DNA of 64,000 nucleotides, taken from assembly GCA_964478715.1 (NCBI GenBank), contig CAYZIY010000009.1, forward strand, positions 4,113 to 68,112, in the 5' to 3' direction. The position numbers were made by a program, and so were the translations under genes. This stretch comes from an uncultured Planctomycetales bacterium (GTDB lineage: Bacteria; Omnitrophota; Gorgyraeia; Zapsychrales; JBDRMG01). The notes below the pieces were generated by a model, which worked only from the letters and a program-made list of their open reading frames with translations, had not been told where the DNA came from and did not search any database. Shown here piece after piece: positions 1 to 64,000 of this stretch; position 1 is the first letter of the stretch; every line of letters begins with the position of its first letter.

Positions 1-1
1 G

Positions 2-430
2 CGGTTTAAAGACATTGCCGATAAAAAGAAAGAAGTTTTCGATGAGGATTTGATTGCTATTGTCGAAGACGAGATCAAATTAGTGGAGAAGGTATGGACG
101 CTCATAGATTTGCGCATGACCTCAGGCATTGATATTCCTCCGGAGGCTACTGTTACGCTCCAATCAAAAGGAAATAAATACAAAAAAACGTTTTCCGGAG
201 ACGGGCCGGTCGATGCCTGCTACAAGGCCATCGATTCAATCACCAAAATGAGGGGACAGCTTTTGGATTATTCCATCCGATCTGTCACGCGCGGAAAAGA
301 TGCCCTGGGTGAAGTTACGTTGAAAGCGAGAATCAAAAACAAAATCGTTATCACCCATGGGGCCAGCACCGATATTCTGGTTGCTTCGGCCAAAGCTTAT
401 ATCAATGCGATCAATAAAGCCCTTTCTTAA
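2..430 (+). CDS. leuA: 2-isopropylmalate synthase / citramalate synthase family, C-terminal regulatory (LeuA-dimer) domain; 5' end lies outside the window
   Basis: Reading frame open from base 2. Translation ...GDGPVDACYKAIDSI...LLDYSIRSVTRGKDALGEVTLKA...THGASTDILVASAKAYINAINKAL matches the conserved C-terminal allosteric domain of LeuA/CimA. Confidence 0.6.
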   Translation, partial: RFKDIADKKKEVFDEDLIAIVEDEIKLVEKVWTLIDLRMTSGIDIPPEATVTLQSKGNKYKKTFSGDGPVDACYKAIDSITKMRGQLLDYSIRSVTRGKDALGEVTLKARIKNKIVITHGASTDILVASAKAYINAINKALS

Positions 431-452
431 TAAATCGGAGAAATATTTTCTC

Positions 453-1331
453 ATGGATGTTCCTCGGGAACATATTGCCACTTACGGATTGATTGGCTAT
501 CCTCTTTTTCACAGCCTCTCTCCGAGGATGCACAATGCGGCTTTTCAAGCACTGGGTGTAGACGCCGTATACAAGCTTTTTCCTCTTAAGGAAGATGAAT
601 TTAGACCTTTTCTTAAGGAACTTCAAAATCCAGAAAATCCCATTTTCGGATTGAATGTCACTGTTCCTTATAAAGAGAAAGTTATGGCTCATCTTGACGC
701 CCTGAGTCCATTTGCACAAAAGACGAAAGCCGTTAATACGATTGTGATTTCCAAAGATCGTAAATTAAGCGGTTTTAATACCGATGGACCCGGTTTCTTG
801 ACTCATTTACGCGAACTCAAAATCCCAACTGAAAAAAGAAGATTCGCGATTATTGGGGCCGGAGGAGCAGCGAGGGCACTTATTTCCGTTTTGAGTGTCA
901 TTGAGAAAAAACCGGCTTCCATTAAGGTTTTTGATATCGACTGGCAAAAATGTGAGTCTCTTGCGAAAGATTTAAGTCAGTCTCTGGATTTTAAGCATGT
1001 CCAGGCGGTTCGAAGCCTTGATGATTTAAATATTGAATTAGTCGATGTCTTGATCAATGCCACTCCCGTTGGACTTAAAGAAAGTGATCCATCGCCTATC
1101 GAATTTGGTCTTTTGCATTCTAATCTTTTTGTTTACGATCTTATCTATAATCCGGCTGAGACAAAACTCTTACGCTTGGCAAGGGAAAAAGGAGCCCAGA
1201 CAGCTAATGGTTTGGGCATGCTTTTTTATCAGGGCGTTTTGGCTTTTGAACATTGGGCCGAGAGAGAGCTTGAAGAAGAGATTAAGTCCATAATGTTCAA
1301 AAGTCTTAAGGAAGGTTTAAGCTGTGCCTGA
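453..1331 (+). CDS. aroE: shikimate 5-dehydrogenase
   Basis: YGLIGYPLFHSLSPRMHNAAF...GLNVTVPYKEKV...NTDGPGF...IIGAGGAARA are AroE hallmarks. ATG at 453 sits just after the leuA stop; the upstream part of the listed ORF overlaps leuA and is not used. Confidence 0.85.
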   Translation: MDVPREHIATYGLIGYPLFHSLSPRMHNAAFQALGVDAVYKLFPLKEDEFRPFLKELQNPENPIFGLNVTVPYKEKVMAHLDALSPFAQKTKAVNTIVISKDRKLSGFNTDGPGFLTHLRELKIPTEKRRFAIIGAGGAARALISVLSVIEKKPASIKVFDIDWQKCESLAKDLSQSLDFKHVQAVRSLDDLNIELVDVLINATPVGLKESDPSPIEFGLLHSNLFVYDLIYNPAETKLLRLAREKGAQTANGLGMLFYQGVLAFEHWAERELEEEIKSIMFKSLKEGLSCA

Positions 1332-2304
1332 TCTTTTTATTTTAAGCGGACTTTTTATTGTTGGGGCTTGTATTGGGAGTTTTCTGAATGTTTGCATAGT
1401 TCGTTTACCCAAAGAAGAATCCGTCGTTAGACCCAGATCGCAATGTCTAGCCTGCCATAAACAAATTCTCTGGTATGATAATATTCCCCTGATCAGTTAT
1501 TTTCTCTTAAAAGGCCGTTGTCGTTTTTGCAAAAAAAGATTTTCTTTCCGTTATGTTTTAGTGGAATTGATTACGGCAGGCGGGTTTGTTCTGTTTTATT
1601 TTGCCTTTGGACTATCATTGAAGTTACTGGCTTATTTGATTATGCTTTGCGGGTTTATTGTTGCGACTTTTGTTGATATTGAACATCGCATTATTCCTGA
1701 TGAAATAAGTCTGGGAGGTCTGGTTGCTGGTCTGATTCTTGGCTTTCTTTTTCCTAGTCTGCATAAGGTTGATATACGTTTCTTGGAGTACGGACGAATG
1801 ATTATGTGGGGCTTAGGTGCTTTTTGTGTGGTTGTTCACGGTATTCATTATCTGATGAAGAAAGACAGGGAAGATGCCAAGTTTATTCTAATGATCATCT
1901 TTTTTTTGGTTGCTGAATGGCTAGTCGGAATTCTTGCCGGATTCGACAACTTTTTGAATAAAAACTTTTTGAGTTTGGAAATCGGTGTTGTCGGATTTAT
2001 GATTGGCGGCGGAATGATTTATTCGATGGGCTTAGTCGGAGATTTTATCTTTCGCAAGGAGAGCATGGGCGGAGGAGATGTCAAGCTTATGGCCATGGTC
2101 GGGGCGTTTTTAGGCTGGGAGAAGACTCTGCTTGCCTTTTTTATTGCGCCGCTTTTTGGGGCTATTGTCGGCATCATTATCAAAATTCGAACGAAAGAGA
2201 GCCTTATTCCTTACGGACCCTTTCTGGTTATCGGTGCCTTGATCAGCTTATTCTGGTCCCAGGAGATTCTTGATCTATTATTTGCCCAAGTTTATGTATA
2301 TTGA
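1324..2304 (+). CDS. pilD: type IV prepilin peptidase (A24 family), long form with extra TM segments
   Basis: N-terminal GSFLNVCIVRLP, the Cys motif CLACHKQI...RCRFCKK, and catalytic Asp contexts VDIEHRIIPD and GGGDVKLM. GTG start overlaps the aroE stop. Confidence 0.75.
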   Translation: MPDLFILSGLFIVGACIGSFLNVCIVRLPKEESVVRPRSQCLACHKQILWYDNIPLISYFLLKGRCRFCKKRFSFRYVLVELITAGGFVLFYFAFGLSLKLLAYLIMLCGFIVATFVDIEHRIIPDEISLGGLVAGLILGFLFPSLHKVDIRFLEYGRMIMWGLGAFCVVVHGIHYLMKKDREDAKFILMIIFFLVAEWLVGILAGFDNFLNKNFLSLEIGVVGFMIGGGMIYSMGLVGDFIFRKESMGGGDVKLMAMVGAFLGWEKTLLAFFIAPLFGAIVGIIIKIRTKESLIPYGPFLVIGALISLFWSQEILDLLFAQVYVY

Positions 2305-2352
2305 TAGTTATTTCAAAATAAATGTTATTATATCCTTCCCTGTTCGAAGCGT

Positions 2353-2381
2353 TTGACACCCCCACAATCATATGTTACAAT
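2353..2381 (+). promoter_or_regulatory. sigma70-type promoter, TTGACA-N17-TACAAT, upstream of aroK-dprA-topA
   Basis: Consensus -35 TTGACA at 2353-2358, a 17-nt spacer, and -10 TACAAT at 2376-2381, lying 55 nt upstream of the aroK ATG. Confidence 0.45.
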
Positions 2382-2436
2382 CGGCCGTAAGTTCTGCTTG
2401 GACAGTAACTGTATACCAGTCAACAATTTACTAAAG

Positions 2437-2949
2437 ATGACGAAAGAAAATATCGCTCTGGTCGGTTTTATGGGTTCAGGCAAGAGCGTTACCGCAAAGC
2501 ATTTATCTCATAGACTTAATAGAAGTCTTGTTTCTACAGATGCCTTGATCGAAAGGCGTGAAAACAGAAAAATCGTCGATATTTTTCGGGATAATGGGGA
2601 AGCCTATTTCAGGAAAGTCGAATCGCAAATTGTCTGGGACGTTTCACAAAAACAAAGACAGGTTATTGATTGCGGTGGTGGCGTTGTTCTCAGTCGGAAT
2701 AATATTGATTGCCTGAGAAGATCCGGAGTTGTGATCTATCTCAAGGCTTCACCTGATGTGATTTTTCGACGTGTTAAAAATCAGACTCATCGGCCGATTC
2801 TAAATGTCCATGATCCGGAGAGGAAAATCGAAGAGCTTTTAAGCCAGCGCTGGCCTTTTTACGAGAAAGCCGATCATCAAATCGAAACGGATAATAAAAC
2901 AATTTTTCAGGTTGTTGAGGATATTATCAGGATTCTCGATGATGAATGA
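2437..2949 (+). CDS. aroK: shikimate kinase
   Basis: Walker A IALVGFMGSGKS, STDALIE and DCGGGVV motifs; about 170 aa from the internal ATG at 2437. Confidence 0.85.
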   Translation: MTKENIALVGFMGSGKSVTAKHLSHRLNRSLVSTDALIERRENRKIVDIFRDNGEAYFRKVESQIVWDVSQKQRQVIDCGGGVVLSRNNIDCLRRSGVVIYLKASPDVIFRRVKNQTHRPILNVHDPERKIEELLSQRWPFYEKADHQIETDNKTIFQVVEDIIRILDDE

Positions 2950-4060
2950 AAAACATTATCTTCTGTGCCTCAATGCCGTTGAGGGTATCGGCGGAATACG
3001 TTTTAGAAAGCTGCTTGAATTTTTTAAAACAGCTAAAAATATTTTTCGCGCTAGTCACAAAAGTCTGGAAAATTGTGGTTTTCTCTCTAAGAAGATTATT
3101 GAGAATATTCAATCATTTGATTGTCGACGATTTCTAGACCAAGAGCTTGATTTGTTAAATCGGTATCAAACGCAGTTCATGACTCTTATGGATCATGATT
3201 ATCCGGCTTGTTTAAGACAGCTTCCCGATTTTCCCGGTATCCTTTATCTCAAAGGACGTCTGAAACCCGAACATGGTTTAAGCTTGGCTTTGGTCGGATC
3301 AAGGCGGGCTTCTTTTTATGGATTGGAAATGGCTGAAAAATTTGCCGGGCAATTAAGCGAGCTGGGCTTGACCATTATATCGGGTTTAGCTCATGGCATT
3401 GATGCGGCCGCTCATCGCGGTGCTCTGAAGGCCGGTGGTTGCACTATTGCCGTCTTGGGATGCGGGTTGAAAACCATTTATCCGGAATGCAATGTCAAGC
3501 TAAGCGAAGATATTGTGAGTCATAATGGTGTGCTCATTTCAGAATATCCGATGAATGAACCTCCTAGAGCTCACAATTTTCCCAGAAGGAACCGAATCGT
3601 CAGCGGTTTGTCTCTGGCTGTGTTAGTTGTTGAAGCGGCAAAACGCAGCGGTGCTTTGATCACAAGCCATTGCGCACTTGAGCAGGGCAAAGATGTGTTT
3701 GCCGTACCGGGAAAAGTCAACTCTCCAACGACGGCTGGCGTTCATCAGCTGATTAAAGAGGGAGCCAAGCTAACGACCTGTGTTGAAGATATTCTTGAGG
3801 AGCTTCATCCTCAAATTCAACATCAGCTTCAAAGCATACACAGATCAAATGATCGAAAAGTGACACCCACGGCAATGGGGTGGGAATTGAGCAAGAATGA
3901 AGTTGATTTGTTTTCTTATATAGATAAGAATGCTTGTCACATTGATGAAATTATTTCACGTTCACGGTTTAATGCGTCACAGGTGACGAGCCTTCTGCTG
4001 CAATTGGAACTTAAAGGGTGTATCAAGCGCCTACCGGGTAAACATTTTGCGAGGACCTAA
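2939..4060 (+). CDS. dprA: DNA processing protein DprA (Smf)
   Basis: LALVGSRRAS.YG...ISGLAHGIDAAAHRGAL...LGCGL...YP, and LAVLVVEAAKRSGALITS...VFAVPG, form the DprA Rossmann core. ATG at 2939 overlaps the aroK stop. Confidence 0.85.
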   Translation: MMNEKHYLLCLNAVEGIGGIRFRKLLEFFKTAKNIFRASHKSLENCGFLSKKIIENIQSFDCRRFLDQELDLLNRYQTQFMTLMDHDYPACLRQLPDFPGILYLKGRLKPEHGLSLALVGSRRASFYGLEMAEKFAGQLSELGLTIISGLAHGIDAAAHRGALKAGGCTIAVLGCGLKTIYPECNVKLSEDIVSHNGVLISEYPMNEPPRAHNFPRRNRIVSGLSLAVLVVEAAKRSGALITSHCALEQGKDVFAVPGKVNSPTTAGVHQLIKEGAKLTTCVEDILEELHPQIQHQLQSIHRSNDRKVTPTAMGWELSKNEVDLFSYIDKNACHIDEIISRSRFNASQVTSLLLQLELKGCIKRLPGKHFART

Positions 4061-4063
4061 GCT

Positions 4064-6037
4064 ATGGGAAAAAGCAAATCCTTAGTTATCGTTGAGTCTC
4101 CGGCAAAGATCAAGACAATCAATAAAATCCTCGGAGACGATTACAAAGTTTGCGCTTCAATGGGGCATTTGGTGGATTTGCCTGTTTCTTCTTTTGGGGT
4201 GGACATTGAAAACAACTTTGAACCGCATTTTATTATTGTGCGAAAAAAACGTAAACAGCTAAATAAAATCAAAAAGGAAGCTGAAAAGAAGAAAGAAATT
4301 TATATCGCAACCGACCCTGATCGCGAGGGAGAGGCTATCGGTTGGCATTTAGCCCAAACCATCGGGGACGGCAAAAAGATTCACAGGGTTGTTTTTCACG
4401 AAATTACCAAAGAGGCGGTGCGCAAAGCTTTTGCTCATCCCAAGATGATCGATCAAAAGAAAATCGAGTCCCAGACAGCTCGACGAGTTCTTGATAGAAT
4501 TGTCGGGTATCAGCTGAGTCCTTTGCTTTGGAAGAAAGTCGGAGGCGGTTTAAGTGCCGGACGCGTTCAATCGGTGGCCTTGAGGATCTTAGTTGATCGC
4601 GAGAGGGAGATTGAAAAGTTCGTTCCTCAGGAATACTGGCAGATTGCCATTGATTTGAAGAAAAAAGATTCTCCAGATGTTTTTTCCGCTTCGCTGGATA
4701 AAATCGATCAGGAGAAATTCGATATTAAAAATGAAAAAAAGGCACACGAGATCTCTGAGGAGATTAAAAAACAGAATTTTGGTATCGAAAAAATTACTAA
4801 AAGAGAGACTAGGCGTAATCCTCTTCCACCGTTTATCACCAGCACTCTTCAGCAGGAGGCTTTCAATAAATTGCATTATAATGCCAGCCGTACCATGATG
4901 ATTGCCCAACAGCTTTATGAAGGCATTGAAATTGATGGAGAGTCAACGGGTTTGATTACCTATATGCGTACGGATTCTGTTCATATTGCCAAAGAAGCCA
5001 TGGAAAAAGTTAGAGGTTATATCAAAAAGAATTACGGAGAGAAATATTTACCGTCAAAGCCAAAAGTTTATCGCAGTAAAAAGAGAGCGCAAGAAGCCCA
5101 CGAGGCTATTCGGCCGACCAGCGTAGCGTATACTCCACAGGCTATGGCCAAATATCTTGAACTCGATCAAATAAAGCTTTATGAACTAATTTGGAATCGT
5201 TTTGTGGCTTGCCAGATGACGTCGGCTGTATTTGATAATCGCCGTATGGAAATAAAAGCCGGTCGCTTTCAGTTTAGTGCCAGCGGATCAGCAGTTAAGT
5301 TTGATGGATTTCTCTTTTTACAAAAAGAAAAAGAGGACTCCAAGGCCTCTCTTGATATTTCCAAATATCAGGTCGGTGATCATTTGGAGTTTCAATCCGT
5401 TTATCCTTCTCAACATTTCACAAAACCACCTCCGCATTATTCGGAGGGGACTTTGGTTAAAGCCCTTGAGGATGCGGGTATCGGCCGCCCGAGCACTTAT
5501 GCACCGATCATTCAAACCTTGGTGATGAGAAATTATGTTTCGCGTGATCGGGGCTATTTCAAAGCTCAGGAATTAGGTATGCTGATCTGTGATATGCTTA
5601 TTGAATATTTTCCCAAAATTATGGATATCGGTTTTACCGCGACCATGGAAGAGGATTTAGATTTAATCGAGGAAGGGAGAATGGAATACGGGGAATTGCT
5701 GAAAGAATTTTATCGGCCGTTTAAAGAAGAACTCGATTATGCTATGGCCAATATAGAAAAGACAGAGAATTACTTCGATAAAAGATGCCCCAAATGCAAT
5801 CGGCAATTGGTTGTTAAATGGGGACGCAACGGAAAGTTTTTAAGCTGCAGCGGATTTCCTAAGTGTAAATATTCAGAGAGTTTTCCGATAGGCGTGAAAT
5901 GCCCGCAGGAAAATTGCCCCGGTGAGCTTGTTGAGCGCAGAAGCAAGCGGGGGGCCATCTTTTATGGCTGCAATCAATATCCCGCTTGTCGCTATATTTC
6001 CAATAAACTCCCGGTTGACGGCGAGAATAATAATTGA
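4064..6037 (+). CDS. topA: DNA topoisomerase I
   Basis: TOPRIM N-terminus MGKSKSLVIVESPAKIKTI, active-site region, and C-terminal Cys4 zinc-ribbon repeats (CPKCNRQLV..., CPQENCPG...). Confidence 0.9.
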   Translation: MGKSKSLVIVESPAKIKTINKILGDDYKVCASMGHLVDLPVSSFGVDIENNFEPHFIIVRKKRKQLNKIKKEAEKKKEIYIATDPDREGEAIGWHLAQTIGDGKKIHRVVFHEITKEAVRKAFAHPKMIDQKKIESQTARRVLDRIVGYQLSPLLWKKVGGGLSAGRVQSVALRILVDREREIEKFVPQEYWQIAIDLKKKDSPDVFSASLDKIDQEKFDIKNEKKAHEISEEIKKQNFGIEKITKRETRRNPLPPFITSTLQQEAFNKLHYNASRTMMIAQQLYEGIEIDGESTGLITYMRTDSVHIAKEAMEKVRGYIKKNYGEKYLPSKPKVYRSKKRAQEAHEAIRPTSVAYTPQAMAKYLELDQIKLYELIWNRFVACQMTSAVFDNRRMEIKAGRFQFSASGSAVKFDGFLFLQKEKEDSKASLDISKYQVGDHLEFQSVYPSQHFTKPPPHYSEGTLVKALEDAGIGRPSTYAPIIQTLVMRNYVSRDRGYFKAQELGMLICDMLIEYFPKIMDIGFTATMEEDLDLIEEGRMEYGELLKEFYRPFKEELDYAMANIEKTENYFDKRCPKCNRQLVVKWGRNGKFLSCSGFPKCKYSESFPIGVKCPQENCPGELVERRSKRGAIFYGCNQYPACRYISNKLPVDGENNN

Positions 6038-6897
6038 TGAACCGGTTTATCGAAAAATTTCTGGCCTACCTGGAGATCGAGAAGAATTATTCCCCGCACA
6101 CGCTTTTAAATTATCGTATTGATTTAGAAATATTTTTCGCTTTTATCAAAGATCAGACGATTGAGCGTGTAGATTATTTTACTTGTCGTAGATTTCTGGC
6201 TCATCTGAAATCAAAAATGCTTAAGCCTCGCAGTTTGGCTCGTCGGCTTTCGGCCTTACGGAGTTTTTTTAAGTTTTTGCATCGTGAGGGATTGATTAAG
6301 AGCAATCCGACACTGCTTTTATTAACACCTAAGCTGGACAAGAAATTGCCGAAATTTCTTTCCGAACCAGAGACTTTTCGTCTTCTCGAAATTCCAGGGA
6401 CATATAAGATCTCAGGGCTGCGCGATCGGGCTCTTTTTGAAACTCTTTATAGCTCCGGGTTGCGGGTCAGCGAGCTGGTGGCGCTTAACACCGACAGTAT
6501 CGATTATTTTAGTAATCTGGTCAAAGTGATGGGAAAAGGAAGAAAAGAAAGGATTGTTCCTTTGGGTGATCAGGCCCTTAGGGCCATCAAAAAATATCTC
6601 GATAAGCGGAAAAGCCAAGAGAAGGCATTGTTTTTAAATAAAAACGGAAAACGGTTAAGCGATCGGGGCGTGCGTTTGATCATGAATAAATATATCAAAC
6701 AGATGAGTATTCAAAGCGGAGTTTCTCCACATACGCTCAGGCATTCTTTTGCTACGCATCTTTTGGACCATGGAGCGGACTTGCGTTCCGTGCAAGAACT
6801 TCTCGGTCACGTCAACCTGTCGACAACGCAAATTTATACACACCTTTCAACCGAAAGGATTAAGACTATTTACGATAAGGCTCACCCTCGGGCTTAG
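6034..6897 (+). CDS. tyrosine site-specific recombinase, XerC/XerD family
   Basis: Phage-integrase N-terminal SAM-like domain, catalytic HTLRHSFATHLL and LLGHVNLSTTQIYTH with the terminal Tyr. Confidence 0.85.
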   Translation: MMNRFIEKFLAYLEIEKNYSPHTLLNYRIDLEIFFAFIKDQTIERVDYFTCRRFLAHLKSKMLKPRSLARRLSALRSFFKFLHREGLIKSNPTLLLLTPKLDKKLPKFLSEPETFRLLEIPGTYKISGLRDRALFETLYSSGLRVSELVALNTDSIDYFSNLVKVMGKGRKERIVPLGDQALRAIKKYLDKRKSQEKALFLNKNGKRLSDRGVRLIMNKYIKQMSIQSGVSPHTLRHSFATHLLDHGADLRSVQELLGHVNLSTTQIYTHLSTERIKTIYDKAHPRA

Positions 6898-6908
6898 AGA
6901 ATCCGGCT

Positions 6909-8195
6909 ATGCGATTGGTATTCGATTTCCTTTATCTTTGCGGCAGTCCGTTTTTTGTGCTGTATCTTTTGATTAATAGAAAGTGGCATCGGAAAATGCC
7001 GATGCGCTTTGGATGCTACTGCTCAGGTGATATAGAACAATTAAAGAGCAAGGATAATATCTGGATTCATGCCGTTAGCGTTGGAGAAGTGTTGGCTGTG
7101 CGCAAAATAATTCGCGCTCTTAAGGACAACTTTCCATTTCATCAGATTGTTATATCAACGGTGACTCAAACCGGATATGTGACTGCTCTCCATAAGGATC
7201 AAATCGCCGATATCGTCATTTACGCACCCTTTGATTTCAGTTGGATTGTCAACAAAGTCATCCGGATTATCAATCCCAAAATCTATATTTTGGCCGAAAC
7301 AGAATTCTGGCCTAATATGTTAATGACATTGAATCAGCAAAAAATTCCGGTTGTTTTGGTCAATGGAAGAATATCCGATCGATCCTTTGTTAATTATAAA
7401 CGCTGGAAATTTTTATTTCAGCAGTCTTTAAAGTCTATGCGCCTGTGTTGCATGCAAAGCGATTGTGATCAAGAGCGCCTTATTGAGATGGGAGTCGATA
7501 AGAGCCGAGTACAGGTTGTGGGCAATGTGAAATTTGATGATTTGCCAGTCGACGAAGGAATGGTTTATGATTATTTGCATATTCACGTGAATGAGCTCTG
7601 GTGGGTGGCGGGAAGTACGCATACTGGTGAAGAGGAAATAGTCTTTAGAACATATCAACGGCTATCAACTTTTTATCCCAAATTACATCTTATTCTTGCT
7701 CCGCGTCATGTGAGTCGAGTGAAGGAAATTTGTCAACTTATTGAACAGCAGGGATATCAGCCTGTCAGATATTCTGAATGTCAAAAGGTAAAGATTGACA
7801 GAGGTCAGATTGTTGTGATAGATGAGATCGGTCACCTCAAGCAAATCTATCGAATCGCTTGTTTTGTTTTTGTTGGAAAGAGTTTAAAAAAAGGCGGAGG
7901 TCAAAATATTATAGAGCCCGCTTTTTTCTTAAAACCGATTTTAGTTGGACCTCTGACGGATAATTTTCGCGATGTCGTTAAGCTCTTCCAGGATGCCCAG
8001 GCTATTGCCGTTGTGCATGATGAAAACGAACTTTTCCAAAGTGCACGCAAACTGCTTGATAATGCTAACTACCGGGAAGAAATGGGTAAAGCGGCCCATC
8101 AGGTTGTAATGAATAATGTGGGAGCTTCCGCAAGGAGTGCATCTCTGATCGCATCCGTTTTAACTGAGTCGACTCCCAGTAGTAAGAAATCATGA
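6909..8195 (+). CDS. waaA: 3-deoxy-D-manno-octulosonic acid (Kdo) transferase
   Basis: IWIHAVSVGEV, ISTVTQTG and FWPNML...PVVLVNGRIS are KdtA/WaaA hallmarks. Confidence 0.85.
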   Translation: MRLVFDFLYLCGSPFFVLYLLINRKWHRKMPMRFGCYCSGDIEQLKSKDNIWIHAVSVGEVLAVRKIIRALKDNFPFHQIVISTVTQTGYVTALHKDQIADIVIYAPFDFSWIVNKVIRIINPKIYILAETEFWPNMLMTLNQQKIPVVLVNGRISDRSFVNYKRWKFLFQQSLKSMRLCCMQSDCDQERLIEMGVDKSRVQVVGNVKFDDLPVDEGMVYDYLHIHVNELWWVAGSTHTGEEEIVFRTYQRLSTFYPKLHLILAPRHVSRVKEICQLIEQQGYQPVRYSECQKVKIDRGQIVVIDEIGHLKQIYRIACFVFVGKSLKKGGGQNIIEPAFFLKPILVGPLTDNFRDVVKLFQDAQAIAVVHDENELFQSARKLLDNANYREEMGKAAHQVVMNNVGASARSASLIASVLTESTPSSKKS

Positions 8196-9271
8196 GATCT
8201 TATTTTTACCGTTTAGCCACAGATCAAATTCATTCACCTTTGGCAAATATCTTGAAGGTCTTTTTATTGCTTGCTTCGTATGGTTATGCTTTAGGGGTGA
8301 GAGTACTTGTTTTTCTATATCGCAGGGGTCTATTAAAAACAAGTACTCTCGCTCAACCGGTGATTTGTGTCGGGAATATCACGCTTGGAGGTGTAGGAAA
8401 AACTCCTTTGGTTATAAAGATTTCTCAATATTTAAAAAGTAAAGGGATCTTAAATGCTGTTTTAACTCGAGGCTATATGGCCTCTCGTAAGGAAGGACTT
8501 CAAGAAGGAGAGCTTTTTAGCGACGAGGCCATTTTAATGCAACAGACGCTTAGTGACATTCCCGTTTTAGTCGGGGCTAACCGATATGCCCTGGCTCAAT
8601 CATTGATGGAACGCTCTATGGTGGATGTTTTTATTTTGGATGACGGGTATCAGCACTGGAAACTAAAAAAAAATCTCAATATTGTGGCGATTGATGCGAC
8701 TAACCCCTTTGGTAATGGTTATCTAGTTCCTCGTGGAATTTTGCGTGAACCTTTAAGCCATCTTAAGCGTGCCCATGTTTTTGTTATTACCAAAGTCGAT
8801 CTTGGTGCGGCCAACTTGGATCAGATCAAAACGACGTTAAGGGGCATTCATCCTCAGGCCCTGATTGTTGAATCCATCCATAAGCCAGGGGGGCTCGTTG
8901 ATCTTAATAATAAAGAATTTGATAAAACATTATCTTATTTAATGGATTGCCCAGTTTGCTTTTTTTGCAGTATCGGTAATGCACGGGCTTTTGAGCAAAC
9001 CCTTGAACGTCAAAAAGCCAAAATCATGGGAAAAATGGAATTTATGGATCATCATAGATACAATGAAGGGGATATAGATCGCATTATCCACACTTATCAG
9101 CAATCTGGCGCCGAGGTTTTGATAACTACAGAGAAAGATTTGGTTAAAATCGATTATTACTTAAATCGCCTCATCAAGCAGGCGCACCTGCTTTGTTTGA
9201 AAATTAAAATAGAGTTGACCAACAATGAAAGTGAATTCCTTCACCGGATCATTAGTCTATTGGATCGTTAA
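8192..9271 (+). CDS. lpxK: tetraacyldisaccharide 4'-kinase
   Basis: P-loop VICVGNITLGGVGKTP and LTRGY; overlaps the waaA stop. Confidence 0.85.
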   Translation: MRSYFYRLATDQIHSPLANILKVFLLLASYGYALGVRVLVFLYRRGLLKTSTLAQPVICVGNITLGGVGKTPLVIKISQYLKSKGILNAVLTRGYMASRKEGLQEGELFSDEAILMQQTLSDIPVLVGANRYALAQSLMERSMVDVFILDDGYQHWKLKKNLNIVAIDATNPFGNGYLVPRGILREPLSHLKRAHVFVITKVDLGAANLDQIKTTLRGIHPQALIVESIHKPGGLVDLNNKEFDKTLSYLMDCPVCFFCSIGNARAFEQTLERQKAKIMGKMEFMDHHRYNEGDIDRIIHTYQQSGAEVLITTEKDLVKIDYYLNRLIKQAHLLCLKIKIELTNNESEFLHRIISLLDR

Positions 9272-11201
9272 ATTTCTGGGTGTTTTGATCAGGGCCTTGC
9301 CGGTTTCTTTTGCCCATGCCTTAGGGAGGCGTATCGGCAATATAGGCTATTATCTGGATATCAAACACAAATCACTGGCCTATGCGAATCTAAAGATCGC
9401 TTTTGCCAAGACAAAGAAACCTAGCGAAATTAAGCGAATTGTCAAAGAGCTGTTTCGACATTTTGGAATGAATGTCGTCGACTTCTTACGATTGCCTCTG
9501 ATTCGCAAGCAAGGAGTCGAAAATTTTATCACTCTCAAAGGACGGGAACATGTCGAGCAGGGTTTGAAAAAAGGCAAGGGTGTCATTTTACTGGCCATGC
9601 ATTTCGGCAGCTGGGAAATCTCCAGTCTGATGGGTGACCTACTCGATCATCCCTATCGTGTGATCGTCAATCCTCAAAAAAGATTCAACCGTCTGGATCA
9701 GTTGTTGAATTCTTATCGCGGATGCGGGGGGTCAACCATCATTACTCGTGGTTCCGGAACTCGCGAGGTGATTGAATCTTTGCGGCGTAATGAGGTGATC
9801 GGCATGGTTGTGGATCAAGGTGGCAAACGGGGTTCGTTGATTAAGTTTTTTGGGCGGGAGGCTTCCATGTCGGTGGGGGCTATTCGCCTGGGGATGAAAA
9901 TGGGTACACCGGTCTGTTTTTCAATCATCATCAGAAAACCAGATGGAAAACATGAATTGATTATCCATCCGCCTTTGGAATTAAGAAATACAGGAGAAAC
10001 CGAAAGCGATCTGCAGTATAATTTAGAACCCGTCATGCAGATGATGGAGCATTATATTCGACTCTATCCGTATGGATATATATGGTTTTACAAGATTTGG
10101 AAATATTCCAAAGAGACGGCTGCGGTGATTATCCATGACGGCAAAACAGGGCATATTCGGCAGTCGCAGGCCGTTGCGCTTCAATTGGAAAAAGCGCTCT
10201 TAGAGAGAGGCATTCACTGCGCAACGGAAGTGATAGAAATTCATTTCAAAAACCGGCTTGCAAAATGCATTTTGGCTTTCTTGAGCTTGATTTCCAATGC
10301 GAATTTTTTGCAAGGGCGTATGCGTTATTTTAAGTGGTTTTTAAACAAAGAGTCCTTCAGAAAAATTAGTTCGATTAAAGCGGATTATGTTATTTCTTGC
10401 GGGTCTGCTGCGGCCTATGTCAATTATATTCTTTCCAGCGACTGTCGTGCCAAGGCCATATCGGTTCTAACACCCGGGATTCTTCCCATGCGGAAGTTCC
10501 GTCTGATCATTTTGCCCCAGCATGATCGTCATATGGTTCTCAAAAGAAAGGCTGATGTGTTGATCACTCGTGTGGCGATTAACTTAGTTAGTGAAGATTA
10601 TCTCAAAAGTCAAACACATTCTCTTTTAAAGAAATGTTCTCAATTGAAGACTGAAGAAAAATATATCGGTGTTTTTATCGGAGGAAAGTCCAAAAGGAAT
10701 TATTTGACGCTTGAACAAACAGCCATAACCATTGAACAGCTGAGGCAGGCTGCGACTCGATATCATGTTAAAATATTATGCACCACCTCGCGCAGGACGC
10801 CGCCTTTAATCGCTTCATTGATGGAAAAAGAGTTTCGTCATGATTCTTTGTGTGCTTTATTGATCTGTGCTAACAAAGAGAATATTCCCGAGGCCGTAGG
10901 CGGTATCCTTGGTTTGAGCGATATCGTGGTTGTTTCGGGAGATAGCATCAGCATGATATCCGAGTCTGTTTCTGCCGGAAAAAAAACGATTGTTCTTCTG
11001 CCCGAAGAAAGAAAAACGGTTTTTCCTGTTCGAAATAAACATAAAGAGTTTATCGATCGGCTCTTCTATCAAAATCATGTCTGGAAAACAGAAGAGAAGC
11101 ATCTCTTAAGCAGTATCAGTGAAATTATGGAGGGACATCTGAAAGTGAAGGGCATCCGTGATGATGAAAAGTTATTGCAAGCGATGAAAAGAGTGATATG
11201 A
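9225..11201 (+). CDS. lipid A biosynthesis acyltransferase (LpxL/HtrB family) fused to a C-terminal ELM1/DUF1022-like domain
   Basis: The N-terminal ~300 aa has LPLAT features (HFGSWE ... PYGYIWFYK). The C-terminal ~350 aa starts AVIIHDGKTGHIRQSQAVALQLE, typical of the DUF1022 (mitochondrial fission ELM1-like) family. Confidence 0.7.
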   Translation: MKVNSFTGSLVYWIVKFLGVLIRALPVSFAHALGRRIGNIGYYLDIKHKSLAYANLKIAFAKTKKPSEIKRIVKELFRHFGMNVVDFLRLPLIRKQGVENFITLKGREHVEQGLKKGKGVILLAMHFGSWEISSLMGDLLDHPYRVIVNPQKRFNRLDQLLNSYRGCGGSTIITRGSGTREVIESLRRNEVIGMVVDQGGKRGSLIKFFGREASMSVGAIRLGMKMGTPVCFSIIIRKPDGKHELIIHPPLELRNTGETESDLQYNLEPVMQMMEHYIRLYPYGYIWFYKIWKYSKETAAVIIHDGKTGHIRQSQAVALQLEKALLERGIHCATEVIEIHFKNRLAKCILAFLSLISNANFLQGRMRYFKWFLNKESFRKISSIKADYVISCGSAAAYVNYILSSDCRAKAISVLTPGILPMRKFRLIILPQHDRHMVLKRKADVLITRVAINLVSEDYLKSQTHSLLKKCSQLKTEEKYIGVFIGGKSKRNYLTLEQTAITIEQLRQAATRYHVKILCTTSRRTPPLIASLMEKEFRHDSLCALLICANKENIPEAVGGILGLSDIVVVSGDSISMISESVSAGKKTIVLLPEERKTVFPVRNKHKEFIDRLFYQNHVWKTEEKHLLSSISEIMEGHLKVKGIRDDEKLLQAMKRVI

Positions 11202-13297
11202 GAATTTTGCAGATACTACCCGAACTGAAAGTCGGCGGTGTAGAAACCGGAACGGTTGATTTAGCGAAATATTTGATTTCTCATGGCCATCAGGCAGTGG
11301 TTGTTTCAAACGGCGGGGAACTTGTCCAGGATTTAGAAAGAGTGAGGGCCAGGCATTATTCGTTGCCGGTTCACAAAAAGTCTTTTCTATACGCCTTTCG
11401 ATGTATTTCCGCACTTGAAAAAATTATCAAAAATGAGCAAATCGATATCGTCCATGCTCGCTCGCGGGTTCCGGCTTGGATTGCTTTTTTTGTTTGCCGC
11501 AAAACAGACACCGCTTTTATCACAACTTGTCACGGATATTATGCGACTCATTTTTTCTCTCGGGTAATGAGCTGGGCCAAGCTGATTATCGTTCCCAGCA
11601 TGGTCATCGGCCGGCATATGATTAATGACTTTAAAGTGCCTGGTGACAGCATTCGATGTATTGCCCGTAGCGTGGATTTGGATAAATTTAATTTTCCGCA
11701 AGACGAATATAAACCTAAAACAGAAAAGATTATCGCGATTATCGGACGCCTGACACCTCTAAAAGGACATACGTATTTCTTAAAATCTATGGCCAAAGTG
11801 ATTCGCACAGCACCTTATGTCAGAATCTGGATTGTCGGCGATGCCCATCTCAAGAAAGAGTCTTACAAGCAGGAGCTTTTGCTGTTGGTTAGGAGATTAG
11901 GGCTGACAAGTTATGTTGAGTTTCTGGGCAATCGAAAAGATATCCCTCAGCTGTTATCAAAGATTGACTGCCTGGTGTTCTCAAGCACGGTTCCTGAATC
12001 GTTCGGACGGGTGATCGTTGAAGCCCAAGCCGCTCGAGTTCCCGTTGTAGCGACTAAAGTCGGCGGGGTGGTGGAAATCATTGAACATGAGAAAACAGGT
12101 CTATTGGTTCTGCCTAAGGATACGGAGGCAATGGCCCGGGAAGTGTTAAGGGTTCTCAGGGACAAGCAACTGGCGCGTACGATTATCGAAGAAGCCAGAA
12201 AGAAACTAGAAACGCATTATACCCTGGATCAGATGGCCAGTCAAACCATTCAGGTTTACCAGGAGCTTTTGAATCATTTGAATATCTTAGTGATTAAATT
12301 GAGCTCATTGGGGGATGTGGTGCTGGTCATTCCTTCGCTGAGAGCTTTGCGCAGCAGATATCCGAAGGCGCGTATCTATTGTCTGGTGAGTAAGGAAGCC
12401 AGTCCGATTCTTGACCACTGTCCCTATATCGACGGCATGATTGTCATCGATATTAAGGATAAAGAAAAAAGCTGGTGGTCATTGTTGAAGATCGCCCGCA
12501 AGCTGCGCCGTTACCATTTTGATAAAATCATTGATTTTCAGAATAATCGCAAAAGTCATTTGCTTTCTTTTTTGAGTTTTCCCAGAGACAGTTACGGTTA
12601 TCATAACGGTAAGTGGAGTTGGCTTCTTTCCAGGCATATCCCTAATGACAAACCGCATTTGCCTCCTGTTTCTCACCAATTTCAAATATTAAAATTATTG
12701 GGAATTCAAGACGATACGAACGAGTCTCTGGAGCTGTGGCCTTCAAAGGGCGATGAGCGCAAAGCCCAGCAACTGCTTGATTCTGAGTGGTTGGGCAACA
12801 ATAAAAATATCATCGGAATCAATTTAGCAGCTTCTCAAAAATGGGAAAGCAAGAACTGGCCGCTTAAATATATTGCTAAAATCTGTGATCTTCTTTCGGC
12901 AAAAAATTTTAGGGTGATTCTCACCGGTGTGGAAGATGATAGGGAAGTCGCCAAGGAATTGATCAAAGCGGTTAAATCCAAACCGGCTAACCTGGTCGGG
13001 AAAACGGATCTGATGGAACTGGCGGCCCTGATTAAGCGTTGCCTGGTTTATGTCACCTGCGATTCGGCGCCTTTGCATTTGGCAGTCGCCGTGAAGACCC
13101 CGGTGGTGGCTTTATTTGGTCCGACTGATCCAAAAAGACACATGCCGTACGCCAAGGAGGCCCGGATCATCCATAAAAATGTCCGTTGCGCCCCTTGTTA
13201 CAGTGCCCGCTGTCGGATTGTCAAGCATACATGCATGAAAAATATTTCTCCAGAAGAAGTTCTTACAGCTATCGAAGATCTGATCAAAGAGGCATGA
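11198..13297 (+). CDS. bifunctional glycosyltransferase: N-terminal GT4 domain fused to a C-terminal GT9 (ADP-heptose:LPS heptosyltransferase-like) domain
   Basis: Residues 1 to about 360 form a GT4 fold (MRILQILPELKVGGVETG...EHEKTGLLV). Residues from about 365 to 699 are a GT9 domain (ILVIKLSSLGDVVLVIPSL...LVGKTDLMELAALIKRC...TCDSAPLHLAVAV). Confidence 0.75.
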   Translation: MRILQILPELKVGGVETGTVDLAKYLISHGHQAVVVSNGGELVQDLERVRARHYSLPVHKKSFLYAFRCISALEKIIKNEQIDIVHARSRVPAWIAFFVCRKTDTAFITTCHGYYATHFFSRVMSWAKLIIVPSMVIGRHMINDFKVPGDSIRCIARSVDLDKFNFPQDEYKPKTEKIIAIIGRLTPLKGHTYFLKSMAKVIRTAPYVRIWIVGDAHLKKESYKQELLLLVRRLGLTSYVEFLGNRKDIPQLLSKIDCLVFSSTVPESFGRVIVEAQAARVPVVATKVGGVVEIIEHEKTGLLVLPKDTEAMAREVLRVLRDKQLARTIIEEARKKLETHYTLDQMASQTIQVYQELLNHLNILVIKLSSLGDVVLVIPSLRALRSRYPKARIYCLVSKEASPILDHCPYIDGMIVIDIKDKEKSWWSLLKIARKLRRYHFDKIIDFQNNRKSHLLSFLSFPRDSYGYHNGKWSWLLSRHIPNDKPHLPPVSHQFQILKLLGIQDDTNESLELWPSKGDERKAQQLLDSEWLGNNKNIIGINLAASQKWESKNWPLKYIAKICDLLSAKNFRVILTGVEDDREVAKELIKAVKSKPANLVGKTDLMELAALIKRCLVYVTCDSAPLHLAVAVKTPVVALFGPTDPKRHMPYAKEARIIHKNVRCAPCYSARCRIVKHTCMKNISPEEVLTAIEDLIKEA

Positions 13298-14388
13298 TGA
13301 AAATTCTTTTTTTGACAACGCATTTCAATACCGGCGGAATCACGAGCTATCTTTTAAATCTCACCAAGGGGTTGGTCCAAGACGGTCATGAGGTTATTGT
13401 CATTTCAAGCGGCGGGAATTGTGTCGATGAACTGAAGTCTCTCCAGGCGGCAGATATCACATATGATTTAAAGACCAAGTCGGAGCTGAGCCCTAAAATT
13501 TATCTGCAGCTCAATCAATTGATACGGTTGATTAAAGAGGAATCGATTGACTTGATTCATGCTCAAACTCGCATAACGCAAGTGATGGCTCACTGCGCGC
13601 ATAAGCTGTGCGGCATACCGGTTGTAACAACGTGTCATGGTTTTTTTAGGCCGCGATGGAGCCGGAGGAAATTTCACTGCTGGGGACAGAGGGTAATCGC
13701 GATCAGCGATGATGTTTTCAGTCATCTGAAAAGCGATTTTCATTTGCCCCAAGAGCAAATGGCTCTTGTGCCTCACGGAATTGATATAGACGCTTTTCCT
13801 TTGATCGACGAGCAGAGGCGGGTCAAAACGAAACGCGAAATGAATTTAAAGGGGCCGGTTGTCGGCATTATCTCCCGACTTTCAGATGTAAAAGGGATTT
13901 CCTTCCTGATTGAGGCGATGCAGGATGTGATATCAAAATTTCCTCAAGCGCAATGTCTGATCGTGGGCGAGGGCAAAGAAGAAAAACTGCTAAGAAACAA
14001 GGTCAGCGATTTGTGTCTTCAAGAGTCTATCCATTTCTATCCGATTGTCAATCAGACCCCTAAAATGTTATCCGCCTTTGATGTGTTTGTGATGCCTTCT
14101 TTGAAAGAAGGCCTTGGGCTTTCAGTTATGGAGGCCCAGGCGATGGGGTTGCCGGTTGTGGCTTCAAGGGTCGGAGGTTTAAAAACACTGATCCAGGAAG
14201 GGAAGACCGGTTTTTTGGTTTTGCCCGCAGACAAGAAGGCCTTGACTCTGGCGATTAACCATGTATTATCCCATCCTCAACAAGCGGCCGCTATGGGTTC
14301 TCAAGCCAGGATGATGATTGAAGAAAGATTTTCTCTCAAGCAAATGACAGAAAAAACACTGGCTGTTTATCAAGAGGTTGTAAGATAA
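13294..14388 (+). CDS. GT4 family glycosyltransferase
   Basis: MKILFLTTHFNTGGITSY ... EGLGLSVMEAQAMGLPVVAS...EGKTGFLV. ATG overlaps the upstream stop as ATGATGA. Confidence 0.8.
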   Translation: MMKILFLTTHFNTGGITSYLLNLTKGLVQDGHEVIVISSGGNCVDELKSLQAADITYDLKTKSELSPKIYLQLNQLIRLIKEESIDLIHAQTRITQVMAHCAHKLCGIPVVTTCHGFFRPRWSRRKFHCWGQRVIAISDDVFSHLKSDFHLPQEQMALVPHGIDIDAFPLIDEQRRVKTKREMNLKGPVVGIISRLSDVKGISFLIEAMQDVISKFPQAQCLIVGEGKEEKLLRNKVSDLCLQESIHFYPIVNQTPKMLSAFDVFVMPSLKEGLGLSVMEAQAMGLPVVASRVGGLKTLIQEGKTGFLVLPADKKALTLAINHVLSHPQQAAAMGSQARMMIEERFSLKQMTEKTLAVYQEVVR

Positions 14389-15395
14389 TGGAAAAGATTC
14401 TTATCGTTAATGTCAATTGGCTAGGAGATGTCCTTTTTTCTTCCGCTGTTTTTCAGACCATTAAGAATAAAAGATCTGATGTTTGGTTGTCCTGCCTGGC
14501 CCATCCCCGCGTGAAAGAAATTCTTGAGATGATTCCAGGGCTGGATGAAATCATTATTTATGATGAAGATCAAAAGCATGCGACTTCCTTAAGCAAGTGG
14601 AGGTTGATTAGTCATTTAAGAAATCAAAAATTTGATCGGGTTTATCTTTTGCACCGTTCTTTAACGAGAGCTCTGCTTGTATTTCTGGCCGGGATTCCTC
14701 GTCGAATCGGCTATGCCACGAAAAACAGAGGGTTTCTTTTAACAGAGGCCTTAAAGGTTACCCCAAATGCAAAGCATCGGATGGATTATTATCTGGGTGT
14801 GATCGAGAAAGATTTTCCGATGCCTGTGAAAACATGTCGGCTCAATGTTGGGCCAGAGCAAAAAGAATATACGGTGAAGTTATTACAAAATCTGAATATC
14901 AGTCCTTCAGACAAAAAAGTGTGTATTCATCCGGCAGGGAATTGGAATCTGAAACGCTGGCCCAAAGAGTATTTCATCAGATGCATTGAGGCCTTTCAGA
15001 AAAGAGGGATTAAGGTGATTTTGATTGGAACGACCAAAGATCGCGCCTTGATTGATCAAATCAAGAAACAACTCAAAGAAGAGCCCATTGATCTTCTGGG
15101 CAAGACAAGTATCAAGCAGCTGGCCGCTTTGATGCAGATTTGTGATTGCGTGATCTCCGGCGATAGTGGACCTTTGCATATCGCCAATAGCGTGGGAGTT
15201 AAAACGATTGCTCTTTATGGGCCGACAAGCGTGGGCGTGACCGGTCCCCGCGGATTGGCCTTAAGCTCTATTCTTAGGCAGAATGTAGGATGCAATGAAA
15301 AACCGTGTTATCATCTGGCCTGTCCCGATAATATTTGTATGAAATCGATATCTGTTTTGGATGTTCTCGATGCTTTTGAACAAATTAAAAATTAA
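14388..15395 (+). CDS. GT9 family glycosyltransferase (heptosyltransferase-like)
   Basis: ILIVNVNWLGDVLFSSAV...GKTSIKQLAALMQICDCVISGDSGPLHIA. Confidence 0.8.
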   Translation: MEKILIVNVNWLGDVLFSSAVFQTIKNKRSDVWLSCLAHPRVKEILEMIPGLDEIIIYDEDQKHATSLSKWRLISHLRNQKFDRVYLLHRSLTRALLVFLAGIPRRIGYATKNRGFLLTEALKVTPNAKHRMDYYLGVIEKDFPMPVKTCRLNVGPEQKEYTVKLLQNLNISPSDKKVCIHPAGNWNLKRWPKEYFIRCIEAFQKRGIKVILIGTTKDRALIDQIKKQLKEEPIDLLGKTSIKQLAALMQICDCVISGDSGPLHIANSVGVKTIALYGPTSVGVTGPRGLALSSILRQNVGCNEKPCYHLACPDNICMKSISVLDVLDAFEQIKN

Positions 15396-16290
15396 AAAGA
15401 TCCTAGTTGTCAGCTTGAGCAATCTTGGTGATGTGATCCTTACCTTTCCGGTGATTGATATATTAATTAGCGATTTTCCGCACGCCGAGATTTCTGTAGT
15501 TGTCGGCCCCAAAGCCCGATTTTTGTTCGATCATAATGACCATATTAAATCCATTTTTATTTTCGATAAAAAATTAAAATTGTTACAGAAATATAAATGG
15601 GTGCGAGAATTACGCAAAGGACATTTTGATCTGTGCGTGGATTTACGCCAAACAGCTATCCCTCTGTTTTTATGGCCCTGTTATCATTCGTCTATACGAG
15701 CGCGCAAATATGAAGGTCTTCATATGAAAGAAAAACATCTTCAGAAATTACGGGAAATTTATGATTTTAAAGAAAAAGCAAGGGCACCACTGGCTCTTAA
15801 AGTTAGCGATCAAGACAAGGCCTGGGCCAGAGAGACTCTTAAACAGGATTCCGGTTATGCTGTTTTGGGCTGCGGCGCAGCCGATCATAAAAAAAGATGG
15901 AACAAGCAGGGTTTTGCCCGGCTGGCCGATGAGATCATCGAACGTTTTGATATGAGCGTTATCTTTGTTGGAGATGCCTCCGATCAGGAATATGGCCAGG
16001 AAATTCAATCGATCATGAAACACAAAGCTCAAAATTTATGCGGGCAAACCAATTTGACTCAGCTTAGCGCTGTCATTGGATGTGCTTCATTTGTGGTGGC
16101 CAATGACAGCGCCATTGTTCATATGGCCAGCTATTTAAACAGGCCGACATATGCCATCTTTGGTCCCAGCGATCCGTCTAAATACGGTCCCTGGAGCCGG
16201 GAAGGCCGGTTTTTTATTGGACATCCGCATGACCAGATGGCCTCGATCCATCCGGAAGAGATTCTAAAAAGCATTAAGCTGCAGGGATAA
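15361..16290 (+). CDS. GT9 family glycosyltransferase (heptosyltransferase-like)
   Basis: KILVVSLSNLGDVILTFPV...GQTNLTQLSAVIGCASFVVANDSAIVHMA. Confidence 0.75.
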   Translation: MFSMLLNKLKIKKILVVSLSNLGDVILTFPVIDILISDFPHAEISVVVGPKARFLFDHNDHIKSIFIFDKKLKLLQKYKWVRELRKGHFDLCVDLRQTAIPLFLWPCYHSSIRARKYEGLHMKEKHLQKLREIYDFKEKARAPLALKVSDQDKAWARETLKQDSGYAVLGCGAADHKKRWNKQGFARLADEIIERFDMSVIFVGDASDQEYGQEIQSIMKHKAQNLCGQTNLTQLSAVIGCASFVVANDSAIVHMASYLNRPTYAIFGPSDPSKYGPWSREGRFFIGHPHDQMASIHPEEILKSIKLQG

Positions 16291-16297
16291 GCATACA

Positions 16298-17335
16298 ATG
16301 AAGCCGGATTTCAAAAGAATTCTTGTTGTTCGCACGGATCGCGTGGGCGATGTGGTTTTGACTATTCCGGCTCTTACGTTGATCAGGAAAAATTATCCGA
16401 AATCCCATATCGCTGTTTTGGTGGCGCCCGCCACCAAAGATATCGTCAACGGACATCCGGATATCGATGAGGTAATCGTGTATGATAAAGATTATGAGCA
16501 TAAAGGAATTTTTGGCTTCTGGAAGATGAAAAATCTTCTGCAAAGCAAAAAATTTGATGTAACGATGGTCTATCACACGAAACAAAGAACCAATCTCTTA
16601 TGTTTTCTGGCCGGTATCCCGCGGCGCATCGGTTATCATAATCAGAAATACGGATTTCTATTAACCGATAAGATCTTCGATGATCGACCGCAGGGGATCA
16701 GGCATGAAAGCGAATATTGCTTGGAGATCCTCAAGCAACTCGGACTTTCTATCGATGATCAATGCCCCATGCCGTATATGCCTATTAAAGAACAAGCAAG
16801 GCAGTGGGTCAAGCAGTTTTATAAGACCAATAACATAGAAGAAAAGGACAGGCTGATTGCCATTCATCCGGGCGGAAGCGATTACACAAAGAGATGGCCG
16901 CGAGAGAAATTTGCTGAGCTGATCAATCAGATGGGAGAAAAGTATCCTTATCTATATGTGCTTGTCGGGTCAAAGGAAGTAGAAAAAATTGCCAGAACAA
17001 TTCAATCTTTGGCGAAAGTTCCCCTCATCAATGCGGTGGGCCAGACATCGATTGCGCAGCTTGCGGCCCTTTTAGAGAGATGTCAACTTCTTATTTCTAA
17101 TGATTCGGGACCTGTGCATGTGGCCACGGCTGTAGGGACACCTGTGATTTCAATTTTTGGTCAGCGTCGACGGGGAATCAGCGTGACCCGTTGGCATCCT
17201 TTGGGGAGTAAAGATATCGCCATAGAAAAAGAAATCGAAAAATGGGAGGATAAAACCCGGGAATCGAGCTATGCCGCCCTGCAGGCGATTGAGACCGAAG
17301 AAGTCTTAAGGGTTGTTGAAAGGATGTTGACTTAA
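16298..17335 (+). CDS. GT9 family glycosyltransferase (heptosyltransferase-like)
   Basis: ILVVRTDRVGDVVLTIPAL...GQTSIAQLAALLERCQLLISNDSGPVHVA. Confidence 0.8.
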   Translation: MKPDFKRILVVRTDRVGDVVLTIPALTLIRKNYPKSHIAVLVAPATKDIVNGHPDIDEVIVYDKDYEHKGIFGFWKMKNLLQSKKFDVTMVYHTKQRTNLLCFLAGIPRRIGYHNQKYGFLLTDKIFDDRPQGIRHESEYCLEILKQLGLSIDDQCPMPYMPIKEQARQWVKQFYKTNNIEEKDRLIAIHPGGSDYTKRWPREKFAELINQMGEKYPYLYVLVGSKEVEKIARTIQSLAKVPLINAVGQTSIAQLAALLERCQLLISNDSGPVHVATAVGTPVISIFGQRRRGISVTRWHPLGSKDIAIEKEIEKWEDKTRESSYAALQAIETEEVLRVVERMLT

Positions 17336-17380
17336 GTCAAAGTATAGATGAAAATAAAATGGTAAGAAAAAATGAAAAGT

Positions 17381-17421
17381 GGCACGGGCCTCTTGAAAAA
17401 GTTGAGACCCGTGCCCTTTTT
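17381..17421. terminator. bidirectional rho-independent terminator between the GT9 gene (+) and the histone-fold gene (-)
   Basis: Hairpin GGCACGGGCCTC / GAGACCCGTGCC with one mismatch, followed by CTTTTTG on the plus strand and preceded by an A-run (T-run on the minus strand). Confidence 0.6.
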
Positions 17422-17439
17422 GCTTCTCAATCAAACAAA

Positions 17440-17649
17440 TTATTTGCAGCAGTCAGAAATTAGAATATCATGACCTCGAACTGTTTTGCGGCCATTGGCT
17501 TCGCATCTTTTTTGGGCTTGATCGATCAGCCAGTATAGGTGGCAATTTAAGGCCTTGAGCGCATCTGTAGAAACATTAAATTTTCCGCCGCCTTTTAAAG
17601 TTTCTTTGGTTTTGGAAGCGATTAACAGCATTTCATTATGTTCAGCCAT
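17440..17649 (-). CDS. small histone-fold DNA-binding protein (DUF1931 / bacterial histone HBb-like)
   Basis: 69 aa, MAEHNEMLLIASKTKETLKGGGKFNVSTDALKALNCHLYWLIDQAQKRCEANGRKTVRGHDILISDCCK. The pattern LxxxSKxK...N.S.....L...........A.....A.GRKTV...DI resembles the short histone-fold proteins of Bdellovibrio/Leptospira and archaeal HMf (AGRKTIKAEDI). Own promoter, ribosome-binding site AAGGA and terminator. It is the only credible minus-strand gene in the window. Confidence 0.6.
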   Translation of the reverse strand: MAEHNEMLLIASKTKETLKGGGKFNVSTDALKALNCHLYWLIDQAQKRCEANGRKTVRGHDILISDCCK

Positions 17650-17692
17650 TTCACTGTTCCTTTCTTTAACTGGTTAATGTGATTTCGTTTTA

Positions 17693-17720
17693 ATTTTATG
17701 CAAGATTTCCTATCCGTCAA
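17693..17720 (-). promoter_or_regulatory. sigma70-like promoter for the histone-fold gene (minus strand: TTGACG-N16-TAAAAT)
   Basis: Minus-strand -35 is complementary to plus 17715-17720; -10 is complementary to 17693-17698; ribosome-binding site AAGGA lies about 9 nt before the ATG. Confidence 0.4.
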
Positions 17721-17783
17721 GTTAATTATAGCCCAAAAGGAAAAAAAAGAGACAGGGGCTCCCCAAAGACCAGGACTCCTTTA

Positions 17784-17812
17784 TTGACCCCTTGCGGAAA
17801 CTATGCTAGAAT
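17784..17812 (+). promoter_or_regulatory. sigma70-like promoter TTGACC-N17-TAGAAT for the hldA-kds-lpt operon
   Basis: TTGACC at 17784-17789 and TAGAAT at 17807-17812. It is divergent from the histone-fold gene promoter. Confidence 0.45.
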
Positions 17813-17885
17813 CAGCGGTTGTTTTAGCTTAGAAAAATGAAAATTGGTGTTTATAACTAGAAATATTAAGATAGGAGGCAGAGAA

Positions 17886-18914
17886 ATGCATCATTATCCC
17901 CAAATCATTTCTCGATTCCGTAAAAAGAAAATACTTGTCGTTGGTGACTTGATCCTTGATCAATACATTCGGGGAAAGGTTTCACGGATTTCTCCCGAAG
18001 CGCCCGTACCGGTTGTTTTACAGGAAAACAAGCCCGAATTCTTTCCCGGGGGAGCGGCTAATGTGGCTAATAACTTGAGCTCTTTGGGAGCTCAGGTGAC
18101 ATTGGCAGGCTTTATCGGCGATGATGAAGAGGGAAAGATTCTGCTCAGATCTCTAAAATTAAAAAAGGTTTCTTCGCGTGGTATTGTAGTGGATCGAAGT
18201 ACGCCTACGTCTATGAAAACCCGCATTATCGCACAGCATCAGCAGGTGGTTCGCGTGGATCGTGAAAAGGTTAAGGACAGCGCTTCGGTGAATACGTATC
18301 CTAAGATCGAAGCTTTTTTAAGAAACAATATCCAGCGTTTTGATGCCTTGATTCTTTCCGATTACGGCAAGGGTGTCATTACACCCGTTCTAGCCCAGCA
18401 AGCTTGTGATATGGCTTTGAAACTGGGAAAAATTATTACCGTTGATCCCAAAGTTGAGCATTTCTGTTATTATAGAGGTGTTAGCGCGATTACACCCAAT
18501 CGCAATGAGGTTGAGAACGCCATTCACAATATCAAGATCACTCAGTCTAAAGGGCGGAGTTTAAAGATCAATACAGTTCGCCTGAAGAAAGATGAGCATG
18601 TCGATCAGGCCGGTATGGCTTTGTTGAAATATCTTGACCTGGGATGCCTGTTGGTCACATTGGGTGAAAACGGCATGCGTCTATTTGAGAAAGGAAAGAA
18701 GAAATCGATTTCCATAAATACGCGCGCGCAGGATGTCTATGATGTTTCTGGAGCCGGTGATACCGTTATTTCTGTTTTTACCCTGTCCTTGGCGGCTGGA
18801 GCAAGCGCGCGGGATGCGGCCGATCTTTCAAACTATGCGGCGGGCATTGTCGTTGGGAAAATGGGCGCTGTTCCGGTCACCTCCAAAGATTTACTGCAGG
18901 CGGTGAAATCATAA
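17886..18914 (+). CDS. hldA: D-glycero-beta-D-manno-heptose-7-phosphate kinase (RfaE domain I only; HldA-type, no adenylyltransferase domain)
   Basis: KILVVGDLILDQYIRGKVSRISPEAPVPVV and the C-terminal DVSGAGDTVI are PfkB/RfaE kinase motifs. Ribosome-binding site AGGAGG lies 7 nt before the ATG at 17886. Confidence 0.8.
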   Translation: MHHYPQIISRFRKKKILVVGDLILDQYIRGKVSRISPEAPVPVVLQENKPEFFPGGAANVANNLSSLGAQVTLAGFIGDDEEGKILLRSLKLKKVSSRGIVVDRSTPTSMKTRIIAQHQQVVRVDREKVKDSASVNTYPKIEAFLRNNIQRFDALILSDYGKGVITPVLAQQACDMALKLGKIITVDPKVEHFCYYRGVSAITPNRNEVENAIHNIKITQSKGRSLKINTVRLKKDEHVDQAGMALLKYLDLGCLLVTLGENGMRLFEKGKKKSISINTRAQDVYDVSGAGDTVISVFTLSLAAGASARDAADLSNYAAGIVVGKMGAVPVTSKDLLQAVKS

Positions 18915-18916
18915 AT

Positions 18917-19657
18917 ATGAAAGCCATCGGCATCATTCCGGTTAGGTATAAAGCCACGCGATTTGAAGGCAAGGTTTTAGCCGATTTAGGCGGTCAATCT
19001 GTGATCCAGCGGGTCTGGGAGAGGGCCTGTCAGGCTAAGCGCTTGGATGAAGTCCTGATCGCCTGCGATGACAAGCGGATTGAAACACACGCCAAAGATT
19101 TCGGGGCCAAAGTTGTGATGACAGATCCGCATCATGCAACCGGTTCAGATCGCGTCATTGAGGCTGCTGCCAAAACAAAAGCCGATTGCGTGGTAAATAT
19201 TCAGGGTGACGAACCGTTTATCAATCCTGAAACCATTGATATTTTAATCGAGAAATTGGTCCAAGATGAAGTAGCTGTTGCCGTAACAGCTGTCAAAAGA
19301 ATTGCGACACCGGCAGAGCTTGAAAATCCAAATATTGTCAAGGTTGTTTTCGATCATCAGGGATATGCGCTTTATTTTTCCCGGTCTCCGATACCGTTTA
19401 ATCGGGATCAACAACCTCTTGAAAGCATTGATTTTTTTCGGCATTTGGGGATTTATGCCTATCAAAAAGATTTTCTCATGCAATTTTCCCATTTACCCGA
19501 ATCGCCTTTGGAGAAAACGGAGAAACTCGAACAGCTTCGCCTATTGCAGGCCGGGTATAAAATTTTAACGGTTTGCACAGATCAGATTGCGCTCGGGATT
19601 GATACCCGGGAAGATCTCGAAGGAGCCCGAAAATTCCTCAACCAAGGAAAAGGCTGA
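18917..19657 (+). CDS. kdsB: 3-deoxy-manno-octulosonate cytidylyltransferase (CMP-Kdo synthetase)
   Basis: IGIIPVRYKATRF.GKVL and NIQGDEPFI. Confidence 0.9.
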   Translation: MKAIGIIPVRYKATRFEGKVLADLGGQSVIQRVWERACQAKRLDEVLIACDDKRIETHAKDFGAKVVMTDPHHATGSDRVIEAAAKTKADCVVNIQGDEPFINPETIDILIEKLVQDEVAVAVTAVKRIATPAELENPNIVKVVFDHQGYALYFSRSPIPFNRDQQPLESIDFFRHLGIYAYQKDFLMQFSHLPESPLEKTEKLEQLRLLQAGYKILTVCTDQIALGIDTREDLEGARKFLNQGKG

Positions 19658-20496
19658 TGCAGAAAATAATCAAGATTCGAAAAATCTCTATCGGAAACAA
19701 AAAACCTTTCACTCTTATTGCCGGTCCGTGCGTGATCGAGAATGAAAAGACGGTTTTGAAAATTGCCGGGACTCTCAAGAGAATAGCGGTCAAAGAGAGG
19801 ATACCTTTGATCTTCAAGGCGAGTTATGATAAAGCCAATCGGACATCTGTGAATTCCTTCCGTGGATTGGGTATGGAGCGGGGTCTTTCGATCTTAAAAA
19901 GAGTAAAGAATGAACTGGATCTTCCTGTTTTAAGCGATGTTCACAGCGTTAGTGAAATGGCAGCCGCCAGCGAAAACCTGGACGTTATCCAGATTCCGGC
20001 TTTTTTATGCCGTCAAACGGATCTGTTAATGGCTGCCGGAAAAACCAACAAGGTCATTAATATCAAAAAAGGCCAGTTTATGGCTCCCTGGGAGATGAGA
20101 GAGGCGGTTCGAAAAATAGAAAAAACAGGGAATGAAAAAATAATGATCACCGAGCGGGGTGTCAGTTTTGGCTACAATAATCTCGTCAGCGATTTCCGAT
20201 CATTAGAAATTATGAAGGAGTTTGGTTATCCGGTCGTTTTTGATGCGACACACAGCGTTCAGCAGCCCGGAGGATTAGGCACGGCCTCAGGCGGCCAGAG
20301 CGAATTCATTCCGGTTTTGGCGCGTTGCGCGATGGCTACCGGATGTGCCGCAATATTTCTAGAGACGCATCCTGATCCCCGGAAAGCCAAAAGCGACGGG
20401 CCCAATATGATGCCGTTAAAAAAACTCAAAGGGCTTCTTAAAAAGCTCAAAGCCCTGGATCATGTCGTTAAACATTTCAAGGACAGAGAAAAATGA
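19657..20496 (+). CDS. kdsA: 2-dehydro-3-deoxyphosphooctonate aldolase (Kdo-8-P synthase)
   Basis: FTLIAGPCVIENE, IPLIFKASYDKANRTS and QIPAFLCRQTDL. Confidence 0.9.
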   Translation: MQKIIKIRKISIGNKKPFTLIAGPCVIENEKTVLKIAGTLKRIAVKERIPLIFKASYDKANRTSVNSFRGLGMERGLSILKRVKNELDLPVLSDVHSVSEMAAASENLDVIQIPAFLCRQTDLLMAAGKTNKVINIKKGQFMAPWEMREAVRKIEKTGNEKIMITERGVSFGYNNLVSDFRSLEIMKEFGYPVVFDATHSVQQPGGLGTASGGQSEFIPVLARCAMATGCAAIFLETHPDPRKAKSDGPNMMPLKKLKGLLKKLKALDHVVKHFKDREK

Positions 20497-21452
20497 GTGT
20501 AAAACGAGCCAAAGAAGTGCTGACCATCGAATCCGAAGCGATTCGGGATCTCAAAAAGAGAATCAACCGCAATTTTACCCATGCTGTGGAGCTGATTTAT
20601 CGATGCAAGGGACGGGTGATTGTTACCGGCATGGGGAAAACCGGGATCATCGGCCACAAACTGGCCGCGACTTTATCTTCCACAGGAACGCCGAGCATTT
20701 GGATGCATAGCGCTGAGGCCATTCACGGAGATTTGGGTCAGGTCACCAAAACAGATGTCGTGATCTTAATAACAACAAGCGGAGAAACAGAAGAGACTCG
20801 CCGTCTTATTCCGCTGATCAAAAAAATCGGTGTGAAGATTATTGCCTTAACCGGTAATCTCCGCTCCTTTGTGGCCAGGCATAGCGATATCGTGCTGGAT
20901 ATTTCTGTGAAGAAAGAAGGCTGTCCGCTTGGATTGGCCCCGATGGCTTCCACGACAGCCACATTGGCCATGGGAGATGCCATGGCCGCCTGTCTGGTGG
21001 ACAGAAAGAAATTTCGCAAAGAAGATTTTGCCCGGTTTCATCCCGGTGGCTCCCTGGGGCGACGTTTGCTTTTGAGAGTCAGAGATATTATGCGGACTGG
21101 CCAATATTGTCCGCGTTTGTTGCCGTCAACAAAAGTTAAGACAGTTCTTTTAGCCATTACCAAAGCGCGATGTGGTTCGGCTTGTATTGTCGATCGTGAA
21201 AAAAATCTTCTAGGAATCTTTACCGATGGAGATTTGCGTCGTCATTTGGAAGTCGGCCCCCAGCTTCTCAATAGCTCGGTAAAAGAATTTATGACCCGAA
21301 AGCCCAAGACTATCGATCAGGATCGCCTGGCCGCTGAGGCCTTTGAAATTTTACAAGATAAAAAGATAGACGAGCTTCCCGTAGTCGACAAAAAGAAAAA
21401 ATGCGTAGGGCTTTTGGATGTTCAGGATATTCTCAAGGCAGGATGCGTATGA
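20493..21452 (+). CDS. kdsD: arabinose-5-phosphate isomerase (SIS domain plus tandem CBS domains)
   Basis: SIS motif GRVIVTGMGKTGIIGHKLAATLSSTGTPS plus CBS pairs. Confidence 0.85.
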   Translation: MSVKRAKEVLTIESEAIRDLKKRINRNFTHAVELIYRCKGRVIVTGMGKTGIIGHKLAATLSSTGTPSIWMHSAEAIHGDLGQVTKTDVVILITTSGETEETRRLIPLIKKIGVKIIALTGNLRSFVARHSDIVLDISVKKEGCPLGLAPMASTTATLAMGDAMAACLVDRKKFRKEDFARFHPGGSLGRRLLLRVRDIMRTGQYCPRLLPSTKVKTVLLAITKARCGSACIVDREKNLLGIFTDGDLRRHLEVGPQLLNSSVKEFMTRKPKTIDQDRLAAEAFEILQDKKIDELPVVDKKKKCVGLLDVQDILKAGCV

Positions 21453-21973
21453 AAGCGGCACTCCAAAAGAAAATCGAGAAGATAGAAGTGATCGTCTGCG
21501 ATGTCGATGGTGTTCTAACTGATGGAAAAATTATCTTTGATAGCAGTAGAAGCGAGATCAAACGGTTTGATGCCTACGATGGTTTCGCTCTCACTCTGGT
21601 CAAAGAAATGGGTTTCAAGACGGCTTTTTTAAGCGGACGCTCTTCGAGGGTGACTGCTCATCGGGCTTATAAACTGAAAATCGACAAAGTTTATCAGAAC
21701 GCGCATCCAAAAATAAAAGTGTTTAAGAGAATGCTTCGGGATTTTCATGTCCGCAGTGATCAGGTGTGTTTCATCGGTGATGATTTGATCGATCTACAGG
21801 TTCTTAAATCGGTTGGATTCTCGGTGGCTGTGGCCAATGCCGTCAAAGAAGTTAAGAAGGCTGTTGATTACGTTACCGCAAAAAAAGGCGGACAGGGAGC
21901 TGTGCGGGAGACGGTTGAGCTTATTTTAAAGACGCAGGGAAAATGGACGAAGGCTCTAAAGAGGTATAGCTAA
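21449..21973 (+). CDS. kdsC: Kdo-8-phosphate phosphatase (HAD family)
   Basis: IEVIVCDVDGVLTDGKIIFD and GDDLIDL; ATGA overlap with kdsD. Confidence 0.8.
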   Translation: MKAALQKKIEKIEVIVCDVDGVLTDGKIIFDSSRSEIKRFDAYDGFALTLVKEMGFKTAFLSGRSSRVTAHRAYKLKIDKVYQNAHPKIKVFKRMLRDFHVRSDQVCFIGDDLIDLQVLKSVGFSVAVANAVKEVKKAVDYVTAKKGGQGAVRETVELILKTQGKWTKALKRYS

Positions 21974-22785
21974 TGAAAATATTTTACTTGATTTTGATCA
22001 TGTGTTGTTTTATTGTTTCACATGCTTTCGGCGATAATCCTGCTCAGCAATTTGATGGATTTCGCTTAGAGGGCAAAGACGGTAATCGCGTATCGTGGGA
22101 TGTCTCCGGCGATCGGGCTGACATTTTGGGAAAGGAAATCAAGGTGACCAATGTTGTGGCTAACAAATACGGGGATGAAAACATGCATTTAACCGCTGAT
22201 AACGGAACATTGAATCAAGTCACCAAGGATATGTTGCTTGAAGATAATGTGGTGATCACGACCGATTCGGGTGCGACAATGGTTACCGATCGGTTGAATT
22301 GGCAACGGGAAAAAGATTTGGTTTCGACTGAAGATGAGGTTGTCATTAAAAGAGAACGAATGACTGCAATCGGCAAAGGTGCCGAGGCTCAACCGAATTT
22401 CAGTTCGGCCAAACTGCAGAAAGACGTGACTGTGACCGTAGATGTGGAAGATGAGCAAAAACAGATGCGAGAAGTTGTTATTACATGTGATGGTCCTCTG
22501 GAAATTGAATACGAAAACGAGAAGGCGGTTTTCAATGATAATGTGGTGGCGATTGACGGTGAGAGAAAACTGGTTGCCGATAAGGTGATTGTTTATTTTG
22601 ATATGGAAACCAATCAGATCAACAAGATGGTCTGCCAGGGTAATGTCGAAATTTATCAAGGTGACAACGCGAGCTATTCCCAGGAGGCTGTTTACTTGGC
22701 TAAGGATAAGAGGATTATTCTTTCCGGAAGACCCAAGCTCATTTTTTATCCGAAAGACGGTGGCGATGTATCTTTTGGAAACTAA
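21973..22785 (+). CDS. membrane-anchored LptC/LptA-family (OstA-like) LPS transport protein
   Basis: N-terminal hydrophobic anchor, then OstA-like beta-jellyroll segments: ...NVVITTDSGATMVTDRLNW... and ITCDGPLEIEYENEKAVFNDNVVAIDGERKLVADKVIVYF...CQGNVEIYQG. It occupies the position of lptC-lptA between kdsC and lptB. Confidence 0.6.
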   Translation: MKIFYLILIMCCFIVSHAFGDNPAQQFDGFRLEGKDGNRVSWDVSGDRADILGKEIKVTNVVANKYGDENMHLTADNGTLNQVTKDMLLEDNVVITTDSGATMVTDRLNWQREKDLVSTEDEVVIKRERMTAIGKGAEAQPNFSSAKLQKDVTVTVDVEDEQKQMREVVITCDGPLEIEYENEKAVFNDNVVAIDGERKLVADKVIVYFDMETNQINKMVCQGNVEIYQGDNASYSQEAVYLAKDKRIILSGRPKLIFYPKDGGDVSFGN

Positions 22786-23488
22786 AAATATTTGTAAAGT
22801 TTACGGTGGCCGGAAAGTCGTTGACGGATTGGATATATCCGTAAGACGTTCGGAAATTGTCGGATTACTGGGACCCAATGGGGCGGGTAAAACGACGACT
22901 TTTTACATGGTGGTGGGTATTATTCCGCCCAATGAAGGTCAGATCATTTTTGATCAGGAAGACATTACCAAAAAACCGATTCATGAACGATCCCGTTTAG
23001 GTATTGGATATCTAGCCCAGGAACCTTCGGTTTTTCGCAAATTGACCGTTGAAGAAAATATCATGGCTATTCTGGAGACTTTACGAATTTCCCCCCGGGA
23101 AAGACGTCGGCGCCTCAATGCGTTGCTCGAGGAACTCAAAATTGCTCATTTGGCTAAAAGCAAGGCTTATACCCTATCGGGCGGAGAGAGACGGCGTTTG
23201 GAAATTACCCGGGCGCTGGTGACTAAGCCGTCCTTTATTCTTTTGGATGAACCTTTTTCCGGAATTGATCCAATAGTTGTAGCCGAAGCACAGGAGATCA
23301 TCAAGGATCTTAAGAATCGTGGCCTGGGAATCCTTTTAACCGACCATAATGTCCGCGAGACTCTCTCGATTACTGATCGGTCTTATCTCATTGCCGACGG
23401 TAAGGTTTTAATTTCCGGGTCCAGTGAGGATTTAATTAACAATCCGCGGGCCAAGGAAATTTATTTGGGAGAGAAGTTTTCTATGTGA
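22766..23488 (+). CDS. lptB: LPS export ABC transporter ATP-binding protein
   Basis: Walker A GLLGPNGAGKTTTF, signature LSGGERRRLEI and Walker B ILLDEP. Start is the ATG at 22766; the upstream part of the listed ORF overlaps the lptC/A gene. Confidence 0.9.
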   Translation: MYLLETKNICKVYGGRKVVDGLDISVRRSEIVGLLGPNGAGKTTTFYMVVGIIPPNEGQIIFDQEDITKKPIHERSRLGIGYLAQEPSVFRKLTVEENIMAILETLRISPRERRRRLNALLEELKIAHLAKSKAYTLSGGERRRLEITRALVTKPSFILLDEPFSGIDPIVVAEAQEIIKDLKNRGLGILLTDHNVRETLSITDRSYLIADGKVLISGSSEDLINNPRAKEIYLGEKFSM

Positions 23489-23596
23489 TCAAGCATGAAT
23501 CGATAACTTCAGAGGTAGCCAAGGCTTTTTAGCCTCGTGATTGCCTCTTCATCTCTCTTAAGTTTTAGGGAAATGAGAAAACAGCAGGAGTTTTTC

Positions 23597-24496
23597 ATGA
23601 AGGTAGATGTAAAAAAGTTGGATGCTACACGAAGAGAATTAAAATTTGAAATACCCAAAGAACGAGTTTCTCAAGCCCTTGATGACGTATATAGAAATAT
23701 ACAGAAGGAATCCAAGATTAAAGGATTTCGTCCGGGAAAAGCGCCGCGTCATGTGTTGGAGTCTCATTATGGCAAGCTGGCCCAAGATGAGATGATTAAA
23801 AAGATCATTCCCGAGGCTTATCAAGAGGGCATTCGCCAGCATGAATTAGCTCCCATTGATATGCCGCAGATTGATCAGGTGGACTACAAAGGTGAAACAC
23901 TCAAATTTACCGCTCAACTGGATATTAAGCCCGAAGTGAAAATCAAAAATTACAAAGGCATAAAAGTTCAGCGCAAAGATTCCCAAGTTAGCGAAAGAGA
24001 CGTTGACAAAGTTCTGGAGATGTTCCAAAAAGGGCGCGGGGATAATCAAGAGGTTAAGGTGGATGATGAGCTGGCCAAAGGTATGGGATATCCCGATTTG
24101 GAGGCTTTCCGTCAAGCTCTCAAAAGACAAATTGAAATTGATAAAGACCGTCAAAATCGGTTGGATGTGGAGAATCAGATTGCTGATACTTTGATCAAAA
24201 ATGCGAAATTAGTTGTTCCACCGTCGATGATTGAGAAGCAGATCCACTACCGGATTGAAGAGAGCAAAAAGAGAATGAGCCAGCAGGGGATTTCCGCAGA
24301 GGAGATTTCTAAGAAAGAAAAGAAATTACAAAAAGACTTGCGTCCGGTCGCGGAACGCGATATAAAATTATTCTTCATTTTAGATCAGATTGCTTCTCTG
24401 GAGAACATCACGATCCAAAAAGGAGAAAATCTCGTTAACAAGGTGATGGAGTTTCTTCTCAAAGAAGCCCAGTGGGAAGGAGGAGATGTCAAATGA
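23597..24496 (+). CDS. tig: trigger factor, short form lacking the FKBP-type PPIase domain
   Basis: N-terminal ribosome-binding domain (MKVDVKKL...[13 protein letters not shown]) joins directly to C-terminal arm-like sequence. About 300 aa from the ATG at 23597 with ribosome-binding site AGGAG; clpP follows. Confidence 0.7.
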
Positions 24497-25098
24497 AAAA
24501 TACACACTCACAAATTCTAGTCCCGATGGTAATCGAAAAAACAGGACATGCCGAGAGAGCTTACGATATCTATTCGAGGCTGCTTAAAGACCGTATTATT
24601 TTTGTGGGGACTGTGATCGACGACAATGTAGCCAATCTTATTATCGCCCAACTTTTGTTTTTACAGTCCGAGGACACATCTAAAGACATTAATATTTATA
24701 TCAATACTCCTGGAGGTTCCGTTACGGCCGGTCTGGCGATTTATGATACCATCCAGTTTGTTAAACCGGATGTCTGTACGTATTGTATCGGGCAGGCAGC
24801 CAGCATGGGAGCTTTGCTCTTAGCCGCCGGGAAAAAGGGAAAGCGTTTCTGCCTTCCTTATTCTCGGGTGATGATCCATCAGCCTTGGGGGGGGACGCAG
24901 GGTGCAGCTTCTGATATTTCTATTCAGGCAAAAGAAATTTTACGCATGAAAAAAGAGCTTAACGAAATTCTGGCCCGACATACCGGCCAAAAAGTTGAAA
25001 AGATAGAAGTAGATGCGGACCGCGATTATTTTATGAGCGCCGAGGAAGCGAAGGAATACGGGCTTATTGATGAGGTGGTTCAAAGCATCAAAAAGTAA
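24493..25098 (+). CDS. clpP: ATP-dependent Clp protease proteolytic subunit
   Basis: [23 protein letters not shown]...[18 protein letters not shown]...[14 protein letters not shown]...MIHQP (Ser-His-Asp triad contexts). Confidence 0.9.
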
Positions 25099-25151
25099 CC
25101 GATTCTCTCATTGAGGATTCAGTAATAGATTTCAGAAAGGCAAGGTGTACT

Positions 25152-26291
25152 ATGGACGATAATCTTCTCTTAACCCCCGGACCAACAAAATTGAGCAAAG
25201 AAGTCTGCGAGGCTTTAGGTCGGGCGATTATTCATCATCGCACGCCTCAATTTCAGGCTTATCTCAAGGAAGCTGTTGAAGGCTTGCAGTATGTTTTTCA
25301 AACCAAAAATGATGTTTTTATTCTGGCCAGCTCGGGAACAGGAGCCATGGAAGCATCAGTCTGTAATCTTTTATCGCCGGGAGATAAGGTAATAACTATT
25401 GAAGGCGGAAAATTTGGCGAACGCTGGAGTGAACTCTGCAAAGCTTATGGCGTAGAGACACAGACGATTCAGGTTTCCTGGGGGAAGGCTGTTGAGCCTG
25501 GAGAAATTGATCAATTGTTAAAAGAAGAGCCAGAGACAAAAGCTGTTTTTGTTACTTTATGCGAAACGTCGACTGGAGCTAAAGCGGATATCGCGACCAT
25601 TGCTCAGGTAGTTCAAAAAACGCAAGCAGTTTTAGTGGTCGATGCGATCAGCGGTCTGACGGCTGATGATCTTAAGACTGACGAATGGGGAGTTGATGTT
25701 GTGTGTTGTGGATCACAAAAAGGACTGATGCTTCCTCCGGGTCTGGGATTTATTTGTGTGGGCCCTAAGGCCTGGGATCTGGTTAATCAATCCACAAATC
25801 CGAAATATTATTTTGATCTCAAGAAAGCGAAAAAAGCGGGCGATAAAAATGATACGCCTTTTACTCCAGCCATTAATTTGATTATTGCCCTCACTGAGAG
25901 CCTAAAATCCATAAAGCAAAGGGGTCTGGAGGATAATCTAGCTTTCTTTGCCAAGCTTGCTGAAGCTACTCGTAAAGCAGTAGCTGCCTTGGGTCTTAAA
26001 CTTTTTACGGATCAGAATTATCTGTCCAATGCGGTTACGGCGGTTAAAGTTCCTGAAGGTGTTGACGGAGTTAAGCTTGTCAAGACGATGCGCGATACTT
26101 ACGGTATCACCATGGCCGGTGGTCAGGCAGAAGCTAAGGGGAAGATATTTCGGATCGCTCAGATGGGTTGTTTGACAGGTGAAGATATCATAAAAGGGAT
26201 TGGATGTCTGGAGACAGTTTTAAAAGAACTGGGATATCAATTTGAAGAAGGGTCAGGAGTCAAAGCCGCCCAAAATGTTCTTAATGCTTAA
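25152..26291 (+). CDS. class V aminotransferase (phosphoserine / serine-glyoxylate aminotransferase family)
   Basis: LLLTPGPT N-terminus, a PLP-lysine region, and position next to serA. Confidence 0.7.
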   Translation: MDDNLLLTPGPTKLSKEVCEALGRAIIHHRTPQFQAYLKEAVEGLQYVFQTKNDVFILASSGTGAMEASVCNLLSPGDKVITIEGGKFGERWSELCKAYGVETQTIQVSWGKAVEPGEIDQLLKEEPETKAVFVTLCETSTGAKADIATIAQVVQKTQAVLVVDAISGLTADDLKTDEWGVDVVCCGSQKGLMLPPGLGFICVGPKAWDLVNQSTNPKYYFDLKKAKKAGDKNDTPFTPAINLIIALTESLKSIKQRGLEDNLAFFAKLAEATRKAVAALGLKLFTDQNYLSNAVTAVKVPEGVDGVKLVKTMRDTYGITMAGGQAEAKGKIFRIAQMGCLTGEDIIKGIGCLETVLKELGYQFEEGSGVKAAQNVLNA

Positions 26292-26327
26292 TCTGATCCT
26301 ACTATTTAGACAGATAGGAGATCTATC

Positions 26328-27914
26328 ATGAAAATACTCATCAGCGATAAAATGGCTCCGGAAGGGGTTAATATATTAAAAGCCGTCAAAGAATTTGAAG
26401 TGGATTGCCAGTTTGGGATTAAGCCGGAGGAGCTTAGGGCTACTATCAAGGATTATGATGCTCTGATTATTCGCAGCGGGACAAAAGTCACCGCTGATAT
26501 TCTTGAATCGGTTTCAAAATTAAAATTTATCGGCCGCGCAGGTGTGGGCGTTGATAATGTCGATTTGAGTGCGGCTACAAAAAAAGGCATAGTCGTGATG
26601 AATACGCCAGGCGGCAACACAACGTCGACCGCAGAGCACACCATGAGCCTGATTCTGGCTCTGTCTCGGAATATTCCCCAGGCCTATGCGTCTCTAAAAG
26701 CCGGGAAATGGGAGCGTTCGAAATTTACCGGAGTCGAGCTTTATGGGAAGACGCTGGGAATCATCGGACTGGGACGTATCGGATCGACGGTAGCCCGGAT
26801 GGCGAAATCTTTCAATATGAAAATAATTGCCTTTGATCCGTTTATTTCCAAAGATTTAGCATCAAAAATGGAAGTAGAGTTGGCTGAGTTGGAGAGAATC
26901 ATCAAGGAAAGCGATTATGTTACGATTCACACTCCAAAAAGCGTTGAGACCAAGGGTCTGATTGGTGAGAAGGAATTCTCGCAGATGAAGAAGACAGTTC
27001 GGATTATCAATTGCGCTCGAGGAGGAATCGTTAACGAGCAGGCTCTGGCTCAAGCTTTGGAGAAAGGACAAATCGCCGGTTGTGCGGTGGATGTTTATGA
27101 AAAAGAACCGCCGGAACCTGATCATCCGCTTCTGAAATACGAAAATTGCGTTGCTACGCCGCACTTAGGGGCCTCGACATCGGAAGCTCAGGTGAATGTG
27201 GCGGTTGAGGTAGCTCAAATTATTCGGGATGCTCTTTTGGGCCGCGGAATCGCCAATGCCAAAAACTTTCCGTCTGTTGACAGCGAAAGCTACCAGGTAC
27301 TTCAGCCTTACATTGATTTGTCGGAAAGAATGGGGAAATTCGCAGGACAACTTATCACCGGTGGCATTACCGATATTAAAATATTCTATCACGGCTCTAT
27401 GAACGATTATAAAGTGGTTCCGGTAACGATGAGTTTGCTTTACGGTCTTCTGTCTCCCGTTTTAGGAGAGGAAACCGTTAATTTCGTCAATGCTATGGAT
27501 ATTGCCAAAGAGCGGGGCATCAAGGTTCAAGAAACGTTATCCAGCGAAGAAGCTGAATTTGCGAACCTAATCAATGTGCAGATCAAGACAGACAAAGAGA
27601 CGTTTACTGTTTGGGGAACGCTCTCAAGCAATAAAAAGCCGCGCATCGTCAAGATAAATAATATTTACGTTGAGGCAAGCCCCAGAGGTCATATGATCTT
27701 TCTGAACAATAATGATCGCCCGGGTATTGTAGGCGCCGTTGGAACAATCTTGGCTCAAAATAGCATCAATATCGCCAGCATTACGTTTGGTCGTGAATCA
27801 CCCGGAGGGTTGGTTGTGAGTGTGGTCAATGTCGATAATGATGTTCCCGAGAGCGTGATTGAAAAACTGAAACAGGAGAAAGATATCCTGTTTGTTAAAT
27901 TAATAACGGTATAG
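26328..27914 (+). CDS. serA: D-3-phosphoglycerate dehydrogenase with C-terminal ACT domain
   Basis: GIIGLGRIGSTVA NAD-binding motif, a catalytic His/Arg region and a C-terminal ACT domain. Confidence 0.9.
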   Translation: MKILISDKMAPEGVNILKAVKEFEVDCQFGIKPEELRATIKDYDALIIRSGTKVTADILESVSKLKFIGRAGVGVDNVDLSAATKKGIVVMNTPGGNTTSTAEHTMSLILALSRNIPQAYASLKAGKWERSKFTGVELYGKTLGIIGLGRIGSTVARMAKSFNMKIIAFDPFISKDLASKMEVELAELERIIKESDYVTIHTPKSVETKGLIGEKEFSQMKKTVRIINCARGGIVNEQALAQALEKGQIAGCAVDVYEKEPPEPDHPLLKYENCVATPHLGASTSEAQVNVAVEVAQIIRDALLGRGIANAKNFPSVDSESYQVLQPYIDLSERMGKFAGQLITGGITDIKIFYHGSMNDYKVVPVTMSLLYGLLSPVLGEETVNFVNAMDIAKERGIKVQETLSSEEAEFANLINVQIKTDKETFTVWGTLSSNKKPRIVKINNIYVEASPRGHMIFLNNNDRPGIVGAVGTILAQNSINIASITFGRESPGGLVVSVVNVDNDVPESVIEKLKQEKDILFVKLITV

Positions 27915-27925
27915 AATATTTCCCT

Positions 27926-28651
27926 ATGCTTTTGGAATTTCTTTGCAACGGCTTATTGGATGCCCTGAGTCCCTGCGCGGGTACGACCATTGCGTTCTTG
28001 ATTTTTTTCATCCTTAGTAGTTCTTTGGAGCAGAAGGATCTTACAGTTGCCGTTAGCCTGTTTATCGGATTTTTGATCATTTCAAATATCTTTTTTCAGT
28101 CGGGTCTGTTCGAAAATTTGCGGCAAATTGAATTTTATTGGCTGTCTACACGGATACTGTATTTGTTTATTGCGGCCATTTGTATTATTGTTGGAGCTTT
28201 GAATTTTTATGATTGGGTGAATTTACGGTTTTTAAATTCTCAGAAAAAATATTTTTTCACTTTTCCGGCGTTACAGCGATCCGATTCTATTCTTGAGAAA
28301 AACAAGTCGATTGTATTTACAGGAAGATCCGGTTTTTTCGCGGTGGCTGTCCTTGGACTTAGCGGTTTCTTTTTCGCGGTGATCCAGCCAACTTGCTGCG
28401 GTTTGCTGTCTATGGCCACCGTTTTTCAGATCATGAATAAGCAGGGGAGAGTGTTTCAAGCTTGGATGGCTTTAGGGATTTACTCTTTAGCTATGATGTT
28501 GCCCCTCGCTTTGTTTGCCTGGGCTGTATTGAGGTTAAGACGGCGGAATCTAGGAGAACAATCATCTCCAAGAACAGTTGCGTTAGCAAAGGTTGCTTTG
28601 GCCGCTCTTTTCTTTGCTTTAGGATACGGATTGTTTAATCTTTTTTTATAA
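27926..28651 (+). CDS. polytopic membrane protein with LSPC and PTCC motifs (possible DsbD/CcdA-like thiol-disulfide transmembrane protein)
   Basis: About six predicted TM helices. Cys in TM1 (DALSPCAG) and Cys pair in a later TM (IQPTCCGL) are reminiscent of the CcdA/DsbD family. Confidence 0.45.
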   Translation: MLLEFLCNGLLDALSPCAGTTIAFLIFFILSSSLEQKDLTVAVSLFIGFLIISNIFFQSGLFENLRQIEFYWLSTRILYLFIAAICIIVGALNFYDWVNLRFLNSQKKYFFTFPALQRSDSILEKNKSIVFTGRSGFFAVAVLGLSGFFFAVIQPTCCGLLSMATVFQIMNKQGRVFQAWMALGIYSLAMMLPLALFAWAVLRLRRRNLGEQSSPRTVALAKVALAALFFALGYGLFNLFL

Positions 28652-28699
28652 TCGATACCTCTTGTTAGAACAGAGAGGGCAAACCAGTTAAGGATTGTT

Positions 28700-29971
28700 A
28701 TGAACATTGTTGTTTTTGGTGCTCAATGGGGAGATGAAGGCAAAGGCAAGTTAATCGATATTCTTTCCCAAAATAGCGATATTACCGTTCGCTATCAAGG
28801 AGGCAATAATGCCGGGCATACCGTTGTTGTGGGAAATAAACGATATATTTTTCATTTGACTCCGTCGGCTATTTTACACTCAAAAAAAGTTTGCGTTATC
28901 GGTAATGGAGTAGTCGTCGATCCTCAGGCCTTGATGAAGGAATTTGAAGAACTTAAGAAAAGTAATATCCGTGTCTCTGAGAAAAATCTTAAGATTTCCG
29001 GCCATGCTCATGTAATCATGCCTTATCATCGGGTGATGGATTTATTCCGCGAAGAAAAGCGAACAAACAAAATCGGGACTACGGGAAGAGGAATCGGCCC
29101 CTGTTATGCTGATAAAGTCGCTCGTTGCGGTATTCGGGTAATTGATCTTTTGAATCCAGGAGTTCTGGCAAGTAAACTGAAGGATAATATCAAAGAAAAG
29201 AACGAAATTTTTCGGAAAGTTTACGGAAAATCCGGTTTTTCTTTTGAAAATATTTATAAGGAATATTTGCAATATGGCAAGGCGATTAAGCCTCATGTTT
29301 GCGATGTTGCCCTTTATCTCAACCGGGCGATTGATAAAAAAAGGACAATTCTTTTTGAAGGAGCTCAAGGCACATTCTTGGATATCGATTTTGGCACTTA
29401 TCCTTTTGTGACTTCTTCCAATTCAATTGTTGGTGGGGTTTGCGCTGGCAGCGGAGTAGCCCCCACGCATATCCACGAGAGCATTGCTGTAGTCAAGGCG
29501 TATACGACTCGGGTTGGCGAAGGTCCTTTTCCCACGGAATTTTCTGATAACCTTAAAGAGGCAATACGTTTTAAAGGAAAAGAGTTCGGGGCGACGACCG
29601 GCCGGCCTAGGCGCTGTGGCTGGTTTGATAGCGTTTTAGTCCGTTACGCGGTTATTCTTAACGGAGTCAAAGAATTGGCGATTATGAAGTTGGATGTTCT
29701 AGATGAGCTCAAAAAGATTAAAGTTTGCACGGCTTATCGTTATAAAGGTAAGAAAATAAAGGATTTTCCTCTCGATTGCGAAGTCCTTCAAAAAGCTCAG
29801 CCTGTTTATGAAGAGATAGAGGGCTGGCAAGAGCCGATCTGCGGAATTCGTCAGTATAAATACCTACCCAAAAAGGCCAGGGTATACATTGGGCGATTGG
29901 AACAATTAGTCCAAGCCAGAGTGAAGTATATCTCTATTGGCTCTAAAAGAGATCAAATTATCATTCGTTAA
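28700..29971 (+). CDS. purA: adenylosuccinate synthetase
   Basis: VVFGAQWGDEGKGK, YQGGNNAGHTV, TTGRGIGP and GATTGR. Confidence 0.9.
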   Translation: MNIVVFGAQWGDEGKGKLIDILSQNSDITVRYQGGNNAGHTVVVGNKRYIFHLTPSAILHSKKVCVIGNGVVVDPQALMKEFEELKKSNIRVSEKNLKISGHAHVIMPYHRVMDLFREEKRTNKIGTTGRGIGPCYADKVARCGIRVIDLLNPGVLASKLKDNIKEKNEIFRKVYGKSGFSFENIYKEYLQYGKAIKPHVCDVALYLNRAIDKKRTILFEGAQGTFLDIDFGTYPFVTSSNSIVGGVCAGSGVAPTHIHESIAVVKAYTTRVGEGPFPTEFSDNLKEAIRFKGKEFGATTGRPRRCGWFDSVLVRYAVILNGVKELAIMKLDVLDELKKIKVCTAYRYKGKKIKDFPLDCEVLQKAQPVYEEIEGWQEPICGIRQYKYLPKKARVYIGRLEQLVQARVKYISIGSKRDQIIIR

Positions 29972-30097
29972 AAATCTCCTATCTAGTTGAAAAATAATTG
30001 GTTTCTGAGAATATTCTTGACTTTGAAAATTCCGTATGATAATGTGAATTACTGAAAAATTTTCTACCATGATTTCTTTACGATATTGAAAATATTA

Positions 30098-30137
30098 AAA
30101 TCGCAACAACAGGGATTGCATCAGTCCGTTGCGATTT
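30098..30137. repeat. perfect 10-bp inverted repeat AAATCGCAAC-N20-GTTGCGATTT in the purA/ompA-like intergenic region
   Basis: Read directly from the sequence. It lies about 35 nt upstream of the ompA-like start codon and has no T-tract after it. Confidence 0.5.
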
Positions 30138-30171
30138 ACTTTGATAATTGTCTATATTAAAGGAGGGACTC

Positions 30172-30816
30172 ATGAAATCTGCGCAAATGAAGCAAAGCTC
30201 ATTAATGATTATTATCTGTTTAATATTAATAGGGTTTTTATCCAATGGGTGCTCGATTGTTTTTCAGAAAGGCCGTCCTGCACATGTCGAGAGAATATCC
30301 AAGCTTCAAAGAGAGCTCAATGAATTAGAGCGGGCTAAGCTTGATCTTGAAGATCGTCTTGGGCAGCAGATTGCGGATAAGGATGTTAAAGTCGAAATGA
30401 TGGATCGCGGCTTGGTTATAACTTTGATTAATGAAGTTTTATTCGATTCCGGAAAAGCCAAAATCAGAAAAGAAGCCTATGAGACATTGAACCAAGTTGC
30501 ACGTGTCCTAAAAACCAGTGCCAAAGGCCTTGATGTTGGTATCGATGGGCACACTGATAATGTTCCGATCAAGCATTCGGGCTGGAAAACCAACTGGGAA
30601 CTGTCTTCAGCCCGCGCTCTAAGCGTTTTGCATTATTTGACGGAAGAGCGGGGGGTTAGCCCCAGACGTCTATCAGCAACCGGTTATGGCGAATATCGTC
30701 CTGTGGCTACCAACGAAACGAAAGAGGGCCGCCAACAAAACAGACGTGTGGAGATCGTTATTCTTCCTAAGACTGTCAAAGAAGAGGGCCTGGTCGAACA
30801 GCCAAATTTGAAATAA
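30172..30816 (+). CDS. OmpA/MotB-domain peptidoglycan-associated protein (possible lipoprotein, Pal-like) with coiled-coil linker
   Basis: Signal/TM with ...LSNGCS; coiled coil RISKLQRELNELERAKLDLEDRL; OmpA-like C-terminus (GHTDN.PI...W..NWELSSARALSV...NRRVEIVI). Ribosome-binding site AGGAGGG lies before the ATG at 30172. Confidence 0.75.
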   Translation: MKSAQMKQSSLMIIICLILIGFLSNGCSIVFQKGRPAHVERISKLQRELNELERAKLDLEDRLGQQIADKDVKVEMMDRGLVITLINEVLFDSGKAKIRKEAYETLNQVARVLKTSAKGLDVGIDGHTDNVPIKHSGWKTNWELSSARALSVLHYLTEERGVSPRRLSATGYGEYRPVATNETKEGRQQNRRVEIVILPKTVKEEGLVEQPNLK

Positions 30817-30844
30817 CGGTTACTTACCGAAAGGGAGGATTTCC

Positions 30845-31216
30845 TTGAAAGATAAACTTTTCATTCTGACTGCTGTATTGGCCATCGGGTGTTTGGCCAT
30901 GGCTATTCGGGCCAATCAAATTGTCAAGGATAATCAGGGCATGATCGATAAAGAACGATACAAGCGGCTGGTGGCCGAAGAAGCGTTGCAGAATTCAAAT
31001 GCTAAAAACAGATCACTGGAAAACCAGCTGGTGAGTACGAAGAATCAGGCACAAGGTCTCCAGGCTCTTTTGGAAAAAGAAGAAATTGAAAGTAAAGAAA
31101 TGCGCAAAGAGCTTGAGAAAATGGTTAAGCTTAACGATGTCTTGGAGAAAGAATTAAAGGAAGCCTTGGTCCAGGTTCCTGAGATCCAGTCGGCTGTTGA
31201 GCCATCACAGCCTTAA
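30845..31216 (+). CDS. membrane-anchored coiled-coil protein, function unknown
   Basis: N-terminal TM (ILTAVLAIGCLAMAI), then a heptad-rich segment (LENQLVSTKNQAQGLQALLEKEEIESKEMRKELEKMVKLNDVLEKELKE). TTG start preceded by AAGGGAGGA; terminator downstream. Confidence 0.5.
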   Translation: MKDKLFILTAVLAIGCLAMAIRANQIVKDNQGMIDKERYKRLVAEEALQNSNAKNRSLENQLVSTKNQAQGLQALLEKEEIESKEMRKELEKMVKLNDVLEKELKEALVQVPEIQSAVEPSQP

Positions 31217-31294
31217 CGTTGTGAGAAATTGGTTGTTATTTATGTTTATGTTTAGTTTTTAATACTTTATTTTGGAACTTCGGTTCTTTTTGAT

Positions 31295-31324
31295 AAGGGG
31301 GGATCTTGATCCCCCCTTTGTTTG
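31295..31324 (+). terminator. rho-independent terminator
   Basis: GGGGGG-ATCTTGAT-CCCCCC hairpin followed by TTTGTTTG. Confidence 0.6.
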
Positions 31325-31329
31325 CAAGA

Positions 31330-32058
31330 ATGAATACTTTCAGTAGAAAATCTAATTTGCCAGTGCACGTTGCTGTTATTATGGACGGCAATGGACGCTG
31401 GGCGAAGAAACATAGTTTATCTCGTACGCGAGGTCATCTTGAGGGCATCAAGCGGGTGGAAGAAATTGTCGAGGCCGCAGCTCAAAGGAGTATTTCCTAT
31501 TTGACGCTTTACACTTTCTCGACCGAGAACTGGAGACGTCCTCAAGGTGAAGTCAATATGCTGATGAGGGCTTTGACTAGATTCCTCAATGAGAAGATCG
31601 ATAAGATCGATCAAAATAATATTCGCTTGAGATTTATTGGTCAGAGAAACGGAATTCCTGCTGTTGTCAAAAAAACAATCGAATTCGCAGAAAAGCGAAC
31701 CAATGACAACAGCGGTTTGAATGTGAACGTCGCTTTCAACTACGGCAGTCGCCGGGAGATTTGCGACGCTGTCAGAACGATAGCCCAAGAAATCAAACAG
31801 GGTGGTATCAAGATTGAGGATATCAACGAAGAGTTGATTAGTAGTCAACTTTATACACAAGGTATGCCCGACCCGGATCTGTTGATTAGGACTTCTGGGG
31901 AATATAGAATCAGTAATTTCTTGCTCTGGCAGCTTAGCTATAGCGAATTGTATTTTACGGACAAATTCTGGCCGGAATTTAAAGAAAAAGATTTTGAAAA
32001 AGCCATTGAAGACTTTAATAAGCGCGAACGTCGTTACGGCGATATCCAGGCGAAATAA
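31330..32058 (+). CDS. uppS: undecaprenyl pyrophosphate synthase
   Basis: HVAVIMDGNGRWAKK, LTLYTFSTENW.R and RTSGE.R.SNFLLWQ. Confidence 0.9.
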   Translation: MNTFSRKSNLPVHVAVIMDGNGRWAKKHSLSRTRGHLEGIKRVEEIVEAAAQRSISYLTLYTFSTENWRRPQGEVNMLMRALTRFLNEKIDKIDQNNIRLRFIGQRNGIPAVVKKTIEFAEKRTNDNSGLNVNVAFNYGSRREICDAVRTIAQEIKQGGIKIEDINEELISSQLYTQGMPDPDLLIRTSGEYRISNFLLWQLSYSELYFTDKFWPEFKEKDFEKAIEDFNKRERRYGDIQAK

Positions 32059-32061
32059 AAT

Positions 32062-32886
32062 ATGTCTCGGAAAAGAACAATCAGTGCTTTGTTAATGACG
32101 GGAGTGGCCGTTTGTTCAGTGATCTTTGATATTGTATTTGTCGCGGTGGTGTTGTTTTTAACAGCTGTCGGATTGTATGAATTTTTTCATATGATCAAGA
32201 AAAAGGAAATTCCGATTTATTCTTATACGGGTATTTTTATCGGGATCATGATCCCCGCGTCCATTCTTTTCCGTTTTGAACTGACCAAAAACTGGGAACT
32301 TCTTTTCACGGTTTTGGCGTTTTTGATGATTCTGCTTTTACAGTTCGCTAGAAAGGATAATCACAATGCGATTGTGGGAATTTCAACAACTCTTTTTGGC
32401 GTACTTTATGTATCTTGGTTTTTTAGTTTTGTTGTTAAAGTACGAATGCTTTTGCCTGACGCGGAAGGCAAGCAGCTGCTCGCATTTTTATTGATCGTTA
32501 CAAAAATGGGAGATATTGGGGCGCTTATGATCGGGGAACGATTGGGGCGGCATCCACTTTTCTCGCGCATTAGTCCGAAGAAATCAATCGAAGGTTCGCT
32601 GGGTGGAATACTAATGAGTATTTTAATGGCAATTACTTTTAGGTCGTTTCTTCCGATTCAGTTGCAGTATAATCTATTTCATGTTGCCTTAATGGGTGCT
32701 TTTTTTGGAATGATCGGACAATTGGGCGATTTGTCCGAATCGTTGATCAAAAGAGATTGCCATGTGAAGGATTCAGGAAAGCTTTTGCCGGGTATGGGCG
32801 GGGTCTTGGATGCGATTGATAGCATTTTGTTTTCCGCTCCGGTTTTTTATTTGTACGTTAGCGCGGCCTTAGGTAGCGTCTCTTGA
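32062..32886 (+). CDS. cdsA: phosphatidate cytidylyltransferase
   Basis: C-terminal signature SLIKRDCHVKDSGKLLPGMGGVLDAIDS; polytopic. Confidence 0.85.
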   Translation: MSRKRTISALLMTGVAVCSVIFDIVFVAVVLFLTAVGLYEFFHMIKKKEIPIYSYTGIFIGIMIPASILFRFELTKNWELLFTVLAFLMILLLQFARKDNHNAIVGISTTLFGVLYVSWFFSFVVKVRMLLPDAEGKQLLAFLLIVTKMGDIGALMIGERLGRHPLFSRISPKKSIEGSLGGILMSILMAITFRSFLPIQLQYNLFHVALMGAFFGMIGQLGDLSESLIKRDCHVKDSGKLLPGMGGVLDAIDSILFSAPVFYLYVSAALGSVS

Positions 32887-32889
32887 TCT

Positions 32890-34041
32890 ATGACTCGTAA
32901 GAATATTGCCATTTTGGGTTCAACCGGTTCTATCGGGACTAATGTCCTGCGTGTGGTAGATCGGTTTTCAGATCGATTGAATGTCGTAGCTTTGACAGCA
33001 TTTAACAATGCGGGTTTATTAAAAAAGCAGATTACGAAATATCGTCCCCAATATGTAGCGGTAGAGCGAAAAAGATATTCGGATATTTGTTCTTTTGTTA
33101 AACATAAAAAAGTCAAGGTCTTGGATGCCGATCGAGAGCTCGAGGACATCGCAACGTTAAAAAACGTTGATTTGGTTCTTTGCGCTGTTTCTGGTGCAGC
33201 GGCGTTGCGTCCATTTTTGGCAGCGGTCAAAAAAGGAAAAACAGTTGCGCCGGCCAACAAAGAAGCTCTGGTGATGGCCGGTGCCATTATCATGCGCGAG
33301 GCCAAAAAAAACAAGGCTTTGATTCTTCCTGTGGATAGTGAACAGAGCGCAATTTTTCAGTGTCTTAACGGCAACAGAAAAAAAGAACTGCGGCATATTT
33401 ATTTGACCGCTTCGGGCGGCTCGCTTTATCGGATGTCTAAAGCTCAACTTCGGCTGGCTTCCGTTGAAAAGGTTTTAAAACATCCACGCTGGAAGATGGG
33501 GAGGAAGATTACTGTCGATTCGGCTACTCTGATGAATAAAGGGTTGGAGGTAATTGAAGCTAAATGGTTGTTTGGTCTTGAGGTGGATCAGATCAGAGTC
33601 CTGATTCACCCCGAGGCCGTCATTCATTCGATGGTTGAATTTCGCGATGGTTCGGTTTTGGCGCAGATGGGGGTAACCGATATGCGATTGCCGATCCAGT
33701 ATGCTCTGACATATCCCAAACGTCTGATATCACTTTGTAAACCGATTGATTTTGTTGGTTTGCACTCCTTGACTTTTGAGAAGCCCGACACGAAAAAGTT
33801 TCCCGCTCTTGATATCTGCTATCGAGCCTTGAAAAAGGGGGGTAGCTTGCCGGTTGTGCTCAATGCGGCCAATGAAGAAGCTGTCAAAGCTTGCTTGTCG
33901 AGACGGTTGAGATTTTCAAAAATAATTTCCGTAGTGGAAAAAATACTCAGCAGACACAAAAAGAGTGAGAAACCCAGCATCAAAGAAATCTGGCAGATTG
34001 ATGACTGGACGAGAAATGAAGCTAGAAAGGTAATCGGTTAA
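32890..34041 (+). CDS. dxr: 1-deoxy-D-xylulose 5-phosphate reductoisomerase
   Basis: IAILGSTGSIGTNVL, PVDSEQSAIFQCL and HPRWKMG.KITVDSATLMNKGLE. Confidence 0.9.
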   Translation: MTRKNIAILGSTGSIGTNVLRVVDRFSDRLNVVALTAFNNAGLLKKQITKYRPQYVAVERKRYSDICSFVKHKKVKVLDADRELEDIATLKNVDLVLCAVSGAAALRPFLAAVKKGKTVAPANKEALVMAGAIIMREAKKNKALILPVDSEQSAIFQCLNGNRKKELRHIYLTASGGSLYRMSKAQLRLASVEKVLKHPRWKMGRKITVDSATLMNKGLEVIEAKWLFGLEVDQIRVLIHPEAVIHSMVEFRDGSVLAQMGVTDMRLPIQYALTYPKRLISLCKPIDFVGLHSLTFEKPDTKKFPALDICYRALKKGGSLPVVLNAANEEAVKACLSRRLRFSKIISVVEKILSRHKKSEKPSIKEIWQIDDWTRNEARKVIG

Positions 34042-34045
34042 AATT

Positions 34046-35152
34046 ATGGTTGGATTTGTTGTCATTCTTGTTTTCAGTATCCTCATCATTGTTCATGAAC
34101 TAGGGCATTTTGTGATGGCTAAGAAATTAAAGGTGCAGGTGGATCGATTTTCGATCGGTTTTGGCCCGACACTTTTGAAAAAACGTTTTGGTGAAACGGA
34201 ATTTGCTCTCTGCCTGTTTCCTCTAGGTGGATATGTAAAAATGGCCGGTGACGAACGTCAGGAATGCAAGGGGCACAAAAATGAATTTTTCTCACGCTCC
34301 CCAGGTCATCGAGCTTTGATTGTGGCTTTAGGGCCTTTAGTCAATTATATTTTTGCCTTTGTCTGCTTTTATTTTGTTTTTTTGACTGGTTATCCGGCCT
34401 TGCCTGCCAAAGTCGGATCCTTGATGGAGAATTATCCTGCTCAGGAAGCGGGTTTCAAGGAAGGAGATCGAATTCTTTCTATTGAGGGTCAGGCGATTGA
34501 TAGTTGGGATGAGATGCGTCAGGAAATTATTAAATCAAAGGAAGATAATCTTAAATTCGAAATCCTTAGAGAAGAACAAAAGTTGACAAAAATCGTAACG
34601 CCACGGGTTGAGATTCTCGAGAATATTTTTAAGCAGAAAGAAAAGATTCGCCTCATTGGCATTATGCCTTCTCAGGCTGAAGATATCATTTATCTAAAAT
34701 ACGGTTTCTGGGGATCAGCCAGGCGTTCTTTTAATGAGTTGATTGCAATCACGGCCATGACTTACAAATCAATCTATCGCATGGTGACCGGAGCTATGCC
34801 GGTGAAGGATTCGGTGGCAGGCCCCCTTGTTATTATTGATTTTATTACCAAGGCGGCCCGGCTGGGCTTCACCCATGTGATTTTGATTATGGCACTTGTT
34901 AGTGCCAGTTTGGCGATCTTTAATCTTTTACCGCTGCCCGTTTTAGACGGAGGGCATTTATTGATCTTTTGGATTGAGAGAATAAGAGGGAAAGCCTTAT
35001 CGGCCAAGAGCGATGAAATCATTAATCGCATTGGATTTATCATGATTGTTTCTTTGGCACTTTTTGTTTTAGCGAACGATATGGAAAAGCTCGATCTTTT
35101 TGACAGAGCAATCGGCGGATTGACGTCTTTATGGAAGAACATGGGATTTTAA
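34046..35152 (+). CDS. rseP: RIP metalloprotease RseP (site-2 protease) with PDZ domain
   Basis: HELGHF zinc motif, a PDZ segment and NLLPLPVLDGGH. Confidence 0.85.
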   Translation: MVGFVVILVFSILIIVHELGHFVMAKKLKVQVDRFSIGFGPTLLKKRFGETEFALCLFPLGGYVKMAGDERQECKGHKNEFFSRSPGHRALIVALGPLVNYIFAFVCFYFVFLTGYPALPAKVGSLMENYPAQEAGFKEGDRILSIEGQAIDSWDEMRQEIIKSKEDNLKFEILREEQKLTKIVTPRVEILENIFKQKEKIRLIGIMPSQAEDIIYLKYGFWGSARRSFNELIAITAMTYKSIYRMVTGAMPVKDSVAGPLVIIDFITKAARLGFTHVILIMALVSASLAIFNLLPLPVLDGGHLLIFWIERIRGKALSAKSDEIINRIGFIMIVSLALFVLANDMEKLDLFDRAIGGLTSLWKNMGF

Positions 35153-35179
35153 CTTAAAGCAAATTTTGACGAGGTTGTT

Positions 35180-36466
35180 ATGTTAGAGAAAATCAGAAGA
35201 AAAATTCATCAGTACTTCATTACGGATACGGAATTTTTAAAGCTCAAAGACACGATGTCTGAAGATCAGCTGCGGATGTTTATCGCTAAAACCATCGATG
35301 AGGCCTGTCAAAAAGAAGAGGTCACCTTAACGGTCGAGGAGAAGACATCATTTTTAAGAGAGCTGGTTCACAGTGTGGTCAGTTACGGTCCGATCCGGTC
35401 TTTGATCGAAGATATGATGATCACCGAGATTATGATCAACGGTCCCAAGCAAATATATATTCAAAAAGAGGGAAAGATCGAATTAACTCCTTATACCTTT
35501 GATAACGAACGGGATGTTTTGCATATGGTTCAAAAGATGCTTTCGGCCTCAGGATCGGGAAGACGTGTTGATGAATCTTCTCCCTATGTAGATTTTTCAC
35601 TCTCTGATGGGTCGCGGGTCAACGTAATTCTTTCTCCGGTGTCTTTAAGCGGACCCGTTGTGACGATCAGAAAATTTTCCCCGGAAATTAGTAAAATTGA
35701 AAATTTGATTGAAAAAGGAACTCTCAATAAAGAAATGGCCACTTTGCTCGTTGCCGGCATTAAGGCTAAACTCAATATGGTTTTTTGCGGTGCTACAGGA
35801 ACCGGAAAAACCACGACACTCAATGTTCTTTCGCGGTATGCTCCTCAGGATGAGAGAATTATCACTATCGAAGATACGGCCGAGTTACGGTTGCTTCAGG
35901 ATCATGTGGTTCGCTTGCAGGCAAAATCTGCTAACATTGAGGGGAAGGGCGAGATTACGATTCGGGATCTGTTTGTGAATTCTTTGCGTATGCGGCCAGA
36001 TCGAATTATTATTGGAGAAGTCAGAGGAAGTGAGGCGTTGGATATGGTTCAGGCAATCACGTCGGGTCATTCGGGATCCTTAGCCATCGTTCATGCCGAT
36101 TCCCCTTTGGATTGCTTTCACCGTATGGTCACGATGATTTTGATGACCGGCATTCAACTTTCTCAGGATGAAATTCGTCGTCAAGTAGCCTCGGCTATCG
36201 ATTTGATTGTTCACACAGAATTATTAATGGATGGAACCAGAAAGATTACCTATATTACAGATGTTCGCCACAATAAAGACACCAATGGAATTATCTTTGA
36301 CGATATATTTCATTTTAACCAGGAAAAAGTGATCGAAGTCGAAGGAGAGAAAAAGGAAGTGATCGGCGATTGGATTTTTGATAACAAGCTACCTTCTTTT
36401 TATCGGAAATTTCAGAAAAGGAATATCCGACTACCCGAAGGCTATTTTGAGGTACCCCTGACATGA
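35180..36466 (+). CDS. CpaF/TadA-family type II/IV secretion-system ATPase (orphan)
   Basis: Walker A FCGATGTGKTTTLN, Asp box IITIEDTAEL, His box GEVRGSEALDMVQAITSGHSGSLAIVHA. Confidence 0.8.
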   Translation: MLEKIRRKIHQYFITDTEFLKLKDTMSEDQLRMFIAKTIDEACQKEEVTLTVEEKTSFLRELVHSVVSYGPIRSLIEDMMITEIMINGPKQIYIQKEGKIELTPYTFDNERDVLHMVQKMLSASGSGRRVDESSPYVDFSLSDGSRVNVILSPVSLSGPVVTIRKFSPEISKIENLIEKGTLNKEMATLLVAGIKAKLNMVFCGATGTGKTTTLNVLSRYAPQDERIITIEDTAELRLLQDHVVRLQAKSANIEGKGEITIRDLFVNSLRMRPDRIIIGEVRGSEALDMVQAITSGHSGSLAIVHADSPLDCFHRMVTMILMTGIQLSQDEIRRQVASAIDLIVHTELLMDGTRKITYITDVRHNKDTNGIIFDDIFHFNQEKVIEVEGEKKEVIGDWIFDNKLPSFYRKFQKRNIRLPEGYFEVPLT

Positions 36467-37725
36467 TAACGTCCTATTCTCAATATTTTATTCCCACGCT
36501 AAAGGAAGTTCCCATTGGAACAGAAGCTGCTAGCCATCAGTTGCTACTAAGGGCCGGTATGGTGAACATGCTGACATCAGGCGTTTATTCTTATCTTCCC
36601 TTGGGAATGAAGGTTTTAAACAGATTGGAAAATATTATCCGTCAGGAAATGAACGCTACGGGAGCTATCGAAGTTTTTCTTCCCGTTCTTCAACCTTTGG
36701 ACTTGTGGAAAAAAACCGGGCGTGATCAAACGCTTGCGGATGTCATGATTCGCTATGAAGATAAAAAAGGCCGGGCTATGTGTCTGGGGCCCACTCATGA
36801 AGAGGTCATAACGGATTTGGTGCGGCAATACGTGCAATCTTACCGTAAGCTGCCCTTGGTGCTTTATCAGATTCAGACTAAGTTTCGGGACGAAATGCGT
36901 CCTCGGTTTGGTATTGTCCGCGCTTGTGAATTTATTATGAAGGATGCTTATAGCTTTGATTGCGATCAGGGGGGTCTTAAGAAAAATTATCAAAAGATGT
37001 ACGAGGCCTATACAAAGATATTCTCTCGATGCGATCTTAAAACCGTGATTGTGGAAGCCGACTCTGGTGCTATGGGAGGAGATGTCTCTCATGAATATAT
37101 GGTGGCTGCTCCCATTGGGGAGGATTCTATTTTGATTTGCGAGGGATGCGGATATCAGGACGGGTGCGTAGCAAGACAAAACGAGAATAATCCTTGTCCT
37201 CATTGCAAAAAGAGTTTTCTGAAGAAAATTCCGGCGATAGAACTGGGTCACATTTTTCAATTGGGCACAAAATATAGTCAAGCCTTAGATGCTTGTTTTC
37301 TGGATGAAGTAGGCCAGCGCAGGGAAATGATGATGGGTTGCTACGGTATCGGAGTTAGCCGAATGATTTCCGCCATCGTTGAAACACATTATGATGAAAA
37401 TGGTATTATCTGGCCCCAGGAAGTGGCTCCTTTTGATGTCGAAGTACTTGTTTTGGGGAATACGGACGAGCTTAGGGCGACTTCCCAACAAATAGCAGAA
37501 AACTTAAGTCGACAAGGATTGGATATTCTTATTGATGATCGAGATGGAAGCGCTGGAAAAAAATTTAAAGATGCCGATTTGATCGGAATTCCGATTAGAG
37601 TGATTGTGGGAAAAAGATACGCGAAAGAGAAAAAAGTGGAACTGAAAAAACGGGCTTCAGAGGATGTTCAGACTATATCGATGGAAGAAGTGCGCGCCCA
37701 GATAGAGAAAATAAGACAAGGTTAA
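36463..37725 (+). CDS. proS: prolyl-tRNA synthetase, short form without INS editing domain
   Basis: N-terminus YFIPTLKEVPIGTEAASHQLLLRAGMV matches bacterial ProRS. Class II motifs 2 and 3 and a C-terminal anticodon-binding domain are present. The 420 aa carry a Cys cluster (CEGCGY..GC...PCPHC) where the INS domain normally lies. Confidence 0.8.
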   Translation: MITSYSQYFIPTLKEVPIGTEAASHQLLLRAGMVNMLTSGVYSYLPLGMKVLNRLENIIRQEMNATGAIEVFLPVLQPLDLWKKTGRDQTLADVMIRYEDKKGRAMCLGPTHEEVITDLVRQYVQSYRKLPLVLYQIQTKFRDEMRPRFGIVRACEFIMKDAYSFDCDQGGLKKNYQKMYEAYTKIFSRCDLKTVIVEADSGAMGGDVSHEYMVAAPIGEDSILICEGCGYQDGCVARQNENNPCPHCKKSFLKKIPAIELGHIFQLGTKYSQALDACFLDEVGQRREMMMGCYGIGVSRMISAIVETHYDENGIIWPQEVAPFDVEVLVLGNTDELRATSQQIAENLSRQGLDILIDDRDGSAGKKFKDADLIGIPIRVIVGKRYAKEKKVELKKRASEDVQTISMEEVRAQIEKIRQG

Positions 37726-37727
37726 TC

Positions 37728-38183
37728 ATGGAACACTTAGCTGGACAGATCGGCGAGATTGCGATTCCTCTGGCTCAACGCATAGGTGCAGAGGTTATTG
37801 ATATTCATATCAAGCGAAGCGGTCAGGGGGTCAATATTCAAATCTTCGCTGATAAGATAGCTGGCGGCATCACCGTTGGTGAATGCAGTTCCTTAAACAG
37901 AGAAATCGCTCAACGTATTGAAGAGAAAAATCTCATTAAGGATTTGAACATTCTTGAGGTGTCAAGTCCCGGCATGGATAGGCCTTTAATTACCGTTAAA
38001 GATTTTCTCAGAGTCGTCAATCGTGATGTTCATCTTTATCTCAATGAAGAAGTCGATGGTTCTCAAGAAATTGAAGGACTTATTAAAAAGGTCAGCGAAG
38101 AAAATTTGATGATTGAAAACAGAGGAAATATCTGGACTATTCCCTTTAGAAAAATAAAAAAAGGTAAACAAGTTTATAAATAA
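37728..38183 (+). CDS. rimP: ribosome maturation factor RimP
   Basis: Size and sequence typical of RimP; first gene of the canonical rimP-nusA-infB unit. Confidence 0.8.
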   Translation: MEHLAGQIGEIAIPLAQRIGAEVIDIHIKRSGQGVNIQIFADKIAGGITVGECSSLNREIAQRIEEKNLIKDLNILEVSSPGMDRPLITVKDFLRVVNRDVHLYLNEEVDGSQEIEGLIKKVSEENLMIENRGNIWTIPFRKIKKGKQVYK

Positions 38184-38196
38184 CGAGAGGTTGGTT

Positions 38197-39390
38197 ATGG
38201 ACAGCGAATTATTAATGATTCTTGAGCAACTCGAGAGAGACAAGGGCATCAATAAGGATGTTCTGATTAAGGCGGTTGAGAGCGCTGTTGCCTCTGCTGT
38301 AAAAAAAATCTGGACTATAGACAAGGCGGATGAAATTGAAGTGGTTCTGGACCGTCAAACGGGAAAAATTTCAGCCTATGCTGATGGATCTGAAATAAAG
38401 TCCAAGGATTTTGGTCGGATTGCCGCTCAAACAGCAAAACAGGTTGTAATTCAGAAAATTCGCGAAGCCGAAAAAGACGTAATCTTTAGCGAATTCCATC
38501 AGCGCATTGGCCAGATCGTTAACGGCGGCGTGTATCGTTTTGAAAGAGGAGCCATCGTCGTTGATTTGGGCAAGACTGAAGCCATTATTCCTCGCAGTGA
38601 GCAATCACCCAAAGAGGAATTCAAGCAGGGTAATCGTATTCGCGCTTATGTCCTGGATGTCCGTCGGGAATCCAGGGGGCCGCAGATTATTTTATCTCGG
38701 ACCAATGTCAATTTTGTCAAGCGGCTTTTTGAGTTGGAAGTTCCCGAAATTTACGAAGGGATTGTTGAAATTAAAGCGATTTCTAGAGATCCGGGAGAGC
38801 GTACCAAGATCGCAGTGACCTCTAAAGATGAAAAAGTCGATTGCGTTGGAGCTTGTGTGGGGATGCGGGGCTCTAGAGTCAAAGGGATCGTGACCGAATT
38901 ACATGGGGAAAAAATCGATATCGTACGGTATTCTCTGGATATCAAGGAATTTATACGGGCGGCTTTATCTCCTGCAGAAATCAGCCGGATGCAACTGGAT
39001 AAAGAGAATATGAGAGCCGATATCATTGTCGCCGATGATCAATTATCCTTGACAATCGGCAAGAAAGGGCAGAATATTAGACTAGCTTCTAAATTGGCGG
39101 GATGGGAGCTTAATGTTTTTTCATTTGATCAATGGGCCAAAAAAGAAGCAGGGGGAGCGACAGAAGAGGAGACAGCCCAAGAGAAGCAAGACGAAGAGAA
39201 GTACACGATTTATGATTTACCTGGCGTCGGAGAAAAGCTCCTGACGGCTCTGGAAGAAGCCGGCTATGATAATTTAGAGAAAATCTCTGAGGTCTCTTCT
39301 GATGAATTAATAAAAATAAAGGGATTGGGAAAAGTTAAAGCCGAAGGTCTTATTGATAATGCAAAATTAATGGTAAAGGAGAACGGTTAA
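38197..39390 (+). CDS. nusA: transcription termination/antitermination factor NusA
   Basis: N-terminal RNAP-binding domain, S1 domain, tandem KH domains (GACVGMRGSRVK...) and a C-terminal HhH region. Confidence 0.9.
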   Translation: MDSELLMILEQLERDKGINKDVLIKAVESAVASAVKKIWTIDKADEIEVVLDRQTGKISAYADGSEIKSKDFGRIAAQTAKQVVIQKIREAEKDVIFSEFHQRIGQIVNGGVYRFERGAIVVDLGKTEAIIPRSEQSPKEEFKQGNRIRAYVLDVRRESRGPQIILSRTNVNFVKRLFELEVPEIYEGIVEIKAISRDPGERTKIAVTSKDEKVDCVGACVGMRGSRVKGIVTELHGEKIDIVRYSLDIKEFIRAALSPAEISRMQLDKENMRADIIVADDQLSLTIGKKGQNIRLASKLAGWELNVFSFDQWAKKEAGGATEEETAQEKQDEEKYTIYDLPGVGEKLLTALEEAGYDNLEKISEVSSDELIKIKGLGKVKAEGLIDNAKLMVKENG

Positions 39391-39393
39391 AGC

Positions 39394-41745
39394 ATGCGTG
39401 TTTCTGAGTTAGCGAAAGAGTTGGAAATTAGCGTTGATGATATTCTGAAAAAATTGAAGTCATTGCATATGAAAGCCAAAGGTAAGGGTCAGGATCTTAG
39501 TGGTGCAGCGGTAGCTGTTTTAAGAAGAGAATTTGAAGGGGGCGGCAAGAAGAAAGCAGGTAAAAGCGGGGCGTCTGCTGGGAAAGAGCAAACTGGAAAG
39601 AAATCCGCTGTTTCCACTGAGAAAAAAGTTTCAAAGGCAAAGCCAAAAACAGCCAAAGAGAGTGTGAAGAAAAAGGCGGAGAAATCCAGAGAAGAACCAA
39701 AAGAAAAAAAAGTCGCCAAGAAAAAAGCGGAATCCAAAGCAGTGACCAAGATCAAAAGGGTCAAAAAGAAATTACCGCCAAAAAAGAAACCCAAGAAAGC
39801 TTTACCGAAGAAAAAGGAAGGGAAAGAGGTTAGGCAAAATAAGTCCAGTGAGCCAGAATCGTCTACTGTCCAGAAAGAGCAACCGCAACCAAAACACGAA
39901 ATCAAAGCCGATCAACCTACAAAGCCTGCTGAGGAAAAATCCCAACAACAACCATCGAAATTTCCTGAAGTCGAGAAAGAGGTCTCTTTAAAAGAGGTTG
40001 AGATTCCTATTCCTATTGCCGTAAAAGATCTAGCTGTTAGGATTCAGGAAAAGCCCAGCTTGATCCTCAAGGAATTGATGAAGATGGGAATCTTTGTCAA
40101 CATCAATCAGGCTTTGGGTGAAGATATTCTTAATAAGATTGCCGATAAATTTCATTTTAAAGTTTCCAAGGAAAAGACGAAAGAAGAAAAAATCATTCAT
40201 AAGCATCGTCTGGCGGATGAGGATACTTCAGCGTTGCAAAACCGACCGCCGGTGATCACATTTATGGGTCATGTAGATCACGGAAAGACATCTCTGCTGG
40301 ATAAAATTCGTAAAAGTAAGCTAACAGATAAAGAACACGGAGGTATTACCCAGCATATCGGAGCCTATTCCGTTCCTTTCGAGAAAGGCTCTATCACATT
40401 TCTTGATACTCCCGGACATGAGGCATTTACCTCCATGCGAGCTCGTGGGGCGCATATTACGGATTTGATTATTCTTGTGATTGCCGCTGACGAAGGTGTC
40501 ATGCCGCAAACGGAAGAAGCCATCGATCACGCTAGGGCGGCTCAAGTTCCCATTGTTGTGGCTCTCAATAAAATTGACAAACGCAATGCCGACCCTGATC
40601 GTGTTAAAAAACAATTAGCCGATCGAGATCTCAATCCCGAGGAATGGGGAGGAAAAACGATTGTGGTTGGGGTTTCCGCCATAACCGGAGAGGGTACTGA
40701 TCGTTTACTGGAAATGATTTTACTGGAGGCCGAACTGCTCGAGTTAAAGGCCAACTACGAAAAGCTGGCTACGGGTATTATCGTTGAGGCTAAGGTTTCT
40801 CACGGCAAAGGAGCCATAGCTTCTGTTGTTGTGCAGAATGGAACACTTAGAGAAGGAGATACGATTATCGTTGGACCTCATTGGTGCAAGGTTAAGGCGA
40901 TGTTTGATGATCACGAAAGATCCATCAAGAAGGCCACTCCCGGTATGCCGGCGGAAATTTTAGGTCTTTCCGGGGTTCCGGAAGCTGGCGATATATTTTA
41001 TGCTATTGAAGACGAAAAGGAAGCCCGGCAGATTGCCGCCCAGAGGCAAACAGAACTTCGTAATAAAAAACTACAATCCACTCAAAAAGTCAGTCTAGAA
41101 GATCTCTATTCTAGGATTCAAGAAGGATCCATTAAAGAGTTGAATCTCATCATTAAGGCCGATGTTCAGGGAACCCTGGAGGCTCTCAAAGATAATCTGA
41201 ATAAGATTTCTCATCCCGATGTGCAGATCAAAATGATCCATACCGGTATTGGTGTTGTCAATGCCTCTGATATTATTTTGGCTCAGGCCTCCGATGCCAT
41301 CATTATCGGCTTCAATGTTGAAACAGGTCCTCGGGCCAAAGAGGAGTTGAGCAAAAAACCTGTCGATATCCGGACATACCGAGTGATCTATGATGCCATC
41401 AGGGATATTCGTAATGCGCTTGAAGGTCTCTTGGAGCCAAAGAAGAAAAAGAATTTTCTGGCTAAGATTGAAATTAGGCAGGTCTTTAAACTCAGCAAGT
41501 CTGGTATTGTGGCGGGTTGTTTTGTCAAGAAAGGAAAAGTACACCGCAAAGCCAAAATCGATATTGTGCGCAACGGAGATATTATTTATTCGGGAACAAT
41601 CGCTTCGCTCAAACGTTTTAAAGACGATGTTAGGGAAGTCAGTGAAGGCTTTGAATGCGGGATCACCATTCAGGGGTTTTCGGATATTCAGCCGGGCGAT
41701 ATGATCGAAGCCTATGAAATGGAAATCATTGCAAGGACACTATGA
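39394..41745 (+). CDS. infB: translation initiation factor IF-2
   Basis: Lys-rich N-terminal region; GTPase G1-G4 ([25 protein letters not shown]). Confidence 0.9.
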
Positions 41746-42725
41746 GAAAACGAGTTTTTAGCGGTATGCGGCCGACAGGCCAGTTACATTTGGGGCATTT
41801 GGTGGGAGCATTAGAAAATTGGGTTAAGCTTCAGGAGGAATATGACTGTATTTTCGGTATCGTCGATTGGCATGCTCTTATGAGCGAATATGAAAACAGT
41901 CAGGAGATTAATCATTATATCGCGGAAATGGCTCTTGACTGGATTGCCTGCGGATTGGATCCCAACCGCTCGGTGATTTTTGTTCAGTCGCATGTACCTG
42001 AGCATTTGGAGTTAAGCATGATATTCGGATGCTTGACTCCTCTGGGATGGCTTGAGAGAAATCCGACCTACAAAGAACAGCTTCGAGAAATCAAAACACG
42101 CGATCTGCAAACCTTCGGATTTCTGGGTTATCCTGTTTTGCAGGCTGCCGATATTCTTGTTTACAAGGCTCAGGCAGTTCCTATTGGTGAAGATCAACTG
42201 CCGCATATTGAATTAACCCGCGAAATCGCCCGCAAGTTTAATCATACGTATCAAAGTGAAGTTTTTTCAGACTGCGAGGGGATCTTGACTCAAACGCCTC
42301 GGCTTTTGGGAATAGATAATCGCAAAATGAGCAAAAGTTACAATAACGCGATTAATCTTTCCGATGATCAAGAAACGGTCAGAAAAAAAATTCAGTCTAT
42401 GGTGACTGATCCGCAGCGGATCAGAAAAACCGATCCCGGTCATCCTGATATCTGCAATGTTTACTGCTATTATAAAGTCTTTTATCCTGAGAAAACAGAA
42501 GAAGTCTGCCGGTGGTGTACGAAAGCCGAAAAAGGGTGCACTCAGTGCAAGCAAATACTGGCTGATAAAATGATAGAAATCCTTACGCCTATTCAGCAGA
42601 GAAGGAGCGCCTTGGGAAAAGATAAAGATCGTATACAGGATATTCTGGCTATCGGCGCCAAAAAAGCCAGAGCCATTGCCCAGGAAACGATGAAAGAAGT
42701 TCGAAAGGTTGTATTAGGTCTATGA
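41742..42725 (+). CDS. trpS: tryptophanyl-tRNA synthetase
   Basis: GMRPTGQLHLGH (HIGH) and KMSKS motifs. Confidence 0.9.
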   Translation: MRKRVFSGMRPTGQLHLGHLVGALENWVKLQEEYDCIFGIVDWHALMSEYENSQEINHYIAEMALDWIACGLDPNRSVIFVQSHVPEHLELSMIFGCLTPLGWLERNPTYKEQLREIKTRDLQTFGFLGYPVLQAADILVYKAQAVPIGEDQLPHIELTREIARKFNHTYQSEVFSDCEGILTQTPRLLGIDNRKMSKSYNNAINLSDDQETVRKKIQSMVTDPQRIRKTDPGHPDICNVYCYYKVFYPEKTEEVCRWCTKAEKGCTQCKQILADKMIEILTPIQQRRSALGKDKDRIQDILAIGAKKARAIAQETMKEVRKVVLGL

Positions 42726-43504
42726 GCTACAAATTAAAACTGGAGATGTTTGAAGGCCCTTTGGATCTTTTGCTCTATTTAATAAAGAAAGATCAGATTA
42801 ATATCTGCGATATTCCTATCACAGAAGTGACCGAACAATATATGCAGTATTTGGAGTTGATGAAAATGATGGATCTGGATATCGTGGGTGATTTCTTGGT
42901 GATGGCGGCCACTCTCATGCAGATCAAATCTCGCATGTTGCTGCCCCCAGACCCTGCTCAAGAAGAAGCGCTCGAGGAAGATCCGCGTGATGAACTGGTT
43001 CGTCGCCTGCTGGAGTATAAGAAATTCAAGGAAATTGCCGAAGAACTCAGAGAGAAAGAGACTGTGAGAAAAGATTATTTTTCTCGAACGCAAGAAACAG
43101 AACTTGCCAGAGAATACAAAGAGGATGCAAAGGAAATCTATTTTGAAGCCAGTCTTTTCGATCTGATAACCGCTTTCAGCCAGGTCTTAAAGAATGTCCC
43201 CCGGGAAACCTTTTACCAAGTGATTAAAGAAGAGCATACCGTCGAGCAAAAGATTCATGATATTTTACATTTGCTTTTGGAGGAATCAAAAGTTCTTCTG
43301 AAAGATTTATTTCAAAATGCCCGCAGTCGGATGGAGATCATCGTGATCTTTATGGCGATTTTGGAGCTGATTCGTCTCAGGGAAATCAAAGCGATCCAGA
43401 AAAGACTTTTTGATGATATCCTTATTGTTCGCAATAAGGAAAATATGATAGCCGCCAGTGATAATCAGAAATCTGCCGATGAAGAAGAAGCAACAAATCC
43501 ATAA
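42722..43504 (+). CDS. scpA: segregation and condensation protein A
   Basis: FEGPLDLLLYLIKKDQINICDIPITEVTEQY matches ScpA. Confidence 0.85.
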   Translation: MSYKLKLEMFEGPLDLLLYLIKKDQINICDIPITEVTEQYMQYLELMKMMDLDIVGDFLVMAATLMQIKSRMLLPPDPAQEEALEEDPRDELVRRLLEYKKFKEIAEELREKETVRKDYFSRTQETELAREYKEDAKEIYFEASLFDLITAFSQVLKNVPRETFYQVIKEEHTVEQKIHDILHLLLEESKVLLKDLFQNARSRMEIIVIFMAILELIRLREIKAIQKRLFDDILIVRNKENMIAASDNQKSADEEEATNP

Positions 43505-44549
43505 ACAGCGAGAACGCCTTATTGTTAATCAGGAAACAGATGATGATGTCATTGTCGGTTTGTCGCTGAGGCCGTCCAAGCTTGAAGACTTTGTGGGGCA
43601 GGCCGATGTGATTGAAAATCTGCGGGTAGCCATTGAGGCCGCTCGGCAGCGTCAGGAACCGCTTGAGCATATTCTTTTTAGCGGTCCTCCGGGATTGGGA
43701 AAAACGACCCTAGCCTATATCATCGCACATGAAATGAAAAGCCGCATTACGGTCACATCCGGTCCCGCAATTGATCGGGCCGGTGATTTTATCGGGATTC
43801 TAACGAATCTGGAAGCGGGAGATGTGCTTTTCATCGATGAGATTCACCGGCTGTCAAAAACTGTTGAGGAGTTTCTTTATCCGGCCATGGAGAATTATCA
43901 AATAGACTTTGTGGTTGATAAAGGACCGTATGCTCGCACTATTAAATTTAATCTCAAACCCTTCACGCTCATTGGGGCCACAACCCGAAGCGGACTTCTG
44001 GCCTCACCGTTGAGGGATCGCTTCGGCATCTTTCAGCATCTGGATTTCTATGATATCAATGATTTAAGTCAAATTATAATGAATTCGGCTCAGAAGCTTA
44101 ATCTTAAAATTGCCCCCAAGACAACCGAGATGATCGCCGTTCGCTCAAGGGGCACTCCTCGGATTGCCAATCGGCTGTTGCGCCGCGTTAGGGATTACGC
44201 GCAGGTTAAAACTAAAGATTCTCATGTCACTGATGAAATTGTAGATCGGTGCATGAATGCTTTGGGAATTGATTCCGCCGGTCTGGATGAAGCCGATCGC
44301 AGGCTTCTTTTGGCTTTGTATAAACATTATCACGGAGGTCCGGTTGGGATTGAAGCTTTGGCCGCTTCCATAAGCGAAGAAGCGGATACCATTGTTGATG
44401 TGATCGAACCGTTTTTAATCAAAAGAGGATTTCTTCGTCGTACAAATCGTGGTCGACAATTAACCAAAGACGCTGCACTGCATCTGGATCTCAAGCCTTT
44501 CTGCGCATCTCAGAGTCAAAAAGATTTATTTAAATCAAGAACAAAATAA
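43479..44549 (+). CDS. ruvB: Holliday junction branch-migration helicase RuvB
   Basis: LRP..L.DFVGQ, Walker A GPPGLGKTTLA, DEIHRL and the sensor region. Confidence 0.9.
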   Translation: MKKKQQIHKQRERLIVNQETDDDVIVGLSLRPSKLEDFVGQADVIENLRVAIEAARQRQEPLEHILFSGPPGLGKTTLAYIIAHEMKSRITVTSGPAIDRAGDFIGILTNLEAGDVLFIDEIHRLSKTVEEFLYPAMENYQIDFVVDKGPYARTIKFNLKPFTLIGATTRSGLLASPLRDRFGIFQHLDFYDINDLSQIIMNSAQKLNLKIAPKTTEMIAVRSRGTPRIANRLLRRVRDYAQVKTKDSHVTDEIVDRCMNALGIDSAGLDEADRRLLLALYKHYHGGPVGIEALAASISEEADTIVDVIEPFLIKRGFLRRTNRGRQLTKDAALHLDLKPFCASQSQKDLFKSRTK

Positions 44550-44562
44550 TTATTGATAAACG

Positions 44563-44778
44563 ATGATGAATATCGCCAAAACATTAATTGTGACCGGATC
44601 ATTGATTGTTCTGATAGGATTAGTCGTTAGCTTAATGGAGAAGGTTTCTGGTGTCGGGAAGCTTCCGGGAGATATTATAATTAAACGGGAAGATTTCACC
44701 TTTTATTTTCCAATAACTACCTGCATCTTAATCAGTGTTTTCTTGAGTGCAGTTTTATTTATTTTATCAAGAAAATGA
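44563..44778 (+). CDS. small membrane protein, DUF2905-like
   Basis: 71 aa with two TM helices flanking a GKLPGDIII segment. Confidence 0.5.
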   Translation: MMNIAKTLIVTGSLIVLIGLVVSLMEKVSGVGKLPGDIIIKREDFTFYFPITTCILISVFLSAVLFILSRK

Positions 44779-45930
44779 GTCCGATATTTCCTCACCGATT
44801 TAAAACAACTGTTATTTGGAGTCTGGCCTTTTCTTTTTTGTTAGCCGGATTTCAAGCGATAGCCGAGGCTAAGTCTTATACCGTTAGAGTAGCTATTTTA
44901 AAAGATGTAAAAAGTTTTCCTCTTTCGGTCAGGGGCGTCTATTCGATCATCGACCAGAATAATCAACGGGAAATCACAAGCCGAAAACGAATAGATTCAA
45001 TTATTATTGAAGCAGGCGAGTGGGGGATACGATTAGGTGAAGAGAAAATTATAAGCCGCCATCTTTTTATTCAACCCGGATGGCGTTCTGTTATTGAAAT
45101 TAATGGAAGGCGATTTCGTGGTGGTATTTCCATTATCAAGCAATCGTCGGGACTCTTAACGGTTGTTAACGCAGTTGACTTAGAGGAATATATTAAAGGG
45201 GTGTTGTATCACGAAGTTTCTCATCGTTGGCCGTTAGAGGCGATTAAGGCCCAGGCCGTTGCCGCTCGTACCTATGCTTTGTACCGGATGAGTCAAAATA
45301 GATCCCGGGATTATGATTTGACCAATGATATTTACTCCCAGGTTTACGGTGGGCGTAATAGCGAACGCTATAGAACCAGCATCGCGGTGGAGCGCACGCG
45401 GGGAATGATTTTAATTTATGATAGAAAGATATTGCCGGCTTATTTCCATGCCACATGCGGTGGACACACGGAAGATGCTAGTGAGCTTTGGGATGAAGAT
45501 CTAAGGCCTTTAAAAGGGCGATCCTGTCCTTACTGTCGACATTCTCCTCATTATCTATGGAAAAAGAACTTTCAGCTGAAAGAGATCCAGGAAAAACTCA
45601 ATGAAGCCGGATATAGCTTATGGTTGATAAAAGACATCCGGGTGCTTGATCGAAATCAAAGCGGACGCATTAAAATGATTCAAATCACGACCCGCGATAA
45701 TAAAAGCATTACGCTCTCAGGTAAGAAATTCCGCTCGATCATCGGCCCCAATATCATTAAGAGCAATAATTACGAGCCGATCATGAAAGGCTACTATATG
45801 GATCTGATCGGAAAAGGTTGGGGACATGGCGTAGGCCTTTGTCAATGGGGAGCTAATTTCATGGCACGGCAACGTTTTGAATATCGGGATATTTTAGAAT
45901 TTTATTATCCGGGCGCTTATATTCAAAATT

Positions 45931-45956
<26 letters not shown>
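44775..45956 (+). CDS. SpoIID/LytB-domain protein (peptidoglycan lytic-enzyme or amidase-enhancer family)
   Basis: N-terminal signal peptide; LEEYIKGVLYHEVSHRWPLEAIKAQAVAARTYALYRM and a YHATCGGHTE segment are typical of the SpoIID/LytB domain. Confidence 0.75.
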
Positions 45957-48763
<2,807 letters not shown>

Positions 48764-48782
48764 AGTTGCGCAGGAGGTTATC

Positions 48783-49145
48783 ATGGTTGTTGCAAATATG
48801 GCTGAGAAAATTAGACTCATTGAATCCAAATATATAAGGAATGATATTCCTGATTTTGCCGTTGGAGACAGTGTTAAAATGATGGTGAAAGTTGTCGAGG
48901 GAGAAAAGATCCGTCTTCATCCTTTTGAGGGAACCGTCATTCGCAAAACAAGGAAAGGCCTTAAGGGCACTTTTACCATCCGGAAGATATCATACGGCGA
49001 AGGAGTGGAGCGTATTTTTCCTTTACATTCTCCAACCATTGAAAGCCTGGAAGTTGTCCGTAAAGGAAAAGTCCGCCGATCGCGTCTCTATTACTTGAGA
49101 GGACGAGTCGGAAAGAGAACCCGCGTGAAAAAGGCCGATGCTTGA
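48783..49145 (+). CDS. rplS: 50S ribosomal protein L19
   Basis: DIPDFAVGDSVKM...EGEKIRLHPFEGTVI.K...G.TFT.RKISYG.GVER.FPLHSP. Confidence 0.9.
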   Translation: MVVANMAEKIRLIESKYIRNDIPDFAVGDSVKMMVKVVEGEKIRLHPFEGTVIRKTRKGLKGTFTIRKISYGEGVERIFPLHSPTIESLEVVRKGKVRRSRLYYLRGRVGKRTRVKKADA

Positions 49146-49155
49146 ATTTTAAAGC

Positions 49156-49782
49156 ATGCTTTATTTCGAAAATAAAGCAAAGCGAAAAGGATTTTCCGTT
49201 GTCATTGGTGTTGATGAAGCCGGACGCGGACCTTTGGCAGGTCCCGTTGTTGCGGCTGCTGTTTTCCCTGCCCAGAAAAAATTTAAAAACAAAATTATTG
49301 ATTCCAAACTATTGAGTTTCGCTCAAAGGGAAGCTGCGTTTGAGGAAATTTTTAAGAAAGCGATTATCGGTGTGGCCGCGGTCAGCGAACAGACCATTGA
49401 CAGATTGAATATCCTCCGGGCGACTCATTTAGCCATGTCTGCTGCGATTCGTCGATTAATTGATCAATTTCCTTTAATGGAAAGAAATCAGTCTTATTTA
49501 GAGCGAGAAATATGTTTATTGATCGACGGAAACTCTTTCGAGACCGAACTCCCTTTTACTAAACAACTGATTGTCGGGGGCGATCGGAAAAGTTTTTCTA
49601 TCGCTTGTGCCTCTATTGTTGCCAAAGTGAGCCGGGATCGCCTGATGCTGGCTTATCATCGACGATGGCCGCATTATGGCTTTAGTCATCACAAGGGATA
49701 TCCCACTGCCGGTCATCGCGAGGCGATCAGGAAATACGGGCTTCTTAGTATTCACCGCAAAACATTTCAGTTAAGCAGATGA
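49156..49782 (+). CDS. rnhB: ribonuclease HII
   Basis: VIGVDEAGRGPLAGPVVAAAV. Confidence 0.9.
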   Translation: MLYFENKAKRKGFSVVIGVDEAGRGPLAGPVVAAAVFPAQKKFKNKIIDSKLLSFAQREAAFEEIFKKAIIGVAAVSEQTIDRLNILRATHLAMSAAIRRLIDQFPLMERNQSYLEREICLLIDGNSFETELPFTKQLIVGGDRKSFSIACASIVAKVSRDRLMLAYHRRWPHYGFSHHKGYPTAGHREAIRKYGLLSIHRKTFQLSR

Positions 49783-50162
49783 CGTTTCGTCGCAAACAAT
49801 TGGGCCAAGAAGGAGAACACCTTGCTGAAGCATTTCTACTAAAAAAGGGATATCGAATTATTGAAAGGAACTATCGCACACCTTTGGGTGAGCTTGACCT
49901 GATTGCCGAACAAAATCGCGTGATCTGCTTTATTGAAGTGAAAACCAGAGAGGATTCCCGGTATGGCCTTCCCCAGGAATCGATAACTCCAAGAAAACAG
50001 AGGAAACTAACCAAATCGGCTTTGGTTTATTTAAAAGAGCATCATTTACTTGAACGTGAGGCCCGATTCGATATTGTGGCTATTTGTCCTAATAAAGAAG
50101 ACCCCCATCGAATTTATCTGATACAAAACGCCTTTGAAGCCGTCTCGCCGTATGCCTATTGA
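49779..50162 (+). CDS. yraN: YraN-family (UPF0102) predicted endonuclease
   Basis: GEHLAEAFLLKKGYRIIERNYRTPLGELDLIAE....ICFIEVKTR. Confidence 0.8.
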   Translation: MTFRRKQLGQEGEHLAEAFLLKKGYRIIERNYRTPLGELDLIAEQNRVICFIEVKTREDSRYGLPQESITPRKQRKLTKSALVYLKEHHLLEREARFDIVAICPNKEDPHRIYLIQNAFEAVSPYAY

Positions 50163-50186
50163 TCAAAACTTTTCAAAAAGAGGTGA

Positions 50187-50241
50187 AAAGTGCAAAGATT
50201 CTGTTGAAAATAATCGGCTCATGGAGTAAGATAAAGTGCAA
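50187..50241 (+). promoter_or_regulatory. candidate promoter TTGAAA-N17-TAAGAT (50204-50232) flanked by two copies of AAAGTGCAA (50187-50195 and 50233-50241)
   Basis: Read directly from the sequence. One repeat copy lies just upstream of -35 and one immediately downstream of -10, an operator-like arrangement. It precedes the FTCD-like/folD pair. Confidence 0.35.
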
Positions 50242-50334
50242 TAGGAAGCAGGGTCTCCGTCGATTTAATCATCTGGTATCTGTCCAAAATATGTATCAGA
50301 GTGCGCAAGTCAAAAGCTAAAGACATAGCGAATT

Positions 50335-50823
50335 ATGGTATCCGAGTTTAGTAAAGCAACACTTGATGATTATGTGAAGATGCTCTCCCAGCAGGAGCCT
50401 GTACCCGGAGGAGGATCTGCTGCCTGTTTGTTGGCTGCTATGGGGGCGGCTCTGATCAGCATGGTGGCTCGGTACTCTTCCTCTAGACAGAAAACAAAAA
50501 AAGAAAAGAAGATGCTGAATAAAATTCTTGCAACTAGCGAAAAGCATAGAAAAAGATTGCTTAAACTGGTCACCGCAGATGCCAAAGCTTACGAACAGTT
50601 TGCGAAACTAAAGAACACTTCCGGAAATAAAAGACGAAAAGCACAAATAAAGGCGATCAAAGTTCCTCTTGAAGCCTGTCGTTTATGTTATGAACTGGTC
50701 GATTTAACTCCTTATTTAGTACAGAGGGGGAGTCTCTATCTGATTAGTGATGTTCAGGTAGCCTGCGAATTCTTATTGGCCGCCTATAATGCCAGTTTGA
50801 CAAATGTGAGAGTCAATCAATGA
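50335..50823 (+). CDS. formiminotransferase-cyclodeaminase C-terminal-domain family protein (putative methenyl-THF cyclohydrolase / cyclodeaminase)
   Basis: PGGGSAACLLAAMGAALISMV motif and a helical bundle typical of FTCD_C. Confidence 0.75.
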   Translation: MVSEFSKATLDDYVKMLSQQEPVPGGGSAACLLAAMGAALISMVARYSSSRQKTKKEKKMLNKILATSEKHRKRLLKLVTADAKAYEQFAKLKNTSGNKRRKAQIKAIKVPLEACRLCYELVDLTPYLVQRGSLYLISDVQVACEFLLAAYNASLTNVRVNQ

Positions 50824-51680
50824 GTGCTATTATCATTGATGGAAATCAGATCGCAGAGGAGCTGAAATCTTGTCTTAAAAAAAAGATTGATTCTTACGAA
50901 CCTCTCGGTGGAAAGCCCCGATTGGTTAGTATTATTATTGGCAAGGATCAAAGCGCTGTCTCTTATCTCGCCTCGCAAACACGGATGGCCCAGGAAATCG
51001 GAATTGATTATCAGCAGGTCATTTGGTCACAGAACATTTCTTCTAAAGATTGCCTTCAAAAGATTGAGGCTTTCAATCAAGATAAATCCGTCAGCGGGGT
51101 TATCATTCAAAAACCTTTTCCTCAGGGAATTAATTTTGAAGAATTGATTGTTCGCCTGGATCCCCAAAAGGATGTAGAGGGGATTCATCCGCTGAATATG
51201 GGACGGTTAATGAGGGATCAGGATGGCCTCATTCCTTGCACGGCCAAGGCCGTTGAGACGATTGTCCAGCATCAAAACATTGACATGAGAGGCAAAGAAA
51301 TCGTAGTCGTCGGCCACAGTATCAATGTGGGTAAGCCTCTAGCGCATCTTTTTCTGAAATTATTTGCCACAGTCACCGTGTGCCATATTGCCACCAGCGA
51401 GGCGGGCCGATTAAAAAATCATGTAGGTGAGGCCGATATTCTTATTGTGGCTGTGGGTCAGCCGGGTTTAATTCCTGGCTCATGGATTAAAAAAGGAGCT
51501 ATTGTGATCGATGTGGGGATCAATAAAGTGAAAGAGAAAATAGTGGGAGACGTGGAATTTGACGATGCTATTAAGACGGCTGGCGCAATTACACCTGTTC
51601 CCGGCGGTGTCGGGCCGGTGACTACGGCAATCTTAATGCAAAACTGCATTCACGCTTTTGAAAAACAGAAGGGATATTAA
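50820..51680 (+). CDS. folD: bifunctional 5,10-methylene-THF dehydrogenase / 5,10-methenyl-THF cyclohydrolase
   Basis: IIDG...A....LK..I......G..P.L..I.VG.D.AS..Y; GVIIQKPFP; VVVGHS..VGKPLA...; TPVPGGVGP.T. Confidence 0.9.
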   Translation: MSAIIIDGNQIAEELKSCLKKKIDSYEPLGGKPRLVSIIIGKDQSAVSYLASQTRMAQEIGIDYQQVIWSQNISSKDCLQKIEAFNQDKSVSGVIIQKPFPQGINFEELIVRLDPQKDVEGIHPLNMGRLMRDQDGLIPCTAKAVETIVQHQNIDMRGKEIVVVGHSINVGKPLAHLFLKLFATVTVCHIATSEAGRLKNHVGEADILIVAVGQPGLIPGSWIKKGAIVIDVGINKVKEKIVGDVEFDDAIKTAGAITPVPGGVGPVTTAILMQNCIHAFEKQKGY

Positions 51681-51684
51681 ACGA

Positions 51685-52968
51685 ATGAAACGAATTTTGT
51701 TTTTGGGAAATACCCTAACCGCAGCAACCGCTGCTAATTTAATCCGTCAGCAGGATTCAGAGAGCTCCATTGCCATTTTGCCGACCGATGGAGATTTGCC
51801 TTTTCGACGTTCAAGATTGTTGGATTATATGGCTAAGCAATGCGAGGAAAAAGACCTCTTCGTTTACGAGAAATCCTTTTATGAGCAGAATCGTATCCAG
51901 CTTCTTGAGGGTAAAAAATGCGCCAAGATCAGCTTTAAAAGAAAATATGTTACGACCGAAGAAAAAGAACAGATCGAATTCGATACTCTTATCGTAACCG
52001 ATGTTCCCCAGATCCATCTTCCCGAGATCAAAGGTAATAATAAGACAGGCGTATATAGTTTTTATCGTCTGCAGGATATGAAGAAAATTAACCAGGAATT
52101 TTCTATTATCGAAACGCTTGCCATTGAAGGCAATGATTTTAACAGCATAAAATTGGCTTTAATTTGTAGAAAGAGAAAAAAAGAGACGATTTTAATCACC
52201 CGCCATCGCCACTTGCTGGCTGGTCAAATTGATCGCTCCTGTGCCGAAATGATTCAAAAAAAACTTGAAGAAGTTGGGATACGCATTATCAGCAATAATC
52301 CCATCCAGGAGATATTGGGAGATTCGGATGCAAAGGCGATCCGTCTGGAATCGGGCAAAGTTATTGCACTTCAGGCTCTGATTTTGGCTTCGATAAAACC
52401 GGATCTTCGGATATTCCAGGGATCTGAAATGACCATGACTGATTATCTTGTGGTGGACAAATACTTCCGAACCAGCCTGGATGAATTCTTTGCAACCGAT
52501 TTAACGGCTTGTCTTCAATCCGATCAAAGACCGCTCTTATCAAGCGTTACTGAAGATGGTGAAGGCTTTGGTGCAATTATAGCCGCCAACATGGCACAAA
52601 CTCCGTCTGCCTATAAACGCCCTTTAAATGAACAGTCCTTGTCTGTTGCGGATCTTAATTTGACTCTTTATGGGGACACGCAAGGAGCCGCGGGAATGAA
52701 GATTTACTCTGAAATCGAGTTCGATCTTAAGCAATACAAATATGTTTTTATTCGGGATAATAAAGTTTGTGGCGTTGTTTTAGCCAACTATCCTGATCAA
52801 AAAGATTATTATGCTCGTCTGGTTACCCAAGGAAGTGATGTCTCTTCTTTAAAAAGCAAAATCCTAGAGTGTGACTATCCGGAACAAGAATCGACAGACC
52901 AGTCCAAGGAAGAGTCTTTTATCCAGGCGCTGCCCAGCGATGCCGGGCAGCTGCCCGAGATGTCCTAA
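51685..52968 (+). CDS. pyridine nucleotide-disulfide oxidoreductase-like protein with degenerate dinucleotide-binding motifs, function unknown
   Basis: Architecture resembles NADH oxidase / CoA-disulfide reductase / NirB-type flavoproteins (RILFLGNTLTAATAANL...PFRRSRLLDYMAK...FDTLIVTDVPQ...VDKYFRTS...FATDLTAC), but the GxGxxG/A motifs are not intact. ATG at 51685 with ribosome-binding site AGAAGGGA. Confidence 0.5.
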   Translation: MKRILFLGNTLTAATAANLIRQQDSESSIAILPTDGDLPFRRSRLLDYMAKQCEEKDLFVYEKSFYEQNRIQLLEGKKCAKISFKRKYVTTEEKEQIEFDTLIVTDVPQIHLPEIKGNNKTGVYSFYRLQDMKKINQEFSIIETLAIEGNDFNSIKLALICRKRKKETILITRHRHLLAGQIDRSCAEMIQKKLEEVGIRIISNNPIQEILGDSDAKAIRLESGKVIALQALILASIKPDLRIFQGSEMTMTDYLVVDKYFRTSLDEFFATDLTACLQSDQRPLLSSVTEDGEGFGAIIAANMAQTPSAYKRPLNEQSLSVADLNLTLYGDTQGAAGMKIYSEIEFDLKQYKYVFIRDNKVCGVVLANYPDQKDYYARLVTQGSDVSSLKSKILECDYPEQESTDQSKEESFIQALPSDAGQLPEMS

Positions 52969-53256
52969 TCTAATTAAGATTAGCTGGATATGAAAAAAAG
53001 CTTGCTAAAGACAAAAAAATGTATTAGTATTAATTAACTTAATTCAAGTATTTGTAGACATACCAACACTTCCTTTTGCTTCACGCATTCTTCAAAAATA
53101 TCCGATGGAGAAAAGAATAATAACTTTAAGTCAGTAGCCTGATGCGCTGCAAAAATGCTGTTTCTGCAAAAATATAAACCAATAACACTCACCTGGATCT
53201 CAAGCGAATAAGTAAATTCTCAAAAAGAATTCCATGAATAATTCTATTCTCTAAAT

Positions 53257-55827
53257 ATGCCTACTCCCAGAATTTTCTTGATCGATGCCAATGCTCTATG
53301 CTACCGCTCCTTTTTTGCCATCAAGGGCTTGACAACCTCTTATGGGCAGGCAACGAATGCCATTTATGGCTTTGTGAATACATTACGCAAAATTCTTAAG
53401 GATGAAAATCCCCAGTATATGGCAGTCTGTTTTGATGTGGGTAAAAAGACGCGTCGTCAGCAAAAGTTTGCCGAATACAAAATCCATCGTCCGAGTATGC
53501 CGGACGATTTGGTCAGCCAACTTCCCTTAATCAAGAAATGTATTTTGGCTTTCAATATTCCTATTTATGAAAAAGAAGGATTTGAGGCTGACGATGTTAT
53601 TGCCACCATTGCTGAGAAAGTTAAGGATCAGGATATGGAAGCGGTGATCGTCAGCGGAGATAAAGATATGCTGCAGTTAGTTAATGCGCGCGTGAAACTT
53701 TTCAATATGAAAAAGGGCGAATTGATCAACGAAGAGGAAGCTAGGAAAATTTTTGGATTTCCTGTTCGTTATATCACTGATTATATTGCTCTGGCTGGAG
53801 ACAAAACCGATAATATTCCTGGTGTGACAGGGATTGGAAAAGTAACGGCTCGTCAATTAATCAATGAGTTCGGGGCATTGGAAGAGATTTATCGGAATCT
53901 TGATCACATTAAATCTGCCAGTGTTTCGCAAAAGCTCAGAGAACAAAAAGAGCGGGCTTTTTTCTGTAAAGATCTTGCCATACTTGATCGCGAGGTTCCG
54001 CTCAATTTGCAATTTGAATCTCTAAAGGTGGGGAAGGCCGATTCTGATTATTTGCATGAATTTTTTCGCAAGCTAGAATTCCGGAAACTTGCCGAGGAAT
54101 ATTCAAAGAATACGGCTCAATCAAAGAATATTGCGGTCACGGGGATAAAAAATAGGAAAGAGGCTGAAGACGTTTTTCTTAGTGCCAAAAAGAAAGGCCA
54201 GATTACCGTTTATTTCGAAGATTCATCCGAAGGAGAACCGCAGCTTTTTTCCCGAATGATCCTTAGCGTGAATGAACGTGCGCTTTATCAATTTAACGGT
54301 GTAGACATTGATTTAGCAGGGCCGATTATGGAGAGTTCCCACATCGATAAATGTTTTTATGATATTAAAAAAGCATACAGAATCTTTTCTGTTCGAGGGA
54401 TTTTCTTAAACGGAAAAGTTTTTGATGTCCTTCTGGCCGGCTATCTATTGTCGCCCGCAGCCGGCTCGTATGATTTAAATACACTTTGCTGGGAGTATCT
54501 GAAGAAAGCCGTTGGCAAAAATCTCTCCGGCGAACACAGAGCGCTCTTGATTTCTTCGCTTAAGCCAGTTTTGACAAACGAGCTTAAAGACAGACAATTG
54601 TGGGATCTTTTTGAGAATATCGAAATGCCTCTGGCCAGAGTTCTTTCGGATATGGAAACAGAAGGGGTGACATTGGATGTGCCGATGTTAAAAGATCTTT
54701 CCAAAGAATGCGCTGCTAAGATCGATGATCTTGCCAAAAAGCTCTATAAACTGGCCGGGGGGGAATTCAATATTAACAGCCCTAAGCAGTTGGCTCATGT
54801 GCTCTTTGAGAAATTGAAACTGCCAGTCATCAGAAAAACAAAAACGGGATTCTCGACCGATGAGAGTGTTTTGTTGAAGTTAGCGCTCAAACACGAATTG
54901 CCGGAAATGATTCTTGAGTATCGTCAGTTAACAAAGTTGAAGTCTACCTATATTGATGCTCTGCCCAAATTAGTCAATGAAAAGACAAAGCGAATTCATG
55001 CGACTTTCAATCAAACCGGGACAGAAACGGGACGGTTAAGCTCCAACAATCCCAATCTGCAGAATATTCCCATCCGAACAGAATTAGGACGTAAAATTCG
55101 CAAAGCTTTTATTCCTTCTAAGAAATCAAACGTAATTATTTCAGCAGATTATTCTCAAATTGAATTGAGGATTCTGGCGCATTTGAGTGGCGATGAGAAT
55201 CTGAATAAGGCCTTTAAGAAGGAGCAGGACATCCATCGATATACGGCTTCTTTGATTTTTGGAGTGCCCGAAGAGAAAGTCACTTTCGACATGCGATATG
55301 CCGCCAAGCGGGTTAATTTCGGAATTATTTATGGAATGAGTTCTTTTGGACTCGCCAAGGATCTGAAAATCAAACAGAGTCAGGCTGAAGAATTCATTTC
55401 CAGATATTTCGCACGATATCCGAAAGTCAAACAGTTTATGGATAGTCAGATCAAAATGGCCCAGGAAAGAGGATATGTTCTGACACTGTTGAATCGCCGG
55501 CGTTATCTTCCGGAAATCAAAAGCGAGAATATGGCGGTTGCCCAATTTGCGCAAAGACAGGCAATTAACGCGCCGGTTCAGGGAACGGCTGCAGATCTAA
55601 TTAAAATTGCGATGATCAATCTGAGCCGGACCATGGCAAGAGAATCTTTGCAATCACAAATGATTATTACGGTTCATGATGAGCTTGTTTTTGACATCAG
55701 CAAAAAGGAAGAGAAAAGGATGGCAGATTTAATCCGCCAAGAGATGGAAAGTCCTTTAAATCTTTCTGTTCCGATTAAAACCAGCGTTAAATCCGGAAAA
55801 AACTGGATGGAGCTTAAAGAAATATGA
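53257..55827 (+). CDS. polA: DNA polymerase I
   Basis: N-terminal 5'-3' exonuclease; polymerase motifs A (ISADYSQIELRILAHLS), B (RR.AK..NFGIIYG) and C (VHDELV). Confidence 0.9.
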   Translation: MPTPRIFLIDANALCYRSFFAIKGLTTSYGQATNAIYGFVNTLRKILKDENPQYMAVCFDVGKKTRRQQKFAEYKIHRPSMPDDLVSQLPLIKKCILAFNIPIYEKEGFEADDVIATIAEKVKDQDMEAVIVSGDKDMLQLVNARVKLFNMKKGELINEEEARKIFGFPVRYITDYIALAGDKTDNIPGVTGIGKVTARQLINEFGALEEIYRNLDHIKSASVSQKLREQKERAFFCKDLAILDREVPLNLQFESLKVGKADSDYLHEFFRKLEFRKLAEEYSKNTAQSKNIAVTGIKNRKEAEDVFLSAKKKGQITVYFEDSSEGEPQLFSRMILSVNERALYQFNGVDIDLAGPIMESSHIDKCFYDIKKAYRIFSVRGIFLNGKVFDVLLAGYLLSPAAGSYDLNTLCWEYLKKAVGKNLSGEHRALLISSLKPVLTNELKDRQLWDLFENIEMPLARVLSDMETEGVTLDVPMLKDLSKECAAKIDDLAKKLYKLAGGEFNINSPKQLAHVLFEKLKLPVIRKTKTGFSTDESVLLKLALKHELPEMILEYRQLTKLKSTYIDALPKLVNEKTKRIHATFNQTGTETGRLSSNNPNLQNIPIRTELGRKIRKAFIPSKKSNVIISADYSQIELRILAHLSGDENLNKAFKKEQDIHRYTASLIFGVPEEKVTFDMRYAAKRVNFGIIYGMSSFGLAKDLKIKQSQAEEFISRYFARYPKVKQFMDSQIKMAQERGYVLTLLNRRRYLPEIKSENMAVAQFAQRQAINAPVQGTAADLIKIAMINLSRTMARESLQSQMIITVHDELVFDISKKEEKRMADLIRQEMESPLNLSVPIKTSVKSGKNWMELKEI

Positions 55828-57227
55828 AAGTAGCCTTTTTTGCCGCCGAAGTTTTTCCTTATGCCAAGACCGGAGGATTGGCTGATGTATGCGGCGCTCT
55901 CCCTTTAGTCTTAGAAGAGGTGGTTGATGAAATCAAGGTCTTTATGCCTCATTATGGATTTATTGATCTCAAAGATAAGCCTCAAAGGAAAATTATTTCT
56001 GATGCAACAGAAGTTTCTATGGGTGAGAAAGTTTCCTTGGTGTTAGTCAAGAATGACGCTCTATATCGGCGAGAGGGTGTTTACGGTGATGAAAACGGGG
56101 AGTTTAAAGATAATTTTGAACGGTTTGTTTATTTTTGCCGACGATCGTTTTTGATTTTAAAACAGATAGGGTTTCAGCCCAATATTATACATTGTCATGA
56201 TTGGCACACAGCCCTTATGCCGATGTATCAAAAGGAAATTCACAAAAAGGATCCTTTTTTTAAAAACACTAAATGTGTTTATACTATTCACAATTTGGCT
56301 TTTCAAGGGGTCTTTGATAAAGACCGGATTGTCGAGTTACAATGTTCTCCTGATCAGGATATTAATAAACTGATCTTTAATGATCGGCTTAATTTTATGA
56401 AGACAGCGATTGTCTACAGTGACCGTGTTACCACTGTTAGCCCTCAATATGCCAAAGAGATTCAAACCAGAGAATTTGGTTTCGGTTTGGAAAATGTTCT
56501 TAGTGCTCATCCGGAGGGAATTGTCGGGATTCTTAACGGAATAGATGATAAGGTGTGGAATCCTAAAAAGGACTTCTTGATCGAATCTGTTTTTGATCAG
56601 AACAGTTTGGAAGAAAAAAAGAACAATAAAGTTAAACTTCAAGCGGATTGCGGTTTCAAGCAGGATTCGAATTGTCCTCTGTTTGGTTTTGTGGGGCGTC
56701 TGACATCTCAAAAGGGACTTGACATAATCAAGCAGGCTTTTGAAGAACTTCTCCAGAGAGATCTTCAGATGGTTTTTCTGGGAAAAGGCGAAGAAGTCTA
56801 TGAGCGTTTTCTGAGTAAACAAGCGAAAGAATATCCTCAAAAGACGGCCGTCTTTATAGAATACAATGAGAAAAAGAGCCATCGTATTTATGCTGGGTGT
56901 GACTTCTTTCTGATGCCTTCGCATTTTGAGCCATGTGGCTTGGGGCAGATGATCAGTATGCGCTATGCGACCGTTCCCATTGTGACAGCGGTCGGAGGAT
57001 TGGTTGACACTGTGAAACCCCTTGAATCGGCTGCTTTGGATGGTCACGGGTTTGTCCTTGAAGCCAGTACTCCCAGAGCTTTCATGGGGGCTGTTGATCG
57101 CGCTCTTGAGATCTTTAAAGATTCCGATGTCATGCAGCGGATTCAAAGGAGATTATTAAAGAATGATTGTTCTTGGAGACAGTCATGCCGGCAGTACGAG
57201 AAGGTTTACCAGGAATGTTACTTATAG
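55824..57227 (+). CDS. glgA: glycogen (starch) synthase
   Basis: MKVAFFAAEVFPYAKTGGLADV N-terminal motif and GT5/GT-B C-terminal EPCGL.Q. Confidence 0.85.
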   Translation: MKVAFFAAEVFPYAKTGGLADVCGALPLVLEEVVDEIKVFMPHYGFIDLKDKPQRKIISDATEVSMGEKVSLVLVKNDALYRREGVYGDENGEFKDNFERFVYFCRRSFLILKQIGFQPNIIHCHDWHTALMPMYQKEIHKKDPFFKNTKCVYTIHNLAFQGVFDKDRIVELQCSPDQDINKLIFNDRLNFMKTAIVYSDRVTTVSPQYAKEIQTREFGFGLENVLSAHPEGIVGILNGIDDKVWNPKKDFLIESVFDQNSLEEKKNNKVKLQADCGFKQDSNCPLFGFVGRLTSQKGLDIIKQAFEELLQRDLQMVFLGKGEEVYERFLSKQAKEYPQKTAVFIEYNEKKSHRIYAGCDFFLMPSHFEPCGLGQMISMRYATVPIVTAVGGLVDTVKPLESAALDGHGFVLEASTPRAFMGAVDRALEIFKDSDVMQRIQRRLLKNDCSWRQSCRQYEKVYQECYL

Positions 57228-57838
57228 GAATCACCGGTCAGTTCGGTTCGGGCAAGTCGACTGTTGCCGATATGTTTGCCCGGCGAGGCGCGAAAGTTCT
57301 TGATGCGGACAAGATCGCTAGCAGGCTTATGAGTAAGAACGGATCTTGCTATCGAGACATTGTAAATAAATTTCGGCCACCGCTTTTTTGCAATGGTGAA
57401 ATAGACCGTTCTGCTTTCGGTCGCATCGTTTTTAAGGATGAAAAAAAATTGCAGTCATTATGTCGCGTGATTCATCCTGTTGTGATCGAGACGATTCAAA
57501 AGAAGATTTCCGCCGAAAGGATTCAATCCTCTCGGAGCAAATCTTCGCTCAAAGCGGTTATCGTGGATGCTCCGCTGTTGTTTGAGACGAAAATGGATCG
57601 CTGGTTGGATTATGTGATTGTCGTTAAAGCCAATCGTCAACTTCAAATGGAACGCTTAAGGAGGCGAATGCCCATCAGTAAAAGTGAAATTTCTAGACGT
57701 ATTAAAAATCAAATGGGCATTCGCGAGAAAATCCGGATGGCGGATATTGTTATAGATAATCGAGGCAAGAAAAATCAAACAGAGAAACAAGTGGAGGAAA
57801 TATGGCAGACACTGCTGAAAAGACGGATAAAAAAGTAA
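57215..57838 (+). CDS. coaE: dephospho-CoA kinase
   Basis: [15 protein letters not shown]...LDADKIA. Confidence 0.85.
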
Positions 57839-59136
57839 ACAGTAAAGACAAAAAGTCATTAAGATCCGGAAGGGCTAATAATCAGCTGAATATTGACGAA
57901 TTAAAAGAGATGAAAATGTCGGAGCTCAATAAAATTGCCCGGGATATGAGGGTTAACGGTATTTCTGGGATCAAAAAACAGGATCTTATTTTTAAGATTC
58001 TGCAAGGACAGGCCGAGAAGGAAGGATTGATGTTCGGAGCTGGAACTCTGGAGATACTTCCCGAGGGATTTGGGTTTCTGCGGAGCTCCAACTATAATTA
58101 CCTTCCCTGTCCGGATGATATTTATATTTCTCCTTCACAGATCCGCAAATTTAATTTAAAAACGGGTGATAGTGTCAGCGGTCATATTCGTCCGCCAAAA
58201 GAAGGCGAGAAGTATTTTGCCCTGCTGAGGGTTGAGGCGGTTAACGAAGAGAATCCTGAAAAATGCCGCGATAAGATTCTTTTTGATAACCTGACTCCGC
58301 TGTATCCCAGCCAGCGACTGAAGTTGGAAACAACCCGCGATGAACTCTCGATGCGTATTATGGATTTTATCACTCCGCTGGGAAAAGGGCAAAGAGCCTT
58401 GATTGTGGCTCCGCCTTACAGCGGTAAAACGGTGTTGTTGCAGAAGATCGCCAATGCGATTACGCAAAATAATCCGGATAGTATTTTAATCGTTCTTTTG
58501 ATTGATGAACGTCCCGAGGAAGTCACCGATATGCAAAGAGGCGTTCAGGGCGAGGTTGTTTCCTCGACTTTCGATGAACCAGCCGAGAGGCATGTCCAGA
58601 TTGCCGAGATTATTCTCGAGAAGGCTAAGCGTTTGGTTGAGCATAGAAGGGATGTCGTTATTTTGTTAGATAGCATCACCCGATTGGCGAGGGCTTATAA
58701 TACGGTTGAGCCGCATTCTGGTAAAATTTTATCCGGAGGTGTCGATTCTAATGCGCTTCATAAACCGAAAAGGTTTTTTGGGGCAGCGCGCGCTATTGAA
58801 GAAGGCGGAAGCTTAACTATTATTGCTACCGCTTTGGTGGACACCGGCAGCCGCATGGATGAGGTAATTTTCGAAGAGTTCAAAGGCACCGGCAATATGG
58901 AACTGCAGCTAGATCGTTCGTTGTTTCAGCGTCGAATTTATCCGGCCATTGATATTCGCCGTTCCAATACGCGTCATGAAGAATTGCTTGTCAAAGAGGA
59001 TGAATTGCATAAAATATGGCTTTTAAGGAAAGTTTTGAATGATCTGAATTCTGCTGAAGCCATGGAGTTGTTAAAGGAAAAATTGGCCAAATCAAAAACC
59101 AATCAAGAATTTTTGGATAATATGAATAAATCTTAA
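57802..59136 (+). CDS. rho: transcription termination factor Rho
   Basis: N-terminal Rho_N, cold-shock-like RNA-binding domain, and ATPase with Walker [12 protein letters not shown] and the Q/R loops. Confidence 0.9.
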
Positions 59137-59156
59137 AAAAAGTACGGAGGACTGAA

Positions 59157-59363
59157 ATGAAAAAAGATATCCAACCAAAGTATGAGCAAACCACGATTAC
59201 CTGTGCTTGTGGTCAGGTGATCCACACTCGGTCGACAAAAAAGAATATCCGCGTTGAGATCTGTTCCAGCTGTCATCCCTACTATACGGGAAGCAAGAAA
59301 TATGTGGATACGGCCGGACGCATTGAGCGTTTTGAAAAGCGTTACGGAAAAAAGAAATCCTAA
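59157..59363 (+). CDS. rpmE: 50S ribosomal protein L31
   Basis: MKKDIQPKY......C.CG.......T......[12 protein letters not shown]. Confidence 0.9.
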
Positions 59364-60422
59364 ATGCTCGAAAAGTTGAAAGCTAAAGAACAGCGTTATC
59401 TGGAGCTGGAAAAATTGCTGGCGCAACCGGAAGTTCTGGGCGATCAAAAACAGTACAAGAAACTGGCTAGAGAATTTTCAGAACTGATGCCGCTGGTTCA
59501 ATCTCTGAGGGAGTACCATAAGGCTTTGACCGGCATTGATCAGACCCAGAAATTGTTAAGAGAGAAAAACGATGAAGAGTTTGAGAAATTGGCCCAAAGC
59601 GAGCTTGAGGAATTGAATCGGAAAAAAGAAGAACTTTACACTCAGCTTCAGGATTATCTTAATCCCACCGAGAAAGAAAAAGAGCGCGATCTGATTATTG
59701 AAATCCGGGCTGGGACCGGCGGTCAGGAAGCAACTCTTTTTGCAGGCGATCTTTACCGCATGTACAATAAATATGCCGCTGCCAAAAAGTGGACAATGGA
59801 ATCCATTGATTGCCATGAATCAGAAACTGGCGGTTTTAAAGAAGTCGTCTTTTCTGTGAGTGGTAAAGAAGCTTCGAGGCGATTGAAATGGGAAAGTGGT
59901 GTACATCGTGTCCAAAGGGTTCCGTCAACTGAAGCCTCGGGCCGCATTCATACATCGGCAGCGACAGTAGCTGTTCTTTTTGAACCCGAAGAGGTGGAAC
60001 TTTCCGTTGATCCAAAGGATTTAAAAATCGATGTGTTTCGGTCTTCCGGGCCGGGAGGTCAAAGTGTCAATACAACGGATTCAGCCATTCGAATTACCCA
60101 TTTGCCCAGTGGTCTGGTAGTCATCTGTCAGGATGAGCGTTCACAGTTAAAGAACAAAGCCAAGGCCATGCGTGTTTTAAGAGCCAGGCTTTTGGATAAA
60201 ATGAAACAGGAAAACTTTCAAAAAACAAGTCAGGAGAGAAAAGCGATGGTAGGAAGCGGAGATCGAAGTGAGAAAATTCGCACATACAATTTTCCGGATC
60301 GTCGCGTGACCGATCATCGCATTGGATTCAGCAGTCATCAGCTTATGAAAATCCTCGACGGAGATTTAGATGAATTGACCGATGCTCTTTTAAAAGCCGA
60401 AAGGGCGGCGGTTCGTTCATGA
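59364..60422 (+). CDS. prfA: peptide chain release factor 1
   Basis: GGQ motif ([20 protein letters not shown]), PST (PxT) tripeptide, and no frameshift. Confidence 0.85.
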
Positions 60423-61222
60423 CGGAGCAGGAGTTGGTCTATATGAGTGTCAAGGGATGCCGACGCATTGATCTTTATACTCAACCGCTCAAATTCAGTG
60501 ATGAGCAGAAACGGACGATCGAAGAGATCTTCAGGCGAAGGCAAAACGGAGAACCGCTGCAGTATCTCCTTAAAACAACTCAATTTTGCGATTGCTTGAT
60601 AGAGGTCAACCCTGCTGTCTTTGTCCCTCGGTTTGAGACCGAAATTCTTGTTGAGGCGGCGCTTCAATATTTACGTTCAGTTCCTCATTCTCCTTTAATT
60701 TGCGATTTGGGAACCGGCAGCGGCAGTATCTCTATTTCTCTGGCAAAAAATATCAAAGACTGTAAGATTGTCGCTTTGGATTGCTCTGAAAAGGCTCTTG
60801 TTGTTGCTAACAAAAATGCGTTAGCGAATCAGGTGGATGGAAAAATTGATTTTATTTACAGTGACGGCTTTTCTGTTTTTCAAAAGGGTCAGCTGGGAAA
60901 GGTTCGATTTGATGCCATTATTTCTAATCCGCCGTATATTCCCTCGGGAGCCATTTCGTACTTGCCTGTAGATGTGCAAAAGGAACCACGTCTGGCTTTT
61001 GACGGCGGCGAGGACGGCTTGCGCTTTTACAGAATGATCGCTGACGAGACTGTTTCGTATATTAATGAGAAAGGCAAGCTTTTCCTTGAGTTCGGTGATG
61101 GACAGTTAGATAATATAAAGCAGATTTTTGATCAAAACAGATATTTTAATATTGAGAAAATAGTACGCGATTATACCGATACTCCCAGAGTCATGATCGC
61201 TCAGGAGAAATTTTATGGATAA
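60419..61222 (+). CDS. prmC: release factor glutamine N5-methyltransferase (HemK/PrmC)
   Basis: SAM motif DLGTGSG and NPPY (IISNPPYIP). Confidence 0.85.
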
Positions 61223-62477
61223 ACTGATTGTAGAAGGCGGGCATCGCCTCAGTGGAGAAGTAAAAATAAGCGGGGCCAAAAACGCGGCTTTGCCTTTGAT
61301 GGCGGCTACGCTGTTGACTGATGACGTTTGCATCCTTCAGAATGTTCCAAAATTGCGGGATACACACACTATGATTCGGTTATTGCGTTCTTTAGGAAAA
61401 ACTGTTGAAACCAAGAAAAATACGCTCAAAATTTCTACAAAAAATAAAATATCACATATTGCTGAATATAATTTGGTGTCGACTATGCGGGGATCGTTTT
61501 GTGTCCTGGGGCCATTATTGGCAAAATTGAAAAAGGCTCAAGTTTCTCTTCCCGGTGGTTGCATCATCGGTGTACGGCCGGTTGATTTACATCTTCGGGG
61601 GCTGAAATCCTTGGGCGCTCGGATAGAGATCGAAAGCGGTTATGTGTTTGCTCGAGCTCCTAAGCTCAAGGGCGACCATATTTATTTGGGAGGCGTTTTT
61701 GGTTCTTCTGTTTTGGCCACCATGAATGTCATGATGGCCGCGGTTTTGGCTCAGGGCAAAACAATTATCGAATTGGCGTCCTGCGAGCCCGAAGTTATCG
61801 ATGTTGCCGATTTTTTGAATAAAATGGGGGCCGATATTGAAGGACATGGAACACCTCGAATTACGATCACCGGGGTCACGAAACTTCGAGGAGCGACACA
61901 TCGGGCGATTTACGATCGTATTGAGGCGGGAACTTTTATTCTGCTAGCTGCGGCCACAAAAAGTTCTCTAACGATAAAAAACGCTAATTATCGATTTCAG
62001 ATGGCTTTACTGGATCGTTTACAGAGATGCGGTTTTAAAATCAAGAAAGCGGAAGGATCAATCCAGGTTCGCGAACCTTGCAAGGTTATTCCTTCCAGTG
62101 TGACCACTTATCCTTATCCCGGTTTCCCGACGGATTTACAGGCCCAGTTTACGGCCTTGATGGCCACAATGCCGGGAGTGAGCGTGGTTACCGATAAGGT
62201 TTTTCCCGACCGGTTTATGCATGTGGCTGAGTTGAATCGAATGGGAGCCAATATCCGGCGTGAAGGGAGTAACGCCATCATTCAAGGGGTCAAAACACTG
62301 TTTGCGGCACCGGTTATGGCCAGCGATCTACGAGCTTCGGCCGCTTTGGTAATAGCGGCCTTATGCGCAAAAGGCTGTACCGAGATTCATCGCATTTATC
62401 ACCTTGAGCGTGGTTATGAAAACCTTGAACAAAAACTTCGTGATTTGGGTGCGAAAATCAAGCGGGAAAAAGAATAG
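61215..62477 (+). CDS. murA: UDP-N-acetylglucosamine 1-carboxyvinyltransferase
   Basis: L.V.GG..L.G.V.ISGAKNAALP, the active-site Cys context LPGGC.IG.RPVDLH, and twofold EPSP-like repeats. Confidence 0.9.
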   Translation: MDKLIVEGGHRLSGEVKISGAKNAALPLMAATLLTDDVCILQNVPKLRDTHTMIRLLRSLGKTVETKKNTLKISTKNKISHIAEYNLVSTMRGSFCVLGPLLAKLKKAQVSLPGGCIIGVRPVDLHLRGLKSLGARIEIESGYVFARAPKLKGDHIYLGGVFGSSVLATMNVMMAAVLAQGKTIIELASCEPEVIDVADFLNKMGADIEGHGTPRITITGVTKLRGATHRAIYDRIEAGTFILLAAATKSSLTIKNANYRFQMALLDRLQRCGFKIKKAEGSIQVREPCKVIPSSVTTYPYPGFPTDLQAQFTALMATMPGVSVVTDKVFPDRFMHVAELNRMGANIRREGSNAIIQGVKTLFAAPVMASDLRASAALVIAALCAKGCTEIHRIYHLERGYENLEQKLRDLGAKIKREKE

Positions 62478-63044
62478 ATGGTCCTAGTTATCGATAATTA
62501 CGATTCCTTTACATATAATCTCGTTCAATACCTGGGAGAGCTGGGAGCAAAACTCAAGGTTTATCGTAATGACAAAATTTCTATTGAACAGATTAAAAAT
62601 TTAAAGCCGCGTCAGATTGTTATTTCTCCCGGTCCCGGACGGCCGAAAGATGCCGGGATTTCGATCGATGTGATCAAAGAGTGTTCTTTGAGCATTCCCA
62701 CTTTTGGTGTTTGCTTGGGACATCAATGCATTGCCGAGGCCTTCGGCGGAAAAATTATTCGGGCCAAGAATCTAATGCACGGAAAAACATCGATGATTTC
62801 GCATAATGAGAAAGAAATATTTCGCTCTGTTAGAAATCCCTTTGAAGCGACAAGATATCATTCTCTGGTTGCCGATTCAAAAACATTTCCGACTTGTCTG
62901 ACGATTACGGCCCGCAGTGAAGACAAGGAAATTATGGGTTTGCACCATAAGAAGTATCCTTTGTGGGGCGTTCAATTTCATCCCGAATCTATTTTGACCT
63001 GTCAGGGAAAAAAGATTCTTAATAATTTTCTAAAAATCACATGA
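62478..63044 (+). CDS. trpG: anthranilate synthase component II / aminodeoxychorismate synthase glutamine amidotransferase
   Basis: MVLVIDNYDSFTYNL, GVCLGHQ (catalytic Cys) and FHPES. Confidence 0.85.
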   Translation: MVLVIDNYDSFTYNLVQYLGELGAKLKVYRNDKISIEQIKNLKPRQIVISPGPGRPKDAGISIDVIKECSLSIPTFGVCLGHQCIAEAFGGKIIRAKNLMHGKTSMISHNEKEIFRSVRNPFEATRYHSLVADSKTFPTCLTITARSEDKEIMGLHHKKYPLWGVQFHPESILTCQGKKILNNFLKIT

Positions 63045-64000
63045 AAGATTTCATTAAAATAGTTCAGGCTAAGAAAAATCTTTCGATGGATGAGATGGAG
63101 AGCTTGATGCATCAGGTGATGGCGGGAGAGGCTTCTCCTGAAGAATTTTCCGAATTTTTATTGGCTTTAAGAGAAAAAGGGGCTACGGTTGAGGAAATCA
63201 CCGGTGCCGCAAAAATCATGCGCCGTTTTGTTGTTCGGATTCCTGTTCATCATGAGATAATTCTGGATACGTGCGGGACAGGCGGCGATAAATCTCATAC
63301 CTTTAATATCTCGACTATTACAGCCTTTGTCTTAGCCGGTGGCGGTGTTTCTGTTGCCAAACACGGCAATCGTTCTGTGTCCAGTCGGTGCGGAAGCGCT
63401 GATGTGCTCGAATCTTTAGGGGTGAATATTCAAATGAAATCCGAGCTTCTGGCTCAATGTCTTGATGAAGTGGGGATTGCTTTTCTTTTTGCCCAAAAGC
63501 TTCATCCGGCCATGAAGCACGCGGCTGGGGTCAGAAAACAACTGGGTGTTGAGACGATATTCAATGTTTTAGGTCCTTTGACAAATCCGGCTATGGCCAC
63601 TCATCAAATGATGGGTGTTTATAGCAGAGACCTAGTAGAGCCGATGGCGCAAGTGCTGATGAATTTGGGACTTAAACGCGCTTTGGTCGTTCACGGTAGT
63701 GACGGATTAGATGAAGCGACAACAACCGGGGAAACCTTTATCAGTGAAATGAGAGATCATAAAATTTCTTCTTATTCCATTACGCCGGAAGAGCTCAAAA
63801 TTCTTCGAGCCACGAGCGAAGATCTCAAAGGAGGAGATATCAATAAGAATTGTGAAATTGCACTCAATGTTTTAAAAGGGCAAGAAGGTCCTCAAAGGGA
63901 TATCGTCATTCTTAATGCGGCCTGTGCTTTTTATGTTAGCGAAAAGGCCGATACGATCGGTCAAGGGTTAGAAATGGCCGGCCAATCGATTGATTCGGGA
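63041..64000 (+). CDS. trpD: anthranilate phosphoribosyltransferase (3' end outside window)
   Basis: ATG at 63041 overlaps the trpG stop (ATGA). Open frame to the window end reads ...ILDTCGTGGDKSHTFNISTITAFVLAGGGVSVAKHGNRSVSSRCGSADVLESLG... Confidence 0.8.
   Translation, partial: MKDFIKIVQAKKNLSMDEMESLMHQVMAGEASPEEFSEFLLALREKGATVEEITGAAKIMRRFVVRIPVHHEIILDTCGTGGDKSHTFNISTITAFVLAGGGVSVAKHGNRSVSSRCGSADVLESLGVNIQMKSELLAQCLDEVGIAFLFAQKLHPAMKHAAGVRKQLGVETIFNVLGPLTNPAMATHQMMGVYSRDLVEPMAQVLMNLGLKRALVVHGSDGLDEATTTGETFISEMRDHKISSYSITPEELKILRATSEDLKGGDINKNCEIALNVLKGQEGPQRDIVILNAACAFYVSEKADTIGQGLEMAGQSIDSG

Follow-up and report, generated by a model that had tools for sequence, protein, structure and literature searches.

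A phylum-wide fusion of an LpxL-family acyltransferase and a KdoT-type glycosyltransferase domain in the lipopolysaccharide operon of Omnitrophota

INTRODUCTION

The closest described counterpart of the locus reported here comes from Acinetobacter baumannii, in which the ELM1-family protein GtrOC1/A1S_2903 has been identified as the CMP-Kdo:Kdo2-lipid IVA Kdo transferase KdoT, and the KdoT-type family was characterized only in 2024-2025 (PMC10936431, PMC12856342). Purified KdoT is catalytic alone in vitro and prefers Kdo2-lipid IVA over hexa-acylated Kdo2-lipid A, and a distant Rickettsia homolog complements the A. baumannii kdoT deletion (PMC10936431, PMC12856342). Two arginines of an SRRT motif have been modeled beside the carboxylate of the CMP-Kdo donor, and mutagenesis showed that one of them, R180, is required for activity (PMC12856342). 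Alanine mutants of D8 and H13 remained active, H13 was reported to be nonconserved beyond Acinetobacter, and no catalytic base was identified (PMC12856342). Before this biochemistry was available, an assistive role for the ELM1-family protein was also considered by the authors of the mBio 2024 study.

Here, we describe an ORF in which a domain of this family is joined to an LpxL-family lipid A acyltransferase, within a 64,000-nucleotide stretch of DNA (the window) from a member of the Omnitrophota. A sequence-only reading of the window had called the bacterial function of the ELM1 family unknown, a view made outdated by the assignment of the A. baumannii member as KdoT (PMC10936431, PMC12856342). 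A literature search under the name DUF1022 returned nothing, and no published description of an LpxL::ELM1 fusion was found in the literature searched. The parts of the fusion are already known; their combination is a new variant.

RESULTS

A single ORF of 658 codons plus a stop, with an ATG start, occupies positions 9225..11201 of the window (all features described here lie on the plus strand), as had been read from the letters alone. Its product is 100% identical to an NCBI protein (P0001). Pfam assigned aa 10-293 to PF03279 (Lip_A_acyltrans; E 6.8e-47; 160.5 bits against a cutoff of 22.3) and aa 309-623 to PF06258 (Mito_fiss_Elm1; E 1.6e-37; 129.7 bits against a cutoff of 27). These matches confirm the two domains proposed earlier, an LpxL-family domain spanning HFGSWE (aa 126-131) to PYGYIWFYK (aa 282-290) and an ELM1/DUF1022 domain opening with AVIIHDGKTGH (aa 300-310). 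The GT-B-like fold expected of the latter was likewise recovered by fold analysis, in which the C-terminal module has paired Rossmann-like lobes. The AlphaFold2 (AF2) model of the full-length fusion reached a pTM of 0.87. NCBI names for the fusion proteins cover one domain each, being either "KDO2-lipid IV(A) lauroyltransferase" or "ELM1/GtrOC1 family putative glycosyltransferase."

The ORF is embedded in a lipopolysaccharide (LPS) gene cluster. Upstream lie waaA (Kdo transferase, GT30; 6909..8195; PF04413, E 2.7e-59) and lpxK (lipid A 4'-kinase; 8192..9271; PF02606, E 3.7e-76), and the fusion begins 47 nt inside the 3' end of lpxK. Its stop codon overlaps the next ATG in the sequence ATGA, at the start of a gene for a 699-aa GT4::GT9 fusion (11198..13297; Pfam and NCBIfam). 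There follow one GT4 and three GT9 (heptosyltransferase-family) genes (13294..17335; the GT4 start was refined to ATG 13294/13297) and then genes for a PfkB-family sugar kinase, kdsB, kdsA, kdsD, kdsC, an LptC+LptA-domain protein, and lptB (17844..23488), of which kdsB/A/D/C make up a complete CMP-Kdo supply set. The presence of waaA, lpxK, the GT4/GT9 genes, kdsB/A/D/C, and the lpt genes bears out the Kdo/heptose cluster that had been claimed as context. Among the loci listed, the order waaA-lpxK-fusion-GT4::GT9-GT4-GT9x3, followed by kdsB/A/D/C, is a near-invariant operon of Omnitrophota. An Rfam scan of the 64-kb window found nothing.

The C-terminal module (aa 298-658; 10116..11198) is a KdoT-type (ELM1/GtrOC1, PF06258) GT-B glycosyltransferase domain. 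For comparison, peptides of A. baumannii KdoT were rebuilt from the published mutagenesis primers, and the gene was recovered at locus L086 and verified against those primers. KdoT itself matched PF06258 at 202.8 bits. The C-terminal module aligned with it at 25% identity over 289 aa by BLASTP (E 6e-14) and with a probability of 99.8% by hhalign (E 1.1e-27); because the identity is only 25%, the donor, acceptor, and linkage of the module could differ from those of KdoT.

Alignment with KdoT placed conserved positions in both lobes. The DGKTGH loop (D305, H310; 10137..10154) aligned with KdoT D8 and H13, and PQHD (H433, D434; 10515..10526) aligned with KdoT PEHD (H109, D110); H433 is invariant and D434 conserved in fused and stand-alone relatives. 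The donor-site motif SRRT (S522, R523, R524, T525), within TTSRRT at 10782..10799, aligned with KdoT S178-T181 (ILTTSRRTP), such that R523 and R524 correspond to R179 and R180. It was invariant in 49/49 homologs and was found in 77 of 80 ORFs. A donor-lobe helix, SGDSISMISE (10935..10964; S574, M577, and E580 invariant), aligned with KdoT EDSVSMVFE. Gaps against KdoT mark a helical insertion of ~40 aa in the acceptor (N) lobe (aa ~341-381; 10245..10367), which is partly hydrophobic and was modeled by AF2 as helices 344-356, 365-372, and 375-382 at lower pLDDT. A neighbor-joining tree of ELM1 domains, calculated without support values, served as a hint only. A tblastn search with the C-terminal domain against plasmids gave no match.

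The N-terminal module (aa 1-294; 9225..10106) belongs to the LpxL/LpxM/LpxP family of lipid A secondary acyltransferases by PF03279, Foldseek, and phmmer. Among solved structures, A. baumannii LpxM is its closest relative (Foldseek against 5KN7/5KNK, E ~6e-14, target TM-score 0.68-0.69; phmmer against 5KN7, E 8e-12, with the alignment ending at K293). The catalytic HX4E motif HFGSWE (H126, E131; 9600..9617) aligned with HFGTWE of 5KN7 and was invariant in 49/49 homologs, and HxG[SN]WE was present in 79 of 80 two-domain ORFs. None of 17 NCBIfam equivalog matches to the module passed its cutoff (the best, NF006270, scored 139.4 bits against 248); since every equivalog score is below cutoff, we assign the module at the family level only and not to LpxL, LpxM, or LpxP. 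A hydrophobic helix near the N terminus, SFTGSLVYWIVKFLGVLIRA (aa 5-24; 9237..9296), was modeled by AF2 at aa 5-24, and the maximum Kyte-Doolittle windows fell at aa 7-33. This helix is probably a membrane anchor, as in LpxL/LpxM.

The two modules meet without a linker at PYGYIWFYKIWKYSKE (aa 282-297; 10068..10115), where the C-terminal LpxL motif is followed directly by the first beta-strand of the GT-B domain. In an alignment of 49 full-length homologs (46-58% identity), the junction shows no gaps and ranks with the best-conserved segments, and the spacing from KIWKY to D...GH is a constant 10 residues in 49/49 ORFs carrying both junction motifs. The profile used to survey loci was built from a 5-sequence alignment, and the loci listed from it are Omnitrophota. 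Among the matches listed, both domains lay in a single ORF at 79 of 82 related genome loci, the other 3 being cut by contig ends. The frameshift that the sequence-only reading had asked to be checked at the junction was thus not found. At least 120 listed homologs from independent assemblies carry both domains at close to full length (628-672 aa), and a relative is encoded in at least 436 species-level genomes of Omnitrophota. We conclude that the fusion is real and phylum-wide in Omnitrophota.

The ELM1 domain also occurs in other architectures. In other Omnitrophota, LpxK::ELM1 fusions fill the same operon slot. Stand-alone relatives sit directly before GT4 or GT4::GT9 genes, and a GT4 module lies beside the ELM1 domain in the window and at loci L001-L083, L087/88, L089/90, and L091. 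As to the earlier suggestion to look for lpxL or waaA near ELM1/DUF1022 genes, the stand-alone relative at L087 adjoins lpxK, and that of Natroniella acetigena (L089) lies beside waaA and Kdo/WaaP-family kinases. No LPS genes were found near P0261. Several candidate stand-alone genes were dropped, namely, P0139 (the contig-cut locus L082), P0172 (which carries an LpxL tail), and P0155 and P0169 (which cluster with ~650-aa members).

DISCUSSION

Taken together, the motifs, fold, and gene context suggest that the ORF most likely encodes a bifunctional enzyme, an LpxL-type acyltransferase and a KdoT-type Kdo transferase that would both act on Kdo2-lipid IVA; we consider this reading probable. The lipid A or inner-core modifying activity predicted earlier is supported by the KdoT experiments together with clear homology and the retained SRRT motif, which point to such an activity in the fusion. 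In the pathway that we infer, including its donor, acceptor, Kdo position, the sequence of its two reactions, and possible channeling between them, the products of the preceding two genes would act in turn, LpxK giving lipid IVA and WaaA giving Kdo2-lipid IVA. The N-terminal module, through its H126/E131 dyad, would use acyl-ACP to acylate the lipid A precursor. With CMP-Kdo furnished by the products of kdsB/A/D/C, a few kilobases downstream, the C-terminal module would act as an inverting GT-B enzyme that decorates Kdo2-lipid IVA with one more inner-core Kdo (by analogy, KdoIII), drawn from CMP-Kdo. In the linkerless fusion, the LpxL helix would hold at the membrane a KdoT module that is otherwise soluble, and the two modifications would be coupled. 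GnaT caps the added Kdo in Acinetobacter; its candidate functional analogue here, the GT4 module encoded by the next gene, would probably do likewise, with the GT9 modules adding heptose. No chemical structure of an Omnitrophota LPS was found in the literature searched.

The C-terminal module may instead be an active inner-core or lipid A GT-B glycosyltransferase other than a KdoIII transferase, either using another donor (such as an NDP-hexose or a ulosonic acid other than Kdo) or adding Kdo elsewhere, for example, as the second Kdo in the case of a monofunctional local WaaA. The low identity to KdoT and the acceptor-lobe insertion are in keeping with this alternative, and the number of Kdo residues added by the local WaaA is not readable from its sequence. 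In addition, KdoT H13 is reported to be nonconserved beyond Acinetobacter (PMC12856342), yet its equivalent is invariant in the fusion homologs, and this contrast therefore indicates subfamily differences. However, the donor-lobe motifs GG, TTSRRTP, and DSxSMxxE are common to KdoT and the module, and the SRRT arginines are those modeled next to the CMP-Kdo carboxylate in KdoT (PMC12856342). Moreover, the divergent Rickettsia homolog still complements a kdoT deletion, and the CMP-Kdo pathway genes lie within the same cluster. We regard a non-KdoIII role as rather unlikely.

On the acyltransferase side, the N-terminal module could acylate another glycolipid or the core instead of lipid A, like the PatA-type PIM acyltransferases, which belong to its superfamily. 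PatA is also among its Foldseek matches, and the failure to pass any NCBIfam equivalog cutoff would fit such a substrate. Nevertheless, lipid A LpxL/LpxM proteins are the top matches of the module in both sequence and structure, and within a conserved operon the gene is placed after lpxK and before the genes for core glycosyltransferases. We judge acylation of a different substrate to be very improbable.

It is harder still to credit a noncatalytic C-terminal module, that is, a scaffold or regulatory domain that positions or regulates the acyltransferase in the manner of plant ELM1. The family does take its name from a nonenzymatic eukaryotic adaptor, and an assistive role was weighed by the mBio 2024 authors before the biochemistry. 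Against it, KdoT is catalytic on its own in vitro, SRRT (required in KdoT) and the donor-lobe residues are conserved across hundreds of diverged fusion proteins, and the ELM1 domain is kept without an LpxL module in LpxK::ELM1 and stand-alone forms. Finally, no evidence was found for an artifact (a frameshift, a misassembly, or a merged pair of genes). The possibility called for a check, since the window, judged by its relatives, appears to derive from a metagenome-assembled genome. An artifact is already refuted by the independent two-domain homologs, the strongly conserved, gap-free junction, and the occurrence of both domains in one ORF at every evaluable Omnitrophota locus among the matches listed (79/79).

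Under the favored reading of an acyltransferase fused to a Kdo transferase, the fusion provides independent "Rosetta stone" evidence for the function recently assigned to bacterial ELM1-family proteins, which it physically links to the enzymes producing and consuming Kdo2-lipid IVA. The KdoT pathway, so far placed in Acinetobacter and Rickettsia, also gains an entire candidate phylum and other diderm lineages. A naturally membrane-tethered, bifunctional version of KdoT could help with questions left open by the 2025 paper, namely, the dependence of KdoT on its GT4 partner in vivo, its timing relative to late acylation, and the binding of the lipid acceptor.

A KdoT-type domain with a GT4 enzyme occurs in Omnitrophota, a deltaproteobacterial metagenome-assembled genome, the diderm firmicute Natroniella, Acinetobacter, and Rickettsia. 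It is possible, though we hold the idea only tentatively and lean against it, that the KdoT-type domain and the GT4 enzyme that follows it form an old and widespread inner-core module, which in Omnitrophota has been welded to LpxL/LpxK as a fixed two-site machine. If the module is old and widespread, the rule that WaaA adds all inner-core Kdo would be broadly wrong. If the protein is a two-site machine, one bound Kdo2-lipid IVA would be both acylated and Kdo-glycosylated without release, and late acylation and core branching would be obligatorily coupled.

Compared with known systems, the N-terminal module shares with LpxL, LpxM, and LpxP the HX4E motif, the fold, the N-terminal hydrophobic helix, and a C-terminal YxWxYKxxK motif, but the characterized enzymes are single-domain proteins of ~300-330 aa, whereas the module continues directly into a glycosyltransferase. 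The C-terminal module is distinct from WaaA/KdtA (GT30), with no PF04413 match and 11% identity, and a separate waaA lies two genes upstream. Plant ELM1, the namesake of PF06258, belongs to the same Pfam family and is a nonenzymatic fission adaptor for a dynamin-related protein at the outer mitochondrial membrane, a role to which the bacterial context bears no relation.

Also related are the LpxK::ELM1 and WaaA::LpxK proteins of other Omnitrophota (e.g., P0141 and P0284; P0313 and P0319), which share the operon slot and the ELM1 subfamily of the fusion, as well as the habit of fusing consecutive enzymes of the lipid IVA/Kdo2-lipid IVA stage. In LpxK::ELM1, however, the partner is the 4'-kinase, and the locus has no LpxL module. 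KdoT and the C-terminal module have in common the SRRT, DGKxGH, PxHD, GG, and DSxSMxxE motifs, the GT-B fold, PF06258 membership, and an LPS core gene context with a GT4 gene or domain acting or sited directly after them, and a GT4 gene usually comes after the ELM1 domain, an arrangement like that of the KdoT/GnaT pair. They differ in that KdoT is a 296-aa stand-alone protein encoded in an outer-core locus beside ilvE, while the C-terminal module is a 361-aa, LpxL-fused domain encoded in a waaA-lpxK operon, and the ~40-aa acceptor-lobe insertion is found in the Omnitrophota-type domain and not in KdoT.

Architecture and genomic setting of the fusion

The ORF listing of the window contained one single ORF of 658 aa at 9225 to 11201 (+ strand). 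Pfam placed two nonoverlapping domains in its product, Lip_A_acyltrans (PF03279; aa 10 to 293; E = 6.8 × 10−47) and Mito_fiss_Elm1 (PF06258; aa 309 to 623; E = 1.6 × 10−37), both far over the curated cut-offs. The strings quoted in the sequence-only reading were all present: HFGSWE (aa 126 to 131), PYGYIWFYK (282 to 290), and AVIIHDGKTGH (300 to 310). The gene belongs to a co-directional run in which stops and starts of neighbors overlap, with waaA (6909 to 8195, +) and lpxK (8192 to 9271, +) upstream and a GT4::GT9 fusion gene (11198 to 13297, +) directly downstream, followed by one GT4 and three GT9 genes. Beyond a gap of ∼500 bp lie genes for a PfkB-family sugar kinase, kdsB, kdsA, kdsD, kdsC, an LptC/LptA-domain protein, and lptB. 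With waaA, lpxK, GT9 genes, and kdsB/A/D/C around the fusion, its earlier placement inside a Kdo/heptose cluster was correct.

Several other features of the region were recorded. The gap (17336 to 17843, from the last GT9 gene to the PfkB/kds block) holds no sizeable ORF and gave no match in an Rfam scan; it may act as a promoter or regulatory segment between two transcription units. The GT4::GT9 product consists of a GT4 module (aa ∼1 to 360) and a GT9 heptosyltransferase module (aa ∼362 to 699; best NCBIfam match, heptosyltransferase II), and its gene is conserved (loci L001 to L083, L088, and L091) and almost always follows the ELM1 domain. Its N terminus (MRILQILPELKV) resembles that of the Acinetobacter baumannii GT4 enzyme GnaT, read from primers (MKVMQLLPELNS), a generic GT4 hint only. 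L001 carries a PilZ gene between two of its GT9 genes, and L002 carries one downstream of the cluster. A 270-aa ORF (21973 to 22785, +) with LptC (aa 56 to 155) and LptA/LptD_N (aa 176 to 266) domains is an apparent further fusion of consecutive LPS-pathway proteins; its end runs into the beginning of the lptB ORF (22589 to 23488), so the start codons of both are provisional. Between serA-like and purA genes, a 241-aa ORF (27926 to 28651, +) had no Pfam match at E ≤ 1 × 10−5. Throughout the window (1 to 64000), all long ORFs with a Pfam assignment are on the + strand and GC skew is positive in each 2-kb bin, so that cumulative skew climbs monotonically, which points to a single replichore and a very strong bias of genes toward one strand.

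The fusion is genuine and conserved across a phylum

A search against 5.8 billion proteins gave 492 hits, of which the best 120, drawn from many independent assemblies, were all near full length (628 to 672 aa; 46 to 58% identity) with both Pfam domains, and the organism, where the source names one, was Candidatus Omnitrophota; an identical protein is present in NCBI, and the window thus appears to derive from an Omnitrophota MAG. Across 49 aligned homologs the junction was gapless and among the most conserved stretches, reading WFYKIWKYSKE, 4 to 5 variable residues, and ILxDGKTGH. When GTDB was scanned at one genome per species, at least 436 genomes were found to encode a relative. Among the loci inspected (the best 80 plus two fetched separately), both domains shared one ORF in 79 of 82, the other 3 being truncated by the contig start, and the order topA-xerC-waaA-lpxK-fusion-GT4::GT9-GT4-GT9-GT9-GT9 was nearly invariant. 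The homologs, the junction alignment, and the loci exclude a misassembly or a frameshift at the junction, for which the sequence-only reading had proposed a check. Many records titled "uncultured Planctomycetales bacterium" (L004, L006, L008, L013, L018, L021, L025, and others) share the operon and fusion with Omnitrophota records, which hints that the taxonomy of those submissions was labeled inconsistently.

The N-terminal module resembles lipid A secondary acyltransferases

The closest solved structure by sequence was A. baumannii LpxM, a lipid A secondary acyltransferase (5KN7; E = 8 × 10−12), whose HFGTWE aligned with HFGSWE of the fusion; the alignment stopped at K293. Foldseek matched the N-terminal half of the full-length AlphaFold model (pLDDT, 90.3; pTM, 0.87) to LpxM (5KN7/5KNK) and the related PatA. 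H126 and E131 were invariant (49 homologs), HxG[SN]WE occurred in 79 of 80 two-domain ORFs, and an N-terminal helix (aa 5 to 24) was the most hydrophobic segment. These matches assign the module to the LpxL/LpxM/LpxP type, at family level only and with neither acyl chain nor position assigned, because none of the NCBIfam equivalog models reached its cut-off.

The C-terminal module is related to the Kdo transferase KdoT

NCBI names the fusion homologs "ELM1/GtrOC1 family putative glycosyltransferase." In A. baumannii, the gene for GtrOC1 comes first in the outer-core locus. Two Trent laboratory papers defined its function (PMC10936431 and PMC12856342), and the earlier description of the ELM1 family as having an unknown bacterial function has been outdated since 2024-2025. 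With the gene (A1S_2903) deleted, the chemotype was Kdo2-lipid A (PMC10936431). After purification, the protein, now called KdoT, moved one Kdo from CMP-Kdo onto Kdo2-lipid IVA, which it prefers over hexa-acylated Kdo2-lipid A, and was inactive on lipid IVA; its SRRT motif is invariant in the family, R180 is required for activity, and a Rickettsia homolog complemented the kdoT deletion (PMC12856342). GnaT (LpsB) then adds GlcNAcA and is required in vivo for persistence of KdoIII, the third inner-core Kdo; that paper makes no mention of fusions or of LpxL partners (PMC12856342).

For direct comparison, KdoT peptides were decoded from mutagenesis primers (MHIVYVSDGKAGHRSQALG, AVIPEHDGIPA, ILTTSRRTPAE, and RVATYLLAKN), and the gene was recovered from metagenome contigs with wild-type SRRT-region DNA as the query. 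The 296-aa protein encoded at L086:2751-3641 agreed with all of these peptides, and its gene immediately follows ilvE, the position expected of gtrOC1. The window domain was 25% identical to it over 289 residues (BLASTP; E = 6 × 10−14), and a profile of this domain and 15 relatives matched it with 99.8% probability (hhalign; E = 1.1 × 10−27). KdoT residues D8, H13, H109, and D110 aligned with D305, H310, H433, and D434, S178-RR-T181 with S522-RR-T525, and EDSVSMVFE with GDSISMISE. SRRT was invariant in the 49 fusion homologs and present in 77 of 80 ORFs; the relatives in the profile, fused and stand-alone, retained SRR, with T nearly invariant. By these alignments, the module is homologous to a biochemically defined KdoIII transferase, supporting the lipid A or inner-core role predicted earlier.

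In contrast to KdoT, the Omnitrophota-type domain carries a helical insertion of ∼40 residues in the acceptor lobe (aa ∼341 to 381; window 10245 to 10367), partly hydrophobic and found both in the Omnitrophota fusions and in the stand-alone proteins related to them; it might make contact with the membrane or with the lipid acceptor. This insertion and the identity of only 25% are the grounds for the main rival reading, in which the domain uses a different donor or acceptor position. A purely structural role is unlikely because the motifs are conserved.

The ELM1 domain occurs in other LPS contexts

When the C-terminal domain alone was searched exhaustively against 1.84 billion cluster representatives, it yielded 1,438 relatives at E ≤ 1 × 10−3 and 193 at E ≤ 1 × 10−30. 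Fusions of ∼650 aa made up the majority of the best 150, and some relatives were LpxK::ELM1 fusions by Pfam (about 38 clusters, from Omnitrophota where the source was named; e.g., P0141, P0201, P0284, and locus L083, ∼700 to 740 aa). One complete genome (1.55 Mb) has the LpxK::ELM1 gene at the position that the LpxL fusion takes in the operon; GT4::GT9 follows it, and the locus lacks the LpxL module. WaaA::LpxK fusions (757 to 817 aa) were seen elsewhere in Omnitrophota (P0313, P0315, P0319, P0320, P0322, P0324, P0326, P0338, and P0350). Omnitrophota seem to fuse neighboring LPS enzymes repeatedly.

Genuinely stand-alone relatives sat in comparable surroundings, except that one context held no LPS genes. 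One of these relatives stood in the order lpxK-ELM1-GT4::GT9, and another preceded GT4::GT9 in a MAG labeled Deltaproteobacteria. In the diderm firmicute Natroniella acetigena the order was waaA, a Kdo/WaaP-family kinase, ELM1, GT4, two more such kinases, an O-antigen-ligase-family gene, and GT9, with a PIG-L deacetylase also among the flanking genes; this compact core locus (L089/L090; WP_248626980.1) would suit tests of the ELM1 family outside Proteobacteria. Several short "representatives" were discarded as fragments of fusions. In a rough neighbor-joining tree rooted on KdoT, a hint only since it carries no support values, non-Omnitrophota stand-alone proteins were basal and most LpxK fusions formed one block amid LpxL fusions.

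Proposed function and relation to the KdoT pathway

Judged by its motifs, the fusion comprises two putative catalytic modules with intact signatures, joined without a linker. It is co-operonic with lipid IVA and Kdo2-lipid IVA enzymes and the full CMP-Kdo pathway. We propose that both modules would act on Kdo2-lipid IVA, the C-terminal module transferring an extra Kdo from CMP-Kdo, with the LpxL helix as a membrane tether for an otherwise soluble transferase; the downstream GT4 module may cap the new Kdo, like GnaT. A rigid arrangement of the two sites would fit both the high pTM of the whole model and the constant length of the junction.

Both halves are members of known families, and LpxL::KdoT and its sibling LpxK::KdoT are present in databases under one-domain names; the searchable literature yielded no description of either covalent arrangement. 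The fusion offers a convenient natural bifunctional enzyme and no surprise in mechanism; for LPS specialists, it corroborates and extends the KdoT pathway.

Follow-up and report, generated by a model that had tools for sequence, protein, structure and literature searches.

The window, a 64,000-nt stretch of DNA from an uncultured Omnitrophota bacterium, carries a run of five plus-strand open reading frames at 11198-17335 that encode, in order, a 699-aa GT4-GT9 fusion, a GT4 enzyme and three GT9 enzymes, all translationally coupled. The coupled unit begins further upstream, on the same strand, with the Kdo transferase gene waaA (GT30; 6909..8195; PF04413 2.7e-59; NF004388 342 bits), whose end forms an ATGA overlap with lpxK, the tetraacyldisaccharide 4'-kinase gene (8192..9271; PF02606 3.7e-76; TIGR00682 177.9 bits, above its cut-off of 92). 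The next gene, on the plus strand at 9225..11201, joins a late lipid A acyltransferase (aa 10-293; PF03279 6.8e-47) to a GT-B domain of the ELM1/GtrOC1 family (aa 309-623, approximately nt 10149-11093; PF06258 1.6e-37), and its stop codon overlaps the start of the GT4-GT9 fusion gene (GATATGAGA). The run of GT-B domains thus begins before the fusion, with waaA and the ELM1-like domain.

The fusion gene (11198..13297, plus strand), here termed GT4a-GT9a, is followed on the same strand by GT4b (13294..14388; PF00534 2e-38; PF13439 1e-27), GT9b (14388..15395; PF01075 1.3e-43), GT9c (15361..16290, 309 aa; PF01075 1.2e-28) and, closing the operon, GT9d (16298..17335; PF01075 5e-35). At almost every junction of the operon, a stop codon overlaps the next start codon; from the start of the fusion onward, the successive junctions are ATGA, ATGA, TAATG, an overlap of 20-35 nt and a gap of 7 nt, which bears out the sequence-only reading that the genes overlap or abut. 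The operon ends in a plus-strand hairpin followed by a T run (17380..17421) that resembles an intrinsic terminator, with a folding energy of -25.4 kcal/mol (z = -4.8) that none of 200 shuffled sequences equalled. Beyond it lie, also on the plus strand, an hldE-type heptose-7-phosphate kinase gene (17886..18914; TIGR02198 351.9 bits, cut-off 345), with AGGAGG located 8 nt 5' of its ATG at 17886, and the profile-matched kdsB, kdsA, kdsD, kdsC, lptC/lptA-like and lptB genes (18917..23488). Profile matches and folding together give the order waaA, lpxK, lpxL-ELM1, GT4a-GT9a, GT4b, GT9b, GT9c, GT9d, terminator, hldE-type kinase, kdsBADC and lptCAB. The region is a lipid A-core assembly operon, in agreement with the earlier proposal of an LPS inner-core operon, which the coupled waaA-lpxK-lpxL genes upstream and the kinase, kdsB/A/D/C and lptC/A/B genes downstream bear out. 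It is an uncharacterized variant of ordinary LPS biosynthesis, and neither a new pathway nor a new enzyme family nor a new kind of system.

The fusion protein matches Glyco_transf_4 at aa 12-163 (2.5e-28), Glycos_transf_1 at aa 164-335 (8.7e-40) and Glyco_transf_9 at aa 430-674 (8.3e-43), all far above the Pfam gathering scores. As had been read from the sequence, a complete GT4 domain (GT4a, aa 1-360, plus strand 11198..12277) is joined to a complete GT9 domain (GT9a, aa 361-699, plus strand 12278..13297), each with its motifs intact. A sequencing or frameshift artefact was rejected, as an identical protein exists at NCBI (P0001), each of the best 120 relatives is approximately 700 aa long with a coverage of 98-100%, and the fusion is a single reading frame in 79 of 80 species-level loci. 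Across Omnitrophota, it is retained at full length, at 46-61% identity and in the same synteny, in at least 79 species genomes. With 46-64% identity across the phylum, no other protein of the cluster is conserved as well; waaA, lpxK and the other glycosyltransferases show 28-54%. The junction (residues 335-380) contains no gaps in 27 diverse homologues. In an AlphaFold model (pLDDT 89.3), the C-terminal helix of the GT4 half (343-359) leads directly into β1 of GT9a from aa 362, leaving no linker between the halves, and the pTM of 0.83 is a prediction of their packing, distinct from a measured interface. The best solved structures are single-domain proteins, namely Rickettsia africae GT4 7MI0 for GT4a (E 8e-54, TMt 0.81) and Veillonella parvula GT9 3TOV for GT9a (E 4e-35, TMt 0.89; WaaF, 2e-23); no PDB chain spanning both halves was found (TMq ≤ 0.46). 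For structural studies of how GT-B enzymes cooperate, the fusion offers two enzymes in one compact construct.

The same gene order recurs in 80 Omnitrophota loci, with waaA syntenic in 51 of the 80, where the flank extends that far, and the heptose-7-phosphate kinase syntenic in 43. GT4a-GT9a, GT4b and GT9b are nearly universal, and GT9c and GT9d are absent or replaced in some loci; GT9c and GT9d themselves form one protein in 27 loci and two in 25. Further fusions join GT4b to GT9b (L015, L071 and the P0180 family), GT4b to GT9b and GT9c in a triple fusion (P0152), and LpxK to ELM1 (L068, L072), and the LpxL-ELM1 architecture is present in 72 of the 80 loci. The Omnitrophota genomes are uncultured MAGs or SAGs.

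These patterns can be read in two ways. The fusion could be a neutral by-product of genome compaction, two independent enzymes with neither channelling nor obligate coupling; the ATGA overlaps already join neighbours such that a single substitution or indel would merge core glycosyltransferase genes, the neighbours that are fused differ from one lineage to another, GT9c and GT9d are split or fused among close relatives, and GT4-GT4 and GT9-GT9 tandems are common among metagenomic proteins. This explanation is considered unlikely, however, against a GT4a-GT9a pair that is never split in 79 loci (46-61% identity) and that combines an indel-free junction, the highest conservation in the cluster and halves that pack together in the model. 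From sequence and model, the conservation, the uninterrupted junction and the packing suggest selection on the fused state. Channelling of consecutive steps, which the first reading had drawn from the covalent pairing, is plausible in view of the linker-less, indel-free junction, the predicted packing and the recurrent fusions of neighbouring glycosyltransferases in sister lineages; alternatively, the fused GT4a and GT9a may act on neighbouring positions, in steps that are not strictly consecutive. The fusion may also bring a kinetic benefit.

The GT4a half is LpsB-like in sequence. It aligns with Acinetobacter baumannii LpsB over its full length at 34% identity (212 bits, E 3e-70), a level of similarity that leaves its donor and acceptor unfixed; GT4b reaches 27% and 125 bits. 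In a search of the A. baumannii chromosomes of the plasmid collection, GT4a matches no place other than lpsB at E ≤ 1e-10, and it combines the two marks of the LpsB type, a full-length similarity above that to other GT4s and an adjoining ELM1-like partner. A WaaG identity was rejected, given that its matches are partial, cover some 100-120 residues and range from E 3.8e-7 to 3.2e-6. Both GT4 domains carry the PF13439 and PF00534 lobes, the diphosphate-binding R/K motif and the Ex7E motif that characterize the retaining GT-B enzymes of CAZy GT4: GT4a has both motifs intact, as GRxxxxKG (GRLTPLKG, aa 183-190) and E267-x7-E275, without variation in 27 fusion homologues, and GT4b has intact SRxxxxKG (SRLSDVKG) and E272-x7-E280. 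GT4b resembles named GT4s only generically, and almost every locus has an orthologue of it at the same position, with 37-54% identity. The longest reading frame places its start too early, at TTG 13186; because some 40 residues precede the Pfam match and the TGA of the fusion overlaps an ATG at 13294 (GCATGATGA), GT4b is assigned to 13294-14388 with 364 aa.

In A. baumannii, LpsB and an ELM1-like protein are co-dependent in adding KdoIII and GlcNAcA onto Kdo2-lipid A after late acylation (PMC10936431). Because GT4a resembles LpsB, which works with such a protein, the ELM1-like domain encoded directly upstream, which the first reading had not noticed, is the likely functional partner of the GT4a half. 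The likeness between the A. baumannii pair (LpsB and A1S_2903, of the GtrOC1 family) and the pair in the window consists of the 34% identity of the GT4 enzymes and a PF06258 domain coupled directly upstream, and in the proposed order both pairs act after WaaA and late acylation. In contrast, the A. baumannii genes are unlinked and unfused, whereas in the window the ELM1-like domain forms one protein with LpxL and the LpsB-like domain another with a GT9; moreover, the Acinetobacter core is heptose-free, so that the analogy is limited to the GT4/ELM1 part. A BLAST search with the ELM1 domain of the window gave no matches in Acinetobacter, from which the domain is too diverged, and gave a weak match of 33.5 bits in Methylophaga.

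The domain order of the window recurs on plasmid pWTT2411 of Methylophaga pinxianii, where LGT42_RS15355-15375 encode an LpxL-ELM1 fusion (LGT42_RS15355, 674 aa), an LpsB-like GT4 that is 30% identical to GT4a, and then another GT4 and a GT9. Unlike the window, this plasmid-borne cluster of a cultured gammaproteobacterium has its GT4 and GT9 as separate genes and a single GT9, followed by an O-antigen ligase. The Omnitrophota operon lends independent support to a recently reported and unexplained partnership of LpsB with ELM1-like proteins, and connects the two partners with the late acylation of lipid A.

The four GT9 domains score 146.9, 149.5, 100.5 and 121.4 bits (GT9a to GT9d) against PF01075, whose cut-off is 22. 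The family signature is D(T/S)(G/A)xxH, and K192 of WaaC contacts O5/O6 of the heptose, as is typical of L,D-heptosyltransferases (PMC3559599). All four domains keep the signature and the equivalents of WaaC D13, K192, D261 and H266: GT9a has G372-D373, K552-x-W554 and D622-SAPL-H627, which are invariant in 27 homologues; GT9b has LGD, KRW and DSGPLH; GT9c has LGD, KRW and DSAIVH; and GT9d has VGD, KRW and DSGPVH, such that the column aligned with K192 reads KNW, KRW, KRW and KRW. At least 95% of orthologues (55-78 per group) keep the catalytic residues, with the exception of KxW, found in 45 of 58 GT9d orthologues. GT9c is shorter, with a reduced N-terminal (acceptor) lobe, and its Pfam match covers only profile positions 57-236, with the N-terminal LGD motif intact. 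A reading as pseudo-enzymes was therefore rejected; degenerate catalytic residues had been named beforehand as one observation that would overturn the sequence-only reading and clustering with non-LPS enzymes as another, and neither was found.

Assignment to individual heptosyltransferases is a different matter. Against TIGR02195 (HepII, the WaaF equivalog), GT9a (166.8 bits), GT9b (179.2) and GT9d (152.3) exceed the cut-off of 134.6 and GT9c (107.2) falls below it, but three paralogues above an equivalog cut-off cannot all be right and the model is non-discriminating here. All four domains fall below the cut-off of 185.3 for TIGR02193 (HepI, the WaaC equivalog), with 117.4, 89.9, 83.2 and 91.0 bits, and the best HepIII/WaaQ scores, both of GT9a, are 137.6 for TIGR02201 (cut-off 170.2) and 134.5 for NF007742 (cut-off 467). 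GT9b is the most WaaF-like and forms an orthogroup with 90% bootstrap in 66 loci. Placement among WaaC, WaaF and WaaQ, which had been proposed as a check, assigned no domain to any of them: in a neighbor-joining tree, no GT9 of the window pairs with E. coli enzymes, where bootstrap support never exceeds 11%, and one-to-one orthology to E. coli WaaC, WaaF, WaaQ or WaaU was rejected for every domain. Nor are four GT9 domains exceptional, as had been supposed in calling them more than the classic set, since E. coli K-12 has WaaC, WaaF, WaaQ and WaaU. The E. coli and Salmonella enzymes WaaC, WaaF, WaaQ and WaaU (GT9) and WaaG (GT4) share CAZy and Pfam families, the GT-B fold, catalytic residues and a place in a waa-type cluster beside waaA with those of the window, and E. 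coli K-12 has its four GT9 enzymes along with GT4 enzymes; however, the E. coli core glycosyltransferases are all separate polypeptides, in contrast to the fused GT4a-GT9a. Actinobacillus pleuropneumoniae has six heptosyltransferases (PMC3559599).

A heptose-rich core is plausible from the K192-type lysine in all four domains, a correlate of a heptose donor and no proof of one, together with the syntenic kinase. ADP-heptose is only a presumed donor, because the window shows only the kinase of that pathway; a search of its open reading frames of at least 150 aa found no gmhA, gmhB, hldC or hldD. At least one of the four domains might instead transfer another sugar, in which case the core would not be heptose-rich. 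Salmonella WaaK, a GT9, is a GlcNAc transferase, and such a specificity would fit the want of orthology to any characterized heptosyltransferase, the position of GT9c below every NCBIfam heptosyltransferase cut-off, the missing KxW in 13 of 58 GT9d orthologues and the single heptose-pathway gene nearby. Still, this is rather improbable in view of the full set of D13, K192, D261 and H266 equivalents in all four domains, the kinase that accompanies the operon in 43 loci, and the cysteine that, by alignment, takes the place of lysine at the K192 column in E. coli WaaU, the WaaK homologue.

A C-terminal Cys4 motif sets GT9a (aa 664-679, nt 13187-13234) and GT9b (nt 15291-15338) apart from WaaC and WaaF, from which it is absent; it is lost in GT9d of the window and kept in 41 of 58 GT9d orthologues. 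The motif recalls the iron finger in the C-lobe of TibC (PMC4358343) and raises the question of whether the genes glycosylate something other than LPS, either a protein, as do the autotransporter heptosyltransferases (BAHT) TibC and AAH, or a capsule or exopolysaccharide. The NCBIfam matches of the GT4 domains, the best being to PEP-CTERM/EPS-type families (far below cut-off) and to PelF (NF038011, 101.5 bits against a cut-off of 100), and a deep clade of GT4-GT9 fusions (31-35% identity) located outside any LPS cluster lean the same way. Such a substrate is nonetheless very improbable, as coupling to waaA, lpxK and lpxL and the downstream kds and lpt genes are found in approximately 80 genomes, the closest structures are WaaF and 3TOV, and the closest named homologue of GT4a is the LOS enzyme LpsB. 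TibC and AAH share with the window only the Cys4 motif, as a metal knuckle inserted in the C-lobe of a WaaC-related GT-B core; they act on proteins as dodecamers, have an N-terminal β-barrel and a β-hairpin thumb, and lie in an unlike genomic context. A BAHT identity was rejected because TibC is unmatched at E ≤ 1e-3, GT9a starts with Rossmann β1 and the window has no autotransporter gene; the barrel and the thumb are likewise absent.

With LPS as the substrate, gene and domain order probably mirror pathway order, and we infer donor sugars, acceptors and the order of steps from the enzymes' relatives. WaaA would transfer Kdo onto lipid IVA, and LpxK and LpxL would complete lipid A. The LpxL-fused ELM1-like GT-B domain and the LpsB-like GT4a would then decorate the Kdo region, and GT9a, rigidly fused to GT4a, would add heptose from ADP-heptose beside the site in the Kdo region. 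GT4b and GT9b would extend the conserved inner core, and GT9c and GT9d would add further heptoses in an outer part that varies among lineages. The fusion itself would be a peripheral-membrane two-enzyme unit that holds two GT-B active sites in fixed geometry over one lipid-anchored acceptor. Taken as a whole, that is, as a lipid A-core operon with this scheme of steps and the fusion as a two-enzyme unit, the proposal is regarded as fairly probable.

LPS core assembly is commonly pictured as the work of independent peripheral enzymes acting one after another. The phylum-conserved GT4-GT9 fusion, the varied fusions of its neighbours and LpxL-ELM1 provide comparative-genomic support for a physical coupling of core steps. 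It is a more tentative and rather doubtful thought that the fusion states (LpxL-ELM1, LpxK-ELM1, LpsB-like-GT9a, GT4b-GT9b with or without GT9c, and GT9c-GT9d) form a 'Rosetta-stone' map of a membrane-associated LPS-core assembly line, in which late acylation, the ELM1-like and LpsB-like enzymes and the first heptosyltransferase belong to one complex. If so, the co-dependence of LpsB and ELM1 in Acinetobacter would be ancient and cross-phylum and would extend to heptosylation, which would also suggest that the unfused core glycosyltransferases of model bacteria work as complexes. For annotation, the database names 'LPS heptosyltransferase II' and 'PelF' are imprecise for these 700-aa proteins.

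Five glycosyltransferase genes run along the + strand, and the first of them (11198-13297) encodes a protein of 699 aa in which a GT4 half (GT4a, aa 1-360; PF13439 at aa 12-163 and PF00534 at aa 164-335) is fused (~) to a GT9 half (GT9a, aa 361-699; PF01075 at aa 430-674), the Pfam matches of the GT4 N-lobe, GT4 C-lobe, and GT9 domain having E-values of 1e-28 to 1e-43. This gene is followed by GT4b (13294-14388), GT9b (14388-15395), GT9c (15361-16290), and, as the last gene, GT9d (16298-17335), each assigned to its family by Pfam; the ORFs and Pfam matches thereby confirm the sequence-only reading, which had placed a GT4-GT9 fusion at the head of such a run. A mechanical ORF call opens GT4b at TTG 13186; because the GT4 domain starts about 40 residues later and ATG 13294 overlaps the stop codon of the fusion (GCATGATGA), the gene is taken to begin at that ATG. 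The junctions of the operon are, in order, ATGA, ATGA, TAATG, a short overlap, and a 7-nt gap. A consensus scan for promoters and terminators was no more informative than shuffled sequence; separately, folding confirmed a strong terminator, a hairpin with a T run (dG -25.4, z -4.8), on the 3' side of GT9d.

Upstream of the fusion lie waaA (6909-8195), lpxK (8192-9271), and LpxL~ELM1 (9225-11201), a 658-aa protein that joins a PF03279 late acyltransferase to a PF06258 ELM1-like domain (about 10149-11093). Downstream of the operon, a stand-alone heptose-7-phosphate kinase (17886-18914; TIGR02198 above its cut-off) corresponds to RfaE domain I alone (HldA-like), without the adenylyltransferase domain; its start is likely ATG 17886, preceded by AGGAGG, rather than TTG 17844. 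It is succeeded by kdsB, kdsA, kdsD, kdsC, lptC/lptA-like genes, and lptB, and none of hldC, gmhA, gmhB, and hldD was found within the 64 kb. In this context, the region is most likely an LPS lipid A-core assembly operon, with the order of the domains following that of the pathway.

The fused state is conserved throughout the relatives. The best 120 are all about 700 aa in length (coverage 98-100%, identity 58-64%), and those with names are 'Candidatus Omnitrophota/Omnitrophica' or Omnitrophota candidate genera (Aceula, Zapsychrus). With each GTDB species represented by a single genome, a scan returned at least 588 relatives, of which the best 80 loci were analysed; almost all of these are labelled Omnitrophota, with a minority labelled 'uncultured Planctomycetales/Planctomycetia', 'bacterium', or 'Candidatus Elulimicrobium', and a near-full-length match to the fusion (46-61% identity) is present save in a few loci truncated by the contig. 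One close relative labelled Margulisiibacteriota has 51% identity to the window protein, inside the Omnitrophota range. An assembly or frameshift artefact as the source of the fusion is ruled out by this conservation across genomes. Synteny comparison recovered the order xerC-waaA-lpxK-lpxL~ELM1-GT4a~GT9a-GT4b-GT9b-GT9c-GT9d-hldE kinase-kdsBADC-lptCA throughout the loci, each gene of the window having a positional orthologue in the loci compared, and literature searches on GT4-GT9 fusions or Omnitrophota LPS found nothing relevant. Families, pathway, and cluster type are all known ones, and databases already list the fused proteins, with imprecise names.

Other fusions occur in the same operon. 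Among the 80 loci, GT9c~GT9d is a single ORF of about 660-730 aa in 27 (for instance, L018, L019, L020, L022, L025-L027, L029, and L033) and separate in 25, GT4b~GT9b is fused in L015 and L071, and L068 and L072 have ELM1 joined to LpxK, not LpxL. An exhaustive search of 1.84 billion protein cluster representatives gave about 45 clusters with colinear GT4a~GT9a and about 30 with GT4b~GT9b, the latter a further GT4~GT9 fusion family in which every named member belongs to Omnitrophota, together with many GT4~GT4 and GT9~GT9 tandems and a 1081-aa GT4b~GT9b~GT9c triple (P0152) known from one 5.6-kb contig. The main rival explanation for GT4a~GT9a is a neutral merging of genes that already overlapped. 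Against it stand the invariance of this particular fusion, a junction free of indels (27 diverse homologues align over residues 335-380 without gaps), and high conservation, the fusion being the best-conserved protein of the cluster at 46-61% identity versus 28-54% for the others. In the AlphaFold2 model (pLDDT 89.3, pTM 0.83), the C-terminal helix of GT4 (aa 343-359) runs into beta1 of GT9 (aa 362-366), so that the halves are predicted to meet without a linker; no PDB chain spanning both halves was found (TMq <=0.46). Outside LPS clusters, and away from waaA/lpxK, colinear GT4~GT9 proteins also form a deep clade that shares 31-35% identity with the window protein; its members follow directly after a radical-SAM gene in L082 (10001-12103) or a Mur-ligase gene in L083 (10001-12091) and L084 (10001-12136), these three loci being from GCA_053992275.1, GCA_015494465.1, and GCA_053988655.1.

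The integrity of the GT9 domains was assessed by aligning the four from the window with E. coli WaaC, WaaF, WaaQ, and WaaU. In this alignment, the G-D motif that holds the catalytic base (WaaC D13) does not vary, nor do the signature residues Asp and His (D261, H266) of D(T/S)(G/A)xxH, and the Lys of KxW (WaaC K192), a residue associated with L,D-heptosyltransferases (PMC3559599), is present in all four window domains. The motifs are at least 95% conserved over 55-78 orthologues per group, with the exception of KxW in GT9d (45/58). Degenerate catalytic residues, which would mark pseudo-enzymes, were looked for, and on the conserved motifs such a reading is rejected. The GT9 domains most likely act as ADP-heptose-dependent heptosyltransferases, the second rival being that some paralogues, especially GT9c and GT9d, use another sugar. 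The HepII model scores highest for all four, three of which (GT9a, GT9b, and GT9d) exceed the TIGR02195 'equivalog' cut-off, and none reaches the cut-off of the HepI or HepIII model. Because three paralogues exceed the same cut-off, the database names given to the best 120 relatives of the fusion, 'LPS heptosyltransferase II' or 'PelF', are over-specific or wrong.

Phylogeny against the WaaC/WaaF/WaaQ enzymes, as the sequence-only reading had proposed, separated the four Omnitrophota orthogroups into old clades and gave no assignment to HepI, HepII, or HepIII; bootstrap support in the NJ tree is 88% for a, 90% for b, 52% for c, and 34% for d. The grouping of b with d has 72% support, and the low value of d arises because an extra paralogue joins b. 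Pairing of any Omnitrophota group with an E. coli enzyme reached at most 11% bootstrap, a weak test of orthology since the tree is distance-based and holds four characterised references. The closest structures are 3TOV, a Veillonella GT9, and WaaF. The suggestion that four GT9 domains exceed the classic set proved unremarkable, in that E. coli K-12 has four GT9 enzymes and A. pleuropneumoniae has six heptosyltransferases (PMC3559599).

A four-cysteine motif (Cys4; CxxCx4Cx6C and Cx4Cx4Cx4C) marks the GT9 C-lobe, near the C-terminus of GT9a (aa 664-679, nt 13187-13234) and in GT9b (aa 302-317, nt 15291-15338). It is kept in 78/78 GT9a, 65/66 GT9b, 41/58 GT9d, and 7/55 GT9c orthologues, and was not found in E. 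coli WaaC, WaaF, 3TOV, or the window's own GT9d. The motif recalls the iron finger of TibC and is probably a structural metal knuckle; the model has low pLDDT (58-64) in this region.

GT4a keeps the GT4 motifs GRxxxxKG and Ex7E, and its best solved relative is 7MI0, an uncharacterised Rickettsia GT4 (8e-54); the match to WaaG is marginal only. A tblastn search of a plasmid collection was informative because the collection includes some A. baumannii chromosomes, in which LpsB is the sole place matched by GT4a at E <= 1e-10. LpsB is the best named homologue of GT4a (34% identity over the full length, pairwise E 3e-70); GT4b has 27% identity to LpsB and is otherwise generic, and the searches of named genomes with GT4b and GT9a gave only generic matches of 26-30%. 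The ELM1-like domain had no tblastn match in the plasmid collection, nor did a phmmer search of the PDB yield a meaningful hit; its family, PF06258, is part of the GT-B clan (PMC10327509).

In 2024, LpsB and the ELM1-like A1S_2903 were shown to be mutually dependent in the addition of KdoIII and GlcNAcA onto Kdo2-lipid A after late acylation, and a complex of the two glycosyltransferases was proposed (PMC10936431). The window has its ELM1-like domain joined to LpxL and placed directly 5' of the LpsB-like domain, with a stop/start overlap, and LpxL~ELM1 is kept in 72/80 Omnitrophota loci and in Methylophaga pinxianii (LGT42_RS15355), a plasmid of which carries the same module: LpxL~ELM1, an LpsB-like GT4 (30% identity to GT4a), a GT4, a GT9, and an O-antigen ligase. 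On the strength of the LpsB/ELM1 parallel, the adjacency, and the Methylophaga module, the ELM1-like domain is the likely partner of GT4a, and the Kdo base of the core the likely acceptor region. GT4a~GT9a would then act, together with the ELM1-like domain, as a rigid two-enzyme unit at the Kdo-proximal base. The analysis establishes the identity, integrity, context, conservation, and homology of the domains; their donors and acceptors, the sequence in which they act, and any kinetic benefit from the fusion are what we infer. The LpxL~ELM1 fusion ties bacterial ELM1-like proteins, which are poorly understood, to the late steps of lipid A, and comparative-genomic support for LpxL/ELM1-like/LpsB-like/GT9 coupling across phyla is the most useful by-product of the analysis.

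LpxL~ELM1, GT4a~GT9a, GT4b, and GT9b are nearly universal, and some loci are without GT9c and GT9d, a pattern consistent with an inner core that does not vary (a, b) and an extension that varies by lineage (c, d). A polysaccharide deacetylase (PF01522) lies between GT4b and GT9b in L076 (13364-14137) and L073 (12108-12932), and an ORF known by its similar size and its position does so in L081, L058, and L060; some loci have a DUF3108 gene on the 3' side of GT9b, which in L076 stands in place of GT9c/d. The deacetylase insertion, absent from the window, resembles the GlcN step of Acinetobacter 2900/2901 and, more generally, GlcNAc transfer plus deacetylation in other cores; by this analogy, it hints that GT4b acts on an N-acetylated sugar in the deacetylase-bearing lineages.

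The remaining genes of the window are housekeeping genes. The sole plausible minus-strand gene noticed near the cluster is a 67-aa ORF (17452-17652) without a Pfam match, situated within the 550 nt that separate the operon terminator from the promoter region of the hldE kinase, and a 241-aa ORF on the + strand (27926-28651), flanked by serA and purA, matches neither NCBIfam nor Pfam. Essentially every family-matched ORF of at least 150 aa in the window (1-64000) is on the + strand, with a positive GC skew in all 2-kb bins of the 64 kb, an unusually complete strand bias.

What the first reader, a model, noticed from the sequence alone, without database searches (positions are those of the whole stretch)
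17381..17720. Lone minus-strand gene for a histone-fold (DUF1931 / HBb-like) protein inside the LPS supercluster
The 69-aa ORF at 17440-17649 (minus) is the only credible reverse-strand gene in 64 kb. It has its own sigma70-like promoter (TTGACG-N16-TAAAAT), a ribosome-binding site, and a hairpin that can terminate transcription in both directions. Its sequence (...LLIASKTKETLKGGGKFNVSTDALKALNCHLYWLIDQAQKRCEANGRKTVRGHDILI...) carries the GRKTV...DI signature and the helix-strand-helix spacing of short bacterial histone-fold proteins, and resembles archaeal HMf (AGRKTIKAEDI). Bacterial histones are rare and only recently recognised as chromatin proteins. Finding one as a divergently transcribed insertion between heptosyltransferase and Kdo genes is unusual.
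Basis: partly seen in the sequence, partly recalled or inferred. Interest (0 to 1): 0.7.

Follow-up and report, generated by a model that had tools for sequence, protein, structure and literature searches.

The report
Bacterial histone gene in Omnitrophota
The small reverse-strand gene is real and encodes a short bacterial histone of an already described type (closest to the DNA-wrapping tetramer HLp of Leptospira), sitting by chance at a break in a cell-envelope sugar gene cluster of an uncultured Omnitrophota bacterium.

Summary
The 69-aa ORF at 17440-17649 (-) is a conserved gene under purifying selection. It has a plausible promoter, a ribosome-binding site and a strong hairpin shared with the upstream gene, and it is the only credible minus-strand gene in the window.

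The histone-fold interpretation also holds. A family profile hits the solved bacterial histone HLp of Leptospira perolatii at E=1e-19, HBb of Bdellovibrio at 1e-13 and archaeal HTkC at 2e-10. A confident AlphaFold2 model (pLDDT 86.6) superposes on HLp at 1.2 A rmsd with 50% identity.

Refinement: it is a truncated-alpha3, 'face-to-face' (FtF) type histone. All FtF signature residues (R48, N52, R54, T56, D61) are invariant in its family. It is neither an HBb-type 'bacterial dimer' nor a DUF1931 pseudodimer.

The family is not rare: at least 529 reference genomes and about 1,659 clusters at 50% identity.

The position inside the LPS cluster is specific to this lineage. More than 20 related clusters lack it there, and 88 homologous loci lie in other neighbourhoods. 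There is therefore no functional link to LPS.

Verdict: an ordinary new member of a known kind, in a phylum not yet listed for this histone type. Tetramer formation, DNA wrapping and abundance are inferred, not tested.

The parts
17440..17649 (-). Coding sequence of a 69-aa truncated-alpha3 (FtF-type) bacterial histone, 7.7 kDa, pI 8.8
   Evidence: ORF. Purifying selection. Profile hits to HLp, HBb and HTkC. AF2 model with helices at 11-18, 28-51 and 59-62. Foldseek top hits are HLp, HBb and HTkC. Protein properties.
17658..17662 (-). Shine-Dalgarno-like AAGGA, 8 nt upstream of the ATG
   Evidence: Read directly from the sequence. Inferred, not tested.
17693..17720 (-). Sigma-70-like promoter: TTGACG, 16-nt spacer, TAAAAT
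   Evidence: Consensus scan, 10 of 12 positions. Such matches are not significantly enriched over shuffles in this region, so this is only a candidate.
17374..17421 (.). GC-rich hairpin (core stem 17381-17415) with an A-rich stretch on one side and a T-run on the other. Candidate bidirectional intrinsic terminator shared by the convergent heptosyltransferase and histone genes
   Evidence: Folding on both strands gives dG -25.4 and -30.0 kcal/mol, z -4.8 and -5.5, with 0 of 200 shuffles as stable.

Best explanation
The gene encodes a single-domain bacterial histone of the truncated-alpha3 family, face-to-face (FtF) subtype. It most likely serves as a sequence-nonspecific nucleoid-associated protein of an uncultured Omnitrophota bacterium.

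Proposed mechanism, by homology with HLp of Leptospira perolatii:
- Two monomers pair head-to-tail through their antiparallel alpha2 helices.
- Two dimers then join face-to-face through the end of alpha2, loop L2 and the one-turn alpha3, using R48, N52 and R54, to form a ring-shaped tetramer.
- About 60 bp of DNA wraps around the positively charged rim. The backbone contacts come from A11-S12-K13, the alpha1 lysines K15 and K19, loop L1 (V26, T28) and loop L2 (K55, T56). The R54-D61 'RD clamp' holds L2 in place.

The gene is a stand-alone transcription unit placed at an operon boundary of the LPS core/Kdo cluster. It has no functional tie to that cluster.

Shown here: the gene is real and conserved, it has the histone fold, its closest relatives are as stated, the signature residues are conserved, and its genomic position is not conserved.
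Inferred: dimer and tetramer formation, DNA wrapping, high expression, and a role in the nucleoid.
For: Sequence and profile:
- phmmer against the PDB gives HLp (9qt0) at 2.7e-8 and HBb (8cmp/8fvx) at about 1e-5.
- A 55-sequence profile gives HLp at 9.6e-20 (73.5 bits), HBb at about 1e-13 (54 bits), HTkC at 1.7e-10, HmvA at 3e-6 and HMfA/B at about 0.01.

Structure:
- The AF2 model has pLDDT 86.6, an alpha2 helix of 24 residues and an alpha3 helix of 4 residues.
- Foldseek ranks HLp first (50% identity, rmsd 1.2 A, TM-score normalised to the target 0.89), then HBb and HTkC.

Signature residues:
- S12, K13, R48, N52, G53, R54, K55, T56 and D61 are invariant in all 55 homologs.
- They coincide with the FtF HMM-logo residues R48, N52, R54, T56 and D61 (PMC11390915).
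- They also coincide with the HLp tetramer residues R49, N53 and R55, the HLp DNA-contact residues A13-S14-K15, K17, K21, T56 and T57, and the R55-D62 clamp (PMC12701072; alignment).
- HBb-type dimers lack R48 and N52.

Taxonomic distribution matches that published for bacterial FtF histones (Bacteriovoracia, Planctomycetota, Myxococcota), with Omnitrophota added.

Net charge and pI are similar to HLp.

Context:
- Homologs sit as isolated small genes in unrelated neighbourhoods.
- Related LPS clusters lack the gene.

Characterised relatives (L. interrogans, B. bacteriovorus) are abundant, nucleoid-enriched and probably essential (PMC10627809).
Against: - No multimer prediction could be run, so tetramer formation rests on residue conservation alone.
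- The protein runs 7 residues (LISDCCK) past the position of HLp's last residue. HLp ends at F63, which lies in the tetramer interface. In the archaeal FtF model the terminal carboxylate itself contacts the R48-equivalent. The tail could therefore alter or block the interface, and in C-terminal length the protein resembles dimeric HBb.
- Some HLp DNA-contact positions differ: T27 is V26 here and G29 is T28.
- Curated models do not reach their cut-offs: Pfam PF00808 scores 14.4 bits against 21.4, and NCBIfam archaea_histone scores 21 against 50.
- There are no expression or abundance data.
- Whether the genome also encodes HU or IHF is unknown, because only 64 kb was seen.
- Promoter and terminator signals next to homologs are inconsistent.
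Confidence: 0.72

Rival explanations
1. It is a truncated-alpha3 histone that works as a dimer, like HBb of Bdellovibrio. It would bend DNA or coat it end-on rather than wrap it around a tetramer, because the C-terminal tail prevents face-to-face association.
For: HBb is the second-best structural and sequence match. Like HBb, the protein continues several residues beyond the one-turn alpha3 (alignment). In HLp the C-terminal residue is part of the tetramer interface.
Against: R48 and N52, whose absence distinguishes the bacterial dimers, are invariant here. The profile scores HLp about 20 bits above HBb. Identity is 50% to HLp against 33% to HBb. Bacteriovoracia relatives at 70-78% identity belong to the group classified as FtF.
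Confidence: 0.2
2. It is a local, histone-fold transcription regulator of the flanking LPS/Kdo genes, transcribed divergently from the hldE-kdsB-kdsA operon whose promoter region it would bind.
For: The arrangement is divergent with the hldE-like gene. The two promoter-like sites are about 65 bp apart (17720 on - and 17784 on +), a common layout for local regulators.
Against: None of 88 homologous loci has any of the 7 LPS genes within 4-6 kb. More than 20 related LPS clusters keep the same gene order without this gene, and the same junction holds unrelated cargo in other lineages. The conserved residues are those for backbone contacts and oligomerisation, not base-specific recognition.
Confidence: 0.04
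3. It is a chance ORF or a decaying remnant with no function.
For: It is short (69 aa), no curated family model reaches its threshold, and it is labelled 'hypothetical protein' in public records.
Against: There are 55 close homologs at 50-81% identity with 12 invariant columns. Third-codon-position changes dominate. The exact protein was recovered from two independent runs. The fold prediction is confident.
Confidence: 0.01

Closest known systems
HLp, the FtF histone of Leptospira perolatii (PDB 9QT0/9QT1/9QT2; Hu et al. 2025, PMC12701072)
   Same: It is the best sequence, profile and structural match: E=1e-19, 50% identity, rmsd 1.2 A. It has the same singlet truncated-alpha3 histone fold. 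The tetramer-interface residues (R49/N53/R55 in HLp, R48/N52/R54 here), the RD clamp, the A-S-K 'paired ends of helices' motif and the alpha1 lysines are the same. Size and charge are similar.
   Different: The window protein has a 7-residue C-terminal tail (LISDCCK) beyond the position of HLp's terminal F63. It has four cysteines, including C49 next to interface residue R48. Several L1 contact residues differ. There is no SMC/MAP neighbourhood. The phylum is different (Omnitrophota against Spirochaetota). Oligomeric state and DNA wrapping are untested.
FtF histones of Bacteriovoracia (Bacteriovorax and Halobacteriovorax; Schwab et al. 2024, PMC11390915; Marinov et al. 2025, PMC11789641)
   Same: These are the closest sequence relatives outside Omnitrophota, at 65-78% identity over residues 6-63, with the same KRCxANGRKT motif.
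   Different: Many Bacteriovoracia copies carry long Lys/Ala-rich N-terminal tails and end in ...DILA. The window protein has no basic N-terminal tail and has a Cys-containing C-terminal tail.
HBb (Bd0055) of Bdellovibrio bacteriovorus, a 'bacterial dimer' histone (PDB 8CMP, 8FVX, 9EZZ)
   Same: It belongs to the same truncated-alpha3 family, with the RKTV loop, the RD clamp and the S-K motif in alpha1. Identity is 33% and rmsd 1.6-2.0 A.
   Different: HBb has S and D where this family has the invariant R48 and N52. HBb is strictly dimeric and bends DNA or binds it end-on.
HTkC of Thermococcus kodakarensis, an archaeal FtF histone (PDB 9F2C)
   Same: It has the truncated-alpha3 fold and a torus tetramer, and it has the arginine equivalent to R48. 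Profile E=1.7e-10.
   Different: It is archaeal, identity is only about 33-38%, and it forms a separate sequence cluster from the bacterial FtF histones.
Archaeal nucleosomal histones HMfA/HMfB
   Different: They have longer alpha2 and alpha3 helices, tetramerise through a four-helix bundle and polymerise into hypernucleosomes. They are only marginal hits here (E about 0.01 with the profile).
DUF1931 pseudodimeric histone-fold proteins (Aquifex Aq_328; Pfam PF09123)
   Same: They share the histone-fold superfamily, and 24 of 55 family members give weak sub-threshold Pfam DUF1931 matches.
   Different: DUF1931 proteins have two histone folds in one chain and lack the usual DNA-binding residues. 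This protein is a singlet that keeps them, and it gives no PF09123 hit at E<=10.

Membership tests
Truncated-alpha3 histones (Schwab et al. 2024) | Histone fold: helix, loop, long helix, loop, helix | tested here: met
   The AF2 model (pLDDT 86.6) has helices at 11-18, 28-51 and 59-62. The top Foldseek PDB hits are all histones, with probability 1.00.
Truncated-alpha3 histones (Schwab et al. 2024) | alpha3 reduced to 3-4 residues, and alpha2 4-5 residues shorter than in nucleosomal histones | tested here: met
   The predicted alpha3 is 4 residues (59-62) and alpha2 is 24 residues. It superposes end to end on HLp, HBb and HTkC.
Truncated-alpha3 histones (Schwab et al. 2024) | RxTxxxxD motif (L2 loop plus RD clamp) | tested here: met
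   R54, T56 and D61 are invariant in 55 homologs.
Face-to-face (FtF) histones | Conserved dimer-dimer interface residues: R48 and N52 of the FtF logo, which are R49, N53 and R55 in HLp | tested here: met
   R48, N52 and R54 are invariant. The mapping comes from the alignments and the definitions.
Face-to-face (FtF) histones | Forms a torus-shaped homotetramer. The category is defined by its predicted or observed tetramer. | not testable with these tools
   Only single-chain prediction is available. AF2-Multimer/AF3 or SEC-MALS is needed.
Face-to-face (FtF) histones | The chain ends directly after alpha3, so that the C-terminal residue or its carboxylate takes part in the interface. This is seen in HLp and archaeal FtF histones but is not a formal criterion. 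| tested here: inconclusive
   The window protein continues 7 residues past the equivalent of HLp F63. Other family members have tails of 1-7 residues.
Face-to-face (FtF) histones | Sequence closer to FtF references than to bacterial dimers | tested here: met
   The profile scores HLp at 73.5 bits and HBb at 54.4 bits. Identity is 50% against 33%.
Bacterial dimer histones (HBb type) | Lack the FtF interface residues R48 and N52 | tested here: not met
   Both residues are present and invariant. HBb has S and D at these columns.
DUF1931 pseudodimeric histones (PF09123) | Two histone folds in one polypeptide, and a match to the Pfam DUF1931 model | tested here: not met
   This is a single fold of 69 aa. 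There is no PF09123 hit at E<=10. Relatives give only weak hits, the best at E=0.011.
Pfam CBFD_NFYB_HMF (PF00808) / NCBIfam archaea_histone (NF043032) | Score at or above the curated cut-off | tested here: not met
   The scores are 14.4 bits against 21.4 and 21 bits against 50. The models are tuned to longer nucleosomal-type histones. The homology is nevertheless clear.
Nucleoid-associated protein (functional class) | High cellular abundance, nucleoid enrichment and non-specific DNA binding | not testable with these tools
   No expression or biochemical data are available. The role is inferred from HLp, the L. interrogans histone and HBb.

The most novel reading that the evidence does not exclude
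Omnitrophota carry their own variant of the FtF histone. A cysteine next to the interface arginine (C49) and a cysteine-bearing C-terminal tail (..CK, ..CCK) would bridge the dimer-dimer interface by a disulfide or a metal ion, giving a chromatin tetramer that can be locked by redox state or metal. Alongside this, the near-identity of Omnitrophota and Bacteriovoracia histones (up to 92%) would reflect transfer of histone-based chromatin between lineages of small, host-dependent or predatory bacteria.
Probability: 0.1. Interest if true: 0.6.

Novelty: new member of a known kind. Interest (0 to 1): 0.3.

Why it matters
It adds Omnitrophota to the bacteria that carry an FtF-type histone. Omnitrophota are a phylum of uncultured, very small bacteria, and in the histone surveys read here they appear only for a different type, the 'IHF histones'. 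The result also shows that current curated models (Pfam, NCBIfam) miss this family, so these genes remain 'hypothetical protein' in MAG annotations. It does not change the current understanding of bacterial histones. The family, its fold and a plausible DNA-wrapping mechanism have been published. The position inside the LPS cluster, which made the gene stand out, is incidental.

Tried and rejected
- Functional link to LPS: rejected. No LPS gene lies near any of 88 homologs, and related LPS clusters lack the gene.
- DUF1931 pseudodimer: rejected.
- HBb-type dimer: kept only as a rival, because R48 and N52 are present.
- Foreign origin judged from composition: inconclusive. GC is 0.405 and GC3 0.37, against 0.42-0.46 and 0.43-0.49 in the neighbours, and the gene is too short to decide.
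- Second histone copy, tRNA or known RNA family in the window: none found.
- Conserved promoter and terminator architecture around homologs: not consistent. L003 has a strong terminator, L006 has a promoter-like site, and L008 has neither.
- Co-variation of C49 with a C-terminal Cys: weak. Fisher p=0.03 without correction for relatedness, and no association in the genome-locus set.
- Naming the source genome: the exact protein carries no name in the collection. The phylum was inferred from named relatives of the histone and of KdsA.
- Invariance of the motif in the 80 genome loci was not used as evidence, because those loci were selected with that motif.

Full report
**1. The observation**

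- Gene layout: every chained long ORF in the 64 kb lies on the plus strand. This ORF fills the largest inter-gene gap, 17336-17843, or 17336-17885 using the 342-aa start of the next gene.
- Other minus-strand ORFs: those of 30 aa or more that fall in gaps are short and look like non-coding sequence. None matches the histone profile.
- Right end: the apparently empty right end of the window is a plus-strand TrpD-like gene that runs off the end.
- Promoter: TTGACG, 16-nt spacer, TAAAAT is present at 17720-17693 with 10 of 12 matches. Such matches are only marginally commoner here than in shuffles (4 against 1.4 +/- 1.2), so it is a candidate only.
- Ribosome-binding site: an AAGGA lies 8 nt before the ATG.
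- Hairpin: the stem at 17381-17415 is very stable on both strands (-25.4 and -30.0 kcal/mol, z -4.8 and -5.5, no shuffle as good). It is flanked by an A-rich stretch and a T-run, and it lies between the two convergent stop codons. It is therefore a plausible bidirectional terminator.
- Rfam families and tRNAs: none in the window.

**2. It is a real gene**

- The exact protein is encoded on two independently assembled contigs with the same neighbours.
- A word-seeded HMMER search found 55 homologs of 60-80 aa at 50-81% identity. Some are labelled 'histone H3/H4' by JGI, and some are 'hypothetical protein' from Candidatus Omnitrophica MAGs.
- Twelve alignment columns are invariant.
- In codon alignments against 16 homologous loci, differences concentrate at third positions. 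Against L003 the counts are 13/7/35, with 28 synonymous codon changes out of 66 codons. This is the signature of purifying selection on the protein.

**3. What it is**

*Curated models.* They only graze it. Pfam CBFD_NFYB_HMF scores 14.4 bits against a cut-off of 21.4. NCBIfam archaea_histone scores 21 against 50. There is no DUF1931 hit. Across the family, the Pfam hits are weak and mixed.

*Solved structures.* Direct comparison is decisive.
- The single sequence hits HLp of Leptospira perolatii (9qt0) at 2.7e-8 and HBb of Bdellovibrio (8cmp/8fvx) at about 1e-5.
- The family profile hits HLp at 9.6e-20, HBb at about 1e-13, archaeal HTkC at 1.7e-10, HmvA at 3e-6 and HMfA/B at about 0.01.

*Predicted structure.* An AF2 model built from the alignment is confident (pLDDT 86.6). 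It shows a short alpha1, a 24-residue alpha2 and a 4-residue alpha3. Foldseek against the PDB ranks HLp first (50% identity, rmsd 1.2 A), then HBb and HTkC, followed by NF-Y and nucleosomal histones.

*Family.* These features define the truncated-alpha3 histone family of Schwab et al. 2024 (PMC11390915).

**4. Which subtype**

Schwab et al. separate two groups. [quoted passage not shown] 'Bacterial dimers' of the HBb type lack R48 and N52.

Hu et al. 2025 (PMC12701072) showed that HLp is a stable tetramer. It is held together by R49, S52 and N53 of one monomer against R55, T61 and F63 of the other. It wraps about 60 bp of DNA, using A13-S14-K15, K17, K21, T27, G29, T56 and T57.

In the window protein the equivalent residues are:
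- interface and clamp residues R48, N52, R54, T56 and D61;
- DNA-contact residues A11-S12-K13, K15, K19 and K55-T56.

All of them are invariant or nearly so across the 55 homologs. HBb has S and D at the R48 and N52 columns.

Scanning one genome per species found at least 529 genomes with relatives. These are mainly Bacteriovoracaceae and Halobacteriovoraceae, Omnitrophota, Planctomycetota, Myxococcota, Acidobacteriota, Elusimicrobiota and Krumholzibacteriota. This matches the published distribution of bacterial FtF histones, with Omnitrophota added.

I therefore file the protein as an FtF-type truncated-alpha3 histone.

Caveats:
- The tetramer itself could not be predicted with the tools available.
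- The protein has a 7-residue tail (LISDCCK) beyond the residue equivalent to HLp's C-terminal, interface-forming F63. This might modify the interface.

**5. Organism**

All named close relatives of the histone and of the neighbouring KdsA are Candidatus Omnitrophota/Omnitrophica. The best KdsA identity is only 71%. The window therefore comes from an Omnitrophota lineage with no closely related genome in the collections.

**6. Context**

*Neighbours.*
- Upstream are three Glyco_transf_9 (heptosyltransferase-like) genes.
- Downstream are a PfkB (HldE-like) gene, KdsB, KdsA, a SIS+CBS gene (KdsD-like), a KdsC-like hydrolase and an LptC/LptA-like gene.

*Relatives of the HldE-like gene.* In 80 metagenomic loci carrying a relative, more than 20 keep the order hep1-hep2-hep3-hldE-kdsB-kdsA-kdsD. 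The hep3-hldE spacer is mostly 45-230 bp. No locus contains a histone homolog. In a 1.17-Mb Omnitrophota contig the spacer is 51 bp.

*Enlarged spacers.* Where the spacer is enlarged it holds unrelated cargo: an IS200/RAYT-like ORF, a TPR protein plus a VapBC-like pair, or a 315-aa ORF.

*Relatives of the histone.* None of 88 loci carrying a histone homolog has any of the seven LPS genes within 4-6 kb. The inspected ones sit beside KaiBC and two-component genes, between a methyltransferase and a DEAD-box helicase, or after a response regulator.

The terminator hairpin lies on one side, and a good TG-extended promoter (TTGACC, 17-nt spacer, TAGAAT at 17784-17812) lies on the other. It is not a functional association. 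Composition is slightly AT-shifted but uninformative for so short a gene.

**7. Mechanism and rivals**

*Best-supported reading.* It is a small, basic (pI 8.8) histone that dimerises head-to-tail. It probably tetramerises face-to-face and wraps DNA non-specifically as a nucleoid-associated protein, like HLp.

*Support from relatives.* The characterised relatives in L. interrogans and B. bacteriovorus are highly abundant, nucleoid-enriched and apparently essential.

*Rivals.*
- An HBb-like dimeric bender is the main rival, at about 0.2.
- A local regulator of LPS genes is argued against by synteny.
- A spurious ORF is refuted.

**8. Novelty**

The fold, the family, the subtype and a mechanism are all published (PMC10627809, PMC11390915, PMC11317129, PMC12701072).

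In the papers and supplements searched, Omnitrophota appear only for a different histone type: the 113-aa 'IHF histones'.

This is therefore a new member of a known kind. Interest is modest.

**9. Side observations**

- Omnitrophota and Bacteriovoracia histones are as similar between the two phyla (mean 0.71, up to 0.92) as within each phylum. Other phylum pairs are at 0.48-0.65. Possible explanations are gene transfer, extreme constraint or MAG mislabelling.
- A Cys-bearing C-terminal tail recurs in Omnitrophota copies together with C49.
- The highest-scoring relatives in the exhaustive search are tandem doublets from Poseidoniales archaea. One 650-aa protein fuses the fold to a sigma-factor-like N-terminal region.

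Noticed in passing
window 17784-17812 (+), with the hairpin at 17374-17421: A good TG-extended sigma-70-like promoter (TTGACC, 17-nt spacer, TAGAAT) precedes the HldE-like gene, and a strong hairpin follows the third heptosyltransferase gene. The 'LPS supercluster' is therefore probably split into two transcription units at this point.
   Followed up: partly
L091 946-1419; L092 971-1480; L116 489-1436; L126 409-2130; L171 1633-2106: In related Omnitrophota-like contigs, the same heptosyltransferase/HldE junction (or the adjacent one) holds different, unrelated inserts: an IS200/RAYT-like ORF, a possibly secreted 169-aa protein, a 315-aa ORF, a TPR protein plus a VapBC-like pair, and a PilZ gene. 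The junction is a recurrent insertion point.
   Followed up: partly
L011-L090 (histone cores): Omnitrophota and Bacteriovoracia histones form one intermixed sequence cluster. Mean identity between the phyla is 0.71 (maximum 0.92), the same as within each phylum, whereas other phylum pairs are at 0.48-0.65. MAGs labelled Sulfitobacter, Lysobacterales and Flavobacteriaceae also carry near-identical copies, which suggests gene transfer or mis-binning.
   Followed up: partly
window 17440-17460 (-), residues 63-69; also L011, L023, L033, L058: A C-terminal tail containing Cys (..CCK..ECK..AC..CCD) recurs in Omnitrophota copies of the histone. It occurs together with Cys49 next to interface residue R48, and it was not seen in Bacteriovoracia copies. 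The association is weak (Fisher p=0.03, not corrected for relatedness) and its meaning is unknown.
   Followed up: partly
P0056-P0064 (118-132 aa); P0133 (650 aa); P0134: The best-scoring relatives in the exhaustive search are tandem doublets of this histone fold, with ANGRKT in both halves. P0056 is from Candidatus Poseidoniales archaea. One 650-aa protein carries the fold at the C-terminus of a sigma-factor-like region.
   Followed up: partly
L015, L027, L086, P0066 (N-termini): Many Bacteriovoracia and Acidobacteriota homologs carry Lys/Ala-rich N-terminal tails of 20-35 residues, reminiscent of eukaryotic histone or H1 tails. The window protein has none.
   Followed up: no
window 1-64000: About 60 consecutive genes are all on the plus strand, with overall GC skew +0.124. 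This is an unusually long co-oriented stretch, broken only by the histone gene.
   Followed up: no
window 17753-17765 (-): A small terminator-like hairpin (TGGGGAGCCCCTG followed by a T-run) lies on the minus strand between the two divergent promoters. The count is within chance expectation for the region.
   Followed up: no
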